A DNA stretch of 53,803 bases from a virus (IMGVR_UViG_3300012943_000028:304642-358444), one strand, 5' to 3'. Counted from the first letter of the stretch, positions 1-53,803 are shown. Notes: generated by a model not told the origin, from the sequence alone. Program-made: numbers and translations.

Positions 1-9
1 TTTGATACG

Positions 10-447
10 ATGGCGTCTTCCACAATGTGGTTCGTCAAGAACGTCAAGGTGAAACCGAAGCTGGTGTTCTCGCTGTTCCCATCCATGTACAGGCGCGACT
101 ACTGTGTAGAAACACCAAATGCACGTATGTGGGCGCCAGCGCTTAGCAAGACGAATGCTGACTGGCTTTTCGCTGACACGTATTTCGCGCAGCACCAGTG
201 CACTAGAAGCTTCAACACCATACAGGCGATGTACCTGCATTGGAACTGCCAGGCATTTCATTCTGCGTGGGAGCCGCATGCAGCTGAGCTCATGCGCAAG
301 ATCGGAGAAAACTATGTTCACTTCCCTGTTGGGAAGTCGGTGTACACGCCTCGAGCTAGAGATGATCTCCACCCTGGCGTTGGCGCACACGCTGATCTAT
401 GCGGTGCGTTCTGGAAAGTGGTAGAGCCTAAGCTTCACCTACTTTGA
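10..447 (+). CDS. hypothetical protein
   Basis: 145-aa ORF ending 2 nt before the first tRNA; no recognised motif; start may lie outside the window. Confidence 0.5.
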   Translation: MASSTMWFVKNVKVKPKLVFSLFPSMYRRDYCVETPNARMWAPALSKTNADWLFADTYFAQHQCTRSFNTIQAMYLHWNCQAFHSAWEPHAAELMRKIGENYVHFPVGKSVYTPRARDDLHPGVGAHADLCGAFWKVVEPKLHLL

Positions 448-449
448 AT

Positions 450-525
450 TGGAGCCCCCGGCAGGATTCGAACCCGCGACTTAGAAGGTAGAAGCTTCTC
501 ACTCTGTCCACTGAGTTACGGAGGC
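450..525 (-). tRNA. tRNA-Arg(TCT)
   Basis: cloverleaf; stem AGAAG/CTTCT, loop CT-TCT-AC; encoded CCA. Confidence 0.95.
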
Positions 526-533
526 ATTGAAAT

Positions 534-610
534 TGGGCTGTCATAGGGGAGTCGAACCACCACTTGCAGAGTCACGTATCTGCGGTGCTTCCATTACACT
601 ACCAAACAGC
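534..610 (-). tRNA. atypical His-like tRNA with 8-nt anticodon loop (TACGTGAC)
   Basis: G-1/C73-like ends, stem GCAGA/TCTGC, mismatches in acceptor and T stems, CCA. Confidence 0.7.
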
Positions 611-618
611 ACTGAAAC

Positions 619-694
619 TGGCGCCCAAGAGAGGAGTCGAACCTCCGACCCGCAAGGTAGGAACTTGCTGCTCTGTCCACTGAGCTACAAGGGC
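619..694 (-). tRNA. tRNA-Arg(CCT)
   Basis: stem GCAAG/CTTGC, loop TT-CCT-AC, CCA. Confidence 0.95.
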
Positions 695-706
695 AGTAAA
701 TACAAG

Positions 707-946
707 ATGGAATTTCTCATCTCTACAATCTGTGGGCTCATTGCGTTCGGCATCGTCATGTTCGCTTTCGTGCGTGCGATGAAGAACGCAGCCAAAATTG
801 AAGGTTGGCTTGAGAAGAAGGGCTTCACCATGCCTGATGGTCTGAGCTCATTCTTCTGGGTCTGCATCATGCCGATGATGTGTCTGTTCACCGTTGTCAG
901 CATCGCAAAGAAGTTCTTTGCGCTGATGAACTGGCTTACAGAGTAA
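707..946 (+). CDS. small membrane protein, antisense to the tRNA array
   Basis: MEFLISTICGLIAFGIVMFAF..., two hydrophobic segments; fills the gap between two tRNAs; TAAATA just upstream on + strand. Confidence 0.65.
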   Translation: MEFLISTICGLIAFGIVMFAFVRAMKNAAKIEGWLEKKGFTMPDGLSSFFWVCIMPMMCLFTVVSIAKKFFALMNWLTE

Positions 947-947
947 T

Positions 948-1023
948 TGGTGCACTCGGCCGGAGTCGAACCAGCGACACGCGGATTTTCAGTCCACTGC
1001 TCTACCAACTGAGCTACGAGTGC
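948..1023 (-). tRNA. tRNA-Phe(GAA)
   Basis: canonical cloverleaf, loop CT-GAA-AA, CCA. Confidence 0.95.
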
Positions 1024-1027
1024 ATAC

Positions 1028-1162
1028 GACAACAAAAGCGAAGATCGACGTTTAGACCGGGATTCGAACCCACCTCCATACTTCCCTCACGGTTTTCTGG
1101 CGTACTCCAATGTACTTGGCCCTTCAGTTTTTGGCGAAGATAATCAATCTACAACGGTTGTC
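1028..1162 (-). ncRNA. AACCG/TTATC element copy A (permuted form enclosing a degenerate tRNA-like segment)
   Basis: GACAACCG..TTGATTATC-[D-arm-like GTAC/GTAC and T-arm GGGTTCGAATCCC]-CTTTTGTTGTC. Confidence 0.75.
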
Positions 1163-1169
1163 TCAAAAG

Positions 1170-1244
1170 TGGTGCCGCCAGACGGTATCGAACCGACCTC
1201 TCAAGCTTTTCAGGCTAGCGCTAATCCATCTCAGCTACAGCGGC
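1170..1244 (-). tRNA. tRNA-Phe(GAA), second divergent copy
   Basis: loop CT-GAA-AA, acceptor GCCGCTG/TGGCGGC, CCA. Confidence 0.9.
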
Positions 1245-1276
1245 GTAAATACTTTACCTAACATAGGAACACCAGC

Positions 1277-1447
1277 ATGGCATTCCCATTCAACACGCAG
1301 TACATCAGGACTCTGAGACCACAGACAAATCATGACGTGACAGAGCAAAATCCTGGACACATTCGTGCCGAGCTTGACACAGATGTCAGAGAGCTTGCAA
1401 ACGATATGATGCAAGGCTCTGAGGTCTATGTCAAGCCAGTAGAATAG
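1277..1447 (+). CDS. 56-aa hypothetical protein (MAFPFNTQYIRTLRPQ...), antisense to the tRNA array
   Basis: translated manually; TAAATA at ~1247 and AGGA RBS upstream; fills the gap between two tRNAs. Confidence 0.55.
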   Translation: MAFPFNTQYIRTLRPQTNHDVTEQNPGHIRAELDTDVRELANDMMQGSEVYVKPVE

Positions 1448-1448
1448 T

Positions 1449-1524
1449 TGGCCTCCCAGGCGGGACTCGAACCCGCAACCAAAGCTTCGCAAGCTCTGAT
1501 GATATCCAGTTTCACTACCGAGAG
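1449..1524 (-). tRNA. tRNA-Arg(GCG)
   Basis: stem AGAGC/GCTTT, loop TT-GCG-AA, CCA. Confidence 0.9.
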
Positions 1525-1530
1525 AATTCG

Positions 1531-1764
1531 TTACTTGACGAAGTGGGGCTGGCCTTCTTTGACCTTCCACTTCAAGTGGATCCAACCCTTTGGGACGTAG
1601 TGTGATACGCCGTCGTTGTCAAACAGGCGGTGACCGCTTGTCGAAACGCTGAGCTGGAGTGGTTCCTTGATGGTGACCTCTTCGCCATTGGCAAAGCGGT
1701 ACGTGCGGAACTGTTCGGACGAGATGTCAACGAACACATTGCTAGACTGATTGTTGAAGGTCAT
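1531..1764 (-). CDS. hypothetical phage protein
   Basis: 77 aa, strong AAGGAG RBS. Confidence 0.8.
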   Translation of the reverse strand: MTFNNQSSNVFVDISSEQFRTYRFANGEEVTIKEPLQLSVSTSGHRLFDNDGVSHYVPKGWIHLKWKVKEGQPHFVK

Positions 1765-1850
1765 GATAATCTCCTTTGTGGATTAACGCACTCATCCTGA
1801 CATTGGTCAGGCGGTGCGGACAAAGGTATTTACCGTGCCCGTCAATCATT

Positions 1851-1924
1851 TGGCAGAGGATGAGGGAATCGAACCCCCGCTGGCGGTTTTGGAGACCGCA
1901 GCGCTACCACTACACCAATCCTCT
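1851..1924 (-). tRNA. tRNA-Trp(CCA)
   Basis: GCGGT-CTCCAAA-ACCGC, CCA. Confidence 0.95.
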
Positions 1925-1930
1925 ATTGTT

Positions 1931-2006
1931 TGGCTGCCTCGGCAGGGATCGAACCCGCGACCATCTCGTTAACAGCGAGCCGCTCTACCGACTGAGCTAC
2001 GAGGCA
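1931..2006 (-). tRNA. tRNA-Asn(GTT)
   Basis: loop CT-GTT-AA, U1-A72, G73, CCA. Confidence 0.95.
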
Positions 2007-2014
2007 ATTGAAAT

Positions 2015-2088
2015 TGGAGTCTCGTGAGGGAATCGAACCCCCGCCTGTAAGGTTGCAGCTTACCGTCATACCATTAGACTAACGAGAC
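2015..2088 (-). tRNA. tRNA-Cys(GCA)
   Basis: GTAAG-CTGCAAC-CTTAC, U73, CCA. Confidence 0.95.
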
Positions 2089-2615
2089 ATGCGTTTGTAT
2101 CTTGAAGTGAGCGCAGCGATATTTCGCTTATGCTCATTCCACACCGAATCTACTTGCTTGTCAAGCCACGCAACCTTGTGCGCGTCCTTCTTGATCGCTG
2201 GATATGAGTCAAGCACCGTAAGCGGTCGACTCACCTTCAACAGCGTATGCCATTTGTTGCCAAAGTTTTGAAAGCTCCTTGCAATTGCAAGTTCATGTGC
2301 TGCCTTCAGAGGGTGCGTGTCGTCATCATGCCATCTGCCGGCACCGACCTTCTTGAAGAGCTCTGCGTATTTACGAGACGTGTCATTGTGCAGCTTCACG
2401 TACTCTCTAGCGAGAGACTTTGCTTGAGCTCGTCCTAGCTTGCCGCTCTTTGGAGATGGCTGCAGTGCAGCTTCCTTCCTACGCTCTCGGCGCTTTTCAG
2501 CTGCTTCAGCATCCATCTGCTGTTGAGCTTCGAAGACAAGCCTACGGCTCTCTTCATACGCTCGCAGCCAGTCAAACTTCGGCTGCTCATCTCTCTTCTT
2601 GGTGAAGAGCTTCAT
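2079..2615 (-). CDS. hypothetical basic/coiled-coil protein
   Basis: 178-aa ORF coupled to the upstream ORF by an ATGA overlap. Confidence 0.75.
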   Translation of the reverse strand: MKLFTKKRDEQPKFDWLRAYEESRRLVFEAQQQMDAEAAEKRRERRKEAALQPSPKSGKLGRAQAKSLAREYVKLHNDTSRKYAELFKKVGAGRWHDDDTHPLKAAHELAIARSFQNFGNKWHTLLKVSRPLTVLDSYPAIKKDAHKVAWLDKQVDSVWNEHKRNIAALTSRYKRMSR

Positions 2616-2818
2616 TTCTGCGCAACCGTCCTCATGCCAACGATCGTGCCCGTCACGCCATTGCGGATGGTGATCGTCTGTTTGGTTGCCTTAGCTCCAT
2701 CCTTGACAACTGCGGCAGTATCTGCAGCGCTGTACAAGTTACGAACCTTGAGCGGTCTGCCCTTCACGACACCGGAAAGGTAAGACGAACCACGCACGAA
2801 GAGGTCATTGACTTTCAT
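2612..2818 (-). CDS. hypothetical protein (MKVNDLFVRG...)
   Basis: start trimmed to the ATG after the tRNA and a TAAATA motif. Confidence 0.6.
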   Translation of the reverse strand: MKVNDLFVRGSSYLSGVVKGRPLKVRNLYSAADTAAVVKDGAKATKQTITIRNGVTGTIVGMRTVAQK

Positions 2819-2830
2819 GCATGTATTTAG

Positions 2831-2908
2831 TGGCACCCCTGGCAGGATTTGAACCCACGACCTTCTCGTTCGTAGCGAGACATTCTGTCCGGACTGAACT
2901 ACAGGGGC
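2831..2908 (-). tRNA. tRNA-Arg(ACG)
   Basis: TCTCG-CTACGAA-CGAGA, CCA. Confidence 0.95.
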
Positions 2909-2991
2909 ATTGAATTGGCGTGAGGGATTTTCTCCCCTCACGGGATTAACGAAGCACTTCGGCTCTCGTGGAGCAAAGGTCGTGATCGTTT

Positions 2992-3070
2992 TGGCGGAAC
3001 GTACGGGATTCGAACCCGTGATCTCATCCGTGACAGGGATGCGCAGTAAGCCAGACTATGCTAACGCTCC
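2992..3070 (-). tRNA. tRNA-Asp(GTC)
   Basis: CATCC-CTGTCAC-GGATG, G73, CCA. Confidence 0.95.
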
Positions 3071-3075
3071 AGAAG

Positions 3076-3149
3076 TGGCGGACCATGCGGGACTCGAACC
3101 CGCTTCTTCACTTAGACAGAGTGAAATGTTACCCATCTACTAATGGTCC
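3076..3149 (-). tRNA. tRNA-Asp(GTC), divergent second copy
   Basis: TCACT-CTGTCTA-AGTGA, G73, CCA. Confidence 0.85.
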
Positions 3150-3156
3150 ATGAATT

Positions 3157-3230
3157 TGGCTGGGGGACTTGGATTCGAACCAAGGTTGACGGTGTCAGAG
3201 ACCGTAGTCCTTCCACTAGACGATCCCCCA
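3157..3230 (-). tRNA. tRNA-Gln(CTG)
   Basis: ACGGT-CTCTGAC-ACCGT, U1-A72, G73. Confidence 0.95.
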
Positions 3231-3309
3231 ATTGAAACGATTTGTGTAACGATCGTTGCGATGCTAAACAACTACTTATGCACCTAGCGAAACGATTGTT
3301 GTAACGATG

Positions 3310-3387
3310 TGGATCACCTGGCACGACTCGAACGTGCAGAACTTCTGGTTCAGAGCCAGAGGAGTCTACCAATTCCTCAACAGGTGA
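3310..3387 (-). tRNA. tRNA-Gln(CTG), U73 variant
   Basis: TCTGG-CTCTGAA-CCAGA; D-arm identical to the 3428 tRNA. Confidence 0.85.
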
Positions 3388-3427
3388 GCTGAAAGGGTGC
3401 CGCCGTCTTTCGACGGCGGGCTTAAGT

Positions 3428-3505
3428 TGGAACGCCAGGTAGGGCTCGAACCTACAAAACTTCGGGGTCAAAACCCGAGGAGTCTACCAATTCCTCAACT
3501 AGCGT
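3428..3505 (-). tRNA. tRNA-Gln(TTG), U73 variant
   Basis: TCGGG-TTTTGAC-CCCGA, CCA. Confidence 0.85.
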
Positions 3506-3510
3506 ATGGA

Positions 3511-3738
3511 TTATTTCGACTTGGTCTTGTCCTCAAGAGCGTCAACTCGAGCTTCGACTGATGTCAGTCTCGTTGCCGCCTCAATGCTGATCTGAGGAGC
3601 GCCGCGCGTGTTAATTGCCTTGTCAAGATTGTTGATGCGTTCCGATTGGGCTCCAACCCAAAATGCCATAGAAGCTACAGCAATGATGAGTGTAGAGTCG
3701 ATAACGATTCTGATTCCAGATTGCTTCATGGTAGCCAT
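3511..3738 (-). CDS. small membrane-anchored protein with C-terminal coiled coil
   Basis: N-terminal hydrophobic helix, AAGGAG RBS. Confidence 0.7.
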   Translation of the reverse strand: MATMKQSGIRIVIDSTLIIAVASMAFWVGAQSERINNLDKAINTRGAPQISIEAATRLTSVEARVDALEDKTKSK

Positions 3739-3820
3739 GTTGCATACTCCTTTCGTTAACGCCTGACACTCTCTGATGAGATAGGCTTGGAGTAGATTGG
3801 ATCAATCGTATTTACAGAAG

Positions 3821-3898
3821 TGGTGGCTACGGTCGGATTCGAACCGACGACTTTACACCTTATGAGAGTGCCGCAATTGTCCACTCTGCCACGTAGCC
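3821..3898 (-). tRNA. tRNA-Met(CAT), elongator type (Ile2 not excluded)
   Basis: acceptor GGCTACG, loop CT-CAT-AA, A73. Confidence 0.9.
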
Positions 3899-3987
3899 GT
3901 GAATTCCGTTGGTTCTATCATCCGCGGGTTACAGTACCAACAACCCTTACCGATTCGCGCATCGGTGCGATCGCCGCTGACTAATGC

Positions 3988-4061
3988 TGGTGCTTCTCAA
4001 AGGAATCGAACCTTTGTCCTCGCCGTGTGAAAGCGGCATTCTACCATTGAACTAGAGAAGC
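3988..4061 (-). tRNA. atypical Glu-like tRNA (4-bp stem, 8-nt loop CTTTCACA)
   Basis: perfect acceptor and T arms, GCCG/CGGC stem, CCA. Confidence 0.7.
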
Positions 4062-4066
4062 AAATT

Positions 4067-4141
4067 TGGTCCCCGTGGTAGGAATCGAACCCACAACATC
4101 CCGGTAATCGGCCAGGCGTTCTACCACTGAACTACACGGGG
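4067..4141 (-). tRNA. tRNA-Ile(GAT) with C33/T37
   Basis: CCTGG-CCGATTA-CCGGG, CCA. Confidence 0.75.
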
Positions 4142-4288
4142 GTAGAAAAGAACTGTCGCTTTGCTTCGAGGTACGAATGAATGAAGCGGCGGTAGTACAT
4201 GAGACCACGCGCGGTTCCATTTCTCTTCTTCGTGCCGATGATGAAGCGACGATAGGTGCGCATGATGTGCGCAGGGTCTGAGAACGTC

Positions 4289-4378
4289 TCAGGACCAAAG
4301 AATCTCCGAAGCGCTCGAGAGCGGCTTCAGCTCGATGGTCTTGGTGATTGGGTTGAACGTGTGGTACAACTTGCTCAT
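4289..4378 (-). CDS. 29-aa peptide (MSKLYHTFNPITKTIELKPL...)
   Basis: AAGGAG RBS 6 nt upstream of ATG; translated manually. Confidence 0.4.
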   Translation of the reverse strand: MSKLYHTFNPITKTIELKPLSSASEILWS

Positions 4379-4397
4379 GACGCTCTCCTTGAATGAT

Positions 4398-4477
4398 GAC
4401 AACAAAGGGTCTTGCGACCAGTGCGATTGACGGGGTGATCATTAACAGTGATAACCGTCGGTTGCGATTCGGTTGTC
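4398..4477 (-). ncRNA. AACCG/TTATC element copy D (permuted, short enclosed segment)
   Basis: GACAACCG..GGTTATC..CCTTTGTTGTC; begins 5 nt after a tRNA CCA. Confidence 0.7.
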
Positions 4478-4482
4478 AAACT

Positions 4483-4557
4483 TGGTGCACTCGGATGGAC
4501 TTTAACCACCGACCCCCACCACGTTAAGGTGGTACTCTTTCACTGAGCTACGAGTGC
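4483..4557 (-). tRNA. pseudo-tRNA sharing the acceptor stem of the 948 tRNA-Phe; 6-nt anticodon loop CTTAAC
   Basis: D-loop lacks GG, T-loop TTAAAGT, stems intact, CCA. Confidence 0.6.
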
Positions 4558-4563
4558 AGAAAT

Positions 4564-4638
4564 TGGCGCTCCATACGGGATTCGAACCCGTGTTACCAGC
4601 TTGAGAGGCTAGCGTCCTAACCACTAGACGAATGGAGC
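4564..4638 (-). tRNA. tRNA-Glu(CTC)
   Basis: CTAGC-CTCTCAA-GCTGG, G73. Confidence 0.95.
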
Positions 4639-4646
4639 ATAGAATT

Positions 4647-4732
4647 TGGTGGGGCAAGTTGGACTCGAACCAACATTTAAGACAACGCTTTCGCGATGAG
4701 CAGACCGTTCTCCCATTACGTCACATTGCCCC
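4647..4732 (-). tRNA. tRNA-like RNA with perfect acceptor/T arms but non-canonical D/anticodon region
   Basis: GGGGCAA/TTGCCCC-ACCA, GTTGG-TTCGAGT-CCAAC; no standard anticodon stem. Confidence 0.6.
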
Positions 4733-4740
4733 GTAGAAAT

Positions 4741-4871
4741 TGGTGGACACTGTGGGATTCGAACCCGACTCCGGTCTTTTCATAGAAGATAATCAACCAC
4801 AAGCCGGTTGGATTTCTCCAACGAAAAGTAGCAGTCGAGTTTTTCCGTGCTGTCCATTACACTAAGTGCCC
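4741..4871 (-). tRNA. interrupted tRNA (copy B): 55-nt insert at 4790-4844; predicted spliced anticodon ATG
   Basis: removing the insert gives GTCTT-CTATGAA-AAGAC; T stem has a bulge. Confidence 0.75.
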
Positions 4872-4892
4872 AAGAATTTGGTATCGAAAAAT

Positions 4893-4967
4893 TGGTAGGC
4901 CTGGAGAATTTCGAAATCTCGACCTTAGGGTTAAAAGCCCTCTGCTCTGCCTCTGAGCTACAGACCC
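4893..4967 (-). tRNA. tRNA-Lys(TTT)
   Basis: AGGG-CTTTTAA-CCCT, CCA. Confidence 0.93.
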
Positions 4968-4974
4968 GCTGAAT

Positions 4975-5103
4975 TGGCTGCGATGAGAGGAATCGAACCT
5001 CTGTCCACCCTCTTAGTAGGAGATAACCATCCACTGTCGGTTGCTTGCGCAACAAAAGGTGCAGACGATGTTTTTGGCGCTCTAACCACTGAGCTACATC
5101 GCA
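4975..5103 (-). tRNA. interrupted tRNA (copy C): 53-nt insert at 5024-5076; predicted spliced anticodon ACT
   Basis: removing the insert gives C(T/C)CTC-CTACTAA-GAGGG, 5-nt variable loop, perfect T and acceptor stems. Confidence 0.8.
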
Positions 5104-5112
5104 ATTGAATTT

Positions 5113-5188
5113 TGGTGGACCGCCAGGGACTCGAACCCTGAACCAACAGATTAAGAGTCTGCTGCTCTACCAATTGAGCTAGCGATCC
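5113..5188 (-). tRNA. tRNA-Lys(CTT)
   Basis: loop CT-CTT-AA, CCA. Confidence 0.95.
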
Positions 5189-5196
5189 AAGAATTT

Positions 5197-5287
5197 TGGC
5201 TCCGGTGAGAGGGATCGAACCTCCCGACAACTTTCGTTGTCTCGTCGTTAACAGCGACGCGGGCACCACCATTGGTCCGGCACCGGA
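5197..5287 (-). tRNA. tRNA-Asn(GTT) with long variable arm and atypical D-arm
   Basis: CGTCG-CTGTTAA-CGACG; extra arm GACAAC-GAAA-GTTGTC; G73. Confidence 0.8.
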
Positions 5288-5295
5288 ACAGAAAT

Positions 5296-5371
5296 TGGTG
5301 CGCGCAGTGGGATTCGAACCCACGTCAGCCTGGGTAAGAGCCAGGTATAATAGCCGCTATACGACACGCGC
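5296..5371 (-). tRNA. tRNA-Lys(CTT), divergent copy
   Basis: CCTGG-CTCTTAC-CCAGG, CCA. Confidence 0.9.
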
Positions 5372-5379
5372 ATTGAAGT

Positions 5380-5455
5380 TGGTAGACCGTACGGAGAATC
5401 GAACCCGCCTGACGAGGGTGAAAGCCTCGTGACCTCACCAGAAGTCGAACGGTCC
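5380..5455 (-). tRNA. tRNA-Glu(TTC)
   Basis: CGAGG-CTTTCAC-CCTCG, CCA. Confidence 0.9.
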
Positions 5456-5463
5456 ATAGAAAT

Positions 5464-5537
5464 TGGTGCTCACTGTGTGAATCGGACACACGTCTCAGCG
5501 TTACGAGGGCTGCATACTACCACTGTACTAAGCGAGC
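5464..5537 (-). tRNA. tRNA-Thr(CGT), atypical T-loop
   Basis: loop CT-CGT-AA, T-loop TCCGATT, CCA. Confidence 0.8.
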
Positions 5538-5646
5538 AAAGGGCAGTCTTTCGCATTCCTGCCATGCGGCTGACATTGCGGTCAGCGGGCTTTGAACTCC
5601 CTACACCTTGCTTAGGATGTGGTTGAATGAGCTCATCACCAATATT

Positions 5647-5722
5647 TGGGGTGTCGTACCAGAATCGAACTGGCGCTGTCACATTCACAGAGTGAGGTGC
5701 TAACCGCTACACTAACGACACC
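5647..5722 (-). tRNA. tRNA-His(GTG)
   Basis: loop CT-GTG-AA, G-1:C73. Confidence 0.93.
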
Positions 5723-5735
5723 ATTGAAAACTCTT

Positions 5736-5812
5736 TGGGGTGACCGATGGGACTTGAACCCATAAGGACCTGATTCACAGTCAGGGGCGTCTACCAATTC
5801 CGCCACGGCCAC
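5736..5812 (-). tRNA. tRNA-His(GTG), second copy
   Basis: CCTGA-CTGTGAA-TCAGG, G-1:C73. Confidence 0.95.
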
Positions 5813-5814
5813 AC

Positions 5815-6110
5815 TAAAGAACTCTCGAAGTAAAGATGAGGGGCGGCGTGGGAAAGCCCTGAACGGACTCCGCCGCCCCTCTGTTTTTGGTGCCTTTCGG
5901 CACCATACCAAAATCTTGCCTTTATCGCACTCGGCGGCTTGAAGACTACTCAGCCGTTTCATAGCGGTCCAGGTTTTGTTTCTTGGCAGATACCTTAATC
6001 TGCCCCCTAAACGAACTGAGGGTTCCGAAAGGAACCCTCAGTGTTTAGACTTTTTCTGTCTTGGAAGAAGTGGCTTTAGCCTTCCTTACTTCCTTCACTG
6101 AGGGTTACAT
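5815..6110 (-). ncRNA. unidentified structured non-coding region at the head of the tRNA array
   Basis: no credible ORF; hairpins GAGGGGCGGCG/CGCCGCCCCTC, GGTGCC/GGCACC and CTGAGGGTTCC/GGAACCCTCAG. Confidence 0.45.
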
Positions 6111-6272
6111 GCGTATTATCATGCTCTCGTTCAAAACGCACGACGGTACGCTGGCACTTATCTTGCCAGTTTTTCATCGTAATGTTTCTGAACATGGTAC
6201 GCATTGAAGTTCTCAGTGTGTTGAATTTCGACTAGAGTAGCATCATAACAAGATGCTATCTAACTGTAAACT

Positions 6273-6280
6273 TATTTATA
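6273..6280 (-). promoter_or_regulatory. T4-type late promoter TATAAATA upstream of the left tRNA array
   Basis: exact T4 gp55 consensus; TAAATA recurs before many genes in the window. Confidence 0.75.
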
Positions 6281-6315
6281 CGGGGGCTCCGAAATTTCGG
6301 ATGGCCGACTGCAGG

Positions 6316-6633
6316 TTAGACTGTTCTGGCCTTCGGAGGCTCATACCTCTGCATGGCAAAGCCAGTGATGCCGTTCTTGACGTGAACTACTCGACCCTTC
6401 CGGTGGTGCATCTTCGAGATGCTGCCCAAGTTGATGACGAAGGTAAGCTCGACTTCTTCATTCTTCTTGAGACCCATTCCCTTGGTCTCGACACCAACGC
6501 CATCAGCTGAAAGGTTGATGGCCTTGCACATGCGCTTGTTGCCCTGAGCGCTACGAATCTGGACCATCGTTCTTGCACGGTGCCGTGTGTGAAAACGGCG
6601 CTCGATGTTGTCAGCTGTAGGTGTCGACATCAT
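6316..6633 (-). CDS. stand-alone PilZ domain protein (c-di-GMP receptor fold)
   Basis: RxxxR (RRFHTR) and N-x-S-x-x-G (NLSADG) motifs. Confidence 0.88.
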   Translation of the reverse strand: MMSTPTADNIERRFHTRHRARTMVQIRSAQGNKRMCKAINLSADGVGVETKGMGLKKNEEVELTFVINLGSISKMHHRKGRVVHVKNGITGFAMQRYEPPKARTV

Positions 6634-6687
6634 GGTCTCCGATACAGATTCTGGCCTGATTGTATCACAGAGCGCTGGTAGTTAAAA

Positions 6688-7713
6688 CTAGCAGGATAGC
6701 TTGTTCGGGTTAAGCGCCCTACCAGCTCGCCAGTGCTTGGTTGTTTGAACGTGCCCAGCCCTCACGAACTTTGCGATGCTCGTCTTGAACTGCGCATAGG
6801 TGAAGCTGTCAGCTTTCCTCAGCACGTAGCCCTCCGTTCTCGAGAAGTCCATGTCCTTCTCAAGGGCACGAATCTTCTTTTCATCAAAGATGCCACTATA
6901 GAGGAATGGAACAGGCTCGATACCTAGGAGGTCGAAGTACTCAAGCGTCTCGTTCATCGACAAGCAACGGCCTCTTTCATCCCACACTGAGAAGCCAAGG
7001 AAGAACGACTTCAGCTGTCCATAGTAGATGGAGTGTTCAGCCCACATGTTCTCGCCGCAGATTCTCCATCCATCTGGAATCTCATGGGCGATGCGCGCGT
7101 GGAACTGCTTCACCCACGCCCGATCTTCTCCACCTCTTGAGTCGATACTCCTTGCATGGATGTGATCACGATAGAGGGTGGTATTTTCCCCATCCATCTT
7201 TTCTGTGACGACGACTGCCTCGCCTTCAAAACTTGAAAGGTCGGTGAGGACTCTGTCGTCGTCATGGACTCCTGGCGACCAAGGCAGATGGTTCGTTCGA
7301 GGATACTTGACATAAGGTGTGAATAGGGACAGAACACCTCCATGTCCAAGGACCTTTTGGACTGACTCGTCATAGAAGAGCTCTCCTCGGCCACGTCGAC
7401 CGTCTTCAAGTACTGGGTTGCCCCACTTGTCGTAGATGTGGTCGTCATAGAGATGTGGTGGTACCCAGATTTTGGTGATGCCGCAGGCGTGGCGAACGTC
7501 TTCAACCGAGATGGTCGTGCGCTCGCAGGCTAGGTGGTGCTCTTCACAGACTGAGGCACCGTTCTCGAGGTAGTAGCCGCCGTCCGGCCAAAGCCGACGC
7601 TCAAGGATGTGGTGAGCGTCTACGGCTGGCTTCTCGCAGAAGACGCATTTGTGCCCGTCACGGGCAAAAACGCCTTCACGAAATTGATCTCGAGTTAGAA
7701 GCTTTGGGTCCAT
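6688..7713 (-). CDS. HNH domain fused to an ATP-dependent RNA ligase (nucleotidyltransferase) domain
   Basis: N-terminal CVFC..DAHH..NGASVC..HH; ligase motif I EKMDGEN, GEN, EGYV. Confidence 0.85.
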   Translation of the reverse strand: MDPKLLTRDQFREGVFARDGHKCVFCEKPAVDAHHILERRLWPDGGYYLENGASVCEEHHLACERTTISVEDVRHACGITKIWVPPHLYDDHIYDKWGNPVLEDGRRGRGELFYDESVQKVLGHGGVLSLFTPYVKYPRTNHLPWSPGVHDDDRVLTDLSSFEGEAVVVTEKMDGENTTLYRDHIHARSIDSRGGEDRAWVKQFHARIAHEIPDGWRICGENMWAEHSIYYGQLKSFFLGFSVWDERGRCLSMNETLEYFDLLGIEPVPFLYSGIFDEKKIRALEKDMDFSRTEGYVLRKADSFTYAQFKTSIAKFVRAGHVQTTKHWRAGRALNPNKLSC

Positions 7714-7749
7714 ACCATGATTGTATCATGGTATGCGCAGGTCATAAAC

Positions 7750-9690
7750 TCAGTGGATGCCGTACTTGAACATCTTGGAACCTGCAAGCTGCTTCATCAG
7801 CTCGTCATCCGAGGCAAATGCGTCGCTGATCTTTCCAGGGTTTTCGACTGACACGTCAACTGGCTTTACGCCGAAGCTGACGATCTGTCCAGCCTTGCTG
7901 TACCATGTCGTTGCCTTGGCCGTGCCCTTTGATGTGTCGAACTCGCACTGAACTACAAAGTTGTGCTTCTGCCCTGGGTAAAGGTCCCATTCCTTGCGCT
8001 TTCCTGGAAACTTGTCCCAAGTATCGACAGTCTTCTTGTACTCTGCGGTGACAAACTTGTCCTTGCGCCTCGTATCAATGTCGCCACGTGCTAGGTACTT
8101 CTTCTCCCAACCGTTCGCTGGCTTGACAGCCTTCAGCGCGTTGAGCACCTTCGTCGCTGCTGTTTCAGCCTCTTCAAGTGACTCAACATCTAGCTGGTTG
8201 GCCTTGAAAAGTTTTGCGACTGCATCTTCTTTCGAAGTAAACCAAGGCCATGAGCGGCCATCGTACGATGCTCCCCACTTGATGACGTCATTCTTACCTA
8301 GAAAGTTGTAGACACGACCAATATGTTCACGCTGGCGACCAATGTTGACATACACATCGTAGTCCTCATGCTTGCCGTTCCTGATGCTGGCAGGTGCCAT
8401 CTCGCCAGGGTGCATCAGCTTACCGCCGTGATAGCTGTTTGGAACAAAGATTGGCTCTCTCTTCACCTTCTTTACAGCTGATTCGGCTAGCCAACCAGCG
8501 ACTACCCACCATTCCTTGCCATCCTTGTCCTTGAACTTGTCGGCGAGCAGTGGTTCCCACTTCTCTGCCTTGTCAAGGAGCGCATCGTAAATCTTGTAAT
8601 AGTCGTTCTCGCCTGTCTTGTGCGGCTTCAGTGTGATCTTTCCAAGCTGGTGTTCCTGACCGTAGGAATCGTTGTTGTGGCGATCGCTTGCGCGAGCAGC
8701 GTCATTGATGGCCTTCTGAACGTCCTTGAGCGTTGGGTACTTGTCGACTGGGTACTTGCCACCCCAATCATGTGAACCTTCGTTGAGGGCTTCCTTGATG
8801 GATTCGGTTTTACCGAGGGTGTAGTAGCGATCAGCAGCGCCATTGGCAGCTGCATTGTTGGCAGCGTTGTTGATGTTGTCGATGAGGGACTTGATGTTCT
8901 TAGGCTGTAGGTTGATCTTCTTGCGACCCTTCTCATGCTGCCAAGACTTACCAACTTCCAACGTGTATGAGAATGACTTGATCAGCTCTTCGAGCGTGCC
9001 AGTGTGACTTGATTCTCTACCATCACGGTGACGAGTAGAGATGATCGTGTAGACCTTTGCGTCTTCACTGACGTGATCGGCTGGTGGGTTGAGGAACTCA
9101 ACGGCCTGGTGAGAGGTGATCTTGGTCTTTTTCTTGAGGTTCTTGACGAGCGATGATGGGTCGTCGCCCTGAGCAAACTGAACCATGTCGGCGTCGGTCT
9201 GGCCCTTGAGGCATGCACGAAGAATCCATGCGCCGGTCTTTGGGTTGATGACGTACTGGTACGTTACGTCAAGACCACCAAGAGGAGCATCCTTCGTGAG
9301 GAGCGTGACTGGACGGGTCTTGCCGAAGGCATACATCTCCTTCTTGGACTTCTTGAACCCCTGGCGCTCAGCGACAGAGCCAACGTCCTGAGGACCATCG
9401 TCCTCTACGGTCTCTTCATCTTCATCACTGGTCTCTTCAGCATCGTCCTGCTCTTCAGCAACCATTTCCTTGATTAGTTTGAAGGTCGGGATGGTTGACT
9501 CACTTGTTGACTTGATGAATGCAGCGATCTCCTTGCATTTTGCAAGTGGCCAGCTGAAATTGTCAGCCAAAAGATCGACGAGTGGAAACCCACCTAGGTC
9601 CTTTCCTAGCGCCTTCTGCGCAACCGCATATTTTGCTTTTGCTGCCTTAACATCTGGATCAGAGTTAGATAGTGCAGTTTGTGTTGTCAT
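7750..9690 (-). CDS. large hypothetical protein, possibly a virion-internal protein
   Basis: 646 aa; acidic linker; internal LxE-type junctions. Confidence 0.8.
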   Translation of the reverse strand: MTTQTALSNSDPDVKAAKAKYAVAQKALGKDLGGFPLVDLLADNFSWPLAKCKEIAAFIKSTSESTIPTFKLIKEMVAEEQDDAEETSDEDEETVEDDGPQDVGSVAERQGFKKSKKEMYAFGKTRPVTLLTKDAPLGGLDVTYQYVINPKTGAWILRACLKGQTDADMVQFAQGDDPSSLVKNLKKKTKITSHQAVEFLNPPADHVSEDAKVYTIISTRHRDGRESSHTGTLEELIKSFSYTLEVGKSWQHEKGRKKINLQPKNIKSLIDNINNAANNAAANGAADRYYTLGKTESIKEALNEGSHDWGGKYPVDKYPTLKDVQKAINDAARASDRHNNDSYGQEHQLGKITLKPHKTGENDYYKIYDALLDKAEKWEPLLADKFKDKDGKEWWVVAGWLAESAVKKVKREPIFVPNSYHGGKLMHPGEMAPASIRNGKHEDYDVYVNIGRQREHIGRVYNFLGKNDVIKWGASYDGRSWPWFTSKEDAVAKLFKANQLDVESLEEAETAATKVLNALKAVKPANGWEKKYLARGDIDTRRKDKFVTAEYKKTVDTWDKFPGKRKEWDLYPGQKHNFVVQCEFDTSKGTAKATTWYSKAGQIVSFGVKPVDVSVENPGKISDAFASDDELMKQLAGSKMFKYGIH

Positions 9691-9938
9691 TAGAAGTTCA
9701 CCACGTCTAGTAGTAGACCAATGGTGTCACCACCATTGGCAAGATGATCGTACAAAGCCAGGCAGATGAGAAGTCGAGACATCTGAGAATCGAAGTCACC
9801 ATCCGGTGCCCTTTCACGAACGCTGATCAACGTCATGAGGGTTGAAACCTCACGCTTGAAAAACTGCACATCACGCCTGTAGTAGGCGGCCTGAATGTCA
9901 GGTGTCCAGCTCTTGTTGTAGGCGTCTGAATGGAGCAT
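9690..9938 (-). CDS. hypothetical protein
   Basis: ATG follows TAAATA; start trimmed. Confidence 0.55.
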   Translation of the reverse strand: MLHSDAYNKSWTPDIQAAYYRRDVQFFKREVSTLMTLISVRERAPDGDFDSQMSRLLICLALYDHLANGGDTIGLLLDVVNF

Positions 9939-9945
9939 GCGGTAT

Positions 9946-11652
9946 TTATTTCTTCTTGAAGTACTTAGCCATGGTAACAGGGTTGAACTTGTTTTCTGAC
10001 AGCAGGTGCCTCCGGAATGTCTCCACCGTCTCACCGTTGCTGAGCTCTATCCTTCTGGCATCACCTGGAGTCCCGACCTTGAAGTTCCATGCACCGCCGA
10101 TCTCATCAACGGCATATTCCAGGACCGCCTTGAAGTCTCCGATCTCCTGATTCATGGTCAAAACGGTAGCGTTGACCTGTTTTCCGCCGAGGTCAGTCGG
10201 TATCGTTTCATTGCTGTACCCAAGTTCGATGGCGATCGAGACTGGGCTACGAGCTGGCAGAGCGGCGACCTCGTCCTTCTTCAAAGGCGCCTTCCACTCG
10301 TAGCGCTCTTTCTTTTGAGGTGAGGTTTCTGGTTTGAAGAGGTGACTTATCGGCACCTCTACCAGCTCACCATCTATCTCTTCATGCTTGAAGCTTACCG
10401 TAGGATCAAGCTCAAACTGGATGTTCGACGTGTTGATCTCAATTGTGTCCATGCGCTGGAAGCCGGGCGCTAGACCAAGGATTGTGGTGCCACCCGTCCT
10501 GGACTTCAGAATTGAGTACAGCTCGGCAAAGAGCCCCTGCACCTGATAGAGTGGGCGCCGGTAGTAGTTGTATGGGTAGACGTAGATGTCAGAAAGGTCC
10601 ACAACCATAGATGGCTCATGATCAATCGACTTGAAGAACTCTTCTGCCTGAAAGCTGAAGAGGTCCACCCTGTTGAATTCTACGGTTATTCCCTCGACAT
10701 GGCAAATGAGCGCGTGCTGGTCTCTAGTCCAATCGTCGGCAATTCGCGCGCTTGGAAAGCGCTTCTTGAACTCAGCAATGATCTCACCATACGTTGCCGG
10801 TGCTGTGACACCGAAGATCATTCGCTGTAGCTCAAGCGCTAGCGGGTTGTTGTCATAGATGATGACGCGCTTTGCATGATAGTGCTCAGCAAGGGATAGC
10901 GCCTTAAGCCCTTGAGCTGGCGCTACAACTATGTCCGCAACGTTGCTTCCATGCTCAGTAGCATCATCGTCATAGGCGTAGATGGTTGATAGTGGAACGG
11001 TGAGGAAGCGCTTCTCAAACTCTGTCTCTGAGTGAATCTCATCTAGAGCCGATGCGGTTGATAGAAAGTGAAAGCTGTCATGTGGCGTGACATATCCCAG
11101 CGACGTCACCTTGCCATAGACCTCAAGCTGCTTGATGACCATAGCAGCGCCGTTCTGTCCACACACTCCAGGCACAAAAACCGGTTCACCGTCAGCTATG
11201 GTGATCTCATATGGGTGGTGGTCCTTTGGTGACTTCACCGTTGTCGTGAACTGAGGGCCCTGCTTCAGCTTGAAGTTGTCGTAGAGCGGACGGCCATTGG
11301 CGCGCCACAGTGGTAGGTTGAAGAACAGGCAGCGCTTGTCGACGATGACGTAGTCTTCTGCAAGCTTGAAAAAGCCATAGAAGATGGCGTCAGGTTTTTC
11401 TGTGAGCTTGTCGAGGGCCTCAAAGAAGCTGGTGGAGAACGGGATGAAGCCGCCAGACAGAACAAGAAGGTAGCTTGTTGTGCAGCGGTCGATTGCATCA
11501 TCAACGCTCTTCGCAATGATGATCTTCTCATTGAACTTTTGGGCGTTGAGCTTCTGGCTGAAGTACTCACAGAAGCGGATCGTTAGGTCGGTTCGCCAAC
11601 CATCGTCTGATGCGATGATGGCAAGCGTGATGTTCTCTGGTAGTCGATCCAT
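9946..11652 (-). CDS. hypothetical protein
   Basis: 568-aa ORF, late motif upstream. Confidence 0.85.
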   Translation of the reverse strand: MDRLPENITLAIIASDDGWRTDLTIRFCEYFSQKLNAQKFNEKIIIAKSVDDAIDRCTTSYLLVLSGGFIPFSTSFFEALDKLTEKPDAIFYGFFKLAEDYVIVDKRCLFFNLPLWRANGRPLYDNFKLKQGPQFTTTVKSPKDHHPYEITIADGEPVFVPGVCGQNGAAMVIKQLEVYGKVTSLGYVTPHDSFHFLSTASALDEIHSETEFEKRFLTVPLSTIYAYDDDATEHGSNVADIVVAPAQGLKALSLAEHYHAKRVIIYDNNPLALELQRMIFGVTAPATYGEIIAEFKKRFPSARIADDWTRDQHALICHVEGITVEFNRVDLFSFQAEEFFKSIDHEPSMVVDLSDIYVYPYNYYRRPLYQVQGLFAELYSILKSRTGGTTILGLAPGFQRMDTIEINTSNIQFELDPTVSFKHEEIDGELVEVPISHLFKPETSPQKKERYEWKAPLKKDEVAALPARSPVSIAIELGYSNETIPTDLGGKQVNATVLTMNQEIGDFKAVLEYAVDEIGGAWNFKVGTPGDARRIELSNGETVETFRRHLLSENKFNPVTMAKYFKKK

Positions 11653-11683
11653 TATGGCACCTTGTTAGGATGCCATATTTATC

Positions 11684-11995
11684 TCACGGGATGGTAGCTC
11701 TGATGCTTTCCCACTTGCGCGTCTTGAGGATCAGCTGCGACTCGAGGAAGTCAGCAAGCTGCTCATCTGTGTGGTCAGGGTACGCACGAACGAGAACGCC
11801 GATGACGGTGTTGATCACGTCGGCAACCTCGCCAACCAACGGCTCCTTCATGACCTTGTGCTGCAGGAAACCTTCGTGGTGGTTGACGGCCTCGCACAGC
11901 TCGCCGTACTCCTCGCCGAGCTTGATCTGCATGTTCGCCAGCGGGAACGTCGACGCACGAGCGGTGCGGATGATGTAGAGGATGGTGTCTCTCAT
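11684..11995 (-). CDS. MazG-like NTP pyrophosphohydrolase
   Basis: KLGEEYGEL...EVADV motif. Confidence 0.8.
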   Translation of the reverse strand: MRDTILYIIRTARASTFPLANMQIKLGEEYGELCEAVNHHEGFLQHKVMKEPLVGEVADVINTVIGVLVRAYPDHTDEQLADFLESQLILKTRKWESIRATIP

Positions 11996-12417
11996 ATGCG
12001 CGGGTTGTTCCTGATGAAGTAATCTTCGATGATACGCCAGTCCTCGATGTAGTCGAAGCCGGCTTTGTCGTCGACGAGGATGTTGAAGTAGAACTTCGTG
12101 TCAAAGTTGCCAGAGGCGGTGTTCGCAACCTCGGGGTTGTGGTTGAAGTAGGAGACCTTGATCCCCTCCTTCGCAAAGAAGTCGACGATGTCCTGCTCTT
12201 CGTCAGCGTGCACTGAAGACCAGAGGATGATGACAGTCTCAGGCCGGGCTGCAATCTCACGAAGAGCGTTGATCACGTGTTGCCCAAGCCAGGCGTAGTT
12301 GCCCTTGCCGTAGGTGCTGCGCAGGCAGGTGTCGTGAAGGTCGATGGCCCAGTAGATGCGGTCCCAGTTCTTCTTGCGGGCCGTGTTGTAGGCCTTCTCG
12401 ATGGCGTTGATGATCAT
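11992..12417 (-). CDS. HAD-superfamily hydrolase
   Basis: IYWAIDLHDT motif I, C-terminal VDDKA; RBS AGGAG. Confidence 0.75.
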   Translation of the reverse strand: MIINAIEKAYNTARKKNWDRIYWAIDLHDTCLRSTYGKGNYAWLGQHVINALREIAARPETVIILWSSVHADEEQDIVDFFAKEGIKVSYFNHNPEVANTASGNFDTKFYFNILVDDKAGFDYIEDWRIIEDYFIRNNPRI

Positions 12418-12800
12418 CGTTTTTCTCCTAGTGCAGCGTTCAGCTCGTCGAGAGTGATGTTGATGTCCCAGTCGTGCGTTCTGAACAGCGACGGGTACTG
12501 GTGTTCTTGGTCGACATACGAGATGATCTCTTTGTCGCCGATGAAGATGCGGATCAGGTCTGCACGAATGTGGCGCCAGAACGTGAAGCGCACCGAACCG
12601 ACGGTGAAGAGCTTGTCGAAGGCAAAGTCCTTGATGTCTGGGTACAGATACTTCGTCGTGGCGGTGTTCCAGTTCTTCTTGATCAGCGACTGGCACAGCG
12701 TGATGATGGCAAGGTTTGCCTCGTAGGCAGCCTTCTTCGCTACCTTTGCCGCAGCAGCTTCACGTCGTTCTTTGATGTGGCGCTTGATCCAACCGATCAT
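12414..12800 (-). CDS. hypothetical protein
   Basis: overlap-coupled ORF. Confidence 0.75.
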   Translation of the reverse strand: MIGWIKRHIKERREAAAAKVAKKAAYEANLAIITLCQSLIKKNWNTATTKYLYPDIKDFAFDKLFTVGSVRFTFWRHIRADLIRIFIGDKEIISYVDQEHQYPSLFRTHDWDINITLDELNAALGEKR

Positions 12801-13636
12801 TTGTTCAGCTCCTCAAGAGCAAGTACCAGATCGGTGATGTTGGCGGCATAGAAGCCAGCCGAGTTGATCGTGTTGATCTCAACGATCTTGAAACCGTCGG
12901 CTGTCTGACAGATGTCCAGCACGAAAGCATCAGCGGGGCGCCATCCGCTGTTTGACGCCTCGAGCGTGATGCCTCTGACCCCGCTTGTAAGATCGGTCTT
13001 CAGTACCGTCGTGGCGAACCAATCTGCCTCACGCGGAATATCCCAGTCCTTGTTGCTGTAGATGACCTTTCCGCCGCGCTTGTAGAGTGAGCGCGTGATG
13101 ATCTTTTGGTCAACGATCCAGTAGCGCCACTCTGCGATGATGTTCGTTGGGCGGCAGATCTGCACCTTCGTGTCAGGTGTCAAGCCATTGCCGTAGTCGG
13201 CCCCATCAACGATGCTGTTAGCCCACGTGTTCCACTCACCCGCCTCAAACACGCGGCCAGCAAAATACTTGCTGTCGTCGATTGGACGAATGAATGCCGG
13301 GAGGTCCCAAGGAATGTTGGCATCGCGCAGCGGCATGACGGTGGCGCTGTAGTTGAGGAGCATGTCGCCCCAGTGAAGCTTCTGTACCTCGAAGTTCTGG
13401 TCGAAGAGGTCATAGACGCCAGGCGTCCAACCATTCTTCTTCGCAGCGTGGCGCAGCGAGTACGAGCCGAAGCAGATGACCTTCGTGCCCGATTCGTTGT
13501 GAACTTCAGGGATCAGCTCACCAACAAACGGCACGACCTTGTGCACGCTGTACGGAAGGTTGAAGCGCTCAAGGGCGCCAACGAGGTTCTCCCACTCACT
13601 CTCTTTGAACAGGTTTTCTTGAAGTATCCAGTGCAT
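12797..13636 (-). CDS. ATP-grasp domain protein
   Basis: FIRPIDDSKYFAG, EWRYWIV, FVLDI..KIVEINTINSAGFY. Confidence 0.8.
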   Translation of the reverse strand: MHWILQENLFKESEWENLVGALERFNLPYSVHKVVPFVGELIPEVHNESGTKVICFGSYSLRHAAKKNGWTPGVYDLFDQNFEVQKLHWGDMLLNYSATVMPLRDANIPWDLPAFIRPIDDSKYFAGRVFEAGEWNTWANSIVDGADYGNGLTPDTKVQICRPTNIIAEWRYWIVDQKIITRSLYKRGGKVIYSNKDWDIPREADWFATTVLKTDLTSGVRGITLEASNSGWRPADAFVLDICQTADGFKIVEINTINSAGFYAANITDLVLALEELNK

Positions 13637-13725
13637 GCCTACATTGTAACATGTCCAACCTGAAACGAAAACAGGACGGTGAGAGGTCCACCGTCCTGTC
13701 CCGTGCTCATTATGTAAAATGAGGC

Positions 13726-14688
13726 TTAGGCCACGATCTCCAGCCCGGTACCGCACTCACTGCAGAACTTGGCGATGGACTTGTTGAGGTGGTTGCAGGT
13801 AACGCAGCGCTGCTTGCTCTTGACAGTCACTGGCTTTGTCACCTTCACAGCACCAACCTCACCGAGGAGCTTGATCACCATGGCGTGCTTCACACCGTCG
13901 AGAGCGCCGATGTAGCCATCGGTGAACTGCTGGTTTGAAACAGAGCCAGGTGCCGTGACACCCGCATCGTTGAGTGAGGCGTTCATCAGGAATACGCTTG
14001 CGTCGGCCTTTACCTCGGCGCTGTAGTTCACCTTTGCGCCACGCGAGCGTGAACGATCGGCGCTCTTCGTGATGTTGTCTTCCCACTTTGGCGACTCACC
14101 GCTTGCACCCAGCGAACCGCTGTTTGTTGCTGTGAACGAGACATTGTTGGAAGCATGACCACTGCTTGAGCCGATCAGCTCATCGCTTGCGCCACGAGCA
14201 ACGCCACTACCGTAGTAGATGCCGGTGCCCATGTACGGGTACCAAGGACGCTTGTAGTACGGCCATGGATCGCCATACCACGGCGTTGGAACGCTGTAGT
14301 AGTCCTTCACTGGCACCTGCTCACGCTCGAACTCGTATTCGATGCGGATCAGACCGTCTTCGACTTGAATGCCACCTCGACCGGCCTCGACCTTGGCGTT
14401 GCGCTCAATGAACTTGAAGCGGTTGCCCTGGCTCATGTTGTGGCCCTTCAAGAAGCGCTCGATGTCGACAGAGCCATGAGCGGGGACGATGAAGCCCTTG
14501 CCGTCGGCAATGTCCTTACCATCGATCTCGATCTTGACGAGACAGCGGACTGAGTTGAGGTTCTTGATGAATAACGAGTATTCGCTTCCGAATGGAAGTC
14601 TTACGGTGTCCCCCGTTTCACGAAGGACCGTGCCATTTACTTTGACAGCTATGGCGAGCTTGTTCGAGTACATCACTATTTTCTCCAC
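13726..14688 (-). CDS. conserved hypothetical protein with C-terminal zinc ribbon
   Basis: CVTC...FCSECG. Confidence 0.8.
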   Translation of the reverse strand: MEKIVMYSNKLAIAVKVNGTVLRETGDTVRLPFGSEYSLFIKNLNSVRCLVKIEIDGKDIADGKGFIVPAHGSVDIERFLKGHNMSQGNRFKFIERNAKVEAGRGGIQVEDGLIRIEYEFEREQVPVKDYYSVPTPWYGDPWPYYKRPWYPYMGTGIYYGSGVARGASDELIGSSSGHASNNVSFTATNSGSLGASGESPKWEDNITKSADRSRSRGAKVNYSAEVKADASVFLMNASLNDAGVTAPGSVSNQQFTDGYIGALDGVKHAMVIKLLGEVGAVKVTKPVTVKSKQRCVTCNHLNKSIAKFCSECGTGLEIVA

Positions 14689-14750
14689 CAGCTTTCTTAA
14701 CGGCCCACAGACTAAGGGCCCAATATTAAAGTCTGTTGTGCTGAGTGTTC

Positions 14751-14758
14751 TATTTATA
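14751..14758 (-). promoter_or_regulatory. late promoter TATAAATA
   Basis: exact consensus upstream of the 14688 start. Confidence 0.7.
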
Positions 14759-14898
14759 CCACGGTGAAGCGCGAATTTACACTACATGTTTCCAAATGCG
14801 TCTCAACCTGATAGCACTGATTGTTGATGGAGAAACATTATTCAAATGCTCATCAGAATATGCTTGTAGCTCAGCATCCGTCATGATCATGGGCATGG

Positions 14899-15990
14899 TC
14901 ATTGCTCTGCTTTTTCTAGTGCCGCCAAAAGCTTAGCATCGATGGGGCAATTTTCTATTTGCTTTACTCCACACCCCCAACGCCCGCCTTTGATCAAACC
15001 AAGTTCTTCTCCGTTGGCCTGAAACCACTCGTTCAATACTGGGACAACTGACTTCGCGTCAAAGCTTTTCTTGGGTAGCAGCGCATGGTCGAGGTGTTTT
15101 GATGTAGTGCCATATGAGAACACCGGCCAACGTCTAATTGGTCCGCTGATGAAAAAGATTTTCGGCCCCTCTTTGGTATCATGAACTCGCGGCCACTTTT
15201 TCCGCTGCGATTCATCTACCTGCACAAATTTTCCTTCCTTGGCGTATGGAACACCATTCTTTGGGTTCTCGATGGCAGTGCGCAACGGGGCAGAACCTAC
15301 GGTCGCCTTGAACCATTCGCCAAGTGTGCCACTTGGCTCATAATCAATGAGCCAAGTAAAACCCCCTGATTCAAACAGGGTCTTCGGCCCACGGTTCGTC
15401 TTGATCTTCTTCTGCTTAGCACCCTTCTGCCAACGAAAAATCAACGTATCAACCGCAGCATTTTCCCATTCGAGTGTTTCATTCAAGAATATCGCATCAG
15501 TGAATGCGCCAGTTTCGACCATTCGCTTGCGCAGCTCTTTACCTCTGCTTGTGTCAGAGAACATCGTTGATGGGACGATGAAGATCAATTCGCCGTTCGG
15601 TTCCAGGTGATCGACGCACTTGTCGATAAAGTGCAGATACGCATTCGCGGTTCGCGGCAGACATCCCCTCCACCCAGCAAACCACTCCTCAGTGAGGAGA
15701 CGACCGGCTACATATGGCGGATTGCCAATGATGGTATCGGCGCGGACATCAAACGTTGAAACTTCAAAAAAGTTTGATACGACGTACTTGTGCTTAAGCT
15801 CTACTGGGATTACTGATTCATCTATTTCGATGGCAACACAGTCATCAAGAGCCTCAACAAAACGACCGCTACCTGCTGATGGCTCGAGCGTCAGCCCATT
15901 GTTGCGCTTCATGGAGATCATCTTCTCGACGATCTGCTTAGGAGTCCAGTGTTGGCCTAGGTCGCCAACGCCCTGATTGGTATTCTTCAT
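14899..15990 (-). CDS. amino (N6-adenine type) DNA methyltransferase
   Basis: GQHWTP, LEPSAGSGRF (motif I), IIGNPPY (motif IV). Confidence 0.9.
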   Translation of the reverse strand: MKNTNQGVGDLGQHWTPKQIVEKMISMKRNNGLTLEPSAGSGRFVEALDDCVAIEIDESVIPVELKHKYVVSNFFEVSTFDVRADTIIGNPPYVAGRLLTEEWFAGWRGCLPRTANAYLHFIDKCVDHLEPNGELIFIVPSTMFSDTSRGKELRKRMVETGAFTDAIFLNETLEWENAAVDTLIFRWQKGAKQKKIKTNRGPKTLFESGGFTWLIDYEPSGTLGEWFKATVGSAPLRTAIENPKNGVPYAKEGKFVQVDESQRKKWPRVHDTKEGPKIFFISGPIRRWPVFSYGTTSKHLDHALLPKKSFDAKSVVPVLNEWFQANGEELGLIKGGRWGCGVKQIENCPIDAKLLAALEKAEQ

Positions 15991-16055
15991 ATCGTCCCCG
16001 CTTATCGGTTGTGTAGACTATTTAGTGTTATACAACCTGCGGTACACAGCTCGGT

Positions 16056-16988
16056 CTAGGTGAAGCGATAATACCATCCTAACGGATTCGCCAAGAAGAT
16101 GCGGAAGAAGTTTCCATCTGGGGTTTTTCCATCGTCCTTGATGTTGCCCGGTGTGATGGCACCGGTATCAACCAGTTTATCGAAAACATCCGCGTCCGTG
16201 CCAATGCTGCGCACCGTGCCAGCCTCGATGTGCGATAGGGCGTCGTACTTTTTCTCCGTGCGGCGCCAGAACACCTTGATGATCTCCTTGCAGAGGGCGA
16301 GCACATCGAACTCACCATCTACCCAGCAGCGATCGATCGACGCTTCAGTAAAACCGCCAGGTGCGGCAGCGTTCATGATCTCGAACAGATACGCCTTAGA
16401 GCGCTTCACTCCAGCAGCTTTAAACTGCGACGTCCAGTGCTGCCCTCCCTTCCACGGCTCGAACCCTTCACGCTGTTTCGTGCACTTGTTCGGTTTAAAT
16501 TCGGGATACCTCTTGCTAATGGAGATACACGCCTTGTTGAAGTCGGTACCCTTGACATCAGACCAGCACCTCGCATCCTTCCCTCTGAACTCCACCTTTT
16601 TGCCAGTGATGAGCAGATCACCTTGGTTTTTCTTCTTACTGATCATTACTTCTGGCGATGACATCAGGGCGGCAAATTCCCAATCACCACAGGCGGCGTT
16701 CGGTGTTCCAAGTCCTTGAGGACGGCGCAGTGAAAGGTTGTGCACTAGTTCTCTAAACTCTTCAACGACATAATCCTCAATGCGCGCTCCATCAGTGATG
16801 AAGCATCGTGCGTCCATGATCTTGTTGGCATTGTAAGCGTTGATGTACTGCGTCGGCGTGATGCCACTCTGAATGAGCACTGCAGCCAGCGTGAAAGTAA
16901 GGTCTTCCTGCGCCTTGCCGTCTTTCCGCGTAATCTTCTTGATGTGGGCTGCGAGGCTCTTCTGGTAGTTCGAAAATTCGGTCTTCAT
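16056..16988 (-). CDS. putative PD-(D/E)xK endonuclease, partner of the methyltransferase
   Basis: GDLLITGKKVEFRGK resembles a D-x(6)-E-x-K/R core; co-oriented and adjacent to the MTase. Confidence 0.55.
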   Translation of the reverse strand: MKTEFSNYQKSLAAHIKKITRKDGKAQEDLTFTLAAVLIQSGITPTQYINAYNANKIMDARCFITDGARIEDYVVEEFRELVHNLSLRRPQGLGTPNAACGDWEFAALMSSPEVMISKKKNQGDLLITGKKVEFRGKDARCWSDVKGTDFNKACISISKRYPEFKPNKCTKQREGFEPWKGGQHWTSQFKAAGVKRSKAYLFEIMNAAAPGGFTEASIDRCWVDGEFDVLALCKEIIKVFWRRTEKKYDALSHIEAGTVRSIGTDADVFDKLVDTGAITPGNIKDDGKTPDGNFFRIFLANPLGWYYRFT

Positions 16989-17090
16989 GCTGCTTCCTGA
17001 TGGATGGTGTTATACACCGTGGAAACATCATAATCTAGTTGGCACGAAATGTAAACGGTGTTAGACAACCGTCCCATTTAACATAATGTG

Positions 17091-17321
17091 TCAGTCTTCG
17101 ACCGGAACGATCTCGACGATGCCGTGCTTGTGGTTGGCACCCCAGTCCCTGCCGTCGGCAAAGGAGAGGGCCATGAGCCATGATGCGAGGTTCTTCTTGA
17201 CGTCTTCCTCGCTCGCTCTGACGTGGATGAGGTTGCCACCGTCCATCAACTTCGCGTCCTTGCCCCACAGGTGTTTCACTGTTTGCTTAAGGTTCATTCC
17301 TGGAACATATCTGATGGTCAT
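17091..17321 (-). CDS. hypothetical protein
   Basis: start trimmed to MTIRYV. Confidence 0.6.
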   Translation of the reverse strand: MTIRYVPGMNLKQTVKHLWGKDAKLMDGGNLIHVRASEEDVKKNLASWLMALSFADGRDWGANHKHGIVEIVPVED

Positions 17322-17353
17322 TGAGGTATCTCCACTTGGTCTAGTATTTATCC

Positions 17354-17761
17354 CTAGACTTCCACCCACCTCAACTTCATGCCAAGCAGCTGCTGGCGCA
17401 GGTCGTCTGGAGCAACCCTCGACCGTTCAAGCAGGTAGATGTAGATGCCCAACCAGCTTGGACCGTGGTCCTGCGCACGATACCCACAGAACTCGAAGCA
17501 GATGTAGTGCGCCACCTCGTGCAGTGCGATCTGCGGTGAGAGGCCGCCGTGCTTCTGCATTGAGATGACCTTGAGCTCTGGAATGCAGTACGACAGCTCA
17601 TCAGTATCGTGGCAGCGTACTTCCAGCGGTTCGACATTGAAGTGCACGCACGCCCTCTTGATGAGGGCGGCGATCTTCTTGAAGCTGGTCGTGCTCTTGT
17701 CCCAGCCCTGCGCATCCTCGTAGGCGTAGATGCGGGCCTTCTGTGGATCAGGCTTTGCCAC
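17354..17761 (-). CDS. SprT/YgjP-like zinc metalloprotease domain protein
   Basis: LHEVAH...DHGPSW; GTG start inferred. Confidence 0.75.
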   Translation of the reverse strand: MAKPDPQKARIYAYEDAQGWDKSTTSFKKIAALIKRACVHFNVEPLEVRCHDTDELSYCIPELKVISMQKHGGLSPQIALHEVAHYICFEFCGYRAQDHGPSWLGIYIYLLERSRVAPDDLRQQLLGMKLRWVEV

Positions 17762-17990
17762 TGGTTCCCTGCAGCACGTGCAGGCGGGCCTTGATGCGCT
17801 CAACGTATTCCCACCCGCTGATGATCTTGGCGTTGTGCTCTTTGTCCTTCGGGTACAGATCAACCAGCGACTCACCGCAGCAGTCACAGAAGGAGATGCT
17901 GCTGACACGTGCACGCGCTGCCTTGAGCAGCGCTTGCAGGCGTGGGATAGTGAGGTGCGTGAGCTCCTCGTTGGAGAGGTAGCGGGCCAT
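17748..17990 (-). CDS. hypothetical protein with CxxC-like motif
   Basis: 80 aa, FCDCCG. Confidence 0.7.
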   Translation of the reverse strand: MARYLSNEELTHLTIPRLQALLKAARARVSSISFCDCCGESLVDLYPKDKEHNAKIISGWEYVERIKARLHVLQGTSGKA

Positions 17991-18160
17991 CAGTGCGTGA
18001 AGGCGTACTGCTCGGCGGCGATCATGCGGTCGATGATCTCTTCACGAGTGTCCTCGTGATCGACCTCAACGCCCATGTCGGCGGCCAGCTTGACGAGGTC
18101 GGCGTACGACAGCTTGCAGACATCTTCACGAATCTGTTCGGCGATCTTGGCACAAGACAT
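17990..18160 (-). CDS. 56-aa hypothetical protein
   Basis: translated manually; GGAGG RBS; overlap with the next gene. Confidence 0.65.
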   Translation of the reverse strand: MSCAKIAEQIREDVCKLSYADLVKLAADMGVEVDHEDTREEIIDRMIAAEQYAFTH

Positions 18161-18230
18161 GTGACACCTCCATCAGCAGTGAAGGACATTATACATCAGG
18201 CCCAAACCTGAGTACATTTTACATAATGTC

Positions 18231-19358
18231 TTAGCTCGAGACGCCGATGGACTTCGAGATTGTGTCGAGCTGCTTTCTAAGATCGAACAGCTTCTTCTGG
18301 AAGGTTGTGCGCTTGTCAAGATCAAGAGCGTTGTACTTGCGCATGTTCAGCTTACCGTCCTTGCCCATGATTTCCTTTGAGAAGGAATCCCATGAGGAGG
18401 TCAGCGCATCAGAAACATCGCCGAGTTCAGCCTTCTTTGGTGGTGTCGCTGTTGGCTCGATGGCAACGGTCGCAGCAGGCTTCGCCTCAGGCGCAGTCTT
18501 GTTTTCTGTCTTTTCTTCTGGCGTGTCTGGCTTCTTGGCGGCTGGTTCAGCTGCCTCATCGTCGTCCTTGATTCGTGAGTGCTGCTGACCACGCTGGTAG
18601 CGCAGAACACGATCATCCCATTCCTGAAGAACGGCCTTCAGCTCATGGTCATTTGGGTATGCAACGATGATGGCGTTCGGGTTCAGCGCATTGATCAAGC
18701 GCTCTGTGTCGTTCTGAACCTTGTCAAGGTGTGGGCCAAGCTTTTTCAGGTTCGAGCCGTTGAGCGTCGCAACGTAGTGGTCGTGCGACATCATCTTGGC
18801 AAGAATGTCCCTTGCTGCCTGCACGTTACTTTCATTCTTACCACCGCTTGAAACGAAGCGGTGCGTGGCGGTGAGCTGCTTCATGAGGCTGTTTGGGATG
18901 TCGAGCAGCGTGATGGTCTCATCATCGCCTGGCGTAAGCGATGACAGCTTGTAGCCGTTTGGCATCGCCTGAAGTTCTTTACTTGCCTTTGGATTCTGCG
19001 GTGAGCGCACGAACGAGGTGACCTCATCATCTGACATGGCGGCTGCAAAGCTTGTGCCGTCCTTGCCCTTCATGTAGTGATCATCAAGGTTGCTCTTTGA
19101 CGTGCGAATGACCACACGCGTTGAACCCTTAGGCGCACCCTTGACCCTGCTTGCGAGAGTCAAAAGCGCAGAGCTCTTCTTGCTGATGTTGCGTGGTTCA
19201 GGCTTTGCTGGATCGGCAGCCTTTGGAGCCTTGTCCTTTGGTTCGTCCTTCTTTCCGGCCTTTGCGTTCTGGAAGCTTTTCTTGAACGAGGCTAGGAAGC
19301 CCTCTGGCTCGTCGCCATCGGCCTCGGAGATGAACTTGATCATGGCAAACTTTGTCAC
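18231..19358 (-). CDS. hypothetical late protein, possibly virion-internal
   Basis: 375 aa, TAAATA upstream. Confidence 0.8.
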   Translation of the reverse strand: MTKFAMIKFISEADGDEPEGFLASFKKSFQNAKAGKKDEPKDKAPKAADPAKPEPRNISKKSSALLTLASRVKGAPKGSTRVVIRTSKSNLDDHYMKGKDGTSFAAAMSDDEVTSFVRSPQNPKASKELQAMPNGYKLSSLTPGDDETITLLDIPNSLMKQLTATHRFVSSGGKNESNVQAARDILAKMMSHDHYVATLNGSNLKKLGPHLDKVQNDTERLINALNPNAIIVAYPNDHELKAVLQEWDDRVLRYQRGQQHSRIKDDDEAAEPAAKKPDTPEEKTENKTAPEAKPAATVAIEPTATPPKKAELGDVSDALTSSWDSFSKEIMGKDGKLNMRKYNALDLDKRTTFQKKLFDLRKQLDTISKSIGVSS

Positions 19359-19403
19359 AAGAAAGACCTCACTTCTAGTGAAGTATTTATCAGCGCTGCT
19401 CGC

Positions 19404-19691
19404 TTACTTGGACTCTTCCAGCTGCCTGCGGAGAATGAAGACCGGGGTGGAGGTCTTGTCGGCTGGGACGAATGGGCAGTGGCCATTCCAGAGCTCCACG
19501 GCACGTTCTGGGTTGGTCTTCCAGAACTCGTAGACCATGTTCTCGAGGATTTCCATGTCACGCTGGCCAGACGAGATGCGACGAAAGTCGTCAGAGAACT
19601 CGTAGCGCCAGTCAATCTTCGTGAGACGGCCAAGAACCTGTTCCTCAGTAACCTGAGGGTTTTCCGTGCTTAGAACTTCAGAGACCTTCAT
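19404..19691 (-). CDS. hypothetical late protein
   Basis: MKVSEVLSTE start, AGGAG RBS, TAAATA upstream. Confidence 0.75.
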   Translation of the reverse strand: MKVSEVLSTENPQVTEEQVLGRLTKIDWRYEFSDDFRRISSGQRDMEILENMVYEFWKTNPERAVELWNGHCPFVPADKTSTPVFILRRQLEESK

Positions 19692-19766
19692 GTCTACCTG
19701 CTCCTAAGGCTGAATAGCCGTCCAGTATTTATCCACGTGGATACAAAACCGCGTGGATATCGTATG

Positions 19767-20108
19767 CTATTTTAGCACCTTGGAGCTGTCTTGTATACGG
19801 CGTCCTGCACGAAAATCATCAATGTAGGCAACGTTCTCAACCGTCGTTCCATCGATGATGTCGAGCAGCCTCTTGGCGGAAGTTTCCATGCGGTGAAGGT
19901 TGACGCTGATCTGCTGGAAGCAGTAGGCCATGAACTCCTGGTTCGTCATCGTCTCACGCTTCATGTCGAGCTGGTACTGAAGCGCAAGACCGGCCATCCT
20001 CTGCTGCTCTGGCAGAGATTCAAGGTAGGTCTTGATGATCTCCCAGCGAGCTTTTTCGAAGGCAACAGGATCGTTTGAAAGTTGTGAGAGCTTGTCAAAG
20101 TCGAACAT
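19767..20108 (-). CDS. DUF3135-like protein
   Basis: FDFDKLSQL..DPVAFEK..LQYQLD pattern; AGGAGG RBS. Confidence 0.65.
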   Translation of the reverse strand: MFDFDKLSQLSNDPVAFEKARWEIIKTYLESLPEQQRMAGLALQYQLDMKRETMTNQEFMAYCFQQISVNLHRMETSAKRLLDIIDGTTVENVAYIDDFRAGRRIQDSSKVLK

Positions 20109-20121
20109 GTTGCCTCCTAGT

Positions 20122-20916
20122 TTACAGCGGTGTGAAGCTGAAGCTCTTGACCCACATGTAGCGCTCAACGTCAGGGGTTGCAGTGCCACCCCAATCAACG
20201 CTGTTGGTGCCCCAGTGGTTGAACATGAAAGGCGCAAGCTCAGAAGGAACTACCTTCGTGTGCTTGCAGACCTCAACGCCATTGATGTAGAACGTGGTGC
20301 CCTGTGGAGTCCATACGAACTTGTACTTCTTGAACTCGACATGAGGGGCAGGAGTCGTAGGAACCTTGACTGATTCATTCGGATTGGATGCAAGTTTCCA
20401 TGAGGTAAACTGCGCCAGGCCAGAGCGGCTTCCACCTTCAACTTCCATGTCGATCTCAGTGATGGAGTCCTTTGCGTAGTTGAAGCAGCCGGTGATCGTA
20501 CCGCTGACTGGGCTTCCAACTTCGGTTGGGCTCTTAGCGGTTGATGAGGCCTTCACCTCAAACTCGTAGGTGCCGTAGCCAAACTTTTCCTTCGTTGCCA
20601 CCTCACCGCCGACAGAGGCTATACCAGCATCAGTCTTCGTCTGCTGCAGCTTGAGGCAGAGCATGCCATTTGAGATGACGGCGTTTGCCTTGATGAACTT
20701 GCCGCCGCCTGGAGCTTCCCAGAACGACACAGTCCACCTGTCAAGGTTGGAGAAGTCTTCAACGAACGTTGGCTGCTTTGGCGCAGCCGGTGGCTCGATG
20801 ACAACTGGCGTTGGCGTTGGAACTTGGGGAGTTGGTCCAGTAGGAACTGGTGAAGGGGCTGGTGCTGCCTTCTTACCGAAGAGCTTTGCCAGAAGATTGC
20901 TGATCCACTTTTTCAT
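20122..20916 (-). CDS. glycoside hydrolase family 16 protein with Pro-rich N-terminal linker
   Basis: catalytic EIDME (ExDxE), KFGYGTYE, FVWTPQG. Confidence 0.85.
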   Translation of the reverse strand: MKKWISNLLAKLFGKKAAPAPSPVPTGPTPQVPTPTPVVIEPPAAPKQPTFVEDFSNLDRWTVSFWEAPGGGKFIKANAVISNGMLCLKLQQTKTDAGIASVGGEVATKEKFGYGTYEFEVKASSTAKSPTEVGSPVSGTITGCFNYAKDSITEIDMEVEGGSRSGLAQFTSWKLASNPNESVKVPTTPAPHVEFKKYKFVWTPQGTTFYINGVEVCKHTKVVPSELAPFMFNHWGTNSVDWGGTATPDVERYMWVKSFSFTPL

Positions 20917-20940
20917 GGTAGGGTACCTCCAAACGGATAT

Positions 20941-21468
20941 TTATCCGCCAGGAGCCCGCATGGTGGTTATCTTGATTCTTGAGTTTGAGCAGCAATCAAC
21001 GAGAAGATCGAAGACATCGGGCATCACGTTGATGCAGCCTGCTGTGACGCCGATTCTGTTCTTGATCTTGTCACTAGTGATGCGCTTCAGGCGGTTCTGA
21101 CCAGGCACGCTGATGACTCGATGAATGGACCAGATTGACGTCGCATTTTCCCTGTACGCGAGGATGTCTCCACCGTACGCAGGAACCATGATGCGATAGC
21201 GCTTGAGGTTGTACTCACCTGGCAGCGTGTCCTTGCCGACAAGAGCGTTGAAGCAGTGAGTAGATTCCCAGCCACGCGGGATGAAGCAGATTTTGGCCTC
21301 ATCAATGAACACGTAGACGTTCAGCTCTCCACGTGTGCCAATGACGACGACCTCATCGAGTTCTTGGAGGTACTCGCGTGGGATGATGTCAGGCGGCGGA
21401 GACAACACATCCTCGGCCAGGGCTACTGGCGCGAGGATGGTTAGAAGGACAGCGATGAGTCTCAACAT
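20941..21468 (-). CDS. secreted YkuD-type L,D-transpeptidase-like protein
   Basis: signal peptide; SIH...TAGCINV (H...C) motif. Confidence 0.65.
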   Translation of the reverse strand: MLRLIAVLLTILAPVALAEDVLSPPPDIIPREYLQELDEVVVIGTRGELNVYVFIDEAKICFIPRGWESTHCFNALVGKDTLPGEYNLKRYRIMVPAYGGDILAYRENATSIWSIHRVISVPGQNRLKRITSDKIKNRIGVTAGCINVMPDVFDLLVDCCSNSRIKITTMRAPGG

Positions 21469-21485
21469 GAGGCGTTAGCCCGATG

Positions 21486-21698
21486 TTAGCCGCCGTTTTT
21501 CTTGACCGTCACCGGCAGCGTTTCCACCGGAGCCGGTGGTGCAGGCTGCACGACTTCAGGATCGGCTGGCTTTTCGGCCGCCTTGTGTTCCACCACAGCT
21601 GGGGTGGCCACACCGACGATCGCAGCCACAGCAGCGGTCTTTGGGAACCGCATGATGAAGTTGACGATCACGTTGTTGCCGGGATTGTAGATTGGCAT
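21486..21698 (-). CDS. small Pro/Ala-rich protein
   Basis: 70 aa, RBS AAGGGG. Confidence 0.55.
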   Translation of the reverse strand: MPIYNPGNNVIVNFIMRFPKTAAVAAIVGVATPAVVEHKAAEKPADPEVVQPAPPAPVETLPVTVKKNGG

Positions 21699-21708
21699 CT
21701 TCGTCCCC

Positions 21709-22206
21709 TTACTTCAGGTTCCAGCCGAACCAGTAGGAGATGTAGCCCTGCACGCCGTAGCCGGAAGCGCCACGCTCGGGCGATGTCGGATTGACGGACC
21801 AGAGGTTGCCGCTCGAATCACGCTTGCCGAAGTGCTTCTCGTAGAGACCTTCGACACCGAAGTCGATCGATCCCTTGCTGAACTTGCGGGTCATGCGGGC
21901 GCCGATGGCAGGCACAACCTTGTTGTTGTACTGGATGCCGAGGCGGTCCACCGACAGGCCGACCGAAGCGTAGGTGTCGAACACCCACTGGTCGTCGACG
22001 CCGAAGGCCAGCCAGTCCACGCCCTGCGTGAGCTTGCCCTGGTAAATCCAGTTGTTCTTCTCGATGCCCTCGTTGTAGGCTGACGACGGGAAGGTGAGGT
22101 AACCCCAGGTCTGGCCAGGGTAGCCGATCGGGCCAGCGTAATCACCGGCGGCGGCCAGTGAAGTGCTGAGTACCGCAACGGCAGCAATCAGAATCTTCTT
22201 GAACAT
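21709..22206 (-). CDS. exported protein, probable outer-membrane beta-barrel
   Basis: signal peptide; alternating aromatic beta strands; C-terminal YISYWFGWNLK. Confidence 0.65.
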   Translation of the reverse strand: MFKKILIAAVAVLSTSLAAAGDYAGPIGYPGQTWGYLTFPSSAYNEGIEKNNWIYQGKLTQGVDWLAFGVDDQWVFDTYASVGLSVDRLGIQYNNKVVPAIGARMTRKFSKGSIDFGVEGLYEKHFGKRDSSGNLWSVNPTSPERGASGYGVQGYISYWFGWNLK

Positions 22207-22277
22207 TAGGGACTCCTTGTGACAAAGTAAACAAACTTAGAAACTAGATCATATCACGCTACAAATCTACAGTAAAC

Positions 22278-23276
22278 CTATGCTCGATCAAACCAGCGGT
22301 TGGTCTCGATTCGTCCGACGGTCCTGATGAAAACGTAGACCAAGATGAGCGAGATCACGAAGCACGAGATTTGCCCAACCTGCGAGTTGAAGTTGTACGC
22401 GCCGATGGCGCCACCGACAAGGAATGAAGCGTTGATGGCGGTGTTGTGGTACAGGTACACAGTCACTGCGTTGCTGTTCACCGTTGTGATGATGCGCTTC
22501 AGCGCGTTCGAGATTTTCGACAGGTCTGGGTTGATGGACAGCAGCACGAAGGCAATGCCAAACGACATCAGCGAGTACCCGATCGGATTTCCCTCGAGAG
22601 TTCCGGTGTCGTACGACACCATGACGGCGCAGGCGGCACACACGACCATCACGAGGTACGAGATGTACTTAGGCAGAGCGAGAATCTTGCCGTCAGCTCG
22701 TGCGAAGCCGAGCGCCCAGCAGCCAGAGAAGCAGAGCACATCGTACCACGTTTCACCGAGGATGGTGTCTTGATATGGCAAGAAGTGAGTGTACGCTATG
22801 AGCGCACCGACAAACCCGAACACCGCAAACCATGACAGCCGACGATAGATGAACAGCATGAACGGTGTGAGGGCAAGAAGCCACAGGTACGCTGAGATGT
22901 ACCACGTCACGACGATGGCGCCATTGGCGTACTCGTTGTCAAGGTTCCAAGAAAGCCGCTCGTATGGGAACAACCATGAGGTTGACATGGTCAGCTCAGT
23001 CCCGGCGCCGGCAGAGTAGATGTAGCCTGCGATGAACATGATCAGCGCAAACCCATACCACACCGGCAGCAGCCGCCCAAGCCGTGACAGAATGACCTCT
23101 CCAAACTGCTTCTTGTCAAGCGAGTTGGCCATGAACCAACCACCGAGGGCGAACATGACGCCTAGCGACGGGATGTAGGACAGGAACGGCCAGCTGAAGA
23201 AGTGGAACACAACGATGCGAAGGATCGCACCACTGCGCAGCAGGTCTGGATAGAGCTGTCTACTTGGTGCATTCAT
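22278..23276 (-). CDS. acyltransferase family 3 (OafA/IcaC-like) membrane protein
   Basis: DLLRSGAILRIVVFH, WYISAY, about 10 TM segments. Confidence 0.85.
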   Translation of the reverse strand: MNAPSRQLYPDLLRSGAILRIVVFHFFSWPFLSYIPSLGVMFALGGWFMANSLDKKQFGEVILSRLGRLLPVWYGFALIMFIAGYIYSAGAGTELTMSTSWLFPYERLSWNLDNEYANGAIVVTWYISAYLWLLALTPFMLFIYRRLSWFAVFGFVGALIAYTHFLPYQDTILGETWYDVLCFSGCWALGFARADGKILALPKYISYLVMVVCAACAVMVSYDTGTLEGNPIGYSLMSFGIAFVLLSINPDLSKISNALKRIITTVNSNAVTVYLYHNTAINASFLVGGAIGAYNFNSQVGQISCFVISLILVYVFIRTVGRIETNRWFDRA

Positions 23277-24072
23277 TGGCGTCAGCCAGTCCGGTTTCGA
23301 CGCTCTTGATGAAGAAGTGCAGATCGCACCTGCCGTCAACGACCGTTCTGCGAATGTAGAGTGGGTCCTGGCCGACATCGTTCTTCGTCATCTTCAGGCA
23401 CTGGTCCCATGGAATTTCGGGTGCGTTCGGAACCTGGCACCACGTTTGGCTGACCGTCATGGCGCCCTTGAACCCGATGCGCCTTGCAGTGTCAACGAAC
23501 GATTGGTTGTACTCGCCGTAGGGCCACACGATCGTTGCGATCTGCTTCTTCAGCTGCTTCTCGATGATGTCCTTGGATGCGATGATCTCAGCGGCTGCAG
23601 GATAGTCGGTCGTGCCGCTGTGAAGGTGCGAGTGCGAGTACATGTGTGACGCAATCTCGTGGTCCTTTGCGATCAGCCGCACCTGGTCCCAGTTCATGTA
23701 GGCGGGGTACTTGGCATCGGGGATGCGCGCGATGATGGCGAACACACCCTTGTACTTGAACTCCTTGAGGATTGACAGCGTGTTCAGCTGATCGACCCAG
23801 CCATCGTCAAAGGAAAGAACCACCGTCTTGGCAGGCAGCGGCTTCTTGCCGGTCATCATGGTTGCGAGCTCGGCAGCGGTGATCGTCTTGTAGCCTTGCA
23901 GGTGCAGCCAGTTCATCTGCTCTCTGAACTGGTTGACAGTGACGGTTGTTTCACCTGGCTGGGCTTCGGCGGTGAACTCACTGACCACTCGGTGGTACAT
24001 CAGCACGGGAATTGCTTCAGCTGCAGCAAGCTGGCTGAACAACATGGCGCACACAACGATTAGCTTTTTCAT
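23260..24072 (-). CDS. exported polysaccharide deacetylase (CE4, IcaB/PgaB-like)
   Basis: signal peptide; VLMYH, SFDDG, HxxSH, WPYGEY. Confidence 0.92.
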   Translation of the reverse strand: MKKLIVVCAMLFSQLAAAEAIPVLMYHRVVSEFTAEAQPGETTVTVNQFREQMNWLHLQGYKTITAAELATMMTGKKPLPAKTVVLSFDDGWVDQLNTLSILKEFKYKGVFAIIARIPDAKYPAYMNWDQVRLIAKDHEIASHMYSHSHLHSGTTDYPAAAEIIASKDIIEKQLKKQIATIVWPYGEYNQSFVDTARRIGFKGAMTVSQTWCQVPNAPEIPWDQCLKMTKNDVGQDPLYIRRTVVDGRCDLHFFIKSVETGLADANECTK

Positions 24073-25106
24073 CAGTACCTCGCTACCTTATTCCACGTCA
24101 AAATTGTTTTCCTCAGCACGACGATCTCAATGAAGGATCGAATGTGCACGAACATGTTGACCATCTGAAGCCCGACGATCTGCGGGAACTTGTAGATCAC
24201 GTCGAGCCGCCTCGTTCGTATCGCAACGTAGACGTTGACGGCGAACCTTAGCACGAGCCACATCAAGATGATCATCATGATGCCCTTGCCCATGAGCGAT
24301 GGCACAACGAGGGCGAAGATTCCCATGGCGATAACGTCAGTGAACAGCTCGATGCAGAGGTACATCATGTAGATGTCGATGGCCTGCTTCTTGCGGAGTG
24401 AGAACACGCCGTGCTTCAGCACGATCTGCCAGAACCCACGGTACCACCGTGAAATTTGCTTGATGTAGTCTCGAAGCGTGCACGGGTCTTGTGTGATGAC
24501 GACGGCCTTCGAGACGAACTTGACGCGCGAGCGCAGGCGCTGCGTCTGCATCGTGAGGTCCATGTCCTCAGCGAGGGTGTCGTTGTCGATGCTGAGCTTG
24601 CTGAGGATGTCGGAGCGGTACATCGATGCGCAGCCAGGCGATACGAAGATCAGGCCGAAGTTGCTCTGCCCCTCCTTCGTGACGTCCTGGCCGAACGTGT
24701 ACTCGACAGCTCGATGCGCAGAATAGATGTGGTCTTCTTGAGATGACTTGACTCGCCCTACGAACAGGCCGATGTCTGGGTGCGCAATGGCGTTGCTGAT
24801 GAGAACGGCCCTGAAGTTCGGATCGACGATGGTGTCGCCGTCGAGAAAGATGATGTACTCGTGCTTTGCGTACAGGTCAAAGTGCTTGAGCGCAAAACGC
24901 TGAGCCATCGCCTTGCCGCCATTTTGCTCCACACGGCAGCTGTTGACCGGCAGCGATTGGAGAATGGCGTAGGTGTCGTCGGTTGACCGGTCATCGACGA
25001 AGTAGAGCTCGTCCTTGGTGAAACCAGCCTCGAACAACGATTCAACGGTCCTACGAATCACGATTGATTCATTGTAGACCGCAATCACAGCGCAAACTTT
25101 GCCCAA
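24072..25106 (-). CDS. processive GT2 glycosyltransferase (IcaA/PgaC/NodC-like)
   Basis: DDRSTD, DGD, AED, QISRW (QxxRW); C-terminal TM helices; TTG start. Confidence 0.92.
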   Translation of the reverse strand: MGKVCAVIAVYNESIVIRRTVESLFEAGFTKDELYFVDDRSTDDTYAILQSLPVNSCRVEQNGGKAMAQRFALKHFDLYAKHEYIIFLDGDTIVDPNFRAVLISNAIAHPDIGLFVGRVKSSQEDHIYSAHRAVEYTFGQDVTKEGQSNFGLIFVSPGCASMYRSDILSKLSIDNDTLAEDMDLTMQTQRLRSRVKFVSKAVVITQDPCTLRDYIKQISRWYRGFWQIVLKHGVFSLRKKQAIDIYMMYLCIELFTDVIAMGIFALVVPSLMGKGIMMIILMWLVLRFAVNVYVAIRTRRLDVIYKFPQIVGLQMVNMFVHIRSFIEIVVLRKTILTWNKVARY

Positions 25107-25209
25107 GGGACACCCTTACGTCATCATACTTAATCAGGATTATACCTTAGGTCAATCAGGAAGTACACAGCTACCCCGCTCTGACCGGGGCAGTTATGTT
25201 AAATGGAGG

Positions 25210-25599
25210 TCAGGCGGCCACCAGCCGCTTTTCACGCTGCTTGCCAGCCTCGATCTTCGAATAGCCACGCTCCTGAAGAAGGTTGTATGCGTCGTTCTTC
25301 AGGCGGTTGTGGGCGTAGAAGGCCTCATGCGCAGGCTTCAGCGCCGCATACCATGCGTTGCTGTATGGCTCCTCCTTTGAAACAAGGCGGAACGCATCTC
25401 GCTTAGCGATGGCGGCCTCACGAATCTTTTTGATGGTTCCAAAGTAGCGCTCCTTCCATTGCGCCTTGTACTCTAGATATTGCTCTCTTGTGGTGAACGT
25501 GAATGTAGGGATCATATAGCACCTCGGTGATGGGTTGTGAGTGATAACGTACGTCTTAGCAGTCGGCGGTTTCTTCTTGAACATGCTGAATGGCCACAT
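25210..25599 (-). CDS. hypothetical phage protein
   Basis: AAGGAG RBS before MWPFSMF. Confidence 0.7.
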   Translation of the reverse strand: MWPFSMFKKKPPTAKTYVITHNPSPRCYMIPTFTFTTREQYLEYKAQWKERYFGTIKKIREAAIAKRDAFRLVSKEEPYSNAWYAALKPAHEAFYAHNRLKNDAYNLLQERGYSKIEAGKQREKRLVAA

Positions 25600-34579: not shown

Positions 34580-34884
34580 TTCACGTCCGTGTAGAGCTTG
34601 CCATCACCGCAGCGGTAGACGCTGTTGTCGTTTGCATCGTAGCCGATCGGATCGCACTTGCTGTAGTCGTGCGATGGCGGAGCTGGCTGCTCCACGACAG
34701 GTGCTGTGACAACTGGCGCTGGCTGCTGTGGGGCAGGTGTGACCTCGACAGTTGCAGTTGGAACTGCGCCATGACCCTGCTTGCGCTTGTAGTCCTTGTA
34801 TGCACCAGAAGCGATGGCCGTCAAGATGCCGATGATGGCGATGACGATCATGAGCTCGATCAGGGTGAAGCCGCGTGATTTCAT
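34576..34884 (-). CDS. type IV pilin-like protein (prepilin N-terminal methylation motif)
   Basis: MKSRG^FTLIELMIVIAIIGILTAIA. Confidence 0.85.
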   Translation of the reverse strand: MKSRGFTLIELMIVIAIIGILTAIASGAYKDYKRKQGHGAVPTATVEVTPAPQQPAPVVTAPVVEQPAPPSHDYSKCDPIGYDANDNSVYRCGDGKLYTDVK

Positions 34885-35162
34885 AGTTGCACCTTGAAGT
34901 GTCCGAAGAGTTCAACGGGAATGCCACGAAGTGCCTCTTCTTCCAAGCGCTCAACGAGCACGTGATTGAAGATGCCTGCAACGGCAGCATCGACATTTAT
35001 GCCAGCTGAAACGACTGCGCCTTCTGGAGTGATGCTGCGCGTTCCGACTGTGAGGTCGACGAAACGCGCGTATGCATCGCTGGCACTGTCGGCAGTGACG
35101 ATGAGCGCGAGGATGTGATTACCGTCCTCGGCCTTGATCTCGTGCGTAACCGTCCAGAGCAT
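34881..35162 (-). CDS. hypothetical protein
   Basis: overlap-coupled, AAGGAG RBS. Confidence 0.7.
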   Translation of the reverse strand: MLWTVTHEIKAEDGNHILALIVTADSASDAYARFVDLTVGTRSITPEGAVVSAGINVDAAVAGIFNHVLVERLEEEALRGIPVELFGHFKVQL

Positions 35163-35172
35163 TGCTTACTCC

Positions 35173-36255
35173 TTAGCGGCGGGCAGCGCGTGCCGAAGGA
35201 CCTTCCTTGTACGCCTTGCCGACGTTCTTCCAGTAGAGCACCTGCGTGTTCTTGTTCACCTTGCGGTTCACGCTGGTGGACTGGATGAAGAGGTCGAAGT
35301 CGCCGAGGTTGTCGGGAGCCAGGCGGATGGTGCCGTACGTCGGAAGGCCGAGCATCTTGCGGGCGGCTGCGCCTTCGTAGATGGCGTTGGACTTCTTGTC
35401 ACGGATGATCAGCAGCTTGTGGTCCTGCACTTCCGGCTCGGTCTTGACGAGCTGGTAGAAGGCGGCGCCCTTGAGCAGCGGATCACCGTTGAGGCGCTGT
35501 TCGACGAAGTCACGAATCTGCGTGCCATCGTCCTTGGCAGATACCGGCCAGAGGAGAACCTCTGACGAGATATCACGCATGGACGTCTGCACGTCCTTCG
35601 AGCTGACGTTCGAAAGGTCGGCGTAGAACTTCGTGGTCGAACGCTCGCCACGAGCACGGCCCTGGTAGTACGACGTGAAGGCGGAACGGGTGGCCTGCGA
35701 TGCGACCTCGACACCACGGGTGGTCTGGTCCCACTCGAGGATGTTGCCTTCGTGGATGCCCATGCGCACGAGGGCGCGAGCGGCACCACGAGGAACACGA
35801 TACACGAACGTCCAGCGATCGGTTGCGGTCAGCTTGCGCTGTTCCTCGGCGATGCTGATCGTGCCGTAACGGCCGTCGGCGCTGTACTTGCGTGAGGCGT
35901 TTTCCTCGCCGTCCGTCACGGCCATGATGAGGAACGAAACCTCGGGATCGTTGTAGTCGGGAACGTCCTTGAAAATCTCGATGAGCTCACCGACTGCATC
36001 GAACAGCGGCGTCTGGCCGCGAGCACGATAGGCGTTCTCGGCGAGGGGCTGAAGGGCGTTGACGTTGGAGTTCACAACGGCACGGTGAACAGTGCTGTCG
36101 GCTTCTACCACCGAAACGATGGTGTCTTGGCCGTTGACGTTGGAATTTTCACGGATGGCCGCAATGTTGTCGTTGTAGTCACGAGCGGCGGCGCGGGCGA
36201 TGATGCCCATGGAACCTGAATGGTCACGGACAATGCCAATGTAGGTCTTCTTCAT
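35173..36255 (-). CDS. von Willebrand factor A domain protein
   Basis: MIDAS-like DHSGS, TPLFDA, VTDGEEN. Confidence 0.85.
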   Translation of the reverse strand: MKKTYIGIVRDHSGSMGIIARAAARDYNDNIAAIRENSNVNGQDTIVSVVEADSTVHRAVVNSNVNALQPLAENAYRARGQTPLFDAVGELIEIFKDVPDYNDPEVSFLIMAVTDGEENASRKYSADGRYGTISIAEEQRKLTATDRWTFVYRVPRGAARALVRMGIHEGNILEWDQTTRGVEVASQATRSAFTSYYQGRARGERSTTKFYADLSNVSSKDVQTSMRDISSEVLLWPVSAKDDGTQIRDFVEQRLNGDPLLKGAAFYQLVKTEPEVQDHKLLIIRDKKSNAIYEGAAARKMLGLPTYGTIRLAPDNLGDFDLFIQSTSVNRKVNKNTQVLYWKNVGKAYKEGPSARAARR

Positions 36256-36416
36256 GTGTTGGTTTCCTTCTAAAAGTTGGCAAACAAGTAAAAAGCAAAA
36301 ATTGCTCAGCAGTTCATTGAACTGCACGAGTATTTAATCAGAAGTCAACCTGCCGCCCGCGGCTAGATGAACTCTCTGAGCATCTTACTACTGATGAGCC
36401 AGGAAGAAAACTTGAA

Positions 36417-37439
36417 TCAGGATTTCCTGAGCGATGGGAACTGATTGAACATCGTTCCGTACTTCGAGAAGTTGAGGATCATCTTTGTGTGCCACGACTG
36501 CTTCTCGCCGTCGTCGGTCTCGACATCGAGCATCGAGCCGTGCCACGGGTTTCCATCCATCTTGGCCTTGGCAACCGGCTTTCCGATCTTGTCGATCATC
36601 TTGTCGACCCACTCAAGGTAGGAGGCCTTGGCACCTGCGGCCGTGGCCTCGAGTACATGCTTTTCCTTCTTCGGAGAGCGCTTGAGCTTGGTGTGCGGCT
36701 CACCTGTTTGACCAGGATTGCGATACGAGCGATCGATGTGGCTGTCGACATCGAAGATGTTGAGGTATGTAGAGCGGTTGTTCGTGAGGCGGCGGTGCTC
36801 ATCACGACCGTGCTGGCGCCATGAGGCCTGCTCATGAAGCTTGTCGAGGTCCCAACCAACTTTCTTGAGCTCCTTTGCGAGGTGCTCAATGTGTTCCTTC
36901 TGCATCTCGACGGCACGATCGATGTATTCCTGCATGTGCTCTTTGAGCACCTTGATCAGTGACTCACTGCTCACGTGCTTCTTTGCCTTCTCTTCGGCCT
37001 TCGCACGGTTTTTCACTTCCTTGCGCTGCGCGGCCGTCTCGATCTTTGCCTTGAGAGCGACGATCTTCTCGGCCAGTGACTTCCACTCGTTGTAGAACGC
37101 AGTGAGGACCTTGAACATATCGGTCGCTCTGCCCTTTTCAGACTTAACTCGCGCCATCTTGTTCTTCAGGGCGAGAATGTCACGAGCGCTTCGTGGATAC
37201 CAGAGCTGGCCGAGGGCTTCCTCGATGTCGTAGTAGGTGCTGCCGGTTCCATGGAAATACTTGTCCATGGATTTTTCGGCGAGTCGTTCGACAGTACGGT
37301 CGATGGCGTTCTTGAGGCTCTCGTAGTCCGGCTTATAGATCGTGCCGGCTTCAGTTGCTGCATCAACTTCCTTCTCAAGCTGCTTGAGCTTGTGGTACTG
37401 TTCTTCGGCGGCGTTTTCGAGCAGCTGGCTGATGAGCAT
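36417..37439 (-). CDS. hypothetical late protein, possibly virion-internal
   Basis: MLISQLLENA start, TAAATA upstream. Confidence 0.75.
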   Translation of the reverse strand: MLISQLLENAAEEQYHKLKQLEKEVDAATEAGTIYKPDYESLKNAIDRTVERLAEKSMDKYFHGTGSTYYDIEEALGQLWYPRSARDILALKNKMARVKSEKGRATDMFKVLTAFYNEWKSLAEKIVALKAKIETAAQRKEVKNRAKAEEKAKKHVSSESLIKVLKEHMQEYIDRAVEMQKEHIEHLAKELKKVGWDLDKLHEQASWRQHGRDEHRRLTNNRSTYLNIFDVDSHIDRSYRNPGQTGEPHTKLKRSPKKEKHVLEATAAGAKASYLEWVDKMIDKIGKPVAKAKMDGNPWHGSMLDVETDDGEKQSWHTKMILNFSKYGTMFNQFPSLRKS

Positions 37440-37464
37440 GTGAACCTCTGGTTGATGCCGGTAT

Positions 37465-38076
37465 TTACGCAATCTTGCCGACGTACTCGACGACGGTGAT
37501 GCTGCCCTTGTCACGCTGCTTGGTTTCCAGCATGATTCCGTCGGCGGCATCGATCAGCTCCTTCGAGGTGACCTGCGTTCCACCAGTGTACTGCACGATG
37601 CCGAACGAGCAGGATGTCCGCATGTTGACACCTGCAGGCGAGATGATCGGCTGCCGCACATACTCGGAGATGCGCCGCATGATCTGCGTGTCGATACCGC
37701 AGGCGATGTCCTCGATGCTGAGGTGAAAGGCAATGACGAACTCGTCACCGGACCACCGACCGATTGCATCGTGTTGGCGCATGATCGCCTTGAAGCGCTG
37801 GGCGAGCGTGATGAGGACGAAGTCACCACCATCATGGGTGAACTCCGTGTTGAGGCGCTTGAAGTTGTCGACGTCGAGGAAGGCGACGAAGGTGGAGCCG
37901 CCCGAACGGGACTGGCTCGAGATCATCGTGTTGAGGTGGTTGAGGAATCCCTGCCGGTTCAGAAGACCCGTCATCGGGTCGGTCTGAAGCATGGACTCAA
38001 GGCGTGCGATCTGTTCGGCCTGCAACGCAACGGTGCGCTTCAGGTTCATGTTCTCGACTCGCAGATCGATGCTCAT
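37465..38076 (-). CDS. GGDEF-domain protein (diguanylate cyclase family, SGDEF variant) with N-terminal coiled coil
   Basis: TDPMTGLLNR, FLDVDNFK..N..HDGGD, RxxD I-site, GRWSGDEF. Confidence 0.9.
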   Translation of the reverse strand: MSIDLRVENMNLKRTVALQAEQIARLESMLQTDPMTGLLNRQGFLNHLNTMISSQSRSGGSTFVAFLDVDNFKRLNTEFTHDGGDFVLITLAQRFKAIMRQHDAIGRWSGDEFVIAFHLSIEDIACGIDTQIMRRISEYVRQPIISPAGVNMRTSCSFGIVQYTGGTQVTSKELIDAADGIMLETKQRDKGSITVVEYVGKIA

Positions 38077-38166
38077 TTGACGACCCTTCTCAGTGTAGAT
38101 GCGGCCATCCTATCACAAGTCTAGAAGTTCGTACACAGGTCAAGTTATGTAAACTGGACCGTTATG

Positions 38167-38760
38167 TTAACTGACCAGGGGATCAGTCCTGTCAAGCTGG
38201 CTGAATGCCCACTTGCGTTCTGTGCACTGCCAGCACTGGCCACAATGACCACGGTTCTGCTCAGTGCATGTGTGGGTGAGCGTCAGCAGCTCTTCGATCT
38301 CTTCATCGTAGTACAGCTGGATGATCTGGTCCTTTGTCATGTCAAAGAACGGTTGAAACACGTTTGGGCTATCGACACGTTCTCTTATCGGCATCATGCC
38401 TGGAAATTCTGCTCCTCCTGGAGGAGCGACATTGTCACCTAGAACGACGCACTCTATGATCCCAAAGTAGAAGGCGCTGACGACAGCGTTGCGCACGATG
38501 ACGTTGTGTTCCTGCCATGGGTTGCCGATGTAGAGAATCTTGTTCTCTTCAACGCCTAGCTTGTTGCACACATACTGGTTTACAAGGTTGGCGTAGTAAT
38601 CGGCACCGTCAATCTTTGGAGCGCAGATAGGAATGATGCGAGCCTTGCGGCTCTCAGCAATGTTATCCTTCATGAGCATGTAGTAGAGGATGGCGCTATC
38701 TGGACCACCTGATAGCGGAACACCGACGCGCAGCGCGTCATATGGAATGATGTCAAGCAT
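38167..38760 (-). CDS. QueC-like PP-loop ATPase
   Basis: LSGGPDS PP-loop; THTC..CGQCWQC zinc site. Confidence 0.75.
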   Translation of the reverse strand: MLDIIPYDALRVGVPLSGGPDSAILYYMLMKDNIAESRKARIIPICAPKIDGADYYANLVNQYVCNKLGVEENKILYIGNPWQEHNVIVRNAVVSAFYFGIIECVVLGDNVAPPGGAEFPGMMPIRERVDSPNVFQPFFDMTKDQIIQLYYDEEIEELLTLTHTCTEQNRGHCGQCWQCTERKWAFSQLDRTDPLVS

Positions 38761-38998
38761 TGTTGAAGAACGCCTCTAGCTCTTCGATTGTTGGCTTCTT
38801 TGAAGGAAGCTGCGGCATCAGCGCTTGAACGGCTTCCCTTGCTCCCTCTGTACGCTCGATCTTGTTGAGCCAAATGAGAGCCTGCCACATCACGCCTTCT
38901 TCGTGTTCTATGCCACGCTTCTCCATGTATTCCTTCACGAAGGCATACTGCTTTTCGTCGAGGTGCACCTCGATCTTGTGTGGGCGCGGCCACTTCAT
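38753..38998 (-). CDS. hypothetical protein
   Basis: overlap-coupled. Confidence 0.7.
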   Translation of the reverse strand: MKWPRPHKIEVHLDEKQYAFVKEYMEKRGIEHEEGVMWQALIWLNKIERTEGAREAVQALMPQLPSKKPTIEELEAFFNNA

Positions 38999-40440
38999 GT
39001 TGGTTCTCCATCCATGAGGATCGTTTTGGTTTCAGTGAACGTCAGCAGACCTTCAATGCCACCCTCACGACCAACACCTGATCTGTTGAATCCACCAAAA
39101 GGTAGGGCATCATCTGCCTTGAATGATGTCTGTGACAGGCCGCCGGCCCGCACCTTCGACATGACATCGTATGCGGCCTTGTTGTCGTTCGTGATCACGA
39201 TACCACCAAGCCCGTGCTCAGAATCGTTTGCGATGTTCACAGCATCCTCTAGACCGTTGTGTGGGATGAGGCAGAGAACTGGAACGAGAGATGGCTGCCT
39301 TGCAACAGACATGTCGTTTCGAACACCAGTGAGCAGCGTCGGCTCAAAGAAGAAGCCGCGCGTGTTGATTCTCTTTCCACCGTAGGCAACCTTGGCACCA
39401 CATGACTTGCCACGGGCAACAACTGCGTGTGCCTCAGCTACCTGCTTGTCAGAGATGAGTGGGCCCATGCGGGATTCAGGCGATGTTGAAGGGCCGATGT
39501 GGGCTCTCATCTTCTCCATCTTTGAGATGATCGCTTCAGCATACTGATTGTACAGGTGAGCAGGAACGATCGCCCTAGCCGGTGTGGCGCTCACCTGACC
39601 AGCGAGCATGCAGATGGACTTGGTAAGAATGTTTGCTGCCTGTGGTATCGAATAGTCCTCGAGCACCACTGCGGCGGAACGACCGCTCAACTTGAGATTG
39701 AAACGCGGGCGGCCACGCTGCGCCATGAGGGCCGCAAGACGAGAACCTTTTGTCGTTTCACCAGTGAACGTCAGCATGTCAACAAGTGGGCTTGATACGA
39801 GCTCTTCAAGAGCACCATCACCAACTGGAAGAATGTTCAGAACGCCAGGTGGCAGACCAATTTTCTTGGCGCACTCTGCAACGATGAGAGCTTCGATTGG
39901 GGTTCTTGGAGATGGGCAAGCAATGATGGTGTTGCCAGCCAGAAGAGCTGGCGCCAGCTTGCTCATAAGGATGGTGAACGGAGCGTTCCAAGGAGCACTG
40001 ATGAGAACAACCCCTGCCGGTTCTCTGCGGAGAATGCCAACATTTGCCTTGTCGGTTTTGATCCTGCTCTCTGTCTCGAACTGCGGGATGAGAGCCGTTG
40101 TCTTTCCAATGATTCGAGTTCCAATGCCGGCGATAATTGGACCCATACCAACCAAGCCACCAGCTACCTCTGTGAAGGCTGCTGCCAATTCATCTTTGCA
40201 CTTTGCGAGCTCTTCAGCTAAGGCGGTTAGGTAGGCAGCCCGCTCTGCAACTGACATGCGTGGCCATGGGCCACTGTCAAATGCATTTCTCGCTGCATTT
40301 GCTGCGCATTTGGCGCTGTAGATGTCACCAACCGGCGCAGTCGCAATGATCTCTTCAGTGTTAGGTGAGATCAACTTGGAAGCCCAAGCGGTGCTTACCC
40401 ACTCACCGTTGATGAAGATGCTGTCAAACGTTCTGATCAC
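38995..40440 (-). CDS. aldehyde dehydrogenase family protein
   Basis: PWNAP, FTGET, PFGGFNRSGVGREGG; the usual catalytic Glu and Cys positions read K (NLKLSG) and S (AGQVSA). Confidence 0.9.
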   Translation of the reverse strand: MIRTFDSIFINGEWVSTAWASKLISPNTEEIIATAPVGDIYSAKCAANAARNAFDSGPWPRMSVAERAAYLTALAEELAKCKDELAAAFTEVAGGLVGMGPIIAGIGTRIIGKTTALIPQFETESRIKTDKANVGILRREPAGVVLISAPWNAPFTILMSKLAPALLAGNTIIACPSPRTPIEALIVAECAKKIGLPPGVLNILPVGDGALEELVSSPLVDMLTFTGETTKGSRLAALMAQRGRPRFNLKLSGRSAAVVLEDYSIPQAANILTKSICMLAGQVSATPARAIVPAHLYNQYAEAIISKMEKMRAHIGPSTSPESRMGPLISDKQVAEAHAVVARGKSCGAKVAYGGKRINTRGFFFEPTLLTGVRNDMSVARQPSLVPVLCLIPHNGLEDAVNIANDSEHGLGGIVITNDNKAAYDVMSKVRAGGLSQTSFKADDALPFGGFNRSGVGREGGIEGLLTFTETKTILMDGEPT

Positions 40441-41300
40441 TTCTCATCTCCGAGCGCCGACTGGCACTGCTCAAGGAGCGTATGGTTCTCAGTGTAAAAG
40501 CGGCTCTGCTGTGGCATAGTTGAGCGAGCAATGTCGCCTGAACGGCGGCCGACGATTTCCTTTGGAAGTGTGAAACCACACGCTTCCTCCATTGCGGCAA
40601 CAACCTCAAGGACCGAGGTTCCATTGACAGAACCTAGGCACTCAATGCTCTTTGTTGGGCCGTTGTTTGCAATGGCAACGATGGCATCTGCGATGTCGGC
40701 AACGTGGCTGTAGTTGCGCAGGCACGTTCCATCTGGGGTGTCGTAGTCGGTTCCAAAAATCTGCAGCTTGTCAAACTTACCGTTTGCGACTGCTGCGGCC
40801 TTGCGAATCAGGTGTGAGTAGAAGTTCTCAAACTTCTTGAAGCCATCGTTGCCGCTGACGTTGTAGAAGCGACAGATTGAATAGTTTGGCTTGAGAGTCA
40901 CGAGGTCCTCACCAGCACGCTTGCTCATGCCATATGGGCTTGAGCCAGGATCGAAGGCGGTACCAGTGGAGCAGTACAGGAAGTGACCAACATCTGGAAC
41001 AGCATCAACAACGTTCTGCGTACCAATGATGTTCGTTTCGTAGAATGAGAATGGGTCTTCTGTGGATTTTGCTACAAGGGTGTTTGCGGCAAGGTGGACA
41101 ACAGCGTCGAAGCCGCTCATGTACAGGCGGTTGTAGCGAGTTCCACGGATGTCCCAGTCAATGAGGCGCTCTACGTAGTAGGCGATGTTGTTCTGCTGGA
41201 AGTTGAAGTCAGTACCGGTGATCTTGTGACCATGGTCAGCAAGTCGCTTTACAACATGGGCGCCAATGTAGCCAGTTGCGCCTGTAACGAGAATCTTCAT
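40437..41300 (-). CDS. NAD-dependent epimerase/dehydratase (GalE-like)
   Basis: GATGYIG, SPYGMSK, RFYNVSG, DGTCLRNYSHV. Confidence 0.9.
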   Translation of the reverse strand: MKILVTGATGYIGAHVVKRLADHGHKITGTDFNFQQNNIAYYVERLIDWDIRGTRYNRLYMSGFDAVVHLAANTLVAKSTEDPFSFYETNIIGTQNVVDAVPDVGHFLYCSTGTAFDPGSSPYGMSKRAGEDLVTLKPNYSICRFYNVSGNDGFKKFENFYSHLIRKAAAVANGKFDKLQIFGTDYDTPDGTCLRNYSHVADIADAIVAIANNGPTKSIECLGSVNGTSVLEVVAAMEEACGFTLPKEIVGRRSGDIARSTMPQQSRFYTENHTLLEQCQSALGDEK

Positions 41301-41929
41301 GTCAGCTCCTTCAAATAGAACATATCGTCAAACGTCATTGGTGTGTCTTCAAGCTTCATGTACGTCACATGCTGTGGTGTGTACATGATGTCGTACGTTG
41401 CATCAAGGTACGTGAGGTCCTTGGCAGTGTACTTGCGTTCTGTGTTCGGCATGTGGCCAGGACCGACAACGTCGTTCTTCATGGCCTCGAACATGATCTC
41501 ATGGCGGCGGTCAAACATGTCGACGCTGATGAAGATCGCCTTGCAGTTGAGAGCCTTGGCTCGCTCAATCTGATAGTCAAAGAAACCGCCATGGCGAAAG
41601 TGCAGCGTGTTCAGCCCGCGAATTCTACGGAAGCGCTTGAGGATGTAGTACATCTGGACGCCACGGTAGAGGTGCTTGTTGAAGTACGTTCCACAGCACA
41701 TTCCAACCGCCTCACCATCATGGTAGTGAAGCAGCACTTGATCGAAACCGTTTGTTGAGAACTTTTCGTCTGAGAACCAGTAGGCGAACTTGTTCGTGGT
41801 CGGTGGGCTCTTCGAACTGTACATGGACAGCCACGTAGGGCTGATGTTCAGGTCGCTGGAGTAGATGTCCGCCCTGAACCTACGCACCTCAGGTGCTGTT
41901 GGCTTGAAGACCTTGACTTCATCGGACAC
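41297..41929 (-). CDS. hypothetical protein
   Basis: 210-aa ORF, overlap-coupled. Confidence 0.75.
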   Translation of the reverse strand: MSDEVKVFKPTAPEVRRFRADIYSSDLNISPTWLSMYSSKSPPTTNKFAYWFSDEKFSTNGFDQVLLHYHDGEAVGMCCGTYFNKHLYRGVQMYYILKRFRRIRGLNTLHFRHGGFFDYQIERAKALNCKAIFISVDMFDRRHEIMFEAMKNDVVGPGHMPNTERKYTAKDLTYLDATYDIMYTPQHVTYMKLEDTPMTFDDMFYLKELT

Positions 41930-41972
41930 GTTGCGTGCCTCTGTGATTCGATGAGCGTATTTATCGTGTGAT

Positions 41973-42626
41973 TCATCTCATAGATTCAAGGTCACGGATG
42001 AACCTACGCACGTCCTCATCAGTTTTGACGCCGCTAAGGCCAAGCAGGTATGCTGGAACCCGACCTTGACCATCAGATGTGGTGTGCGAGTGCCATGTCC
42101 AGCTGTGGATTGCGTAGATGTCGCCGTTCTGCGGGGTGAACTCGTCGATCTGCGTCAAGTTCTCGAATGAATATCCGCTAGGAAGTGTGTCAAACGAGAT
42201 ATCGCCTGGCTCAAAAGCGTAGGCTGGATCATTGAGCTGCCAGAACTTGACAGTTGAGAGGTCAGTGCGCTCACCATCGAAGATGGTCAAGTTCCAATGG
42301 CTGTGTGCATCGTAGACATGGCGATGGAATCCCCAGTCTGCATCATTCACGAAGCCGATGAACGGCGCAAAGCCGAAAAGATCGAACCAACGGATCATGC
42401 TCGGGTCTTCAGCTACGAGCTGTTGGTACGTGCAGCTCTCGTTGATTTGATGATCTCCAGAACGGCCAAATGAAATGACGTTTGAGTGCGCCCACTGTCC
42501 GATCGACCAGTAGTAGCTTTCAGCGATGCGTGGATCAACTATGACTGCGCGGGCCGCAATCTTTCTGGGCAGCTCAAGCAGCACCTTCCGAACGTTCTTC
42601 GAGATGTTCAGTTTGTAGTAGTTCAT
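41973..42626 (-). CDS. hypothetical protein, possibly cupin/2OG-Fe(II)-like
   Basis: FHRHVYD...WHSH. Confidence 0.6.
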   Translation of the reverse strand: MNYYKLNISKNVRKVLLELPRKIAARAVIVDPRIAESYYWSIGQWAHSNVISFGRSGDHQINESCTYQQLVAEDPSMIRWFDLFGFAPFIGFVNDADWGFHRHVYDAHSHWNLTIFDGERTDLSTVKFWQLNDPAYAFEPGDISFDTLPSGYSFENLTQIDEFTPQNGDIYAIHSWTWHSHTTSDGQGRVPAYLLGLSGVKTDEDVRRFIRDLESMR

Positions 42627-43195
42627 TCGAGCGCCTTGAGGACATGCTCCCAGCCGAAGCGGTTGGCAAACTTGGCGATGCGCTCTACGGAGTAGGTCTT
42701 GGCGATCGATACTGAGATTCTCGGTTCGGTGACATTGACGACAGAATGCTTTTCCCAGCTGGCAATGCGGTACCATTCACGAGGGCGAACGTAGAGCTCA
42801 TCAACGATCTCAGCTTCATCATAGGTGTGGAAGCGGTTGAGGGTCGTAACACCATCTTGGATGATGTAGTACAGCACGTTCATGCGACCACCAGCTGGAA
42901 GGCCGAGTGCTGGAACCGGCTTTGGCATCAGGTCAGCATGGATGTTGAGGTCGCTTCTGATGGCCTGCACCTGGATGTTGAGGCCGTTTGGATGCGAGTA
43001 CAGGAAGCGGTTAAACTTGCGCTTTGGGAAGCAGGTGTTGGAGATGAAGTCGAATGTAAGCGGCGGACACGTGTAGGTGCTGAGCATGTTTCCCATGCTC
43101 ATCGTCGGTGCGACGTTAGCTACAGTGTGGAGTACCTCAGCACATACCTCTTCTGGAAGATTAGGCAGCTGAGGTACGTACTCGAACCGCTTCAT
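42623..43195 (-). CDS. hypothetical protein, possibly 2OG-Fe(II) oxygenase-like
   Basis: IHAD...KHSVVN..PRISVS. Confidence 0.6.
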   Translation of the reverse strand: MKRFEYVPQLPNLPEEVCAEVLHTVANVAPTMSMGNMLSTYTCPPLTFDFISNTCFPKRKFNRFLYSHPNGLNIQVQAIRSDLNIHADLMPKPVPALGLPAGGRMNVLYYIIQDGVTTLNRFHTYDEAEIVDELYVRPREWYRIASWEKHSVVNVTEPRISVSIAKTYSVERIAKFANRFGWEHVLKALE

Positions 43196-43899
43196 AGGAT
43201 GCTTTGTGTGTCCAGTGAGATGATAAGATGATTGCGAGGGGTGTCACCTTCATTCACAGCGTAGTGCTTCACGCCCGGGTTGATGAACCAGACAGAGCCA
43301 TCGGCGGGGATATGGTTGCGCACCTCATTACCGTCCTTGTCCCATCCACCGTTGAAGCACTGATCATTGGTCTCAAGGGCGATATGGATGCGGATGCCGT
43401 ACAGCGTGTCGTAGTCGATGTGTGGCTTAACGTTGCTGTGTGGTGCGAGCAGGGCAAACCTTGCACGGTGAGAACCCGGGAACATTGCCAAAATCTCGCG
43501 CATGTATGGTGGAACGTCGGTCTTTACCTTGCGGAACCAACGCTCGTCTGCAAGTGGCTTCTGCTTTGCAACTCGTTCGTCCCAGGCGCTGCCTGACTTT
43601 TCCTGGCGCTCATTGAGCGTGTAGGTGTCGTCGAATTCAGTTAGGCTGAGCTGCTGGTAGCTGGACTTTGTGAAGTCGATATCACACACGCATGTGATTC
43701 CCTCGAGCTCCTGCTCAGTGAAGAACATCTTTGGGAGGCGCGTGTGGGTTTCACAGAGGCTGGCGTAGTCTGAGCCGAGACCGTCCCACACCTTGCCCTG
43801 TGCAAAGGCACCAAGTTCCGACTTGAGGCGCTCTAGGTCAACGTTGAAGTTGAGGCGCTTTATGACGGGTAGTTCAAACCGACTTTTCCAATTCGACAT
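43192..43899 (-). CDS. aspartyl/asparaginyl beta-hydroxylase-like 2OG-Fe(II) oxygenase
   Basis: LAPHSNVKPHID, RIHIAL, KHYAVN..RNHLII. Confidence 0.8.
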   Translation of the reverse strand: MSNWKSRFELPVIKRLNFNVDLERLKSELGAFAQGKVWDGLGSDYASLCETHTRLPKMFFTEQELEGITCVCDIDFTKSSYQQLSLTEFDDTYTLNERQEKSGSAWDERVAKQKPLADERWFRKVKTDVPPYMREILAMFPGSHRARFALLAPHSNVKPHIDYDTLYGIRIHIALETNDQCFNGGWDKDGNEVRNHIPADGSVWFINPGVKHYAVNEGDTPRNHLIISLDTQSIL

Positions 43900-44605
43900 C
43901 TTTTTCCTCCAGCTTGGAGATGAGATAGCCACCTAGGTCCCACTTGCCAAAGCGGTTGGCGTTCGGGTCTTCGTGGTGCTTGACGTGGTAGCCCTCGCCC
44001 CAGGTAAGGAACCAAAGGAGAGGGTCTGAGTGGGTGTGCCCATCACGGTGAGAGATGGAAACGATGGTTGATCCAGCATTCCAGAGAATTGCTGCTGGTA
44101 CAAGCCAGCCGCAGATGAGCGCAAATGGACCAAATGCTAGGAGGAGCGCGAGCGCATAGACAGCATTGATCGTGAAGTAGTGCTTATGCTGCCATGTGTA
44201 AAACGGATCACGCAGTAGGTGAGTGGCGTACTTCACCTCTACCTTTGCGAACATGCTGAGATAGTGGCACCAGAACCAGCCCCTGTGCTTTGGTGAGTGT
44301 GGGTCTTTCTCAGTGTCAGTGAAGGCGTGGTGCTTGCGGTGCACGGCAACCCAGCTGATCGCCGGGCCGGTCATGCCAATCGTGGCGAGCAGAGTGAAGA
44401 TGATCTCAAAGCCGCGTGGGCACTTCCAGCTCTTGTGCGACAGGAAGCGGTGATACGTCATCGTCATACCAAGACAGCCGTTCAGGAAGTACACGAACAG
44501 CGCCACAAGCCAATGATACCAATGGCCGTACATGAACATCGGGATGAGAGCCAGGTGGGCGATGATCTGCGCACCGAGGATAGTTGATGGTTTTGCTGGG
44601 ATCAT
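43874..44605 (-). CDS. fatty-acid (delta-9-type) desaturase
   Basis: His boxes YHRFLSH, HRKHH, GEGYHVKHH. Confidence 0.9.
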   Translation of the reverse strand: MIPAKPSTILGAQIIAHLALIPMFMYGHWYHWLVALFVYFLNGCLGMTMTYHRFLSHKSWKCPRGFEIIFTLLATIGMTGPAISWVAVHRKHHAFTDTEKDPHSPKHRGWFWCHYLSMFAKVEVKYATHLLRDPFYTWQHKHYFTINAVYALALLLAFGPFALICGWLVPAAILWNAGSTIVSISHRDGHTHSDPLLWFLTWGEGYHVKHHEDPNANRFGKWDLGGYLISKLEEKDVELEKSV

Positions 44606-45147
44606 GTGAAGGTGTCGAACACTAGGTGAGTACGAGGTTCTGTGCTTGCATTGACGGCGGTGTGCGGTGCCTGCGTCCTGAAGCGGTACATCTGCCCTAC
44701 GAGCGGCATGCGGTAGATGACGTTGTTGACTACGAAGAAGTTGCTGTCGTTCGTCTCAATCGGAATATGGTAGCGGAACTCCTCAAGGTCGGTGTGCAGC
44801 GTGTAGCAGGTCTTCGGCTGCAGGCGCATGATGCGCACTCGACCAATGTTGACGTAGTGGCGCTTGGCATACGCCTCAACGTCCTTGATCACGCGCTCGA
44901 GGTATGAGCCTTCTAGCTTCTTTGCGGTCTGCGTGTAGTTTGAAGTGGAGTCAATGAACTCCTTCTTCGTATAGTCATACAGCGAGCCGGTTCCAGCGAA
45001 CCAATCTGTCGACTCACGAAGTGAGACTTGATTGTGCCACTGGTACTTGTCCATGTCGAACGTTGGGTCCATGAAAATGAGGTCCCAAGCAGCTCGCTTG
45101 ATGTGCTCAGCGTTGAACCAGATGTCTAGCGGTTTGATTGCGTCCAT
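44602..45147 (-). CDS. aspartyl/asparaginyl beta-hydroxylase-like 2OG-Fe(II) oxygenase
   Basis: LQPKTCYTLHTD, RYHIPI, PHTAVN..RTHLVF. Confidence 0.8.
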   Translation of the reverse strand: MDAIKPLDIWFNAEHIKRAAWDLIFMDPTFDMDKYQWHNQVSLRESTDWFAGTGSLYDYTKKEFIDSTSNYTQTAKKLEGSYLERVIKDVEAYAKRHYVNIGRVRIMRLQPKTCYTLHTDLEEFRYHIPIETNDSNFFVVNNVIYRMPLVGQMYRFRTQAPHTAVNASTEPRTHLVFDTFT

Positions 45148-45189
45148 GAAAGTATATAGGAAAAATTCTTACATCAGCAATCTCGAGGC

Positions 45190-45224
45190 AAAAAGAAGGG
45201 CAGGTTCCTTTCGAAACCTGCCCT
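45190..45224 (-). terminator. Rho-independent terminator after the right tRNA array
   Basis: GGGCAGGTT/AACCTGCCC stem followed by TTCTTTTT. Confidence 0.8.
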
Positions 45225-45230
45225 ATTCAT

Positions 45231-45320
45231 TGGCGGAAACGGTGAGATTCGAACTCACGAGCCCCTTGCGGAACTTTCACCTTTCCAGGGTGACGGATTA
45301 AACCACTCTCCCACGTCTCC
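45231..45320 (-). tRNA. tRNA-Ser(GGA)
   Basis: long variable arm, G73. Confidence 0.95.
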
Positions 45321-45435
45321 ATTGTTCACAGCGCATATCACGCTCATGCTCCTTCTTCAGGAGCTTCTGCTTTGGGTTGATCATGACGCAGCAACGGCAT
45401 GAGCACATGACCTCTCGCTTACCACGAAGGTTCAT
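45298..45435 (-). CDS. 45-aa Cys-rich peptide (MNLRGKREVMCSCRCC...)
   Basis: GGAGG RBS; translated manually; stop lies inside tRNA-Ser. Confidence 0.5.
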   Translation of the reverse strand: MNLRGKREVMCSCRCCVMINPKQKLLKKEHERDMRCEQWRRGRVV

Positions 45436-45467
45436 GTTGCCTCCACCTCTGCCACGACCTAGGCTCT

Positions 45468-45746
45468 TCACGCAGCCTGCCAGTCTGGGTGATCACGCTC
45501 TACGTGATTACCCTCGACCTTCGAGCAGCGACAGTGGCTGTCACCGATCGGTGGAAGCGGCTTCATGCGGCCCTCAAAGTGCGCCTCAAGCAAGTGGCAC
45601 ATGTCTTCGGCGAGCTTGTTTGGATCACCAGAAAAATCTGGAGAGAGCGTGAACTTGATGTCGACGATGCCGCTGGAGTTGATCTTCTCCTGAAGCGCAT
45701 CAATGCGTGCCCTCAAGTCTGGTCGAAGCTGATCACGAACGCTCAT
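45468..45746 (-). CDS. hypothetical protein
   Basis: AAGGAG RBS. Confidence 0.7.
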   Translation of the reverse strand: MSVRDQLRPDLRARIDALQEKINSSGIVDIKFTLSPDFSGDPNKLAEDMCHLLEAHFEGRMKPLPPIGDSHCRCSKVEGNHVERDHPDWQAA

Positions 45747-46024
45747 TTGATTCTCCTTGATTGTATTCGATGCCTCATAGCCAGGGTTCTGTTTGATTCC
45801 CTATCATTCCTCTAAGCACCAACCCGGACCCTCGGCGAGCAGCGTCATGAGGTCCTGTTTGGCTTGCTGCGGAGCCGTTGTGGTACAGCGAAGGGCCCTA
45901 GCGATTTGCCGAAGCAGAGATCGTTCTAGCAGCCACCTCTCCCACAGAGCGACAAGCCCTGCTCTTTGCAGCCCTGAACTTCCTCCAGTGTTTCCACCAG
46001 CGATAGGTCGGGCGTCGAATTTAA

Positions 46025-46147
46025 TGGTTGGTGGTTTTACGTAGCGCACGAGTCGAACGTGAGTGCCGCTCTACGTTAAGGGTCTGCCGAATGCATTCAG
46101 CTTCTCCCGATCGGCCGATCTAACCAGCCACCCTCGCTAAAGGATGG
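46025..46147 (-). ncRNA. tRNA-like structured RNA of unknown type
   Basis: T-arm CACG-TTCGACT-CGTG; terminal TGGTTGG/CCAACCA pairing ending in CCA. Confidence 0.4.
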
Positions 46148-46159
46148 CCCAACCAAGTT

Positions 46160-46249
46160 TGGCGGAGAAGGTGGGATTTGAACCCACGGGCAACTTACGT
46201 CACCTCCGGTTTTCGAGACCGGCGCCTTAAGCCTCTCAGCCACCTCTCC
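46160..46249 (-). tRNA. tRNA-Ser(CGA)
   Basis: CCGGT-CTCGAAA-ACCGG, long variable arm. Confidence 0.95.
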
Positions 46250-46250
46250 A

Positions 46251-46532
46251 TTATTTGTTGCTGCGGTTCTTTCCGATGTGGAAGCCGGAGCAGTGCAGGC
46301 ACTTGTACGTTGAAAAGTGCTTGCCGTTTTTCTTTGACATTGCCTCAGCGGCCTTAAGGGCGGTTGCCTTTGTGTTGTAGGTGACCTTCGGTTTTCCTGA
46401 ACCCTGAGAAATGTGCGAGTTGATGTGGAACAATCCCCACGCGTTGCGCGTGACAAGGAAGTTCTTAACTAAGCGTCTAATTGGAAGTTGGTCCTTGATG
46501 ACGAGCAAAAGGTTTTTGATTTTCATGCTCAT
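46251..46532 (-). CDS. basic hypothetical protein with CxxC
   Basis: YKCLHCSGFHIG; AGGAG RBS. Confidence 0.7.
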   Translation of the reverse strand: MSMKIKNLLLVIKDQLPIRRLVKNFLVTRNAWGLFHINSHISQGSGKPKVTYNTKATALKAAEAMSKKNGKHFSTYKCLHCSGFHIGKNRSNK

Positions 46533-46541
46533 CTCCTGTAG

Positions 46542-46631
46542 TGGCGGAAACGGTGAGATTCGAACTCACGGCCGACTCTCGCCGACGTCTCTTTAGCAAA
46601 GAGGTGGGATAAACCGCTCCCCCACGTTTCC
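46542..46631 (-). tRNA. tRNA-Ser(GCT)
   Basis: loop TT-GCT-AA, long variable arm. Confidence 0.93.
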
Positions 46632-47240
46632 ATTCATTAGTGTGTTCCATCGTTCACCGAACAGCTCATAGAGCCTTTGTACACGGCGTTCGATGAAGTC
46701 ACGATTTGAGAACCGCTCGAGCTTTTGCAGCGAGTGTTGGTTCTCAAGTGAAATTTGCGACAAGTCGAAATGACTTGATGGTGCGCTCTCAAACGTAATG
46801 ACTTTGCCGTTCTTCGGCAAGCTGTCGAAAAACGCTCCAAACTCAAAGTGAAGCGTCGTGAAATTTGCGTACGTTGCAGCCGGAACAAGTGTGGCTGCCT
46901 TGGCTGGGCCTAGCTCGTTCAACTTACCCCAACCATAGACGAATGCTACGATATAGGAGTAGCACACCTCTCTGAAGTCACGCATCAAGATGAAGATGTC
47001 ATGCGAGTCTGTTTCGACGGCGTTGTTGAACCAAGTGCGCACGTAATCTTGGTAGATGAGCTGTGAACCGAAGAACTTCACGCAGCTGTCAGAGTTGACT
47101 AGGTTTGCGTGTAGCTCAGGCCATTGCTCCACAGTAAGGTGGCGGCTGAACGGCTCACGAAGCTGGATTGAACGCCTGCTAGCTTCCAGCAGAGCGCTGC
47201 TCCTTGTTCGTGGAACGGTGTAGATCATCATTGGTTTCAT
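46593..47240 (-). CDS. sulfotransferase-fold/P-loop-like protein, paralog 1
   Basis: IYTVPRTRSS resembles a PAPS-binding loop; EPF. Confidence 0.55.
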   Translation of the reverse strand: MKPMMIYTVPRTRSSALLEASRRSIQLREPFSRHLTVEQWPELHANLVNSDSCVKFFGSQLIYQDYVRTWFNNAVETDSHDIFILMRDFREVCYSYIVAFVYGWGKLNELGPAKAATLVPAATYANFTTLHFEFGAFFDSLPKNGKVITFESAPSSHFDLSQISLENQHSLQKLERFSNRDFIERRVQRLYELFGERWNTLMNGNVGERFIPPLC

Positions 47241-47824
47241 GAGTACTTCTCGTCGATCAAGTCGCCATGCAGCTCGAGAATTCTGTCAATCGCCCTGTCC
47301 ACCTGCTCAAGGTTGTTGATGCAGCTGAGGCGTTGAAGCGAGTTTTGATTGTCTAGGGTGTTAAGCGTCGCATCGAAGTGCGAGGCTGGCAGATCGCTGT
47401 ACTCGATGATCGTTGCGTTTCTGGGAAAGAAGCGAACGAAGTTGTCCATCTCGTGGGTGAGGTGGGCAAGGATTCCAAAGTCCACGTCTACCTGCCTAGG
47501 TGGCAGCTCGGTCTTCTTGTTCCAGCCAAACACGCAGGCGAGGACGAATGAGTAGCACACCTCGCGTGTATCACGCTTCACAACGAAGATGTCGTGGGTG
47601 TCCTGAGCAGCTTCAAACCAGCTGCGAGCTGGTGGAAAGTGCGAGAGGTGAATGCCAAAGAACTTGGATGCGGTGTTCGGATCGTTGAGCTGCGCCTTCA
47701 GCGCTTCCCACTCAAACGGCTTGTACACGGCGAAGGGCTCATCTAGCTTGACATCTCTCTTGCATGAGTTGAGCACTGCTGTTGAGCGTGCACGTGGAAG
47801 AGAGTAGATGATGACAGGCTTCAT
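47237..47824 (-). CDS. sulfotransferase-fold/P-loop-like protein, paralog 2
   Basis: IYSLPRARST; visibly similar to its neighbour (REVCYS, LENQ/LDNQ). Confidence 0.55.
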   Translation of the reverse strand: MKPVIIYSLPRARSTAVLNSCKRDVKLDEPFAVYKPFEWEALKAQLNDPNTASKFFGIHLSHFPPARSWFEAAQDTHDIFVVKRDTREVCYSFVLACVFGWNKKTELPPRQVDVDFGILAHLTHEMDNFVRFFPRNATIIEYSDLPASHFDATLNTLDNQNSLQRLSCINNLEQVDRAIDRILELHGDLIDEKYS

Positions 47825-47838
47825 GAGGCCTCAAAAGT

Positions 47839-47912
47839 TGGAGCGGGTAGGGGGAATCGAACCCCCGCGTAAACCTTGGCAAGGTTTCAGGCTACCATTA
47901 CATCACACCCGC
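47839..47912 (-). tRNA. tRNA-Gly(GCC)
   Basis: AAACC-TTGCCAA-GGTTT, U73. Confidence 0.95.
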
Positions 47913-48034
47913 ATCGGCCGAAGGCGCCTTACGACGCCCTCGTAACGCATCCTACAACATGGTAGGTGCGCAATCGGCAGGAACCGCCTAGACGGTTCCA
48001 GGTACTCCTCGTACGCATGGTACGTGAGCGTAAG

Positions 48035-48111
48035 TGGTCGGAGAGACAGGATTTGAACCTGCGACATCTTGCTCCCAAAGCAAGCGCTCTACCAGGCTGA
48101 GCTACACTCCG
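48035..48111 (-). tRNA. tRNA-Pro(TGG)
   Basis: canonical cloverleaf. Confidence 0.95.
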
Positions 48112-48136
48112 ATGATCTATTTATGGGAACGGAAAT

Positions 48137-48212
48137 TGGTGGACCTGACAGGGATCGAACCTGCGACATCCTGCTTGCAAAGCAGGCGCTCTCCCAGCTG
48201 AGCTACAGGCCC
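48137..48212 (-). tRNA. tRNA-Ala(TGC)
   Basis: G3:U70, canonical. Confidence 0.95.
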
Positions 48213-48224
48213 ATGAAATGGGCA

Positions 48225-48338
48225 GCAAACAAAAACGATCGACGAGTTGCAACTTACCAGCGTTGCCTCTAGCGGCCGTACCGTACTAGATAGGATTCGA
48301 ACCTACTTATCTGTGGATAACCATCAATCACGGTTTGC
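48225..48338 (-). ncRNA. AACCG/TTATC element copy E enclosing a circularly permuted tRNA body
   Basis: order: element 3' half, T-arm, TCTAGT, linker, GCTAGA, D-arm GCAAC/GTTGC, element 5' half. Confidence 0.75.
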
Positions 48339-48406
48339 ATTCAAAGGCGTCGCTCTACGTTTGACGTGGAAGGCGCTTAGGCGTCTTCACTCAAGCGGCG
48401 CAAATT

Positions 48407-48482
<76 letters not shown>

Positions 48483-48827
48483 AAATCTGTCTCCTCAACC
48501 AGAGGAGAAGTCGTGTGTTGGCAGTGATTCCGCACCAACCTATTCCATGCTCCTGTTGTGGCATGGCAATCATTGCTTATATCCTCAGCTCTGCAGAGCC
48601 TCGGGCCAGTGGCGCTCGGTGAACTTTCGTTCCCACACAAAGTCGTGTTGGTCTCTCCATCTTTTTACCACGCTTACCAACGGTGCGCTACGCGCGAAGG
48701 TGGTTCCAATGCCCGATGGAGTTGGGCCCGAGTCATTACTCAACCGCGCGTCAGACTCAGAGTTAAGCGCGAGAGGTTCTCCTCATTCAAGCGGTGCGCA
48801 TCGGCACCTCATGAGTAGAAATTGAAT

Positions 48828-48917
48828 TGGCGGAAGTGGTAGGATTCGAACCCACGGGAGTCGTGAAACTCCTCTTGTTTTCAAGACAAGCGCCTTAAAC
48901 CGCTCAGCCACACTTCC
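48828..48917 (-). tRNA. tRNA-Ser(TGA)
   Basis: CTTGT-CTTGAAA-ACAAG, long variable arm. Confidence 0.95.
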
Positions 48918-49237
48918 AAATTCATTCTTGAGACTACGCTGTGAAGTTATCCGCCATTATGCCGTAGCGCAGCACGGTTACATAGCAACGATCATCATCC
49001 CAAGACAAGGTACTTCAAGTTGGCCACGAAGCTGCGATCCTTCCAACCACTGTCGCAGACCCTTTGGGTAGGGTGACCAAGAATTCTTCCACCATCACGG
49101 CTTTTAGGTGAACTGCTCCCTTCAGCCCCGAGATTTTGGGGTTACCGTCCGAATTACTCAATGCGGAGGAGCTACGTTTCGAGTACATCGAATTTTGAAA
49201 AAGCTAACATGCTGCATGAGCATGTCAAGAATTCGTT

Positions 49238-49366
49238 CAGTAAAGTTCAACAAAAACGGCGTCGGGTATTGTGCTCCCTGGACCACCAGCACACGGACGA
49301 ATCGAACGTCCTAGGGTTTTGTTTCAGGTAAAAAGATAACCAACATCCAACGGTTAAACTTTACTG
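49238..49366 (-). ncRNA. AACCG/TTATC element copy F (permuted, with T-arm and acceptor-like hairpin)
   Basis: extended terminal stem CAGTAAAGTT/AACTTTACTG; GGACG-TTCGATT-CGTCC inside. Confidence 0.75.
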
Positions 49367-49415
49367 AGCGAACTCAGTAGTATGTATTGTAGACAATCAA
49401 CCTACGAAAGTAAAC

Positions 49416-50018
49416 TTAGGCGGCTGCGAGCTTTGCCTTTGCAGCGTGAAGGTCTTCATCGAAGCTTGCGATCATGCCCTTGAGCTTCTTGGCGAGGCCC
49501 GAGAACCATGCCTTGATGCCGTTGAGCGAGAACCCTTCGTCAACCTTGTTGCGCTTGACGGTCAACTTCTCAGGAACCTCAGAGGCAGCGATTGCCTTGC
49601 TGTTGGCCTTGATGAGTTCATCAAGCATCTTCTTCACGCCAGGAACAAGCTTTGACTCGAGAAGTGACTTGACGACCTTCTCGTAGTCGACCTCAGTCGT
49701 TGCGTCCTTCTTCGTCTTCTTCGAGAGGGTCAGGGTGAGCTGAGCCGTCTCGATGACGCGCGTAAGCACGTCATCGGCAACATCGAAGAGCTCTGCTGCG
49801 GCAGACTTGATGTCGTCATTCAACTTGTTGCGATCGACAGTAAGCTTCTTGAGCTTGTCATCGATGTCGACGTATTCCTTGGTGAGGCGAGTCCAGCTTG
49901 CTGACTCCTTGCCCTTGAGACCTGCAATGACGCGTTCAACCACATCGCTTGCATTCTTGACTTCCTTGTAGTCAACACCCTTCTGACGCTTGCCTTCAAA
50001 AAGTTCTGCGACCTTCAT
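49416..50018 (-). CDS. hypothetical late protein, possibly virion-internal
   Basis: MKVAELFEG start. Confidence 0.8.
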   Translation of the reverse strand: MKVAELFEGKRQKGVDYKEVKNASDVVERVIAGLKGKESASWTRLTKEYVDIDDKLKKLTVDRNKLNDDIKSAAAELFDVADDVLTRVIETAQLTLTLSKKTKKDATTEVDYEKVVKSLLESKLVPGVKKMLDELIKANSKAIAASEVPEKLTVKRNKVDEGFSLNGIKAWFSGLAKKLKGMIASFDEDLHAAKAKLAAA

Positions 50019-50695
50019 GCGTGGCTCCCAATTTTGCGCCAGTTGCGAATGTACTTTGACGCACCAGTAAGATCAACGAGGTAACGGCCATACGGCTTGT
50101 CTGTGTCCTTACCATCGCTGAATGAATCAGCGAAATCAACGATGAACATGTTGCCTGCTGGCTTAAAGTTCGGAGATTTATCTGCGAGTGGGCCGTGCAC
50201 AATCTTTTTATTACCCTCTACGCTGCCATCATCATTGAGCCAGAAATCAAATACGTCCATTGCCTCATACTCATGAATCTTACCAACGGCCTTCTTGACC
50301 TTTTGGAGCTCTGTGTCGGACAGTGGGCGGTACTTGCCGTCCTTCGTTAGATCGGACCAATATGTTGGCTTCTCGTACAGAGAGATGCCAGCATCATGTG
50401 CAGCATTGAGCTCGTTCGATCCGAAAGCTTGCATGAGCGACATCTTCTTGAGACCAGTTCCACCCTTGCCACCGGAGTTGTACTCCTTGGCGAGACCGTC
50501 AGCAAGTTCCTTGCTCGACGTGGTGCTGATGCGGTGTTCCGACTTGTCAGACTTGACACCGTAGATGGCAAAGTTCTTGCCAACGGGCTTCACGAAAAAG
50601 CTGTCGTAGCCCTTAGGGACTTCAATGTCTGGGTTGTGTGCCTTACCGAACTTGCCGGTAACAACCTCAGCTTCCAAAAGTTCTCTAACGAGCAT
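50015..50695 (-). CDS. hypothetical late protein, possibly virion-internal
   Basis: MLVRELLEAE start; TAAATA upstream. Confidence 0.8.
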   Translation of the reverse strand: MLVRELLEAEVVTGKFGKAHNPDIEVPKGYDSFFVKPVGKNFAIYGVKSDKSEHRISTTSSKELADGLAKEYNSGGKGGTGLKKMSLMQAFGSNELNAAHDAGISLYEKPTYWSDLTKDGKYRPLSDTELQKVKKAVGKIHEYEAMDVFDFWLNDDGSVEGNKKIVHGPLADKSPNFKPAGNMFIVDFADSFSDGKDTDKPYGRYLVDLTGASKYIRNWRKIGSHA

Positions 50696-50738
50696 GATCT
50701 TGCCTCACAAACCTGATGATCTATTTATGAGGTGGGGA

Positions 50739-50815
50739 TGGTCGGAGTAGCGGGAATTGAACCCACGGCCTTTCCGCCCCGAACGGAACGCTCTACCAGG
50801 CTGAGCTATACTCCG
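50739..50815 (-). tRNA. tRNA-Pro(CGG)
   Basis: TTCCG-TTCGGGG-CGGAA. Confidence 0.95.
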
Positions 50816-51270
50816 GGAGTCTTTTCTGTGTCAGCACAGATTTTCTGCGTCATGATGGTGAACGTTAGGAGAACACCGTAGCGCATTACCTTGATCTCAG
50901 CAGGACCTGGTGGCAGGTCACCGTAGCTAGGGTTCATGAAGACGTCAAAGACCCTAACGCCGGCCTTGTAGGCTGGCAGGGATTCTGGCACGCTGGAGAT
51001 GATTCCAGTCTCTCGGCTGTAGATCAAGCCGACGCCATTGTACTTCTTGCTGCCGTCTGCGCAGAGCTCGGCAGGATCATCTTGAATGCCATCACCATCG
51101 CCGTCCATTGGCTTTGGTAGATCATCACCTAGCATCGTGATGCGGATGACATCTTCCTCAACTTGAGGAGGAGCTCCGCCAGAGCCGTCGATCAGAGGAT
51201 TAAAGAGAAGCACCACTAGAAAGATCAAGTGGAGCAATATCGAACCTGCAAGGCCGAGCGTTCTCTTCAT
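50806..51270 (-). CDS. membrane-anchored protein with a PDZ-like C-terminal segment
   Basis: N-terminal TM (SILLHLIFLVVLL); GVGLIY..SVPESLPAYKAGVR. Confidence 0.6.
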   Translation of the reverse strand: MKRTLGLAGSILLHLIFLVVLLFNPLIDGSGGAPPQVEEDVIRITMLGDDLPKPMDGDGDGIQDDPAELCADGSKKYNGVGLIYSRETGIISSVPESLPAYKAGVRVFDVFMNPSYGDLPPGPAEIKVMRYGVLLTFTIMTQKICADTEKTPGV

Positions 51271-51284
51271 GCAGATATTTAGAC

Positions 51285-51371
51285 TGGTGCGGCTGGTGGG
51301 AGTCGAACCCACACGCCCTTTCGGACCCCAGGCTCTCGACCTAGGAAGACTGCCAATTCCATCACAGCCGC
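51285..51371 (-). tRNA. tRNA-Leu(GAG) with C33
   Basis: CTAGG-TCGAGAG-CCTGG, long variable arm. Confidence 0.85.
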
Positions 51372-51376
51372 AAAAC

Positions 51377-51598
51377 TTATCCTACGAACTTCTCAACAAC
51401 TGCGTCGACTACACCGCCGACGGTTGGAGCGCCCGCCTCTTCTGCCGGTGCTTCCTCTTCCTTCTTGCCGCAGCAGCCACACTTTTCAGAGTGCTTGAGC
51501 GTACGGTCGAAGAGCTTGTACAAAGCGTAGAGGTGACCAAGGAGAAGCATCGTTAGGGCAACGATGAGCGAGATGCCAAATGAGAGAGGAAAATACAT
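51377..51598 (-). CDS. small membrane protein
   Basis: N-terminal TM, GGAG RBS. Confidence 0.7.
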   Translation of the reverse strand: MYFPLSFGISLIVALTMLLLGHLYALYKLFDRTLKHSEKCGCCGKKEEEAPAEEAGAPTVGGVVDAVVEKFVG

Positions 51599-51674
51599 GT
51601 CGGTTACTCCAGTGAATTGAAGAGTATCTGATCAGCTGGAGTATGATGCTGACGTATTTACGTCAACGAGAATT

Positions 51675-51761
51675 TGGTGCGCACGGTGGGATTCGAACCC
51701 ACACGCCCTCACGGACCCGACCTTCTGAGGATCGGAAGACTGCCAATTCCATCACGCGCGC
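51675..51761 (-). tRNA. tRNA-Leu(CAG)
   Basis: CGATC-CTCAGAA-GGTCG. Confidence 0.93.
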
Positions 51762-51911
51762 AAAAATGATGTAACGATCAAGGGTACCCTCAAGCTCTCT
51801 TACTCTGTGGTACCAACGCCTTGTTTTCGCATAGGGAAAGTCGAAGAGCTATCCACCTTCCCACGGGCCTTGGCCGCTAAGCCACGATTTGAAAGTCACA
51901 TCAAACTAGAT

Positions 51912-52036
51912 GACAACAAAAGCGAAGTCGGAAAATAGCATTGCTGCTAACCGTGTGGGTTTGAACCACATCGGATTTGCTCGAGCACCGTTTTACGGGC
52001 GCAGAGTTTACCAGATAACCAACATCAACGGTTGTC
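51912..52036 (-). ncRNA. AACCG/TTATC element copy G (permuted, with T-arm-like hairpin)
   Basis: GACAACCG..TGGTTATC..TGTGG-TTCAAAC-CCACA..CTTTTGTTGTC; begins 5 nt after a tRNA CCA. Confidence 0.75.
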
Positions 52037-52041
52037 AAACT

Positions 52042-52126
52042 TGGTGCCCCCAGTCGGGATCGAACCGACACGCCTTGCGGCACGAGTTTTTGAGACTCGC
52101 ATGACTACCAATTCCATCACAGGGGC
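52042..52126 (-). tRNA. tRNA-Leu(CAA)
   Basis: CGAGT-CTCAAAA-ACTCG. Confidence 0.95.
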
Positions 52127-52427
52127 AAAAACAAAATGTGAAGTCGCAACGCTCCCTTAGCTTAGTGGTTCGGGAACCCAAGGTGTTTCCACCATGACCT
52201 CTTCACGCCGGCATACCGACTAGCCGCTGCCCAAGGAGATAGGGGCCTATTTCGGTGATGCGCCTACCTCAAGCTCTTGCAGAAAAACTAGGAGCGGTTC
52301 TGGCCGCTCGCGTCTGTTTAACGTGTAGACGGACACTATCGGTTCGATTGTCGACCGCGCAGTTGGCCACCCGCAGGGTCTCTTAACCTCCACGCCGGTG
52401 CACTATGTGCGTCGTGGCAATCGAATT

Positions 52428-52502
52428 TGGTGGGACAAGAAGGAATCGGACCTTCGACCTACGCGTTATCAGCACGTTGCTCTACCACTGAGCTACTGTC
52501 CC
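52428..52502 (-). tRNA. tRNA-Ile(GAT)
   Basis: loop CT-GAT-AA, T-loop TCCGATT. Confidence 0.92.
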
Positions 52503-52506
52503 AAAT

Positions 52507-53803: not shown

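Follow-up and report, generated by a model that had tools for sequence, protein, structure and literature searches.

A large uncultivated phage carries what we read, at a probability of roughly 0.6, as a compact synthase-dependent polysaccharide system acting on the infected cell. It occupies positions 25106 to 20122 of the window, the 53,803-nucleotide stretch of DNA analysed here, and its product is probably a partly deacetylated polymer containing GlcNAc. By our reading of the sequence the kit comprises seven genes, all on the minus strand, against the three described in an earlier note on this DNA. A GT2 synthase, with three C-terminal helices as its anchor in the inner membrane, would draw on a host UDP-sugar, most likely UDP-GlcNAc, and thread a processively made, beta-linked chain across the membrane. 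The small protein orf70 would probably complete the synthase, and may replace the N-terminal helices present in IcaA, PgaC and NodC. In the periplasm, a Sec-exported CE4 deacetylase would remove part of the acetyl groups, and in this lineage an AT3 acyltransferase may add O-acyl groups. The barrel protein orf165, possibly as a two-chain barrel, would pass or anchor the chain at the outer membrane; a GH16 hydrolase would cut or remodel it, and a protein with a putative L,D-transpeptidase fold would perhaps serve in peptidoglycan tethering.

The source record is a virus of 358,444 bp with direct terminal repeats. Together with the conservation of the module in other phages, this bears out the earlier view that the genes are phage-borne. 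The three overlapping, co-oriented genes of that view, encoding a GT2 with the D,D,D,QxxRW signature, an exported CE4 and an AT3, were recovered as minus-strand ORFs at the same positions, and their identities are confirmed by Pfam, motifs and a signal peptide. GT2 starts at a TTG codon with AAGGG 6 nt upstream, and the CE4 ORF overlaps its stop by 1 nt. The AT3 ORF spans 23378..22278, but translation most likely begins at Met35, the ATG at 23276; this gives a 17-nt overlap with CE4 and the 332-aa form called on the record.

Ahead of the GT2 start by 33 nt lies a perfect TATAAT, with a weak −35 element and a GC-rich hairpin further upstream. The arrangement is suggestive of an operon start; a consensus scan called no full sigma-70 promoter upstream of GT2. 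A second promoter-like site sits immediately 3′ of the AT3 stop codon and is followed by a strong AAGGAG ribosome-binding site, 7 nt ahead of the barrel gene. Such consensus matches are not above chance in the region (three found, 2.6 expected). A Gram-negative host is suggested by the barrel and by the predicted signal peptides.

Table 1 Features of the putative polysaccharide locus, in window coordinates.
Feature	Positions	Strand	Basis
Likely operon start: GC-rich hairpin (25190..25174), then TATAAT (25144..25139)	25139..25190	-	sequence reading
GT2 synthase, 344 aa	24072..25106	-	Pfam, NCBIfam, alignment, AF2 model, Foldseek
Sec-exported CE4 deacetylase, PgaB/IcaB type, 270 aa	23260..24072	-	Pfam, NCBIfam, PDB sequences, alignment
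AT3 membrane acyltransferase, 332 aa from ATG 23276	22278..23276	-	Pfam, PHROG
Promoter-like site: TTTACT, 17 nt, TG-n-TATGAT	22248..22276	-	consensus match only
orf165: signal peptide and small beta-barrel	21709..22206	-	alignment, AF2 model, VIA-align, Atlas
orf70: 70-aa single-pass membrane protein	21486..21698	-	sequence reading
orf175: putative L,D-transpeptidase (YkuD)-fold domain behind a signal peptide and a Pro-rich linker	20941..21468	-	PHROG, alignment, Atlas
GH16 glycoside hydrolase, lichenase type	20122..20916	-	Pfam, PDB sequences

Sequence and model together support a membrane-embedded GT2 synthase of the processive type, predicted to make a polymer. Its Pfam scores (Glycos_transf_2, 86 bits; Glyco_trans_2_3, 69 bits) are both well over the curated cut-offs, and D39, D89-x-D91, E180-D181 and Q217-x-x-R220-W221 are invariant in the family alignment of 27 homologues. 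A cytosolic GT-A domain is followed by three C-terminal membrane helices, and the C-terminus bears a conserved WNKVxRY. In the AF2 model (pLDDT 88.8), the GT-A domain is joined to interface helices and to a membrane-helix bundle that has three helices only. The best solved structures in Foldseek are the Chlorella-virus hyaluronan synthase, first at TM 0.75, its Xenopus counterpart, chitin synthases and BcsA (TM 0.6-0.76, E-values down to 4e-15), with matches that include the membrane helices; the model follows Chs1, hyaluronan synthase, BcsA, IcaA and PgaC across its whole length. The best Swiss-Prot models are IcaA and PgaC (E 5e-20), then YdaM, NodC and HasA. The alignment with IcaA and PgaC (TM 0.76-0.79, the higher value for IcaA) begins only at target residue 46-75; in this comparison, as in the motif alignment, the phage enzyme has no N-terminal membrane helix. 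UDP-GlcNAc is a substrate for each of the closest characterised relatives, namely IcaA/PgaC, NodC and the hyaluronan and chitin synthases.

The nearest cellular relatives are uncharacterised enzymes of Saccharibacteria and other bacteria of the candidate phyla radiation (CPR), with 33-40% identity and 246-412 bits against the phage-family profile; the same profile rates PgaC, IcaA and NodC equally, at 82-92 bits, and BcsA at 32 bits. In an IQ-TREE phylogeny of 112 sequences, whose long branches make the deep nodes uncertain, the CPR enzymes come out as sister group (SH-aLRT 97) of the phage clade (SH-aLRT 96), PgaC and IcaA (SH-aLRT 100) group with another set, and NodC forms a separate branch. 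A place within either named group is not borne out by the tree. The CPR genes occur in GT2-CE4-GH16 sets that resemble the phage module; they differ in lying in cellular genomes, and the saccharibacterial GT2 copies carry N-terminal extensions.

The CE4 protein is predicted to be a polysaccharide N-deacetylase of the PgaB/IcaB type with its catalytic residues intact. It begins with a Sec-type signal peptide and scores 70 bits for Polysacc_deac_1 (PF01522), well over the curated cut-off. The best PDB sequences are the PgaB N-domains 4u10 (1.7e-20) and 3vus, followed by BpsB and IcaB, and PgdA and PdaA, which deacetylate peptidoglycan, are less close to the protein than these PNAG deacetylases are. 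Aligned with PgaB, IcaB and NodB, it retains H27 (the YH motif), D89, D90, H143, H147 and WPYG. Among the aligned PgaB residues we take the metal triad to be Asp-His-His and the remaining Asp to be catalytic, as in the published PgaB structure; the catalytic and metal residues are present in all phage CE4 copies. The best NCBIfam model is the N-terminal part of PgaB, at 101.5 bits against a cut-off of 321.9 and over model positions 4-148 of 621. Given this low score and the absence of a second, C-terminal hydrolase domain from the 270-aa protein, we rejected it as a PgaB equivalog.

AT3 scores 66.5 bits for Acyl_transf_3 (PF01757), well over the curated cut-off, and matches PHROG 3333, an O-acetyltransferase family; an NCBIfam search gave no matches. 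Inside the module it is confined to the window and to loci L002, L003 and L006, and its homologues on other phage contigs (48-49% identity) have neither GT2 nor CE4 within 7 kb. Since AT3 accompanies the module in this lineage only, its position is best explained as a local, lineage-specific insertion and not as that of an IcaC equivalent. We rejected the latter, as BLASTP finds no similarity to IcaC of S. arlettae (E 0.34) and the gene is unlinked to GT2 in more distant phages.

What recurs from phage to phage is a different set from the three genes first taken as a unit. In all 30 loci long enough to show it, GT2 is directly followed by the barrel gene; after the barrel gene comes a small membrane protein with the orf70 motif, in 21 of the 21 loci checked, L031 and L032 included. 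Of 31 loci, 18 have the L,D-transpeptidase-fold gene, 15 have CE4 and 11 have GH16 together with GT2; several of these loci are incomplete or represent one phage more than once. Judged from gene order, the conserved unit consists of GT2, the beta-barrel and the small membrane protein, and then of the L,D-transpeptidase-fold protein, CE4 and GH16. The same core is kept by dozens of other large metagenomic phages. A literature search found no description of the module, and both the GT2 family and the barrel are absent from all GenBank phage records, with no sequenced phage isolate among their carriers. To call such genes unusual for a jumbo phage is therefore fair for cultured phages, but not for metagenomic, mostly phage-like contigs, where the GT2 family has about 250 members; its homologues sit on phage-like contigs of 100-360 kb.

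For orf165, the second universal component, we predict a barrel in the outer membrane, possibly one made of two chains. Its AF2 model (pLDDT 85) has six to seven long strands, with an aromatic-rich end strand (YWFGW) in the C-terminus YWFGWNLK. VIA-align matches it to the OmpA transmembrane domain (Z 9.6), OprF (9.0), NspA (8.6), PagL (8.5) and also OpcA, within a range of Z 9.6-8.3, and its Atlas features lead to outer-membrane barrel families. As a monomer it resembles 8-stranded closed barrels (OmpA, PagL), which are too narrow for a glycan. A homodimer is predicted with a mark of 0.76, against 0.00 for the best of three controls. This mark is reached by 20 of 30 solved one-chain pairs and by 1 of 23 solved single chains, a benchmark only roughly valid for orf165, for which our own alignment was used. 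At least 98% of contacts are shared between the dimer runs (pLDDT at least 86), and the first strand of each copy would pair with the last strand of the other.

Relatives of orf165 speak for more than one role. A tandem-domain relative stands at the porin position of a pga-like operon, beside a 434-aa GT2 and a CE4+GH-like protein in a PgaB-like layout, and weak fold and feature hints lead to BcsC/BcsS-type proteins. Among AlphaFold-DB clusters, orf165 best matches a 635-aa GT2 protein, in its C-terminal domain; here the barrel is fused to an inner-membrane enzyme, which counts against an export role. Fusions of other relatives to LysM or SPOR domains agree equally well with a channel and with an OmpA-like tether to the wall. 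The GT2-barrel pair also occurs in a contig of Candidatus Adlerbacteria, accompanied by a small membrane protein and CE4; this lineage is generally thought to have no outer membrane.

Two genes downstream of AT3, beyond the stretch first described, orf70 combines the N-terminal motif NxxVNFxMR(F/W)P with a single membrane helix and a tail rich in Pro. We regard it as a candidate for the small membrane protein that partners the synthase, in the role of PgaD or IcaD yet not homologous to them. The earlier remark that no icaD/pgaD-like gene is obvious is right as to homologues, but it passes over this conserved single-pass protein. In orf175, alignment shows invariant H116 and T142-x-G144-C145-x-N147. 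The protein matches PHROG 38499, of unknown function, and its Atlas features agree with YkuD clusters at 0.92-0.93 (TM 0.61/0.77); Pfam PF03734 is not reported for it even at E 10, and a PDB profile search by HMMER gave no match. In most phages its counterpart has no signal peptide, and a comparison of N-termini shows no Sec signal peptide in GH16, which begins with a short amphipathic basic helix and a Pro/Ala-rich linker. For want of a signal peptide, GH16 and most of the L,D-transpeptidase-fold proteins may fail to reach the periplasm before lysis.

GH16 bears on the identity of the chain. It scores 49.8 bits for PF00722 (cut-off 22), its best PDB sequences are 1,3-1,4-beta-glucanases (3wvj, 4.5e-10; 3i4i, 2e-07), and its bulge-free ExDxE, EIDME, aligns to EIDIE of lichenases. 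We know of no GH16 that cleaves beta-1,6-GlcNAc, and with such relatives a glucan or a beta-1,3/1,4 chain fits this enzyme better than PNAG does. The product could then be a beta-glucan, mixed-linkage 1,3;1,4 or curdlan-like, trimmed by GH16 as cellulose is by BcsZ, with CE4 removing and AT3 adding O-acetyl groups. GT2 and GH16 do occur together in many phage loci, bacterial GT2 synthases for mixed-linkage glucans exist, and some CE4 enzymes are O-deacetylases. We nevertheless consider a glucan unlikely: both its sequence and its residues place CE4 with the N-deacetylases of the PgaB/IcaB type, the characterised relatives of GT2 all use UDP-GlcNAc, and BcsA is a far poorer match to the phage profile than these (32 bits against about 90). 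The cellulose system BcsA-BcsB-BcsZ-BcsC shares the synthase-dependent layout, a dedicated endoglucanase and an outer-membrane barrel; the phage has no PilZ domain, BcsB or TPR scaffold, and possesses a CE4.

A true PNAG (poly-beta-1,6-GlcNAc) system, that is, a phage copy of icaADBC or pgaABCD with AT3 as IcaC, is in our estimate decidedly improbable. The ica/pga likeness drawn earlier holds for the processive type of GT2 and for the PgaB/IcaB type of CE4, but not as orthology, and not for AT3. PgaC_IcaA (TIGR03937) is the top NCBIfam match, ahead of NodC, for all 27 GT2 family members, and the Swiss-Prot fold matches and the YH and WPYG motifs of CE4 lead to the same enzymes. However, the window's GT2 reaches 103.1 bits, over model positions 46-309 of 407, against a curated equivalog cut-off of 422.3, and CE4 is similarly low. 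The phage profile favours neither PgaC nor IcaA over NodC, and places CPR enzymes far above all three. We rejected GT2 as a PgaC/IcaA orthologue on this score, its branching outside their clade and its missing N-terminal helices.

The comparison of whole systems gives a similarly mixed picture. With E. coli PgaABCD the phage shares the general plan of an inner-membrane GT2 and its small (in the phage, putative) membrane partner, a CE4 directed to the periplasm and bearing PgaB-type YH, DD, HxxxH and WPYG, a glycoside hydrolase and a predicted outer-membrane barrel. It differs in its GT2, devoid of PgaC's two N-terminal helices, and in orf70, unrelated to PgaD. A separate lichenase-type GH16, of neither the PgaB C-domain nor the dispersin type, stands in place of the fused hydrolase; the barrel has about 145 residues and no TPR domain, whereas PgaA has 807; and the phage has AT3 and an L,D-transpeptidase-fold protein in addition. 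Staphylococcal IcaADBC similarly unites a GT2, a CE4 and a multi-pass membrane protein of acyltransferase type in one co-oriented cluster. There, the differences are an AT3 unlike IcaC and not kept with GT2 in other phages, the absence of an IcaD homologue, NCBIfam scores far under the equivalog cut-offs, and signal peptides and a barrel that suggest a Gram-negative setting.

We hold it very unlikely that the genes make a short oligosaccharide or glycolipid, either Nod-factor-like (NodC, NodB and a NolL-type AT3) or a periplasmic glycan, as a signal or envelope filler. NodC is as near to the phage profile as PgaC and IcaA; it shares the ED motif, QxxRW, a C-terminal W..R motif and a GPCxMYR-type segment, the phage VSPGCASMYR being closer to NodC GPCAMYRR than to PgaC SGVIAAFRR. 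A synthase with a deacetylase and a membrane acyltransferase also resembles nodC/nodB plus an O-acetyltransferase, and a three-helix channel might not carry a long chain. Against this, NodC lies apart from the phage clade in the tree, and GT2 was rejected as a NodC member (TIGR04242, 48.6 bits against a cut-off of 550); there is no NodA-type N-acyltransferase or NodIJ exporter, and the CE4 has the PgaB-type N-terminal YH motif that NodB lacks. The universal barrel and small membrane protein fit chain secretion, and a pentasaccharide product would leave the dedicated endo-type GH16 without a ready explanation.

Least credible is envelope remodelling with no new polymer, in which CE4 would deacetylate peptidoglycan, AT3 O-acetylate peptidoglycan or O-antigen, the L,D-transpeptidase-fold protein cross-link or tether the barrel to peptidoglycan, and GT2 glycosylate a lipid carrier in a GtrB-like serotype conversion: the O-acetyltransferase PHROG of AT3, the putative transpeptidase fold within the module and the fusions of barrel relatives to peptidoglycan-binding LysM and SPOR domains agree with it, but the best PHROG match of GT2, GtrB-like O-antigen conversion, covers residues 3-114 only, the full protein has QxxRW and, as processive synthases do, interface helices and membrane helices, and matches hyaluronan synthase, IcaA and PgaC over its whole length, and CE4 sides with the PNAG deacetylases.

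Altogether, the preferred reading of a phage-borne polysaccharide system has a viral parallel. Chloroviruses coat infected cells with hyaluronan or chitin, and bring precursor enzymes with them. Their hyaluronan synthase (PBCV-1 A98R) and chitin synthase (CVK2) are, like the phage GT2, virus-encoded processive enzymes giving a GlcNAc-containing coat, a product that is predicted for the phage. Sequence identity is only 16-18%; the phage host is bacterial, with an envelope that would have two membranes, and the phage brings a barrel, CE4 and GH16 but no precursor enzymes, neither GlmS nor GlmU being encoded by it. The benefit to the phage would most plausibly lie in coating the infected cell, with superinfection exclusion, receptor masking or cell clumping as the result.

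The 358,444-bp virus record has direct terminal repeats, and the window forms its terminal 53.8 kb. The three co-oriented minus-strand ORFs that the earlier note described as an icaA/icaB/icaC-like exopolysaccharide operon are present where it placed them, all with Pfam scores well above the curated cut-offs. The conserved unit is, however, larger than these three genes and composed differently. At a probability of roughly 60%, we read it as a compact phage-borne, synthase-dependent polysaccharide system. Its core would consist of the synthase, a small membrane partner and a barrel protein; a PgaB-type deacetylase, a GH16 hydrolase and an L,D-transpeptidase-fold protein would be frequent additions, and AT3 an addition in the window's lineage only.

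Genes of the polysaccharide module in the window
Feature	Coordinates	Strand	Remarks
GT2, synthase	25106..24072	minus	344 aa; TTG start preceded by AAGGG
CE4, deacetylase	24072..23260	minus	270 aa; Sec-type signal peptide; 1-base overlap with GT2 stop
AT3, membrane acyltransferase	23276..22278	minus	332 aa from Met35; 17-nt overlap with CE4
orf165, barrel protein	22206..21709	minus	
orf70, small single-pass membrane protein	21698..21486	minus	70 aa; window copy of the NxxVNFxMR(F/W)P protein
orf175, predicted L,D-transpeptidase (YkuD)-fold protein	21468..20941	minus	homologue in 18/31 loci
GH16, lichenase-type hydrolase	20916..20122	minus	in 11/31 loci

We compared the window proteins with 30 related loci (25 IMG/VR contigs, the contigs encoding two database homologues, and two species-genome loci) by tblastn and then by family HMMs on six-frame ORFs. 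The presence figures are minimum counts, since several loci are cut short or represent a phage already counted. An orf165 homologue directly follows GT2 in 30 of the 30 loci that extend past GT2. In every one of the 21 loci checked, the barrel gene is followed by the gene for a small protein that carries the motif NxxVNFxMR(F/W)P and a single membrane helix and that usually has a Pro-rich tail. CE4 occurs in 15 of 31 loci, and the commonest gene order is GT2, barrel, small protein, orf175, CE4, GH16. Only in the window and in its relatives at 79-83% identity (L002, L003 and L006) is AT3 part of the module, and in all of these CE4 and AT3 are placed between GT2 and the barrel gene. AT3 homologues on other phage contigs (48-49% identity) have no GT2 or CE4 within 7 kb. 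The proposed equivalence of AT3 to IcaC also fails, the two proteins showing no similarity.

The gene directly after GH16, which as an ORF overlaps the GH16 end, encodes a DUF3135 protein (PF11333; 20237..19767, minus strand). We left it out of the module because it is syntenic only in the closest relative(s) and not in the related locus L004. In another locus, L012, an in-frame stop raised the suspicion of read-through from the small membrane protein into the orf175 homologue; it proved to be a TAA with an ATG two codons later, hence two ordinary genes. In locus L015 the L,D-transpeptidase-fold gene is present twice, following the barrel (11784-12134) and again just before GH16 (15059-15424).

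Some details concern gene starts and signals in the window. The long AT3 ORF opens at 23378; Met35 (23276) is where both the gene product on record and its homologues start. Just upstream of GT2, on the minus strand, lies a mini-ORF of three codons, ATG ATG ACG TAA (25127-25116), which ends 9 nt before the TTG and overlaps the AAGGG ribosome-binding site; it may be due to chance or be a small element that controls translation. The GT2 of the relative at 83% identity instead has its start at an ATG lying three codons upstream of the corresponding position (MCILGK...). A hairpin and a perfect TATAAT (from 25144) precede GT2, and a promoter-like site (from 22276) with a strong AAGGAG lies immediately 3' of the AT3 stop codon. 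These are consensus matches only, and the promoter and terminator consensus scan gave no more sites than expected by chance.

The residues D39, D89xD91, E180-D181 and Q217xxR220W221 of GT2 are invariant across 27 homologues. Its AF2 model (pLDDT 88.8) is closest, among solved structures, to the Chlorella-virus and Xenopus hyaluronan synthases (TM 0.72-0.76), followed by chitin synthases and BcsA, and the match takes in the membrane helices. Among Swiss-Prot models, IcaA/PgaC score best (E 5e-20, TM 0.76-0.79), with YdaM, NodC and HasA also matched. All of these align only from their own residue 46-75 onwards; the phage GT2 therefore lacks their N-terminal helices. Taken together, the fold matches support the earlier assignment of GT2 as a probable processive-type synthase.

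The closer identification with IcaA or PgaC does not hold: the NCBIfam PgaC_IcaA model gives 103 bits against a cut-off of 422, and the NodC model 49 bits against 550. A profile of the phage GT2 family scores PgaC at 92 bits, IcaA at 88, NodC at 82-89 and BcsA at 32, versus 246-412 bits for uncharacterised enzymes of the candidate phyla radiation (CPR). In a tree of 112 sequences, the phage proteins fall into a single clade (SH-aLRT 96), which also takes in a Polaromonas-binned contig; the sister of this clade is an Adlerbacteria sequence, followed by Saccharibacteria/Microgenomates (97). PgaC with IcaA, and NodC, branch elsewhere, and the phage clade is not nested inside PgaC/IcaA; the deep branching order of this tree is uncertain because its branches are long.

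The barrel protein orf165 carries a signal peptide and a C-terminal YWFGW, and its model shows six to seven long strands. Exhaustive structural comparison places OmpA (Z 9.6), OprF (9.0), NspA (8.6) and PagL (8.5) on top, and language-model features agree with small outer-membrane barrels. A HMMER profile search of the PDB with the family returned chance-level matches only, Foldseek found no PDB match to the model at E <= 0.001, and there is no Pfam match at E <= 10. A profile search of 1.84 billion representatives yielded 364 relatives, as single domains, tandem doubles and LysM- or SPOR-fused forms. At 50% clustering the family comprises these 364 representatives and has no Pfam model. Its cellular members are tandem doubles of about 270 aa, or proteins of 440-550 aa with an N-terminal LysM (P0152, P0157, P0160, P0164, P0168 and P0176) or SPOR (P0159) followed by two barrel-like repeats. 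LysM and SPOR are peptidoglycan-binding domains.

One tandem-double relative lies in a pga-like operon, at the expected porin position. This cellular operon, on a JGI metagenome contig (L111:1-11262), also encodes a 434-aa GT2, a 916-aa CE4+GH-like protein whose layout resembles that of PgaB, a GH5 and three more CE4 proteins; no PgaA-type porin was found in 1-11262. A 49-aa ORF before the tandem barrel lacks the orf70 motif.

The homodimer prediction for orf165 scores 0.76, and the best of three controls 0.00. Of 30 proteins solved as same-chain pairs, 20 attain this mark, as does 1 of 23 solved as single chains; these counts hold only roughly for orf165 because the alignment used was one built in this analysis. 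Contacts agree between runs to at least 98%, with pLDDT of at least 86. In the predicted dimer, strand 1 (residues 31-38) of either chain is paired with the final strand (153-162) of its partner, an arrangement like that of a two-chain barrel. Three observations speak against a simple porin: the orf165 monomer resembles a closed 8-strand barrel; among AlphaFold-DB clusters it matches best with the C-terminal domain of a GT2 protein of 635 aa; and the GT2-barrel pair also occurs in a CPR genome.

The nearest solved sequences to CE4 are PNAG deacetylases, namely Aggregatibacter and E. coli PgaB, BpsB and IcaB. Like PgaB, every phage copy retains an N-terminal YH histidine, a DD pair, an HxxxH pair and WPYG; unlike PgaB, the phage CE4 has no PgaB-like second domain. 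For orf175, Atlas comparison points to a YkuD-like fold, and its His and TxGCxN residues are invariant; Pfam gives no YkuD match at E <= 10, and the HMMER profile search of the PDB with this family returned chance-level matches only.

GH16 scores above its Pfam cut-off, and its nearest solved relatives are 1,3-1,4-beta-glucanases, whose EIDIE aligns with its EIDME. It has no signal peptide: the N-terminus (20916-20770) forms a short basic amphipathic helix, then a long Pro/Ala/Thr-rich linker. Homologues in four other loci (L009, L011, L012 and L017) share the helix and linker and have no Sec signal peptide; the relative in L015 has a true membrane helix instead. This raises the question whether GH16 is membrane-tethered in the cytoplasm and meets the polymer only at lysis.

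Given the nearest characterised relatives of GT2 and the type of CE4, the product is most likely a polymer that contains GlcNAc and is partly deacetylated. A GH16 of the lichenase type speaks against a beta-1,6 linkage and keeps alive the alternative of a beta-glucan, which we consider improbable. Phage-encoded GlmS and GlmU, sought as a pointer to GlcNAc supply, are both absent, so that synthesis of the proposed GlcNAc polymer would draw on the host UDP-sugar pool.

The GT2 family counts about 250 members, most on phage-like contigs of up to 360 kb. Among 50,697 GenBank phage records, no GT2 match exceeds 28% identity and the barrel has no match at all; among 185,579 species genomes, only two GT2 loci reach 40%. 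The first, on a 17-kb contig binned with a Polaromonas MAG (L031), encodes a GT2 of the phage type (48% identity; it falls within the phage clade) together with a barrel and a small membrane protein, then a 1186-aa protein (9933-13493), a second barrel copy (13480-13986), CE4 and GH16. This contig is probably a piece of phage DNA that was sorted into a bacterial MAG, and it gives a hint that the host of this relative is a betaproteobacterium. The second, on a Candidatus Adlerbacteria contig (L032:7992-10550), holds GT2, barrel, small membrane protein and a CE4-like gene together, flanked by S12, S7 and EF-G genes. Members of this CPR lineage are generally regarded as having no outer membrane; one of three things calls for a second look, namely how the bin was assigned, what is assumed about the envelope, or the placing of the barrel in an outer membrane. 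That the phage hosts are Gram-negative, and probably proteobacterial, is suggested by the Sec signal peptides, by a barrel of outer-membrane type and by the relative binned with Polaromonas.

Synthase-dependent systems, such as those for cellulose, PNAG, alginate and Pel, play a central part in biofilm biology; to our knowledge, all those studied are cellular. Virus-encoded hyaluronan and chitin synthases are well known in chloroviruses. We found no description in the literature of a phage module of this composition, with a small barrel and a 70-aa partner; a 'PgaC' match in a jumbophage paper was the DOI string pgac171, and a COG1215 match concerned bacterial genomic islands other than this module.

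As to purpose, we infer that the polymer might coat the infected cell against further phage attack, mask receptors on debris or clump cells. A more far-reaching proposal, on balance rather unlikely, is that large phages of Gram-negative bacteria carry a complete trans-envelope secretion machine of non-textbook parts that coats the infected cell. A minimal three-helix synthase would be completed by the 70-aa single-pass subunit, a half-barrel of about 145 residues would pair into a two-chain outer-membrane channel, and the PgaB-type deacetylase would be the third part. The infected cell would be wrapped in a chitosan- or PNAG-like coat, a bacterial counterpart of the chlorovirus hyaluronan/chitin coat, and the signal-less GH16, freed only at lysis, would cut the progeny loose.

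The compact polysaccharide system we favour would make a stripped-down synthase-dependent system a recurrent phage gene set. If so, infected cells would alter their own surface during phage replication, with consequences for superinfection exclusion and the ecology of phage receptors and, in natural waters and soils, for aggregation and carbon export. With a synthase of 344 aa, a partner of 70 aa and a barrel of 165 aa, the system would be the smallest of the known candidates for a complete Gram-negative apparatus of glycan synthesis and export, and an attractive structural and synthetic-biology model. It would also offer a first way into the GT2-CE4-GH16 sets, likewise uncharacterised, of its nearest cellular relatives, the Saccharibacteria and other CPR bacteria.
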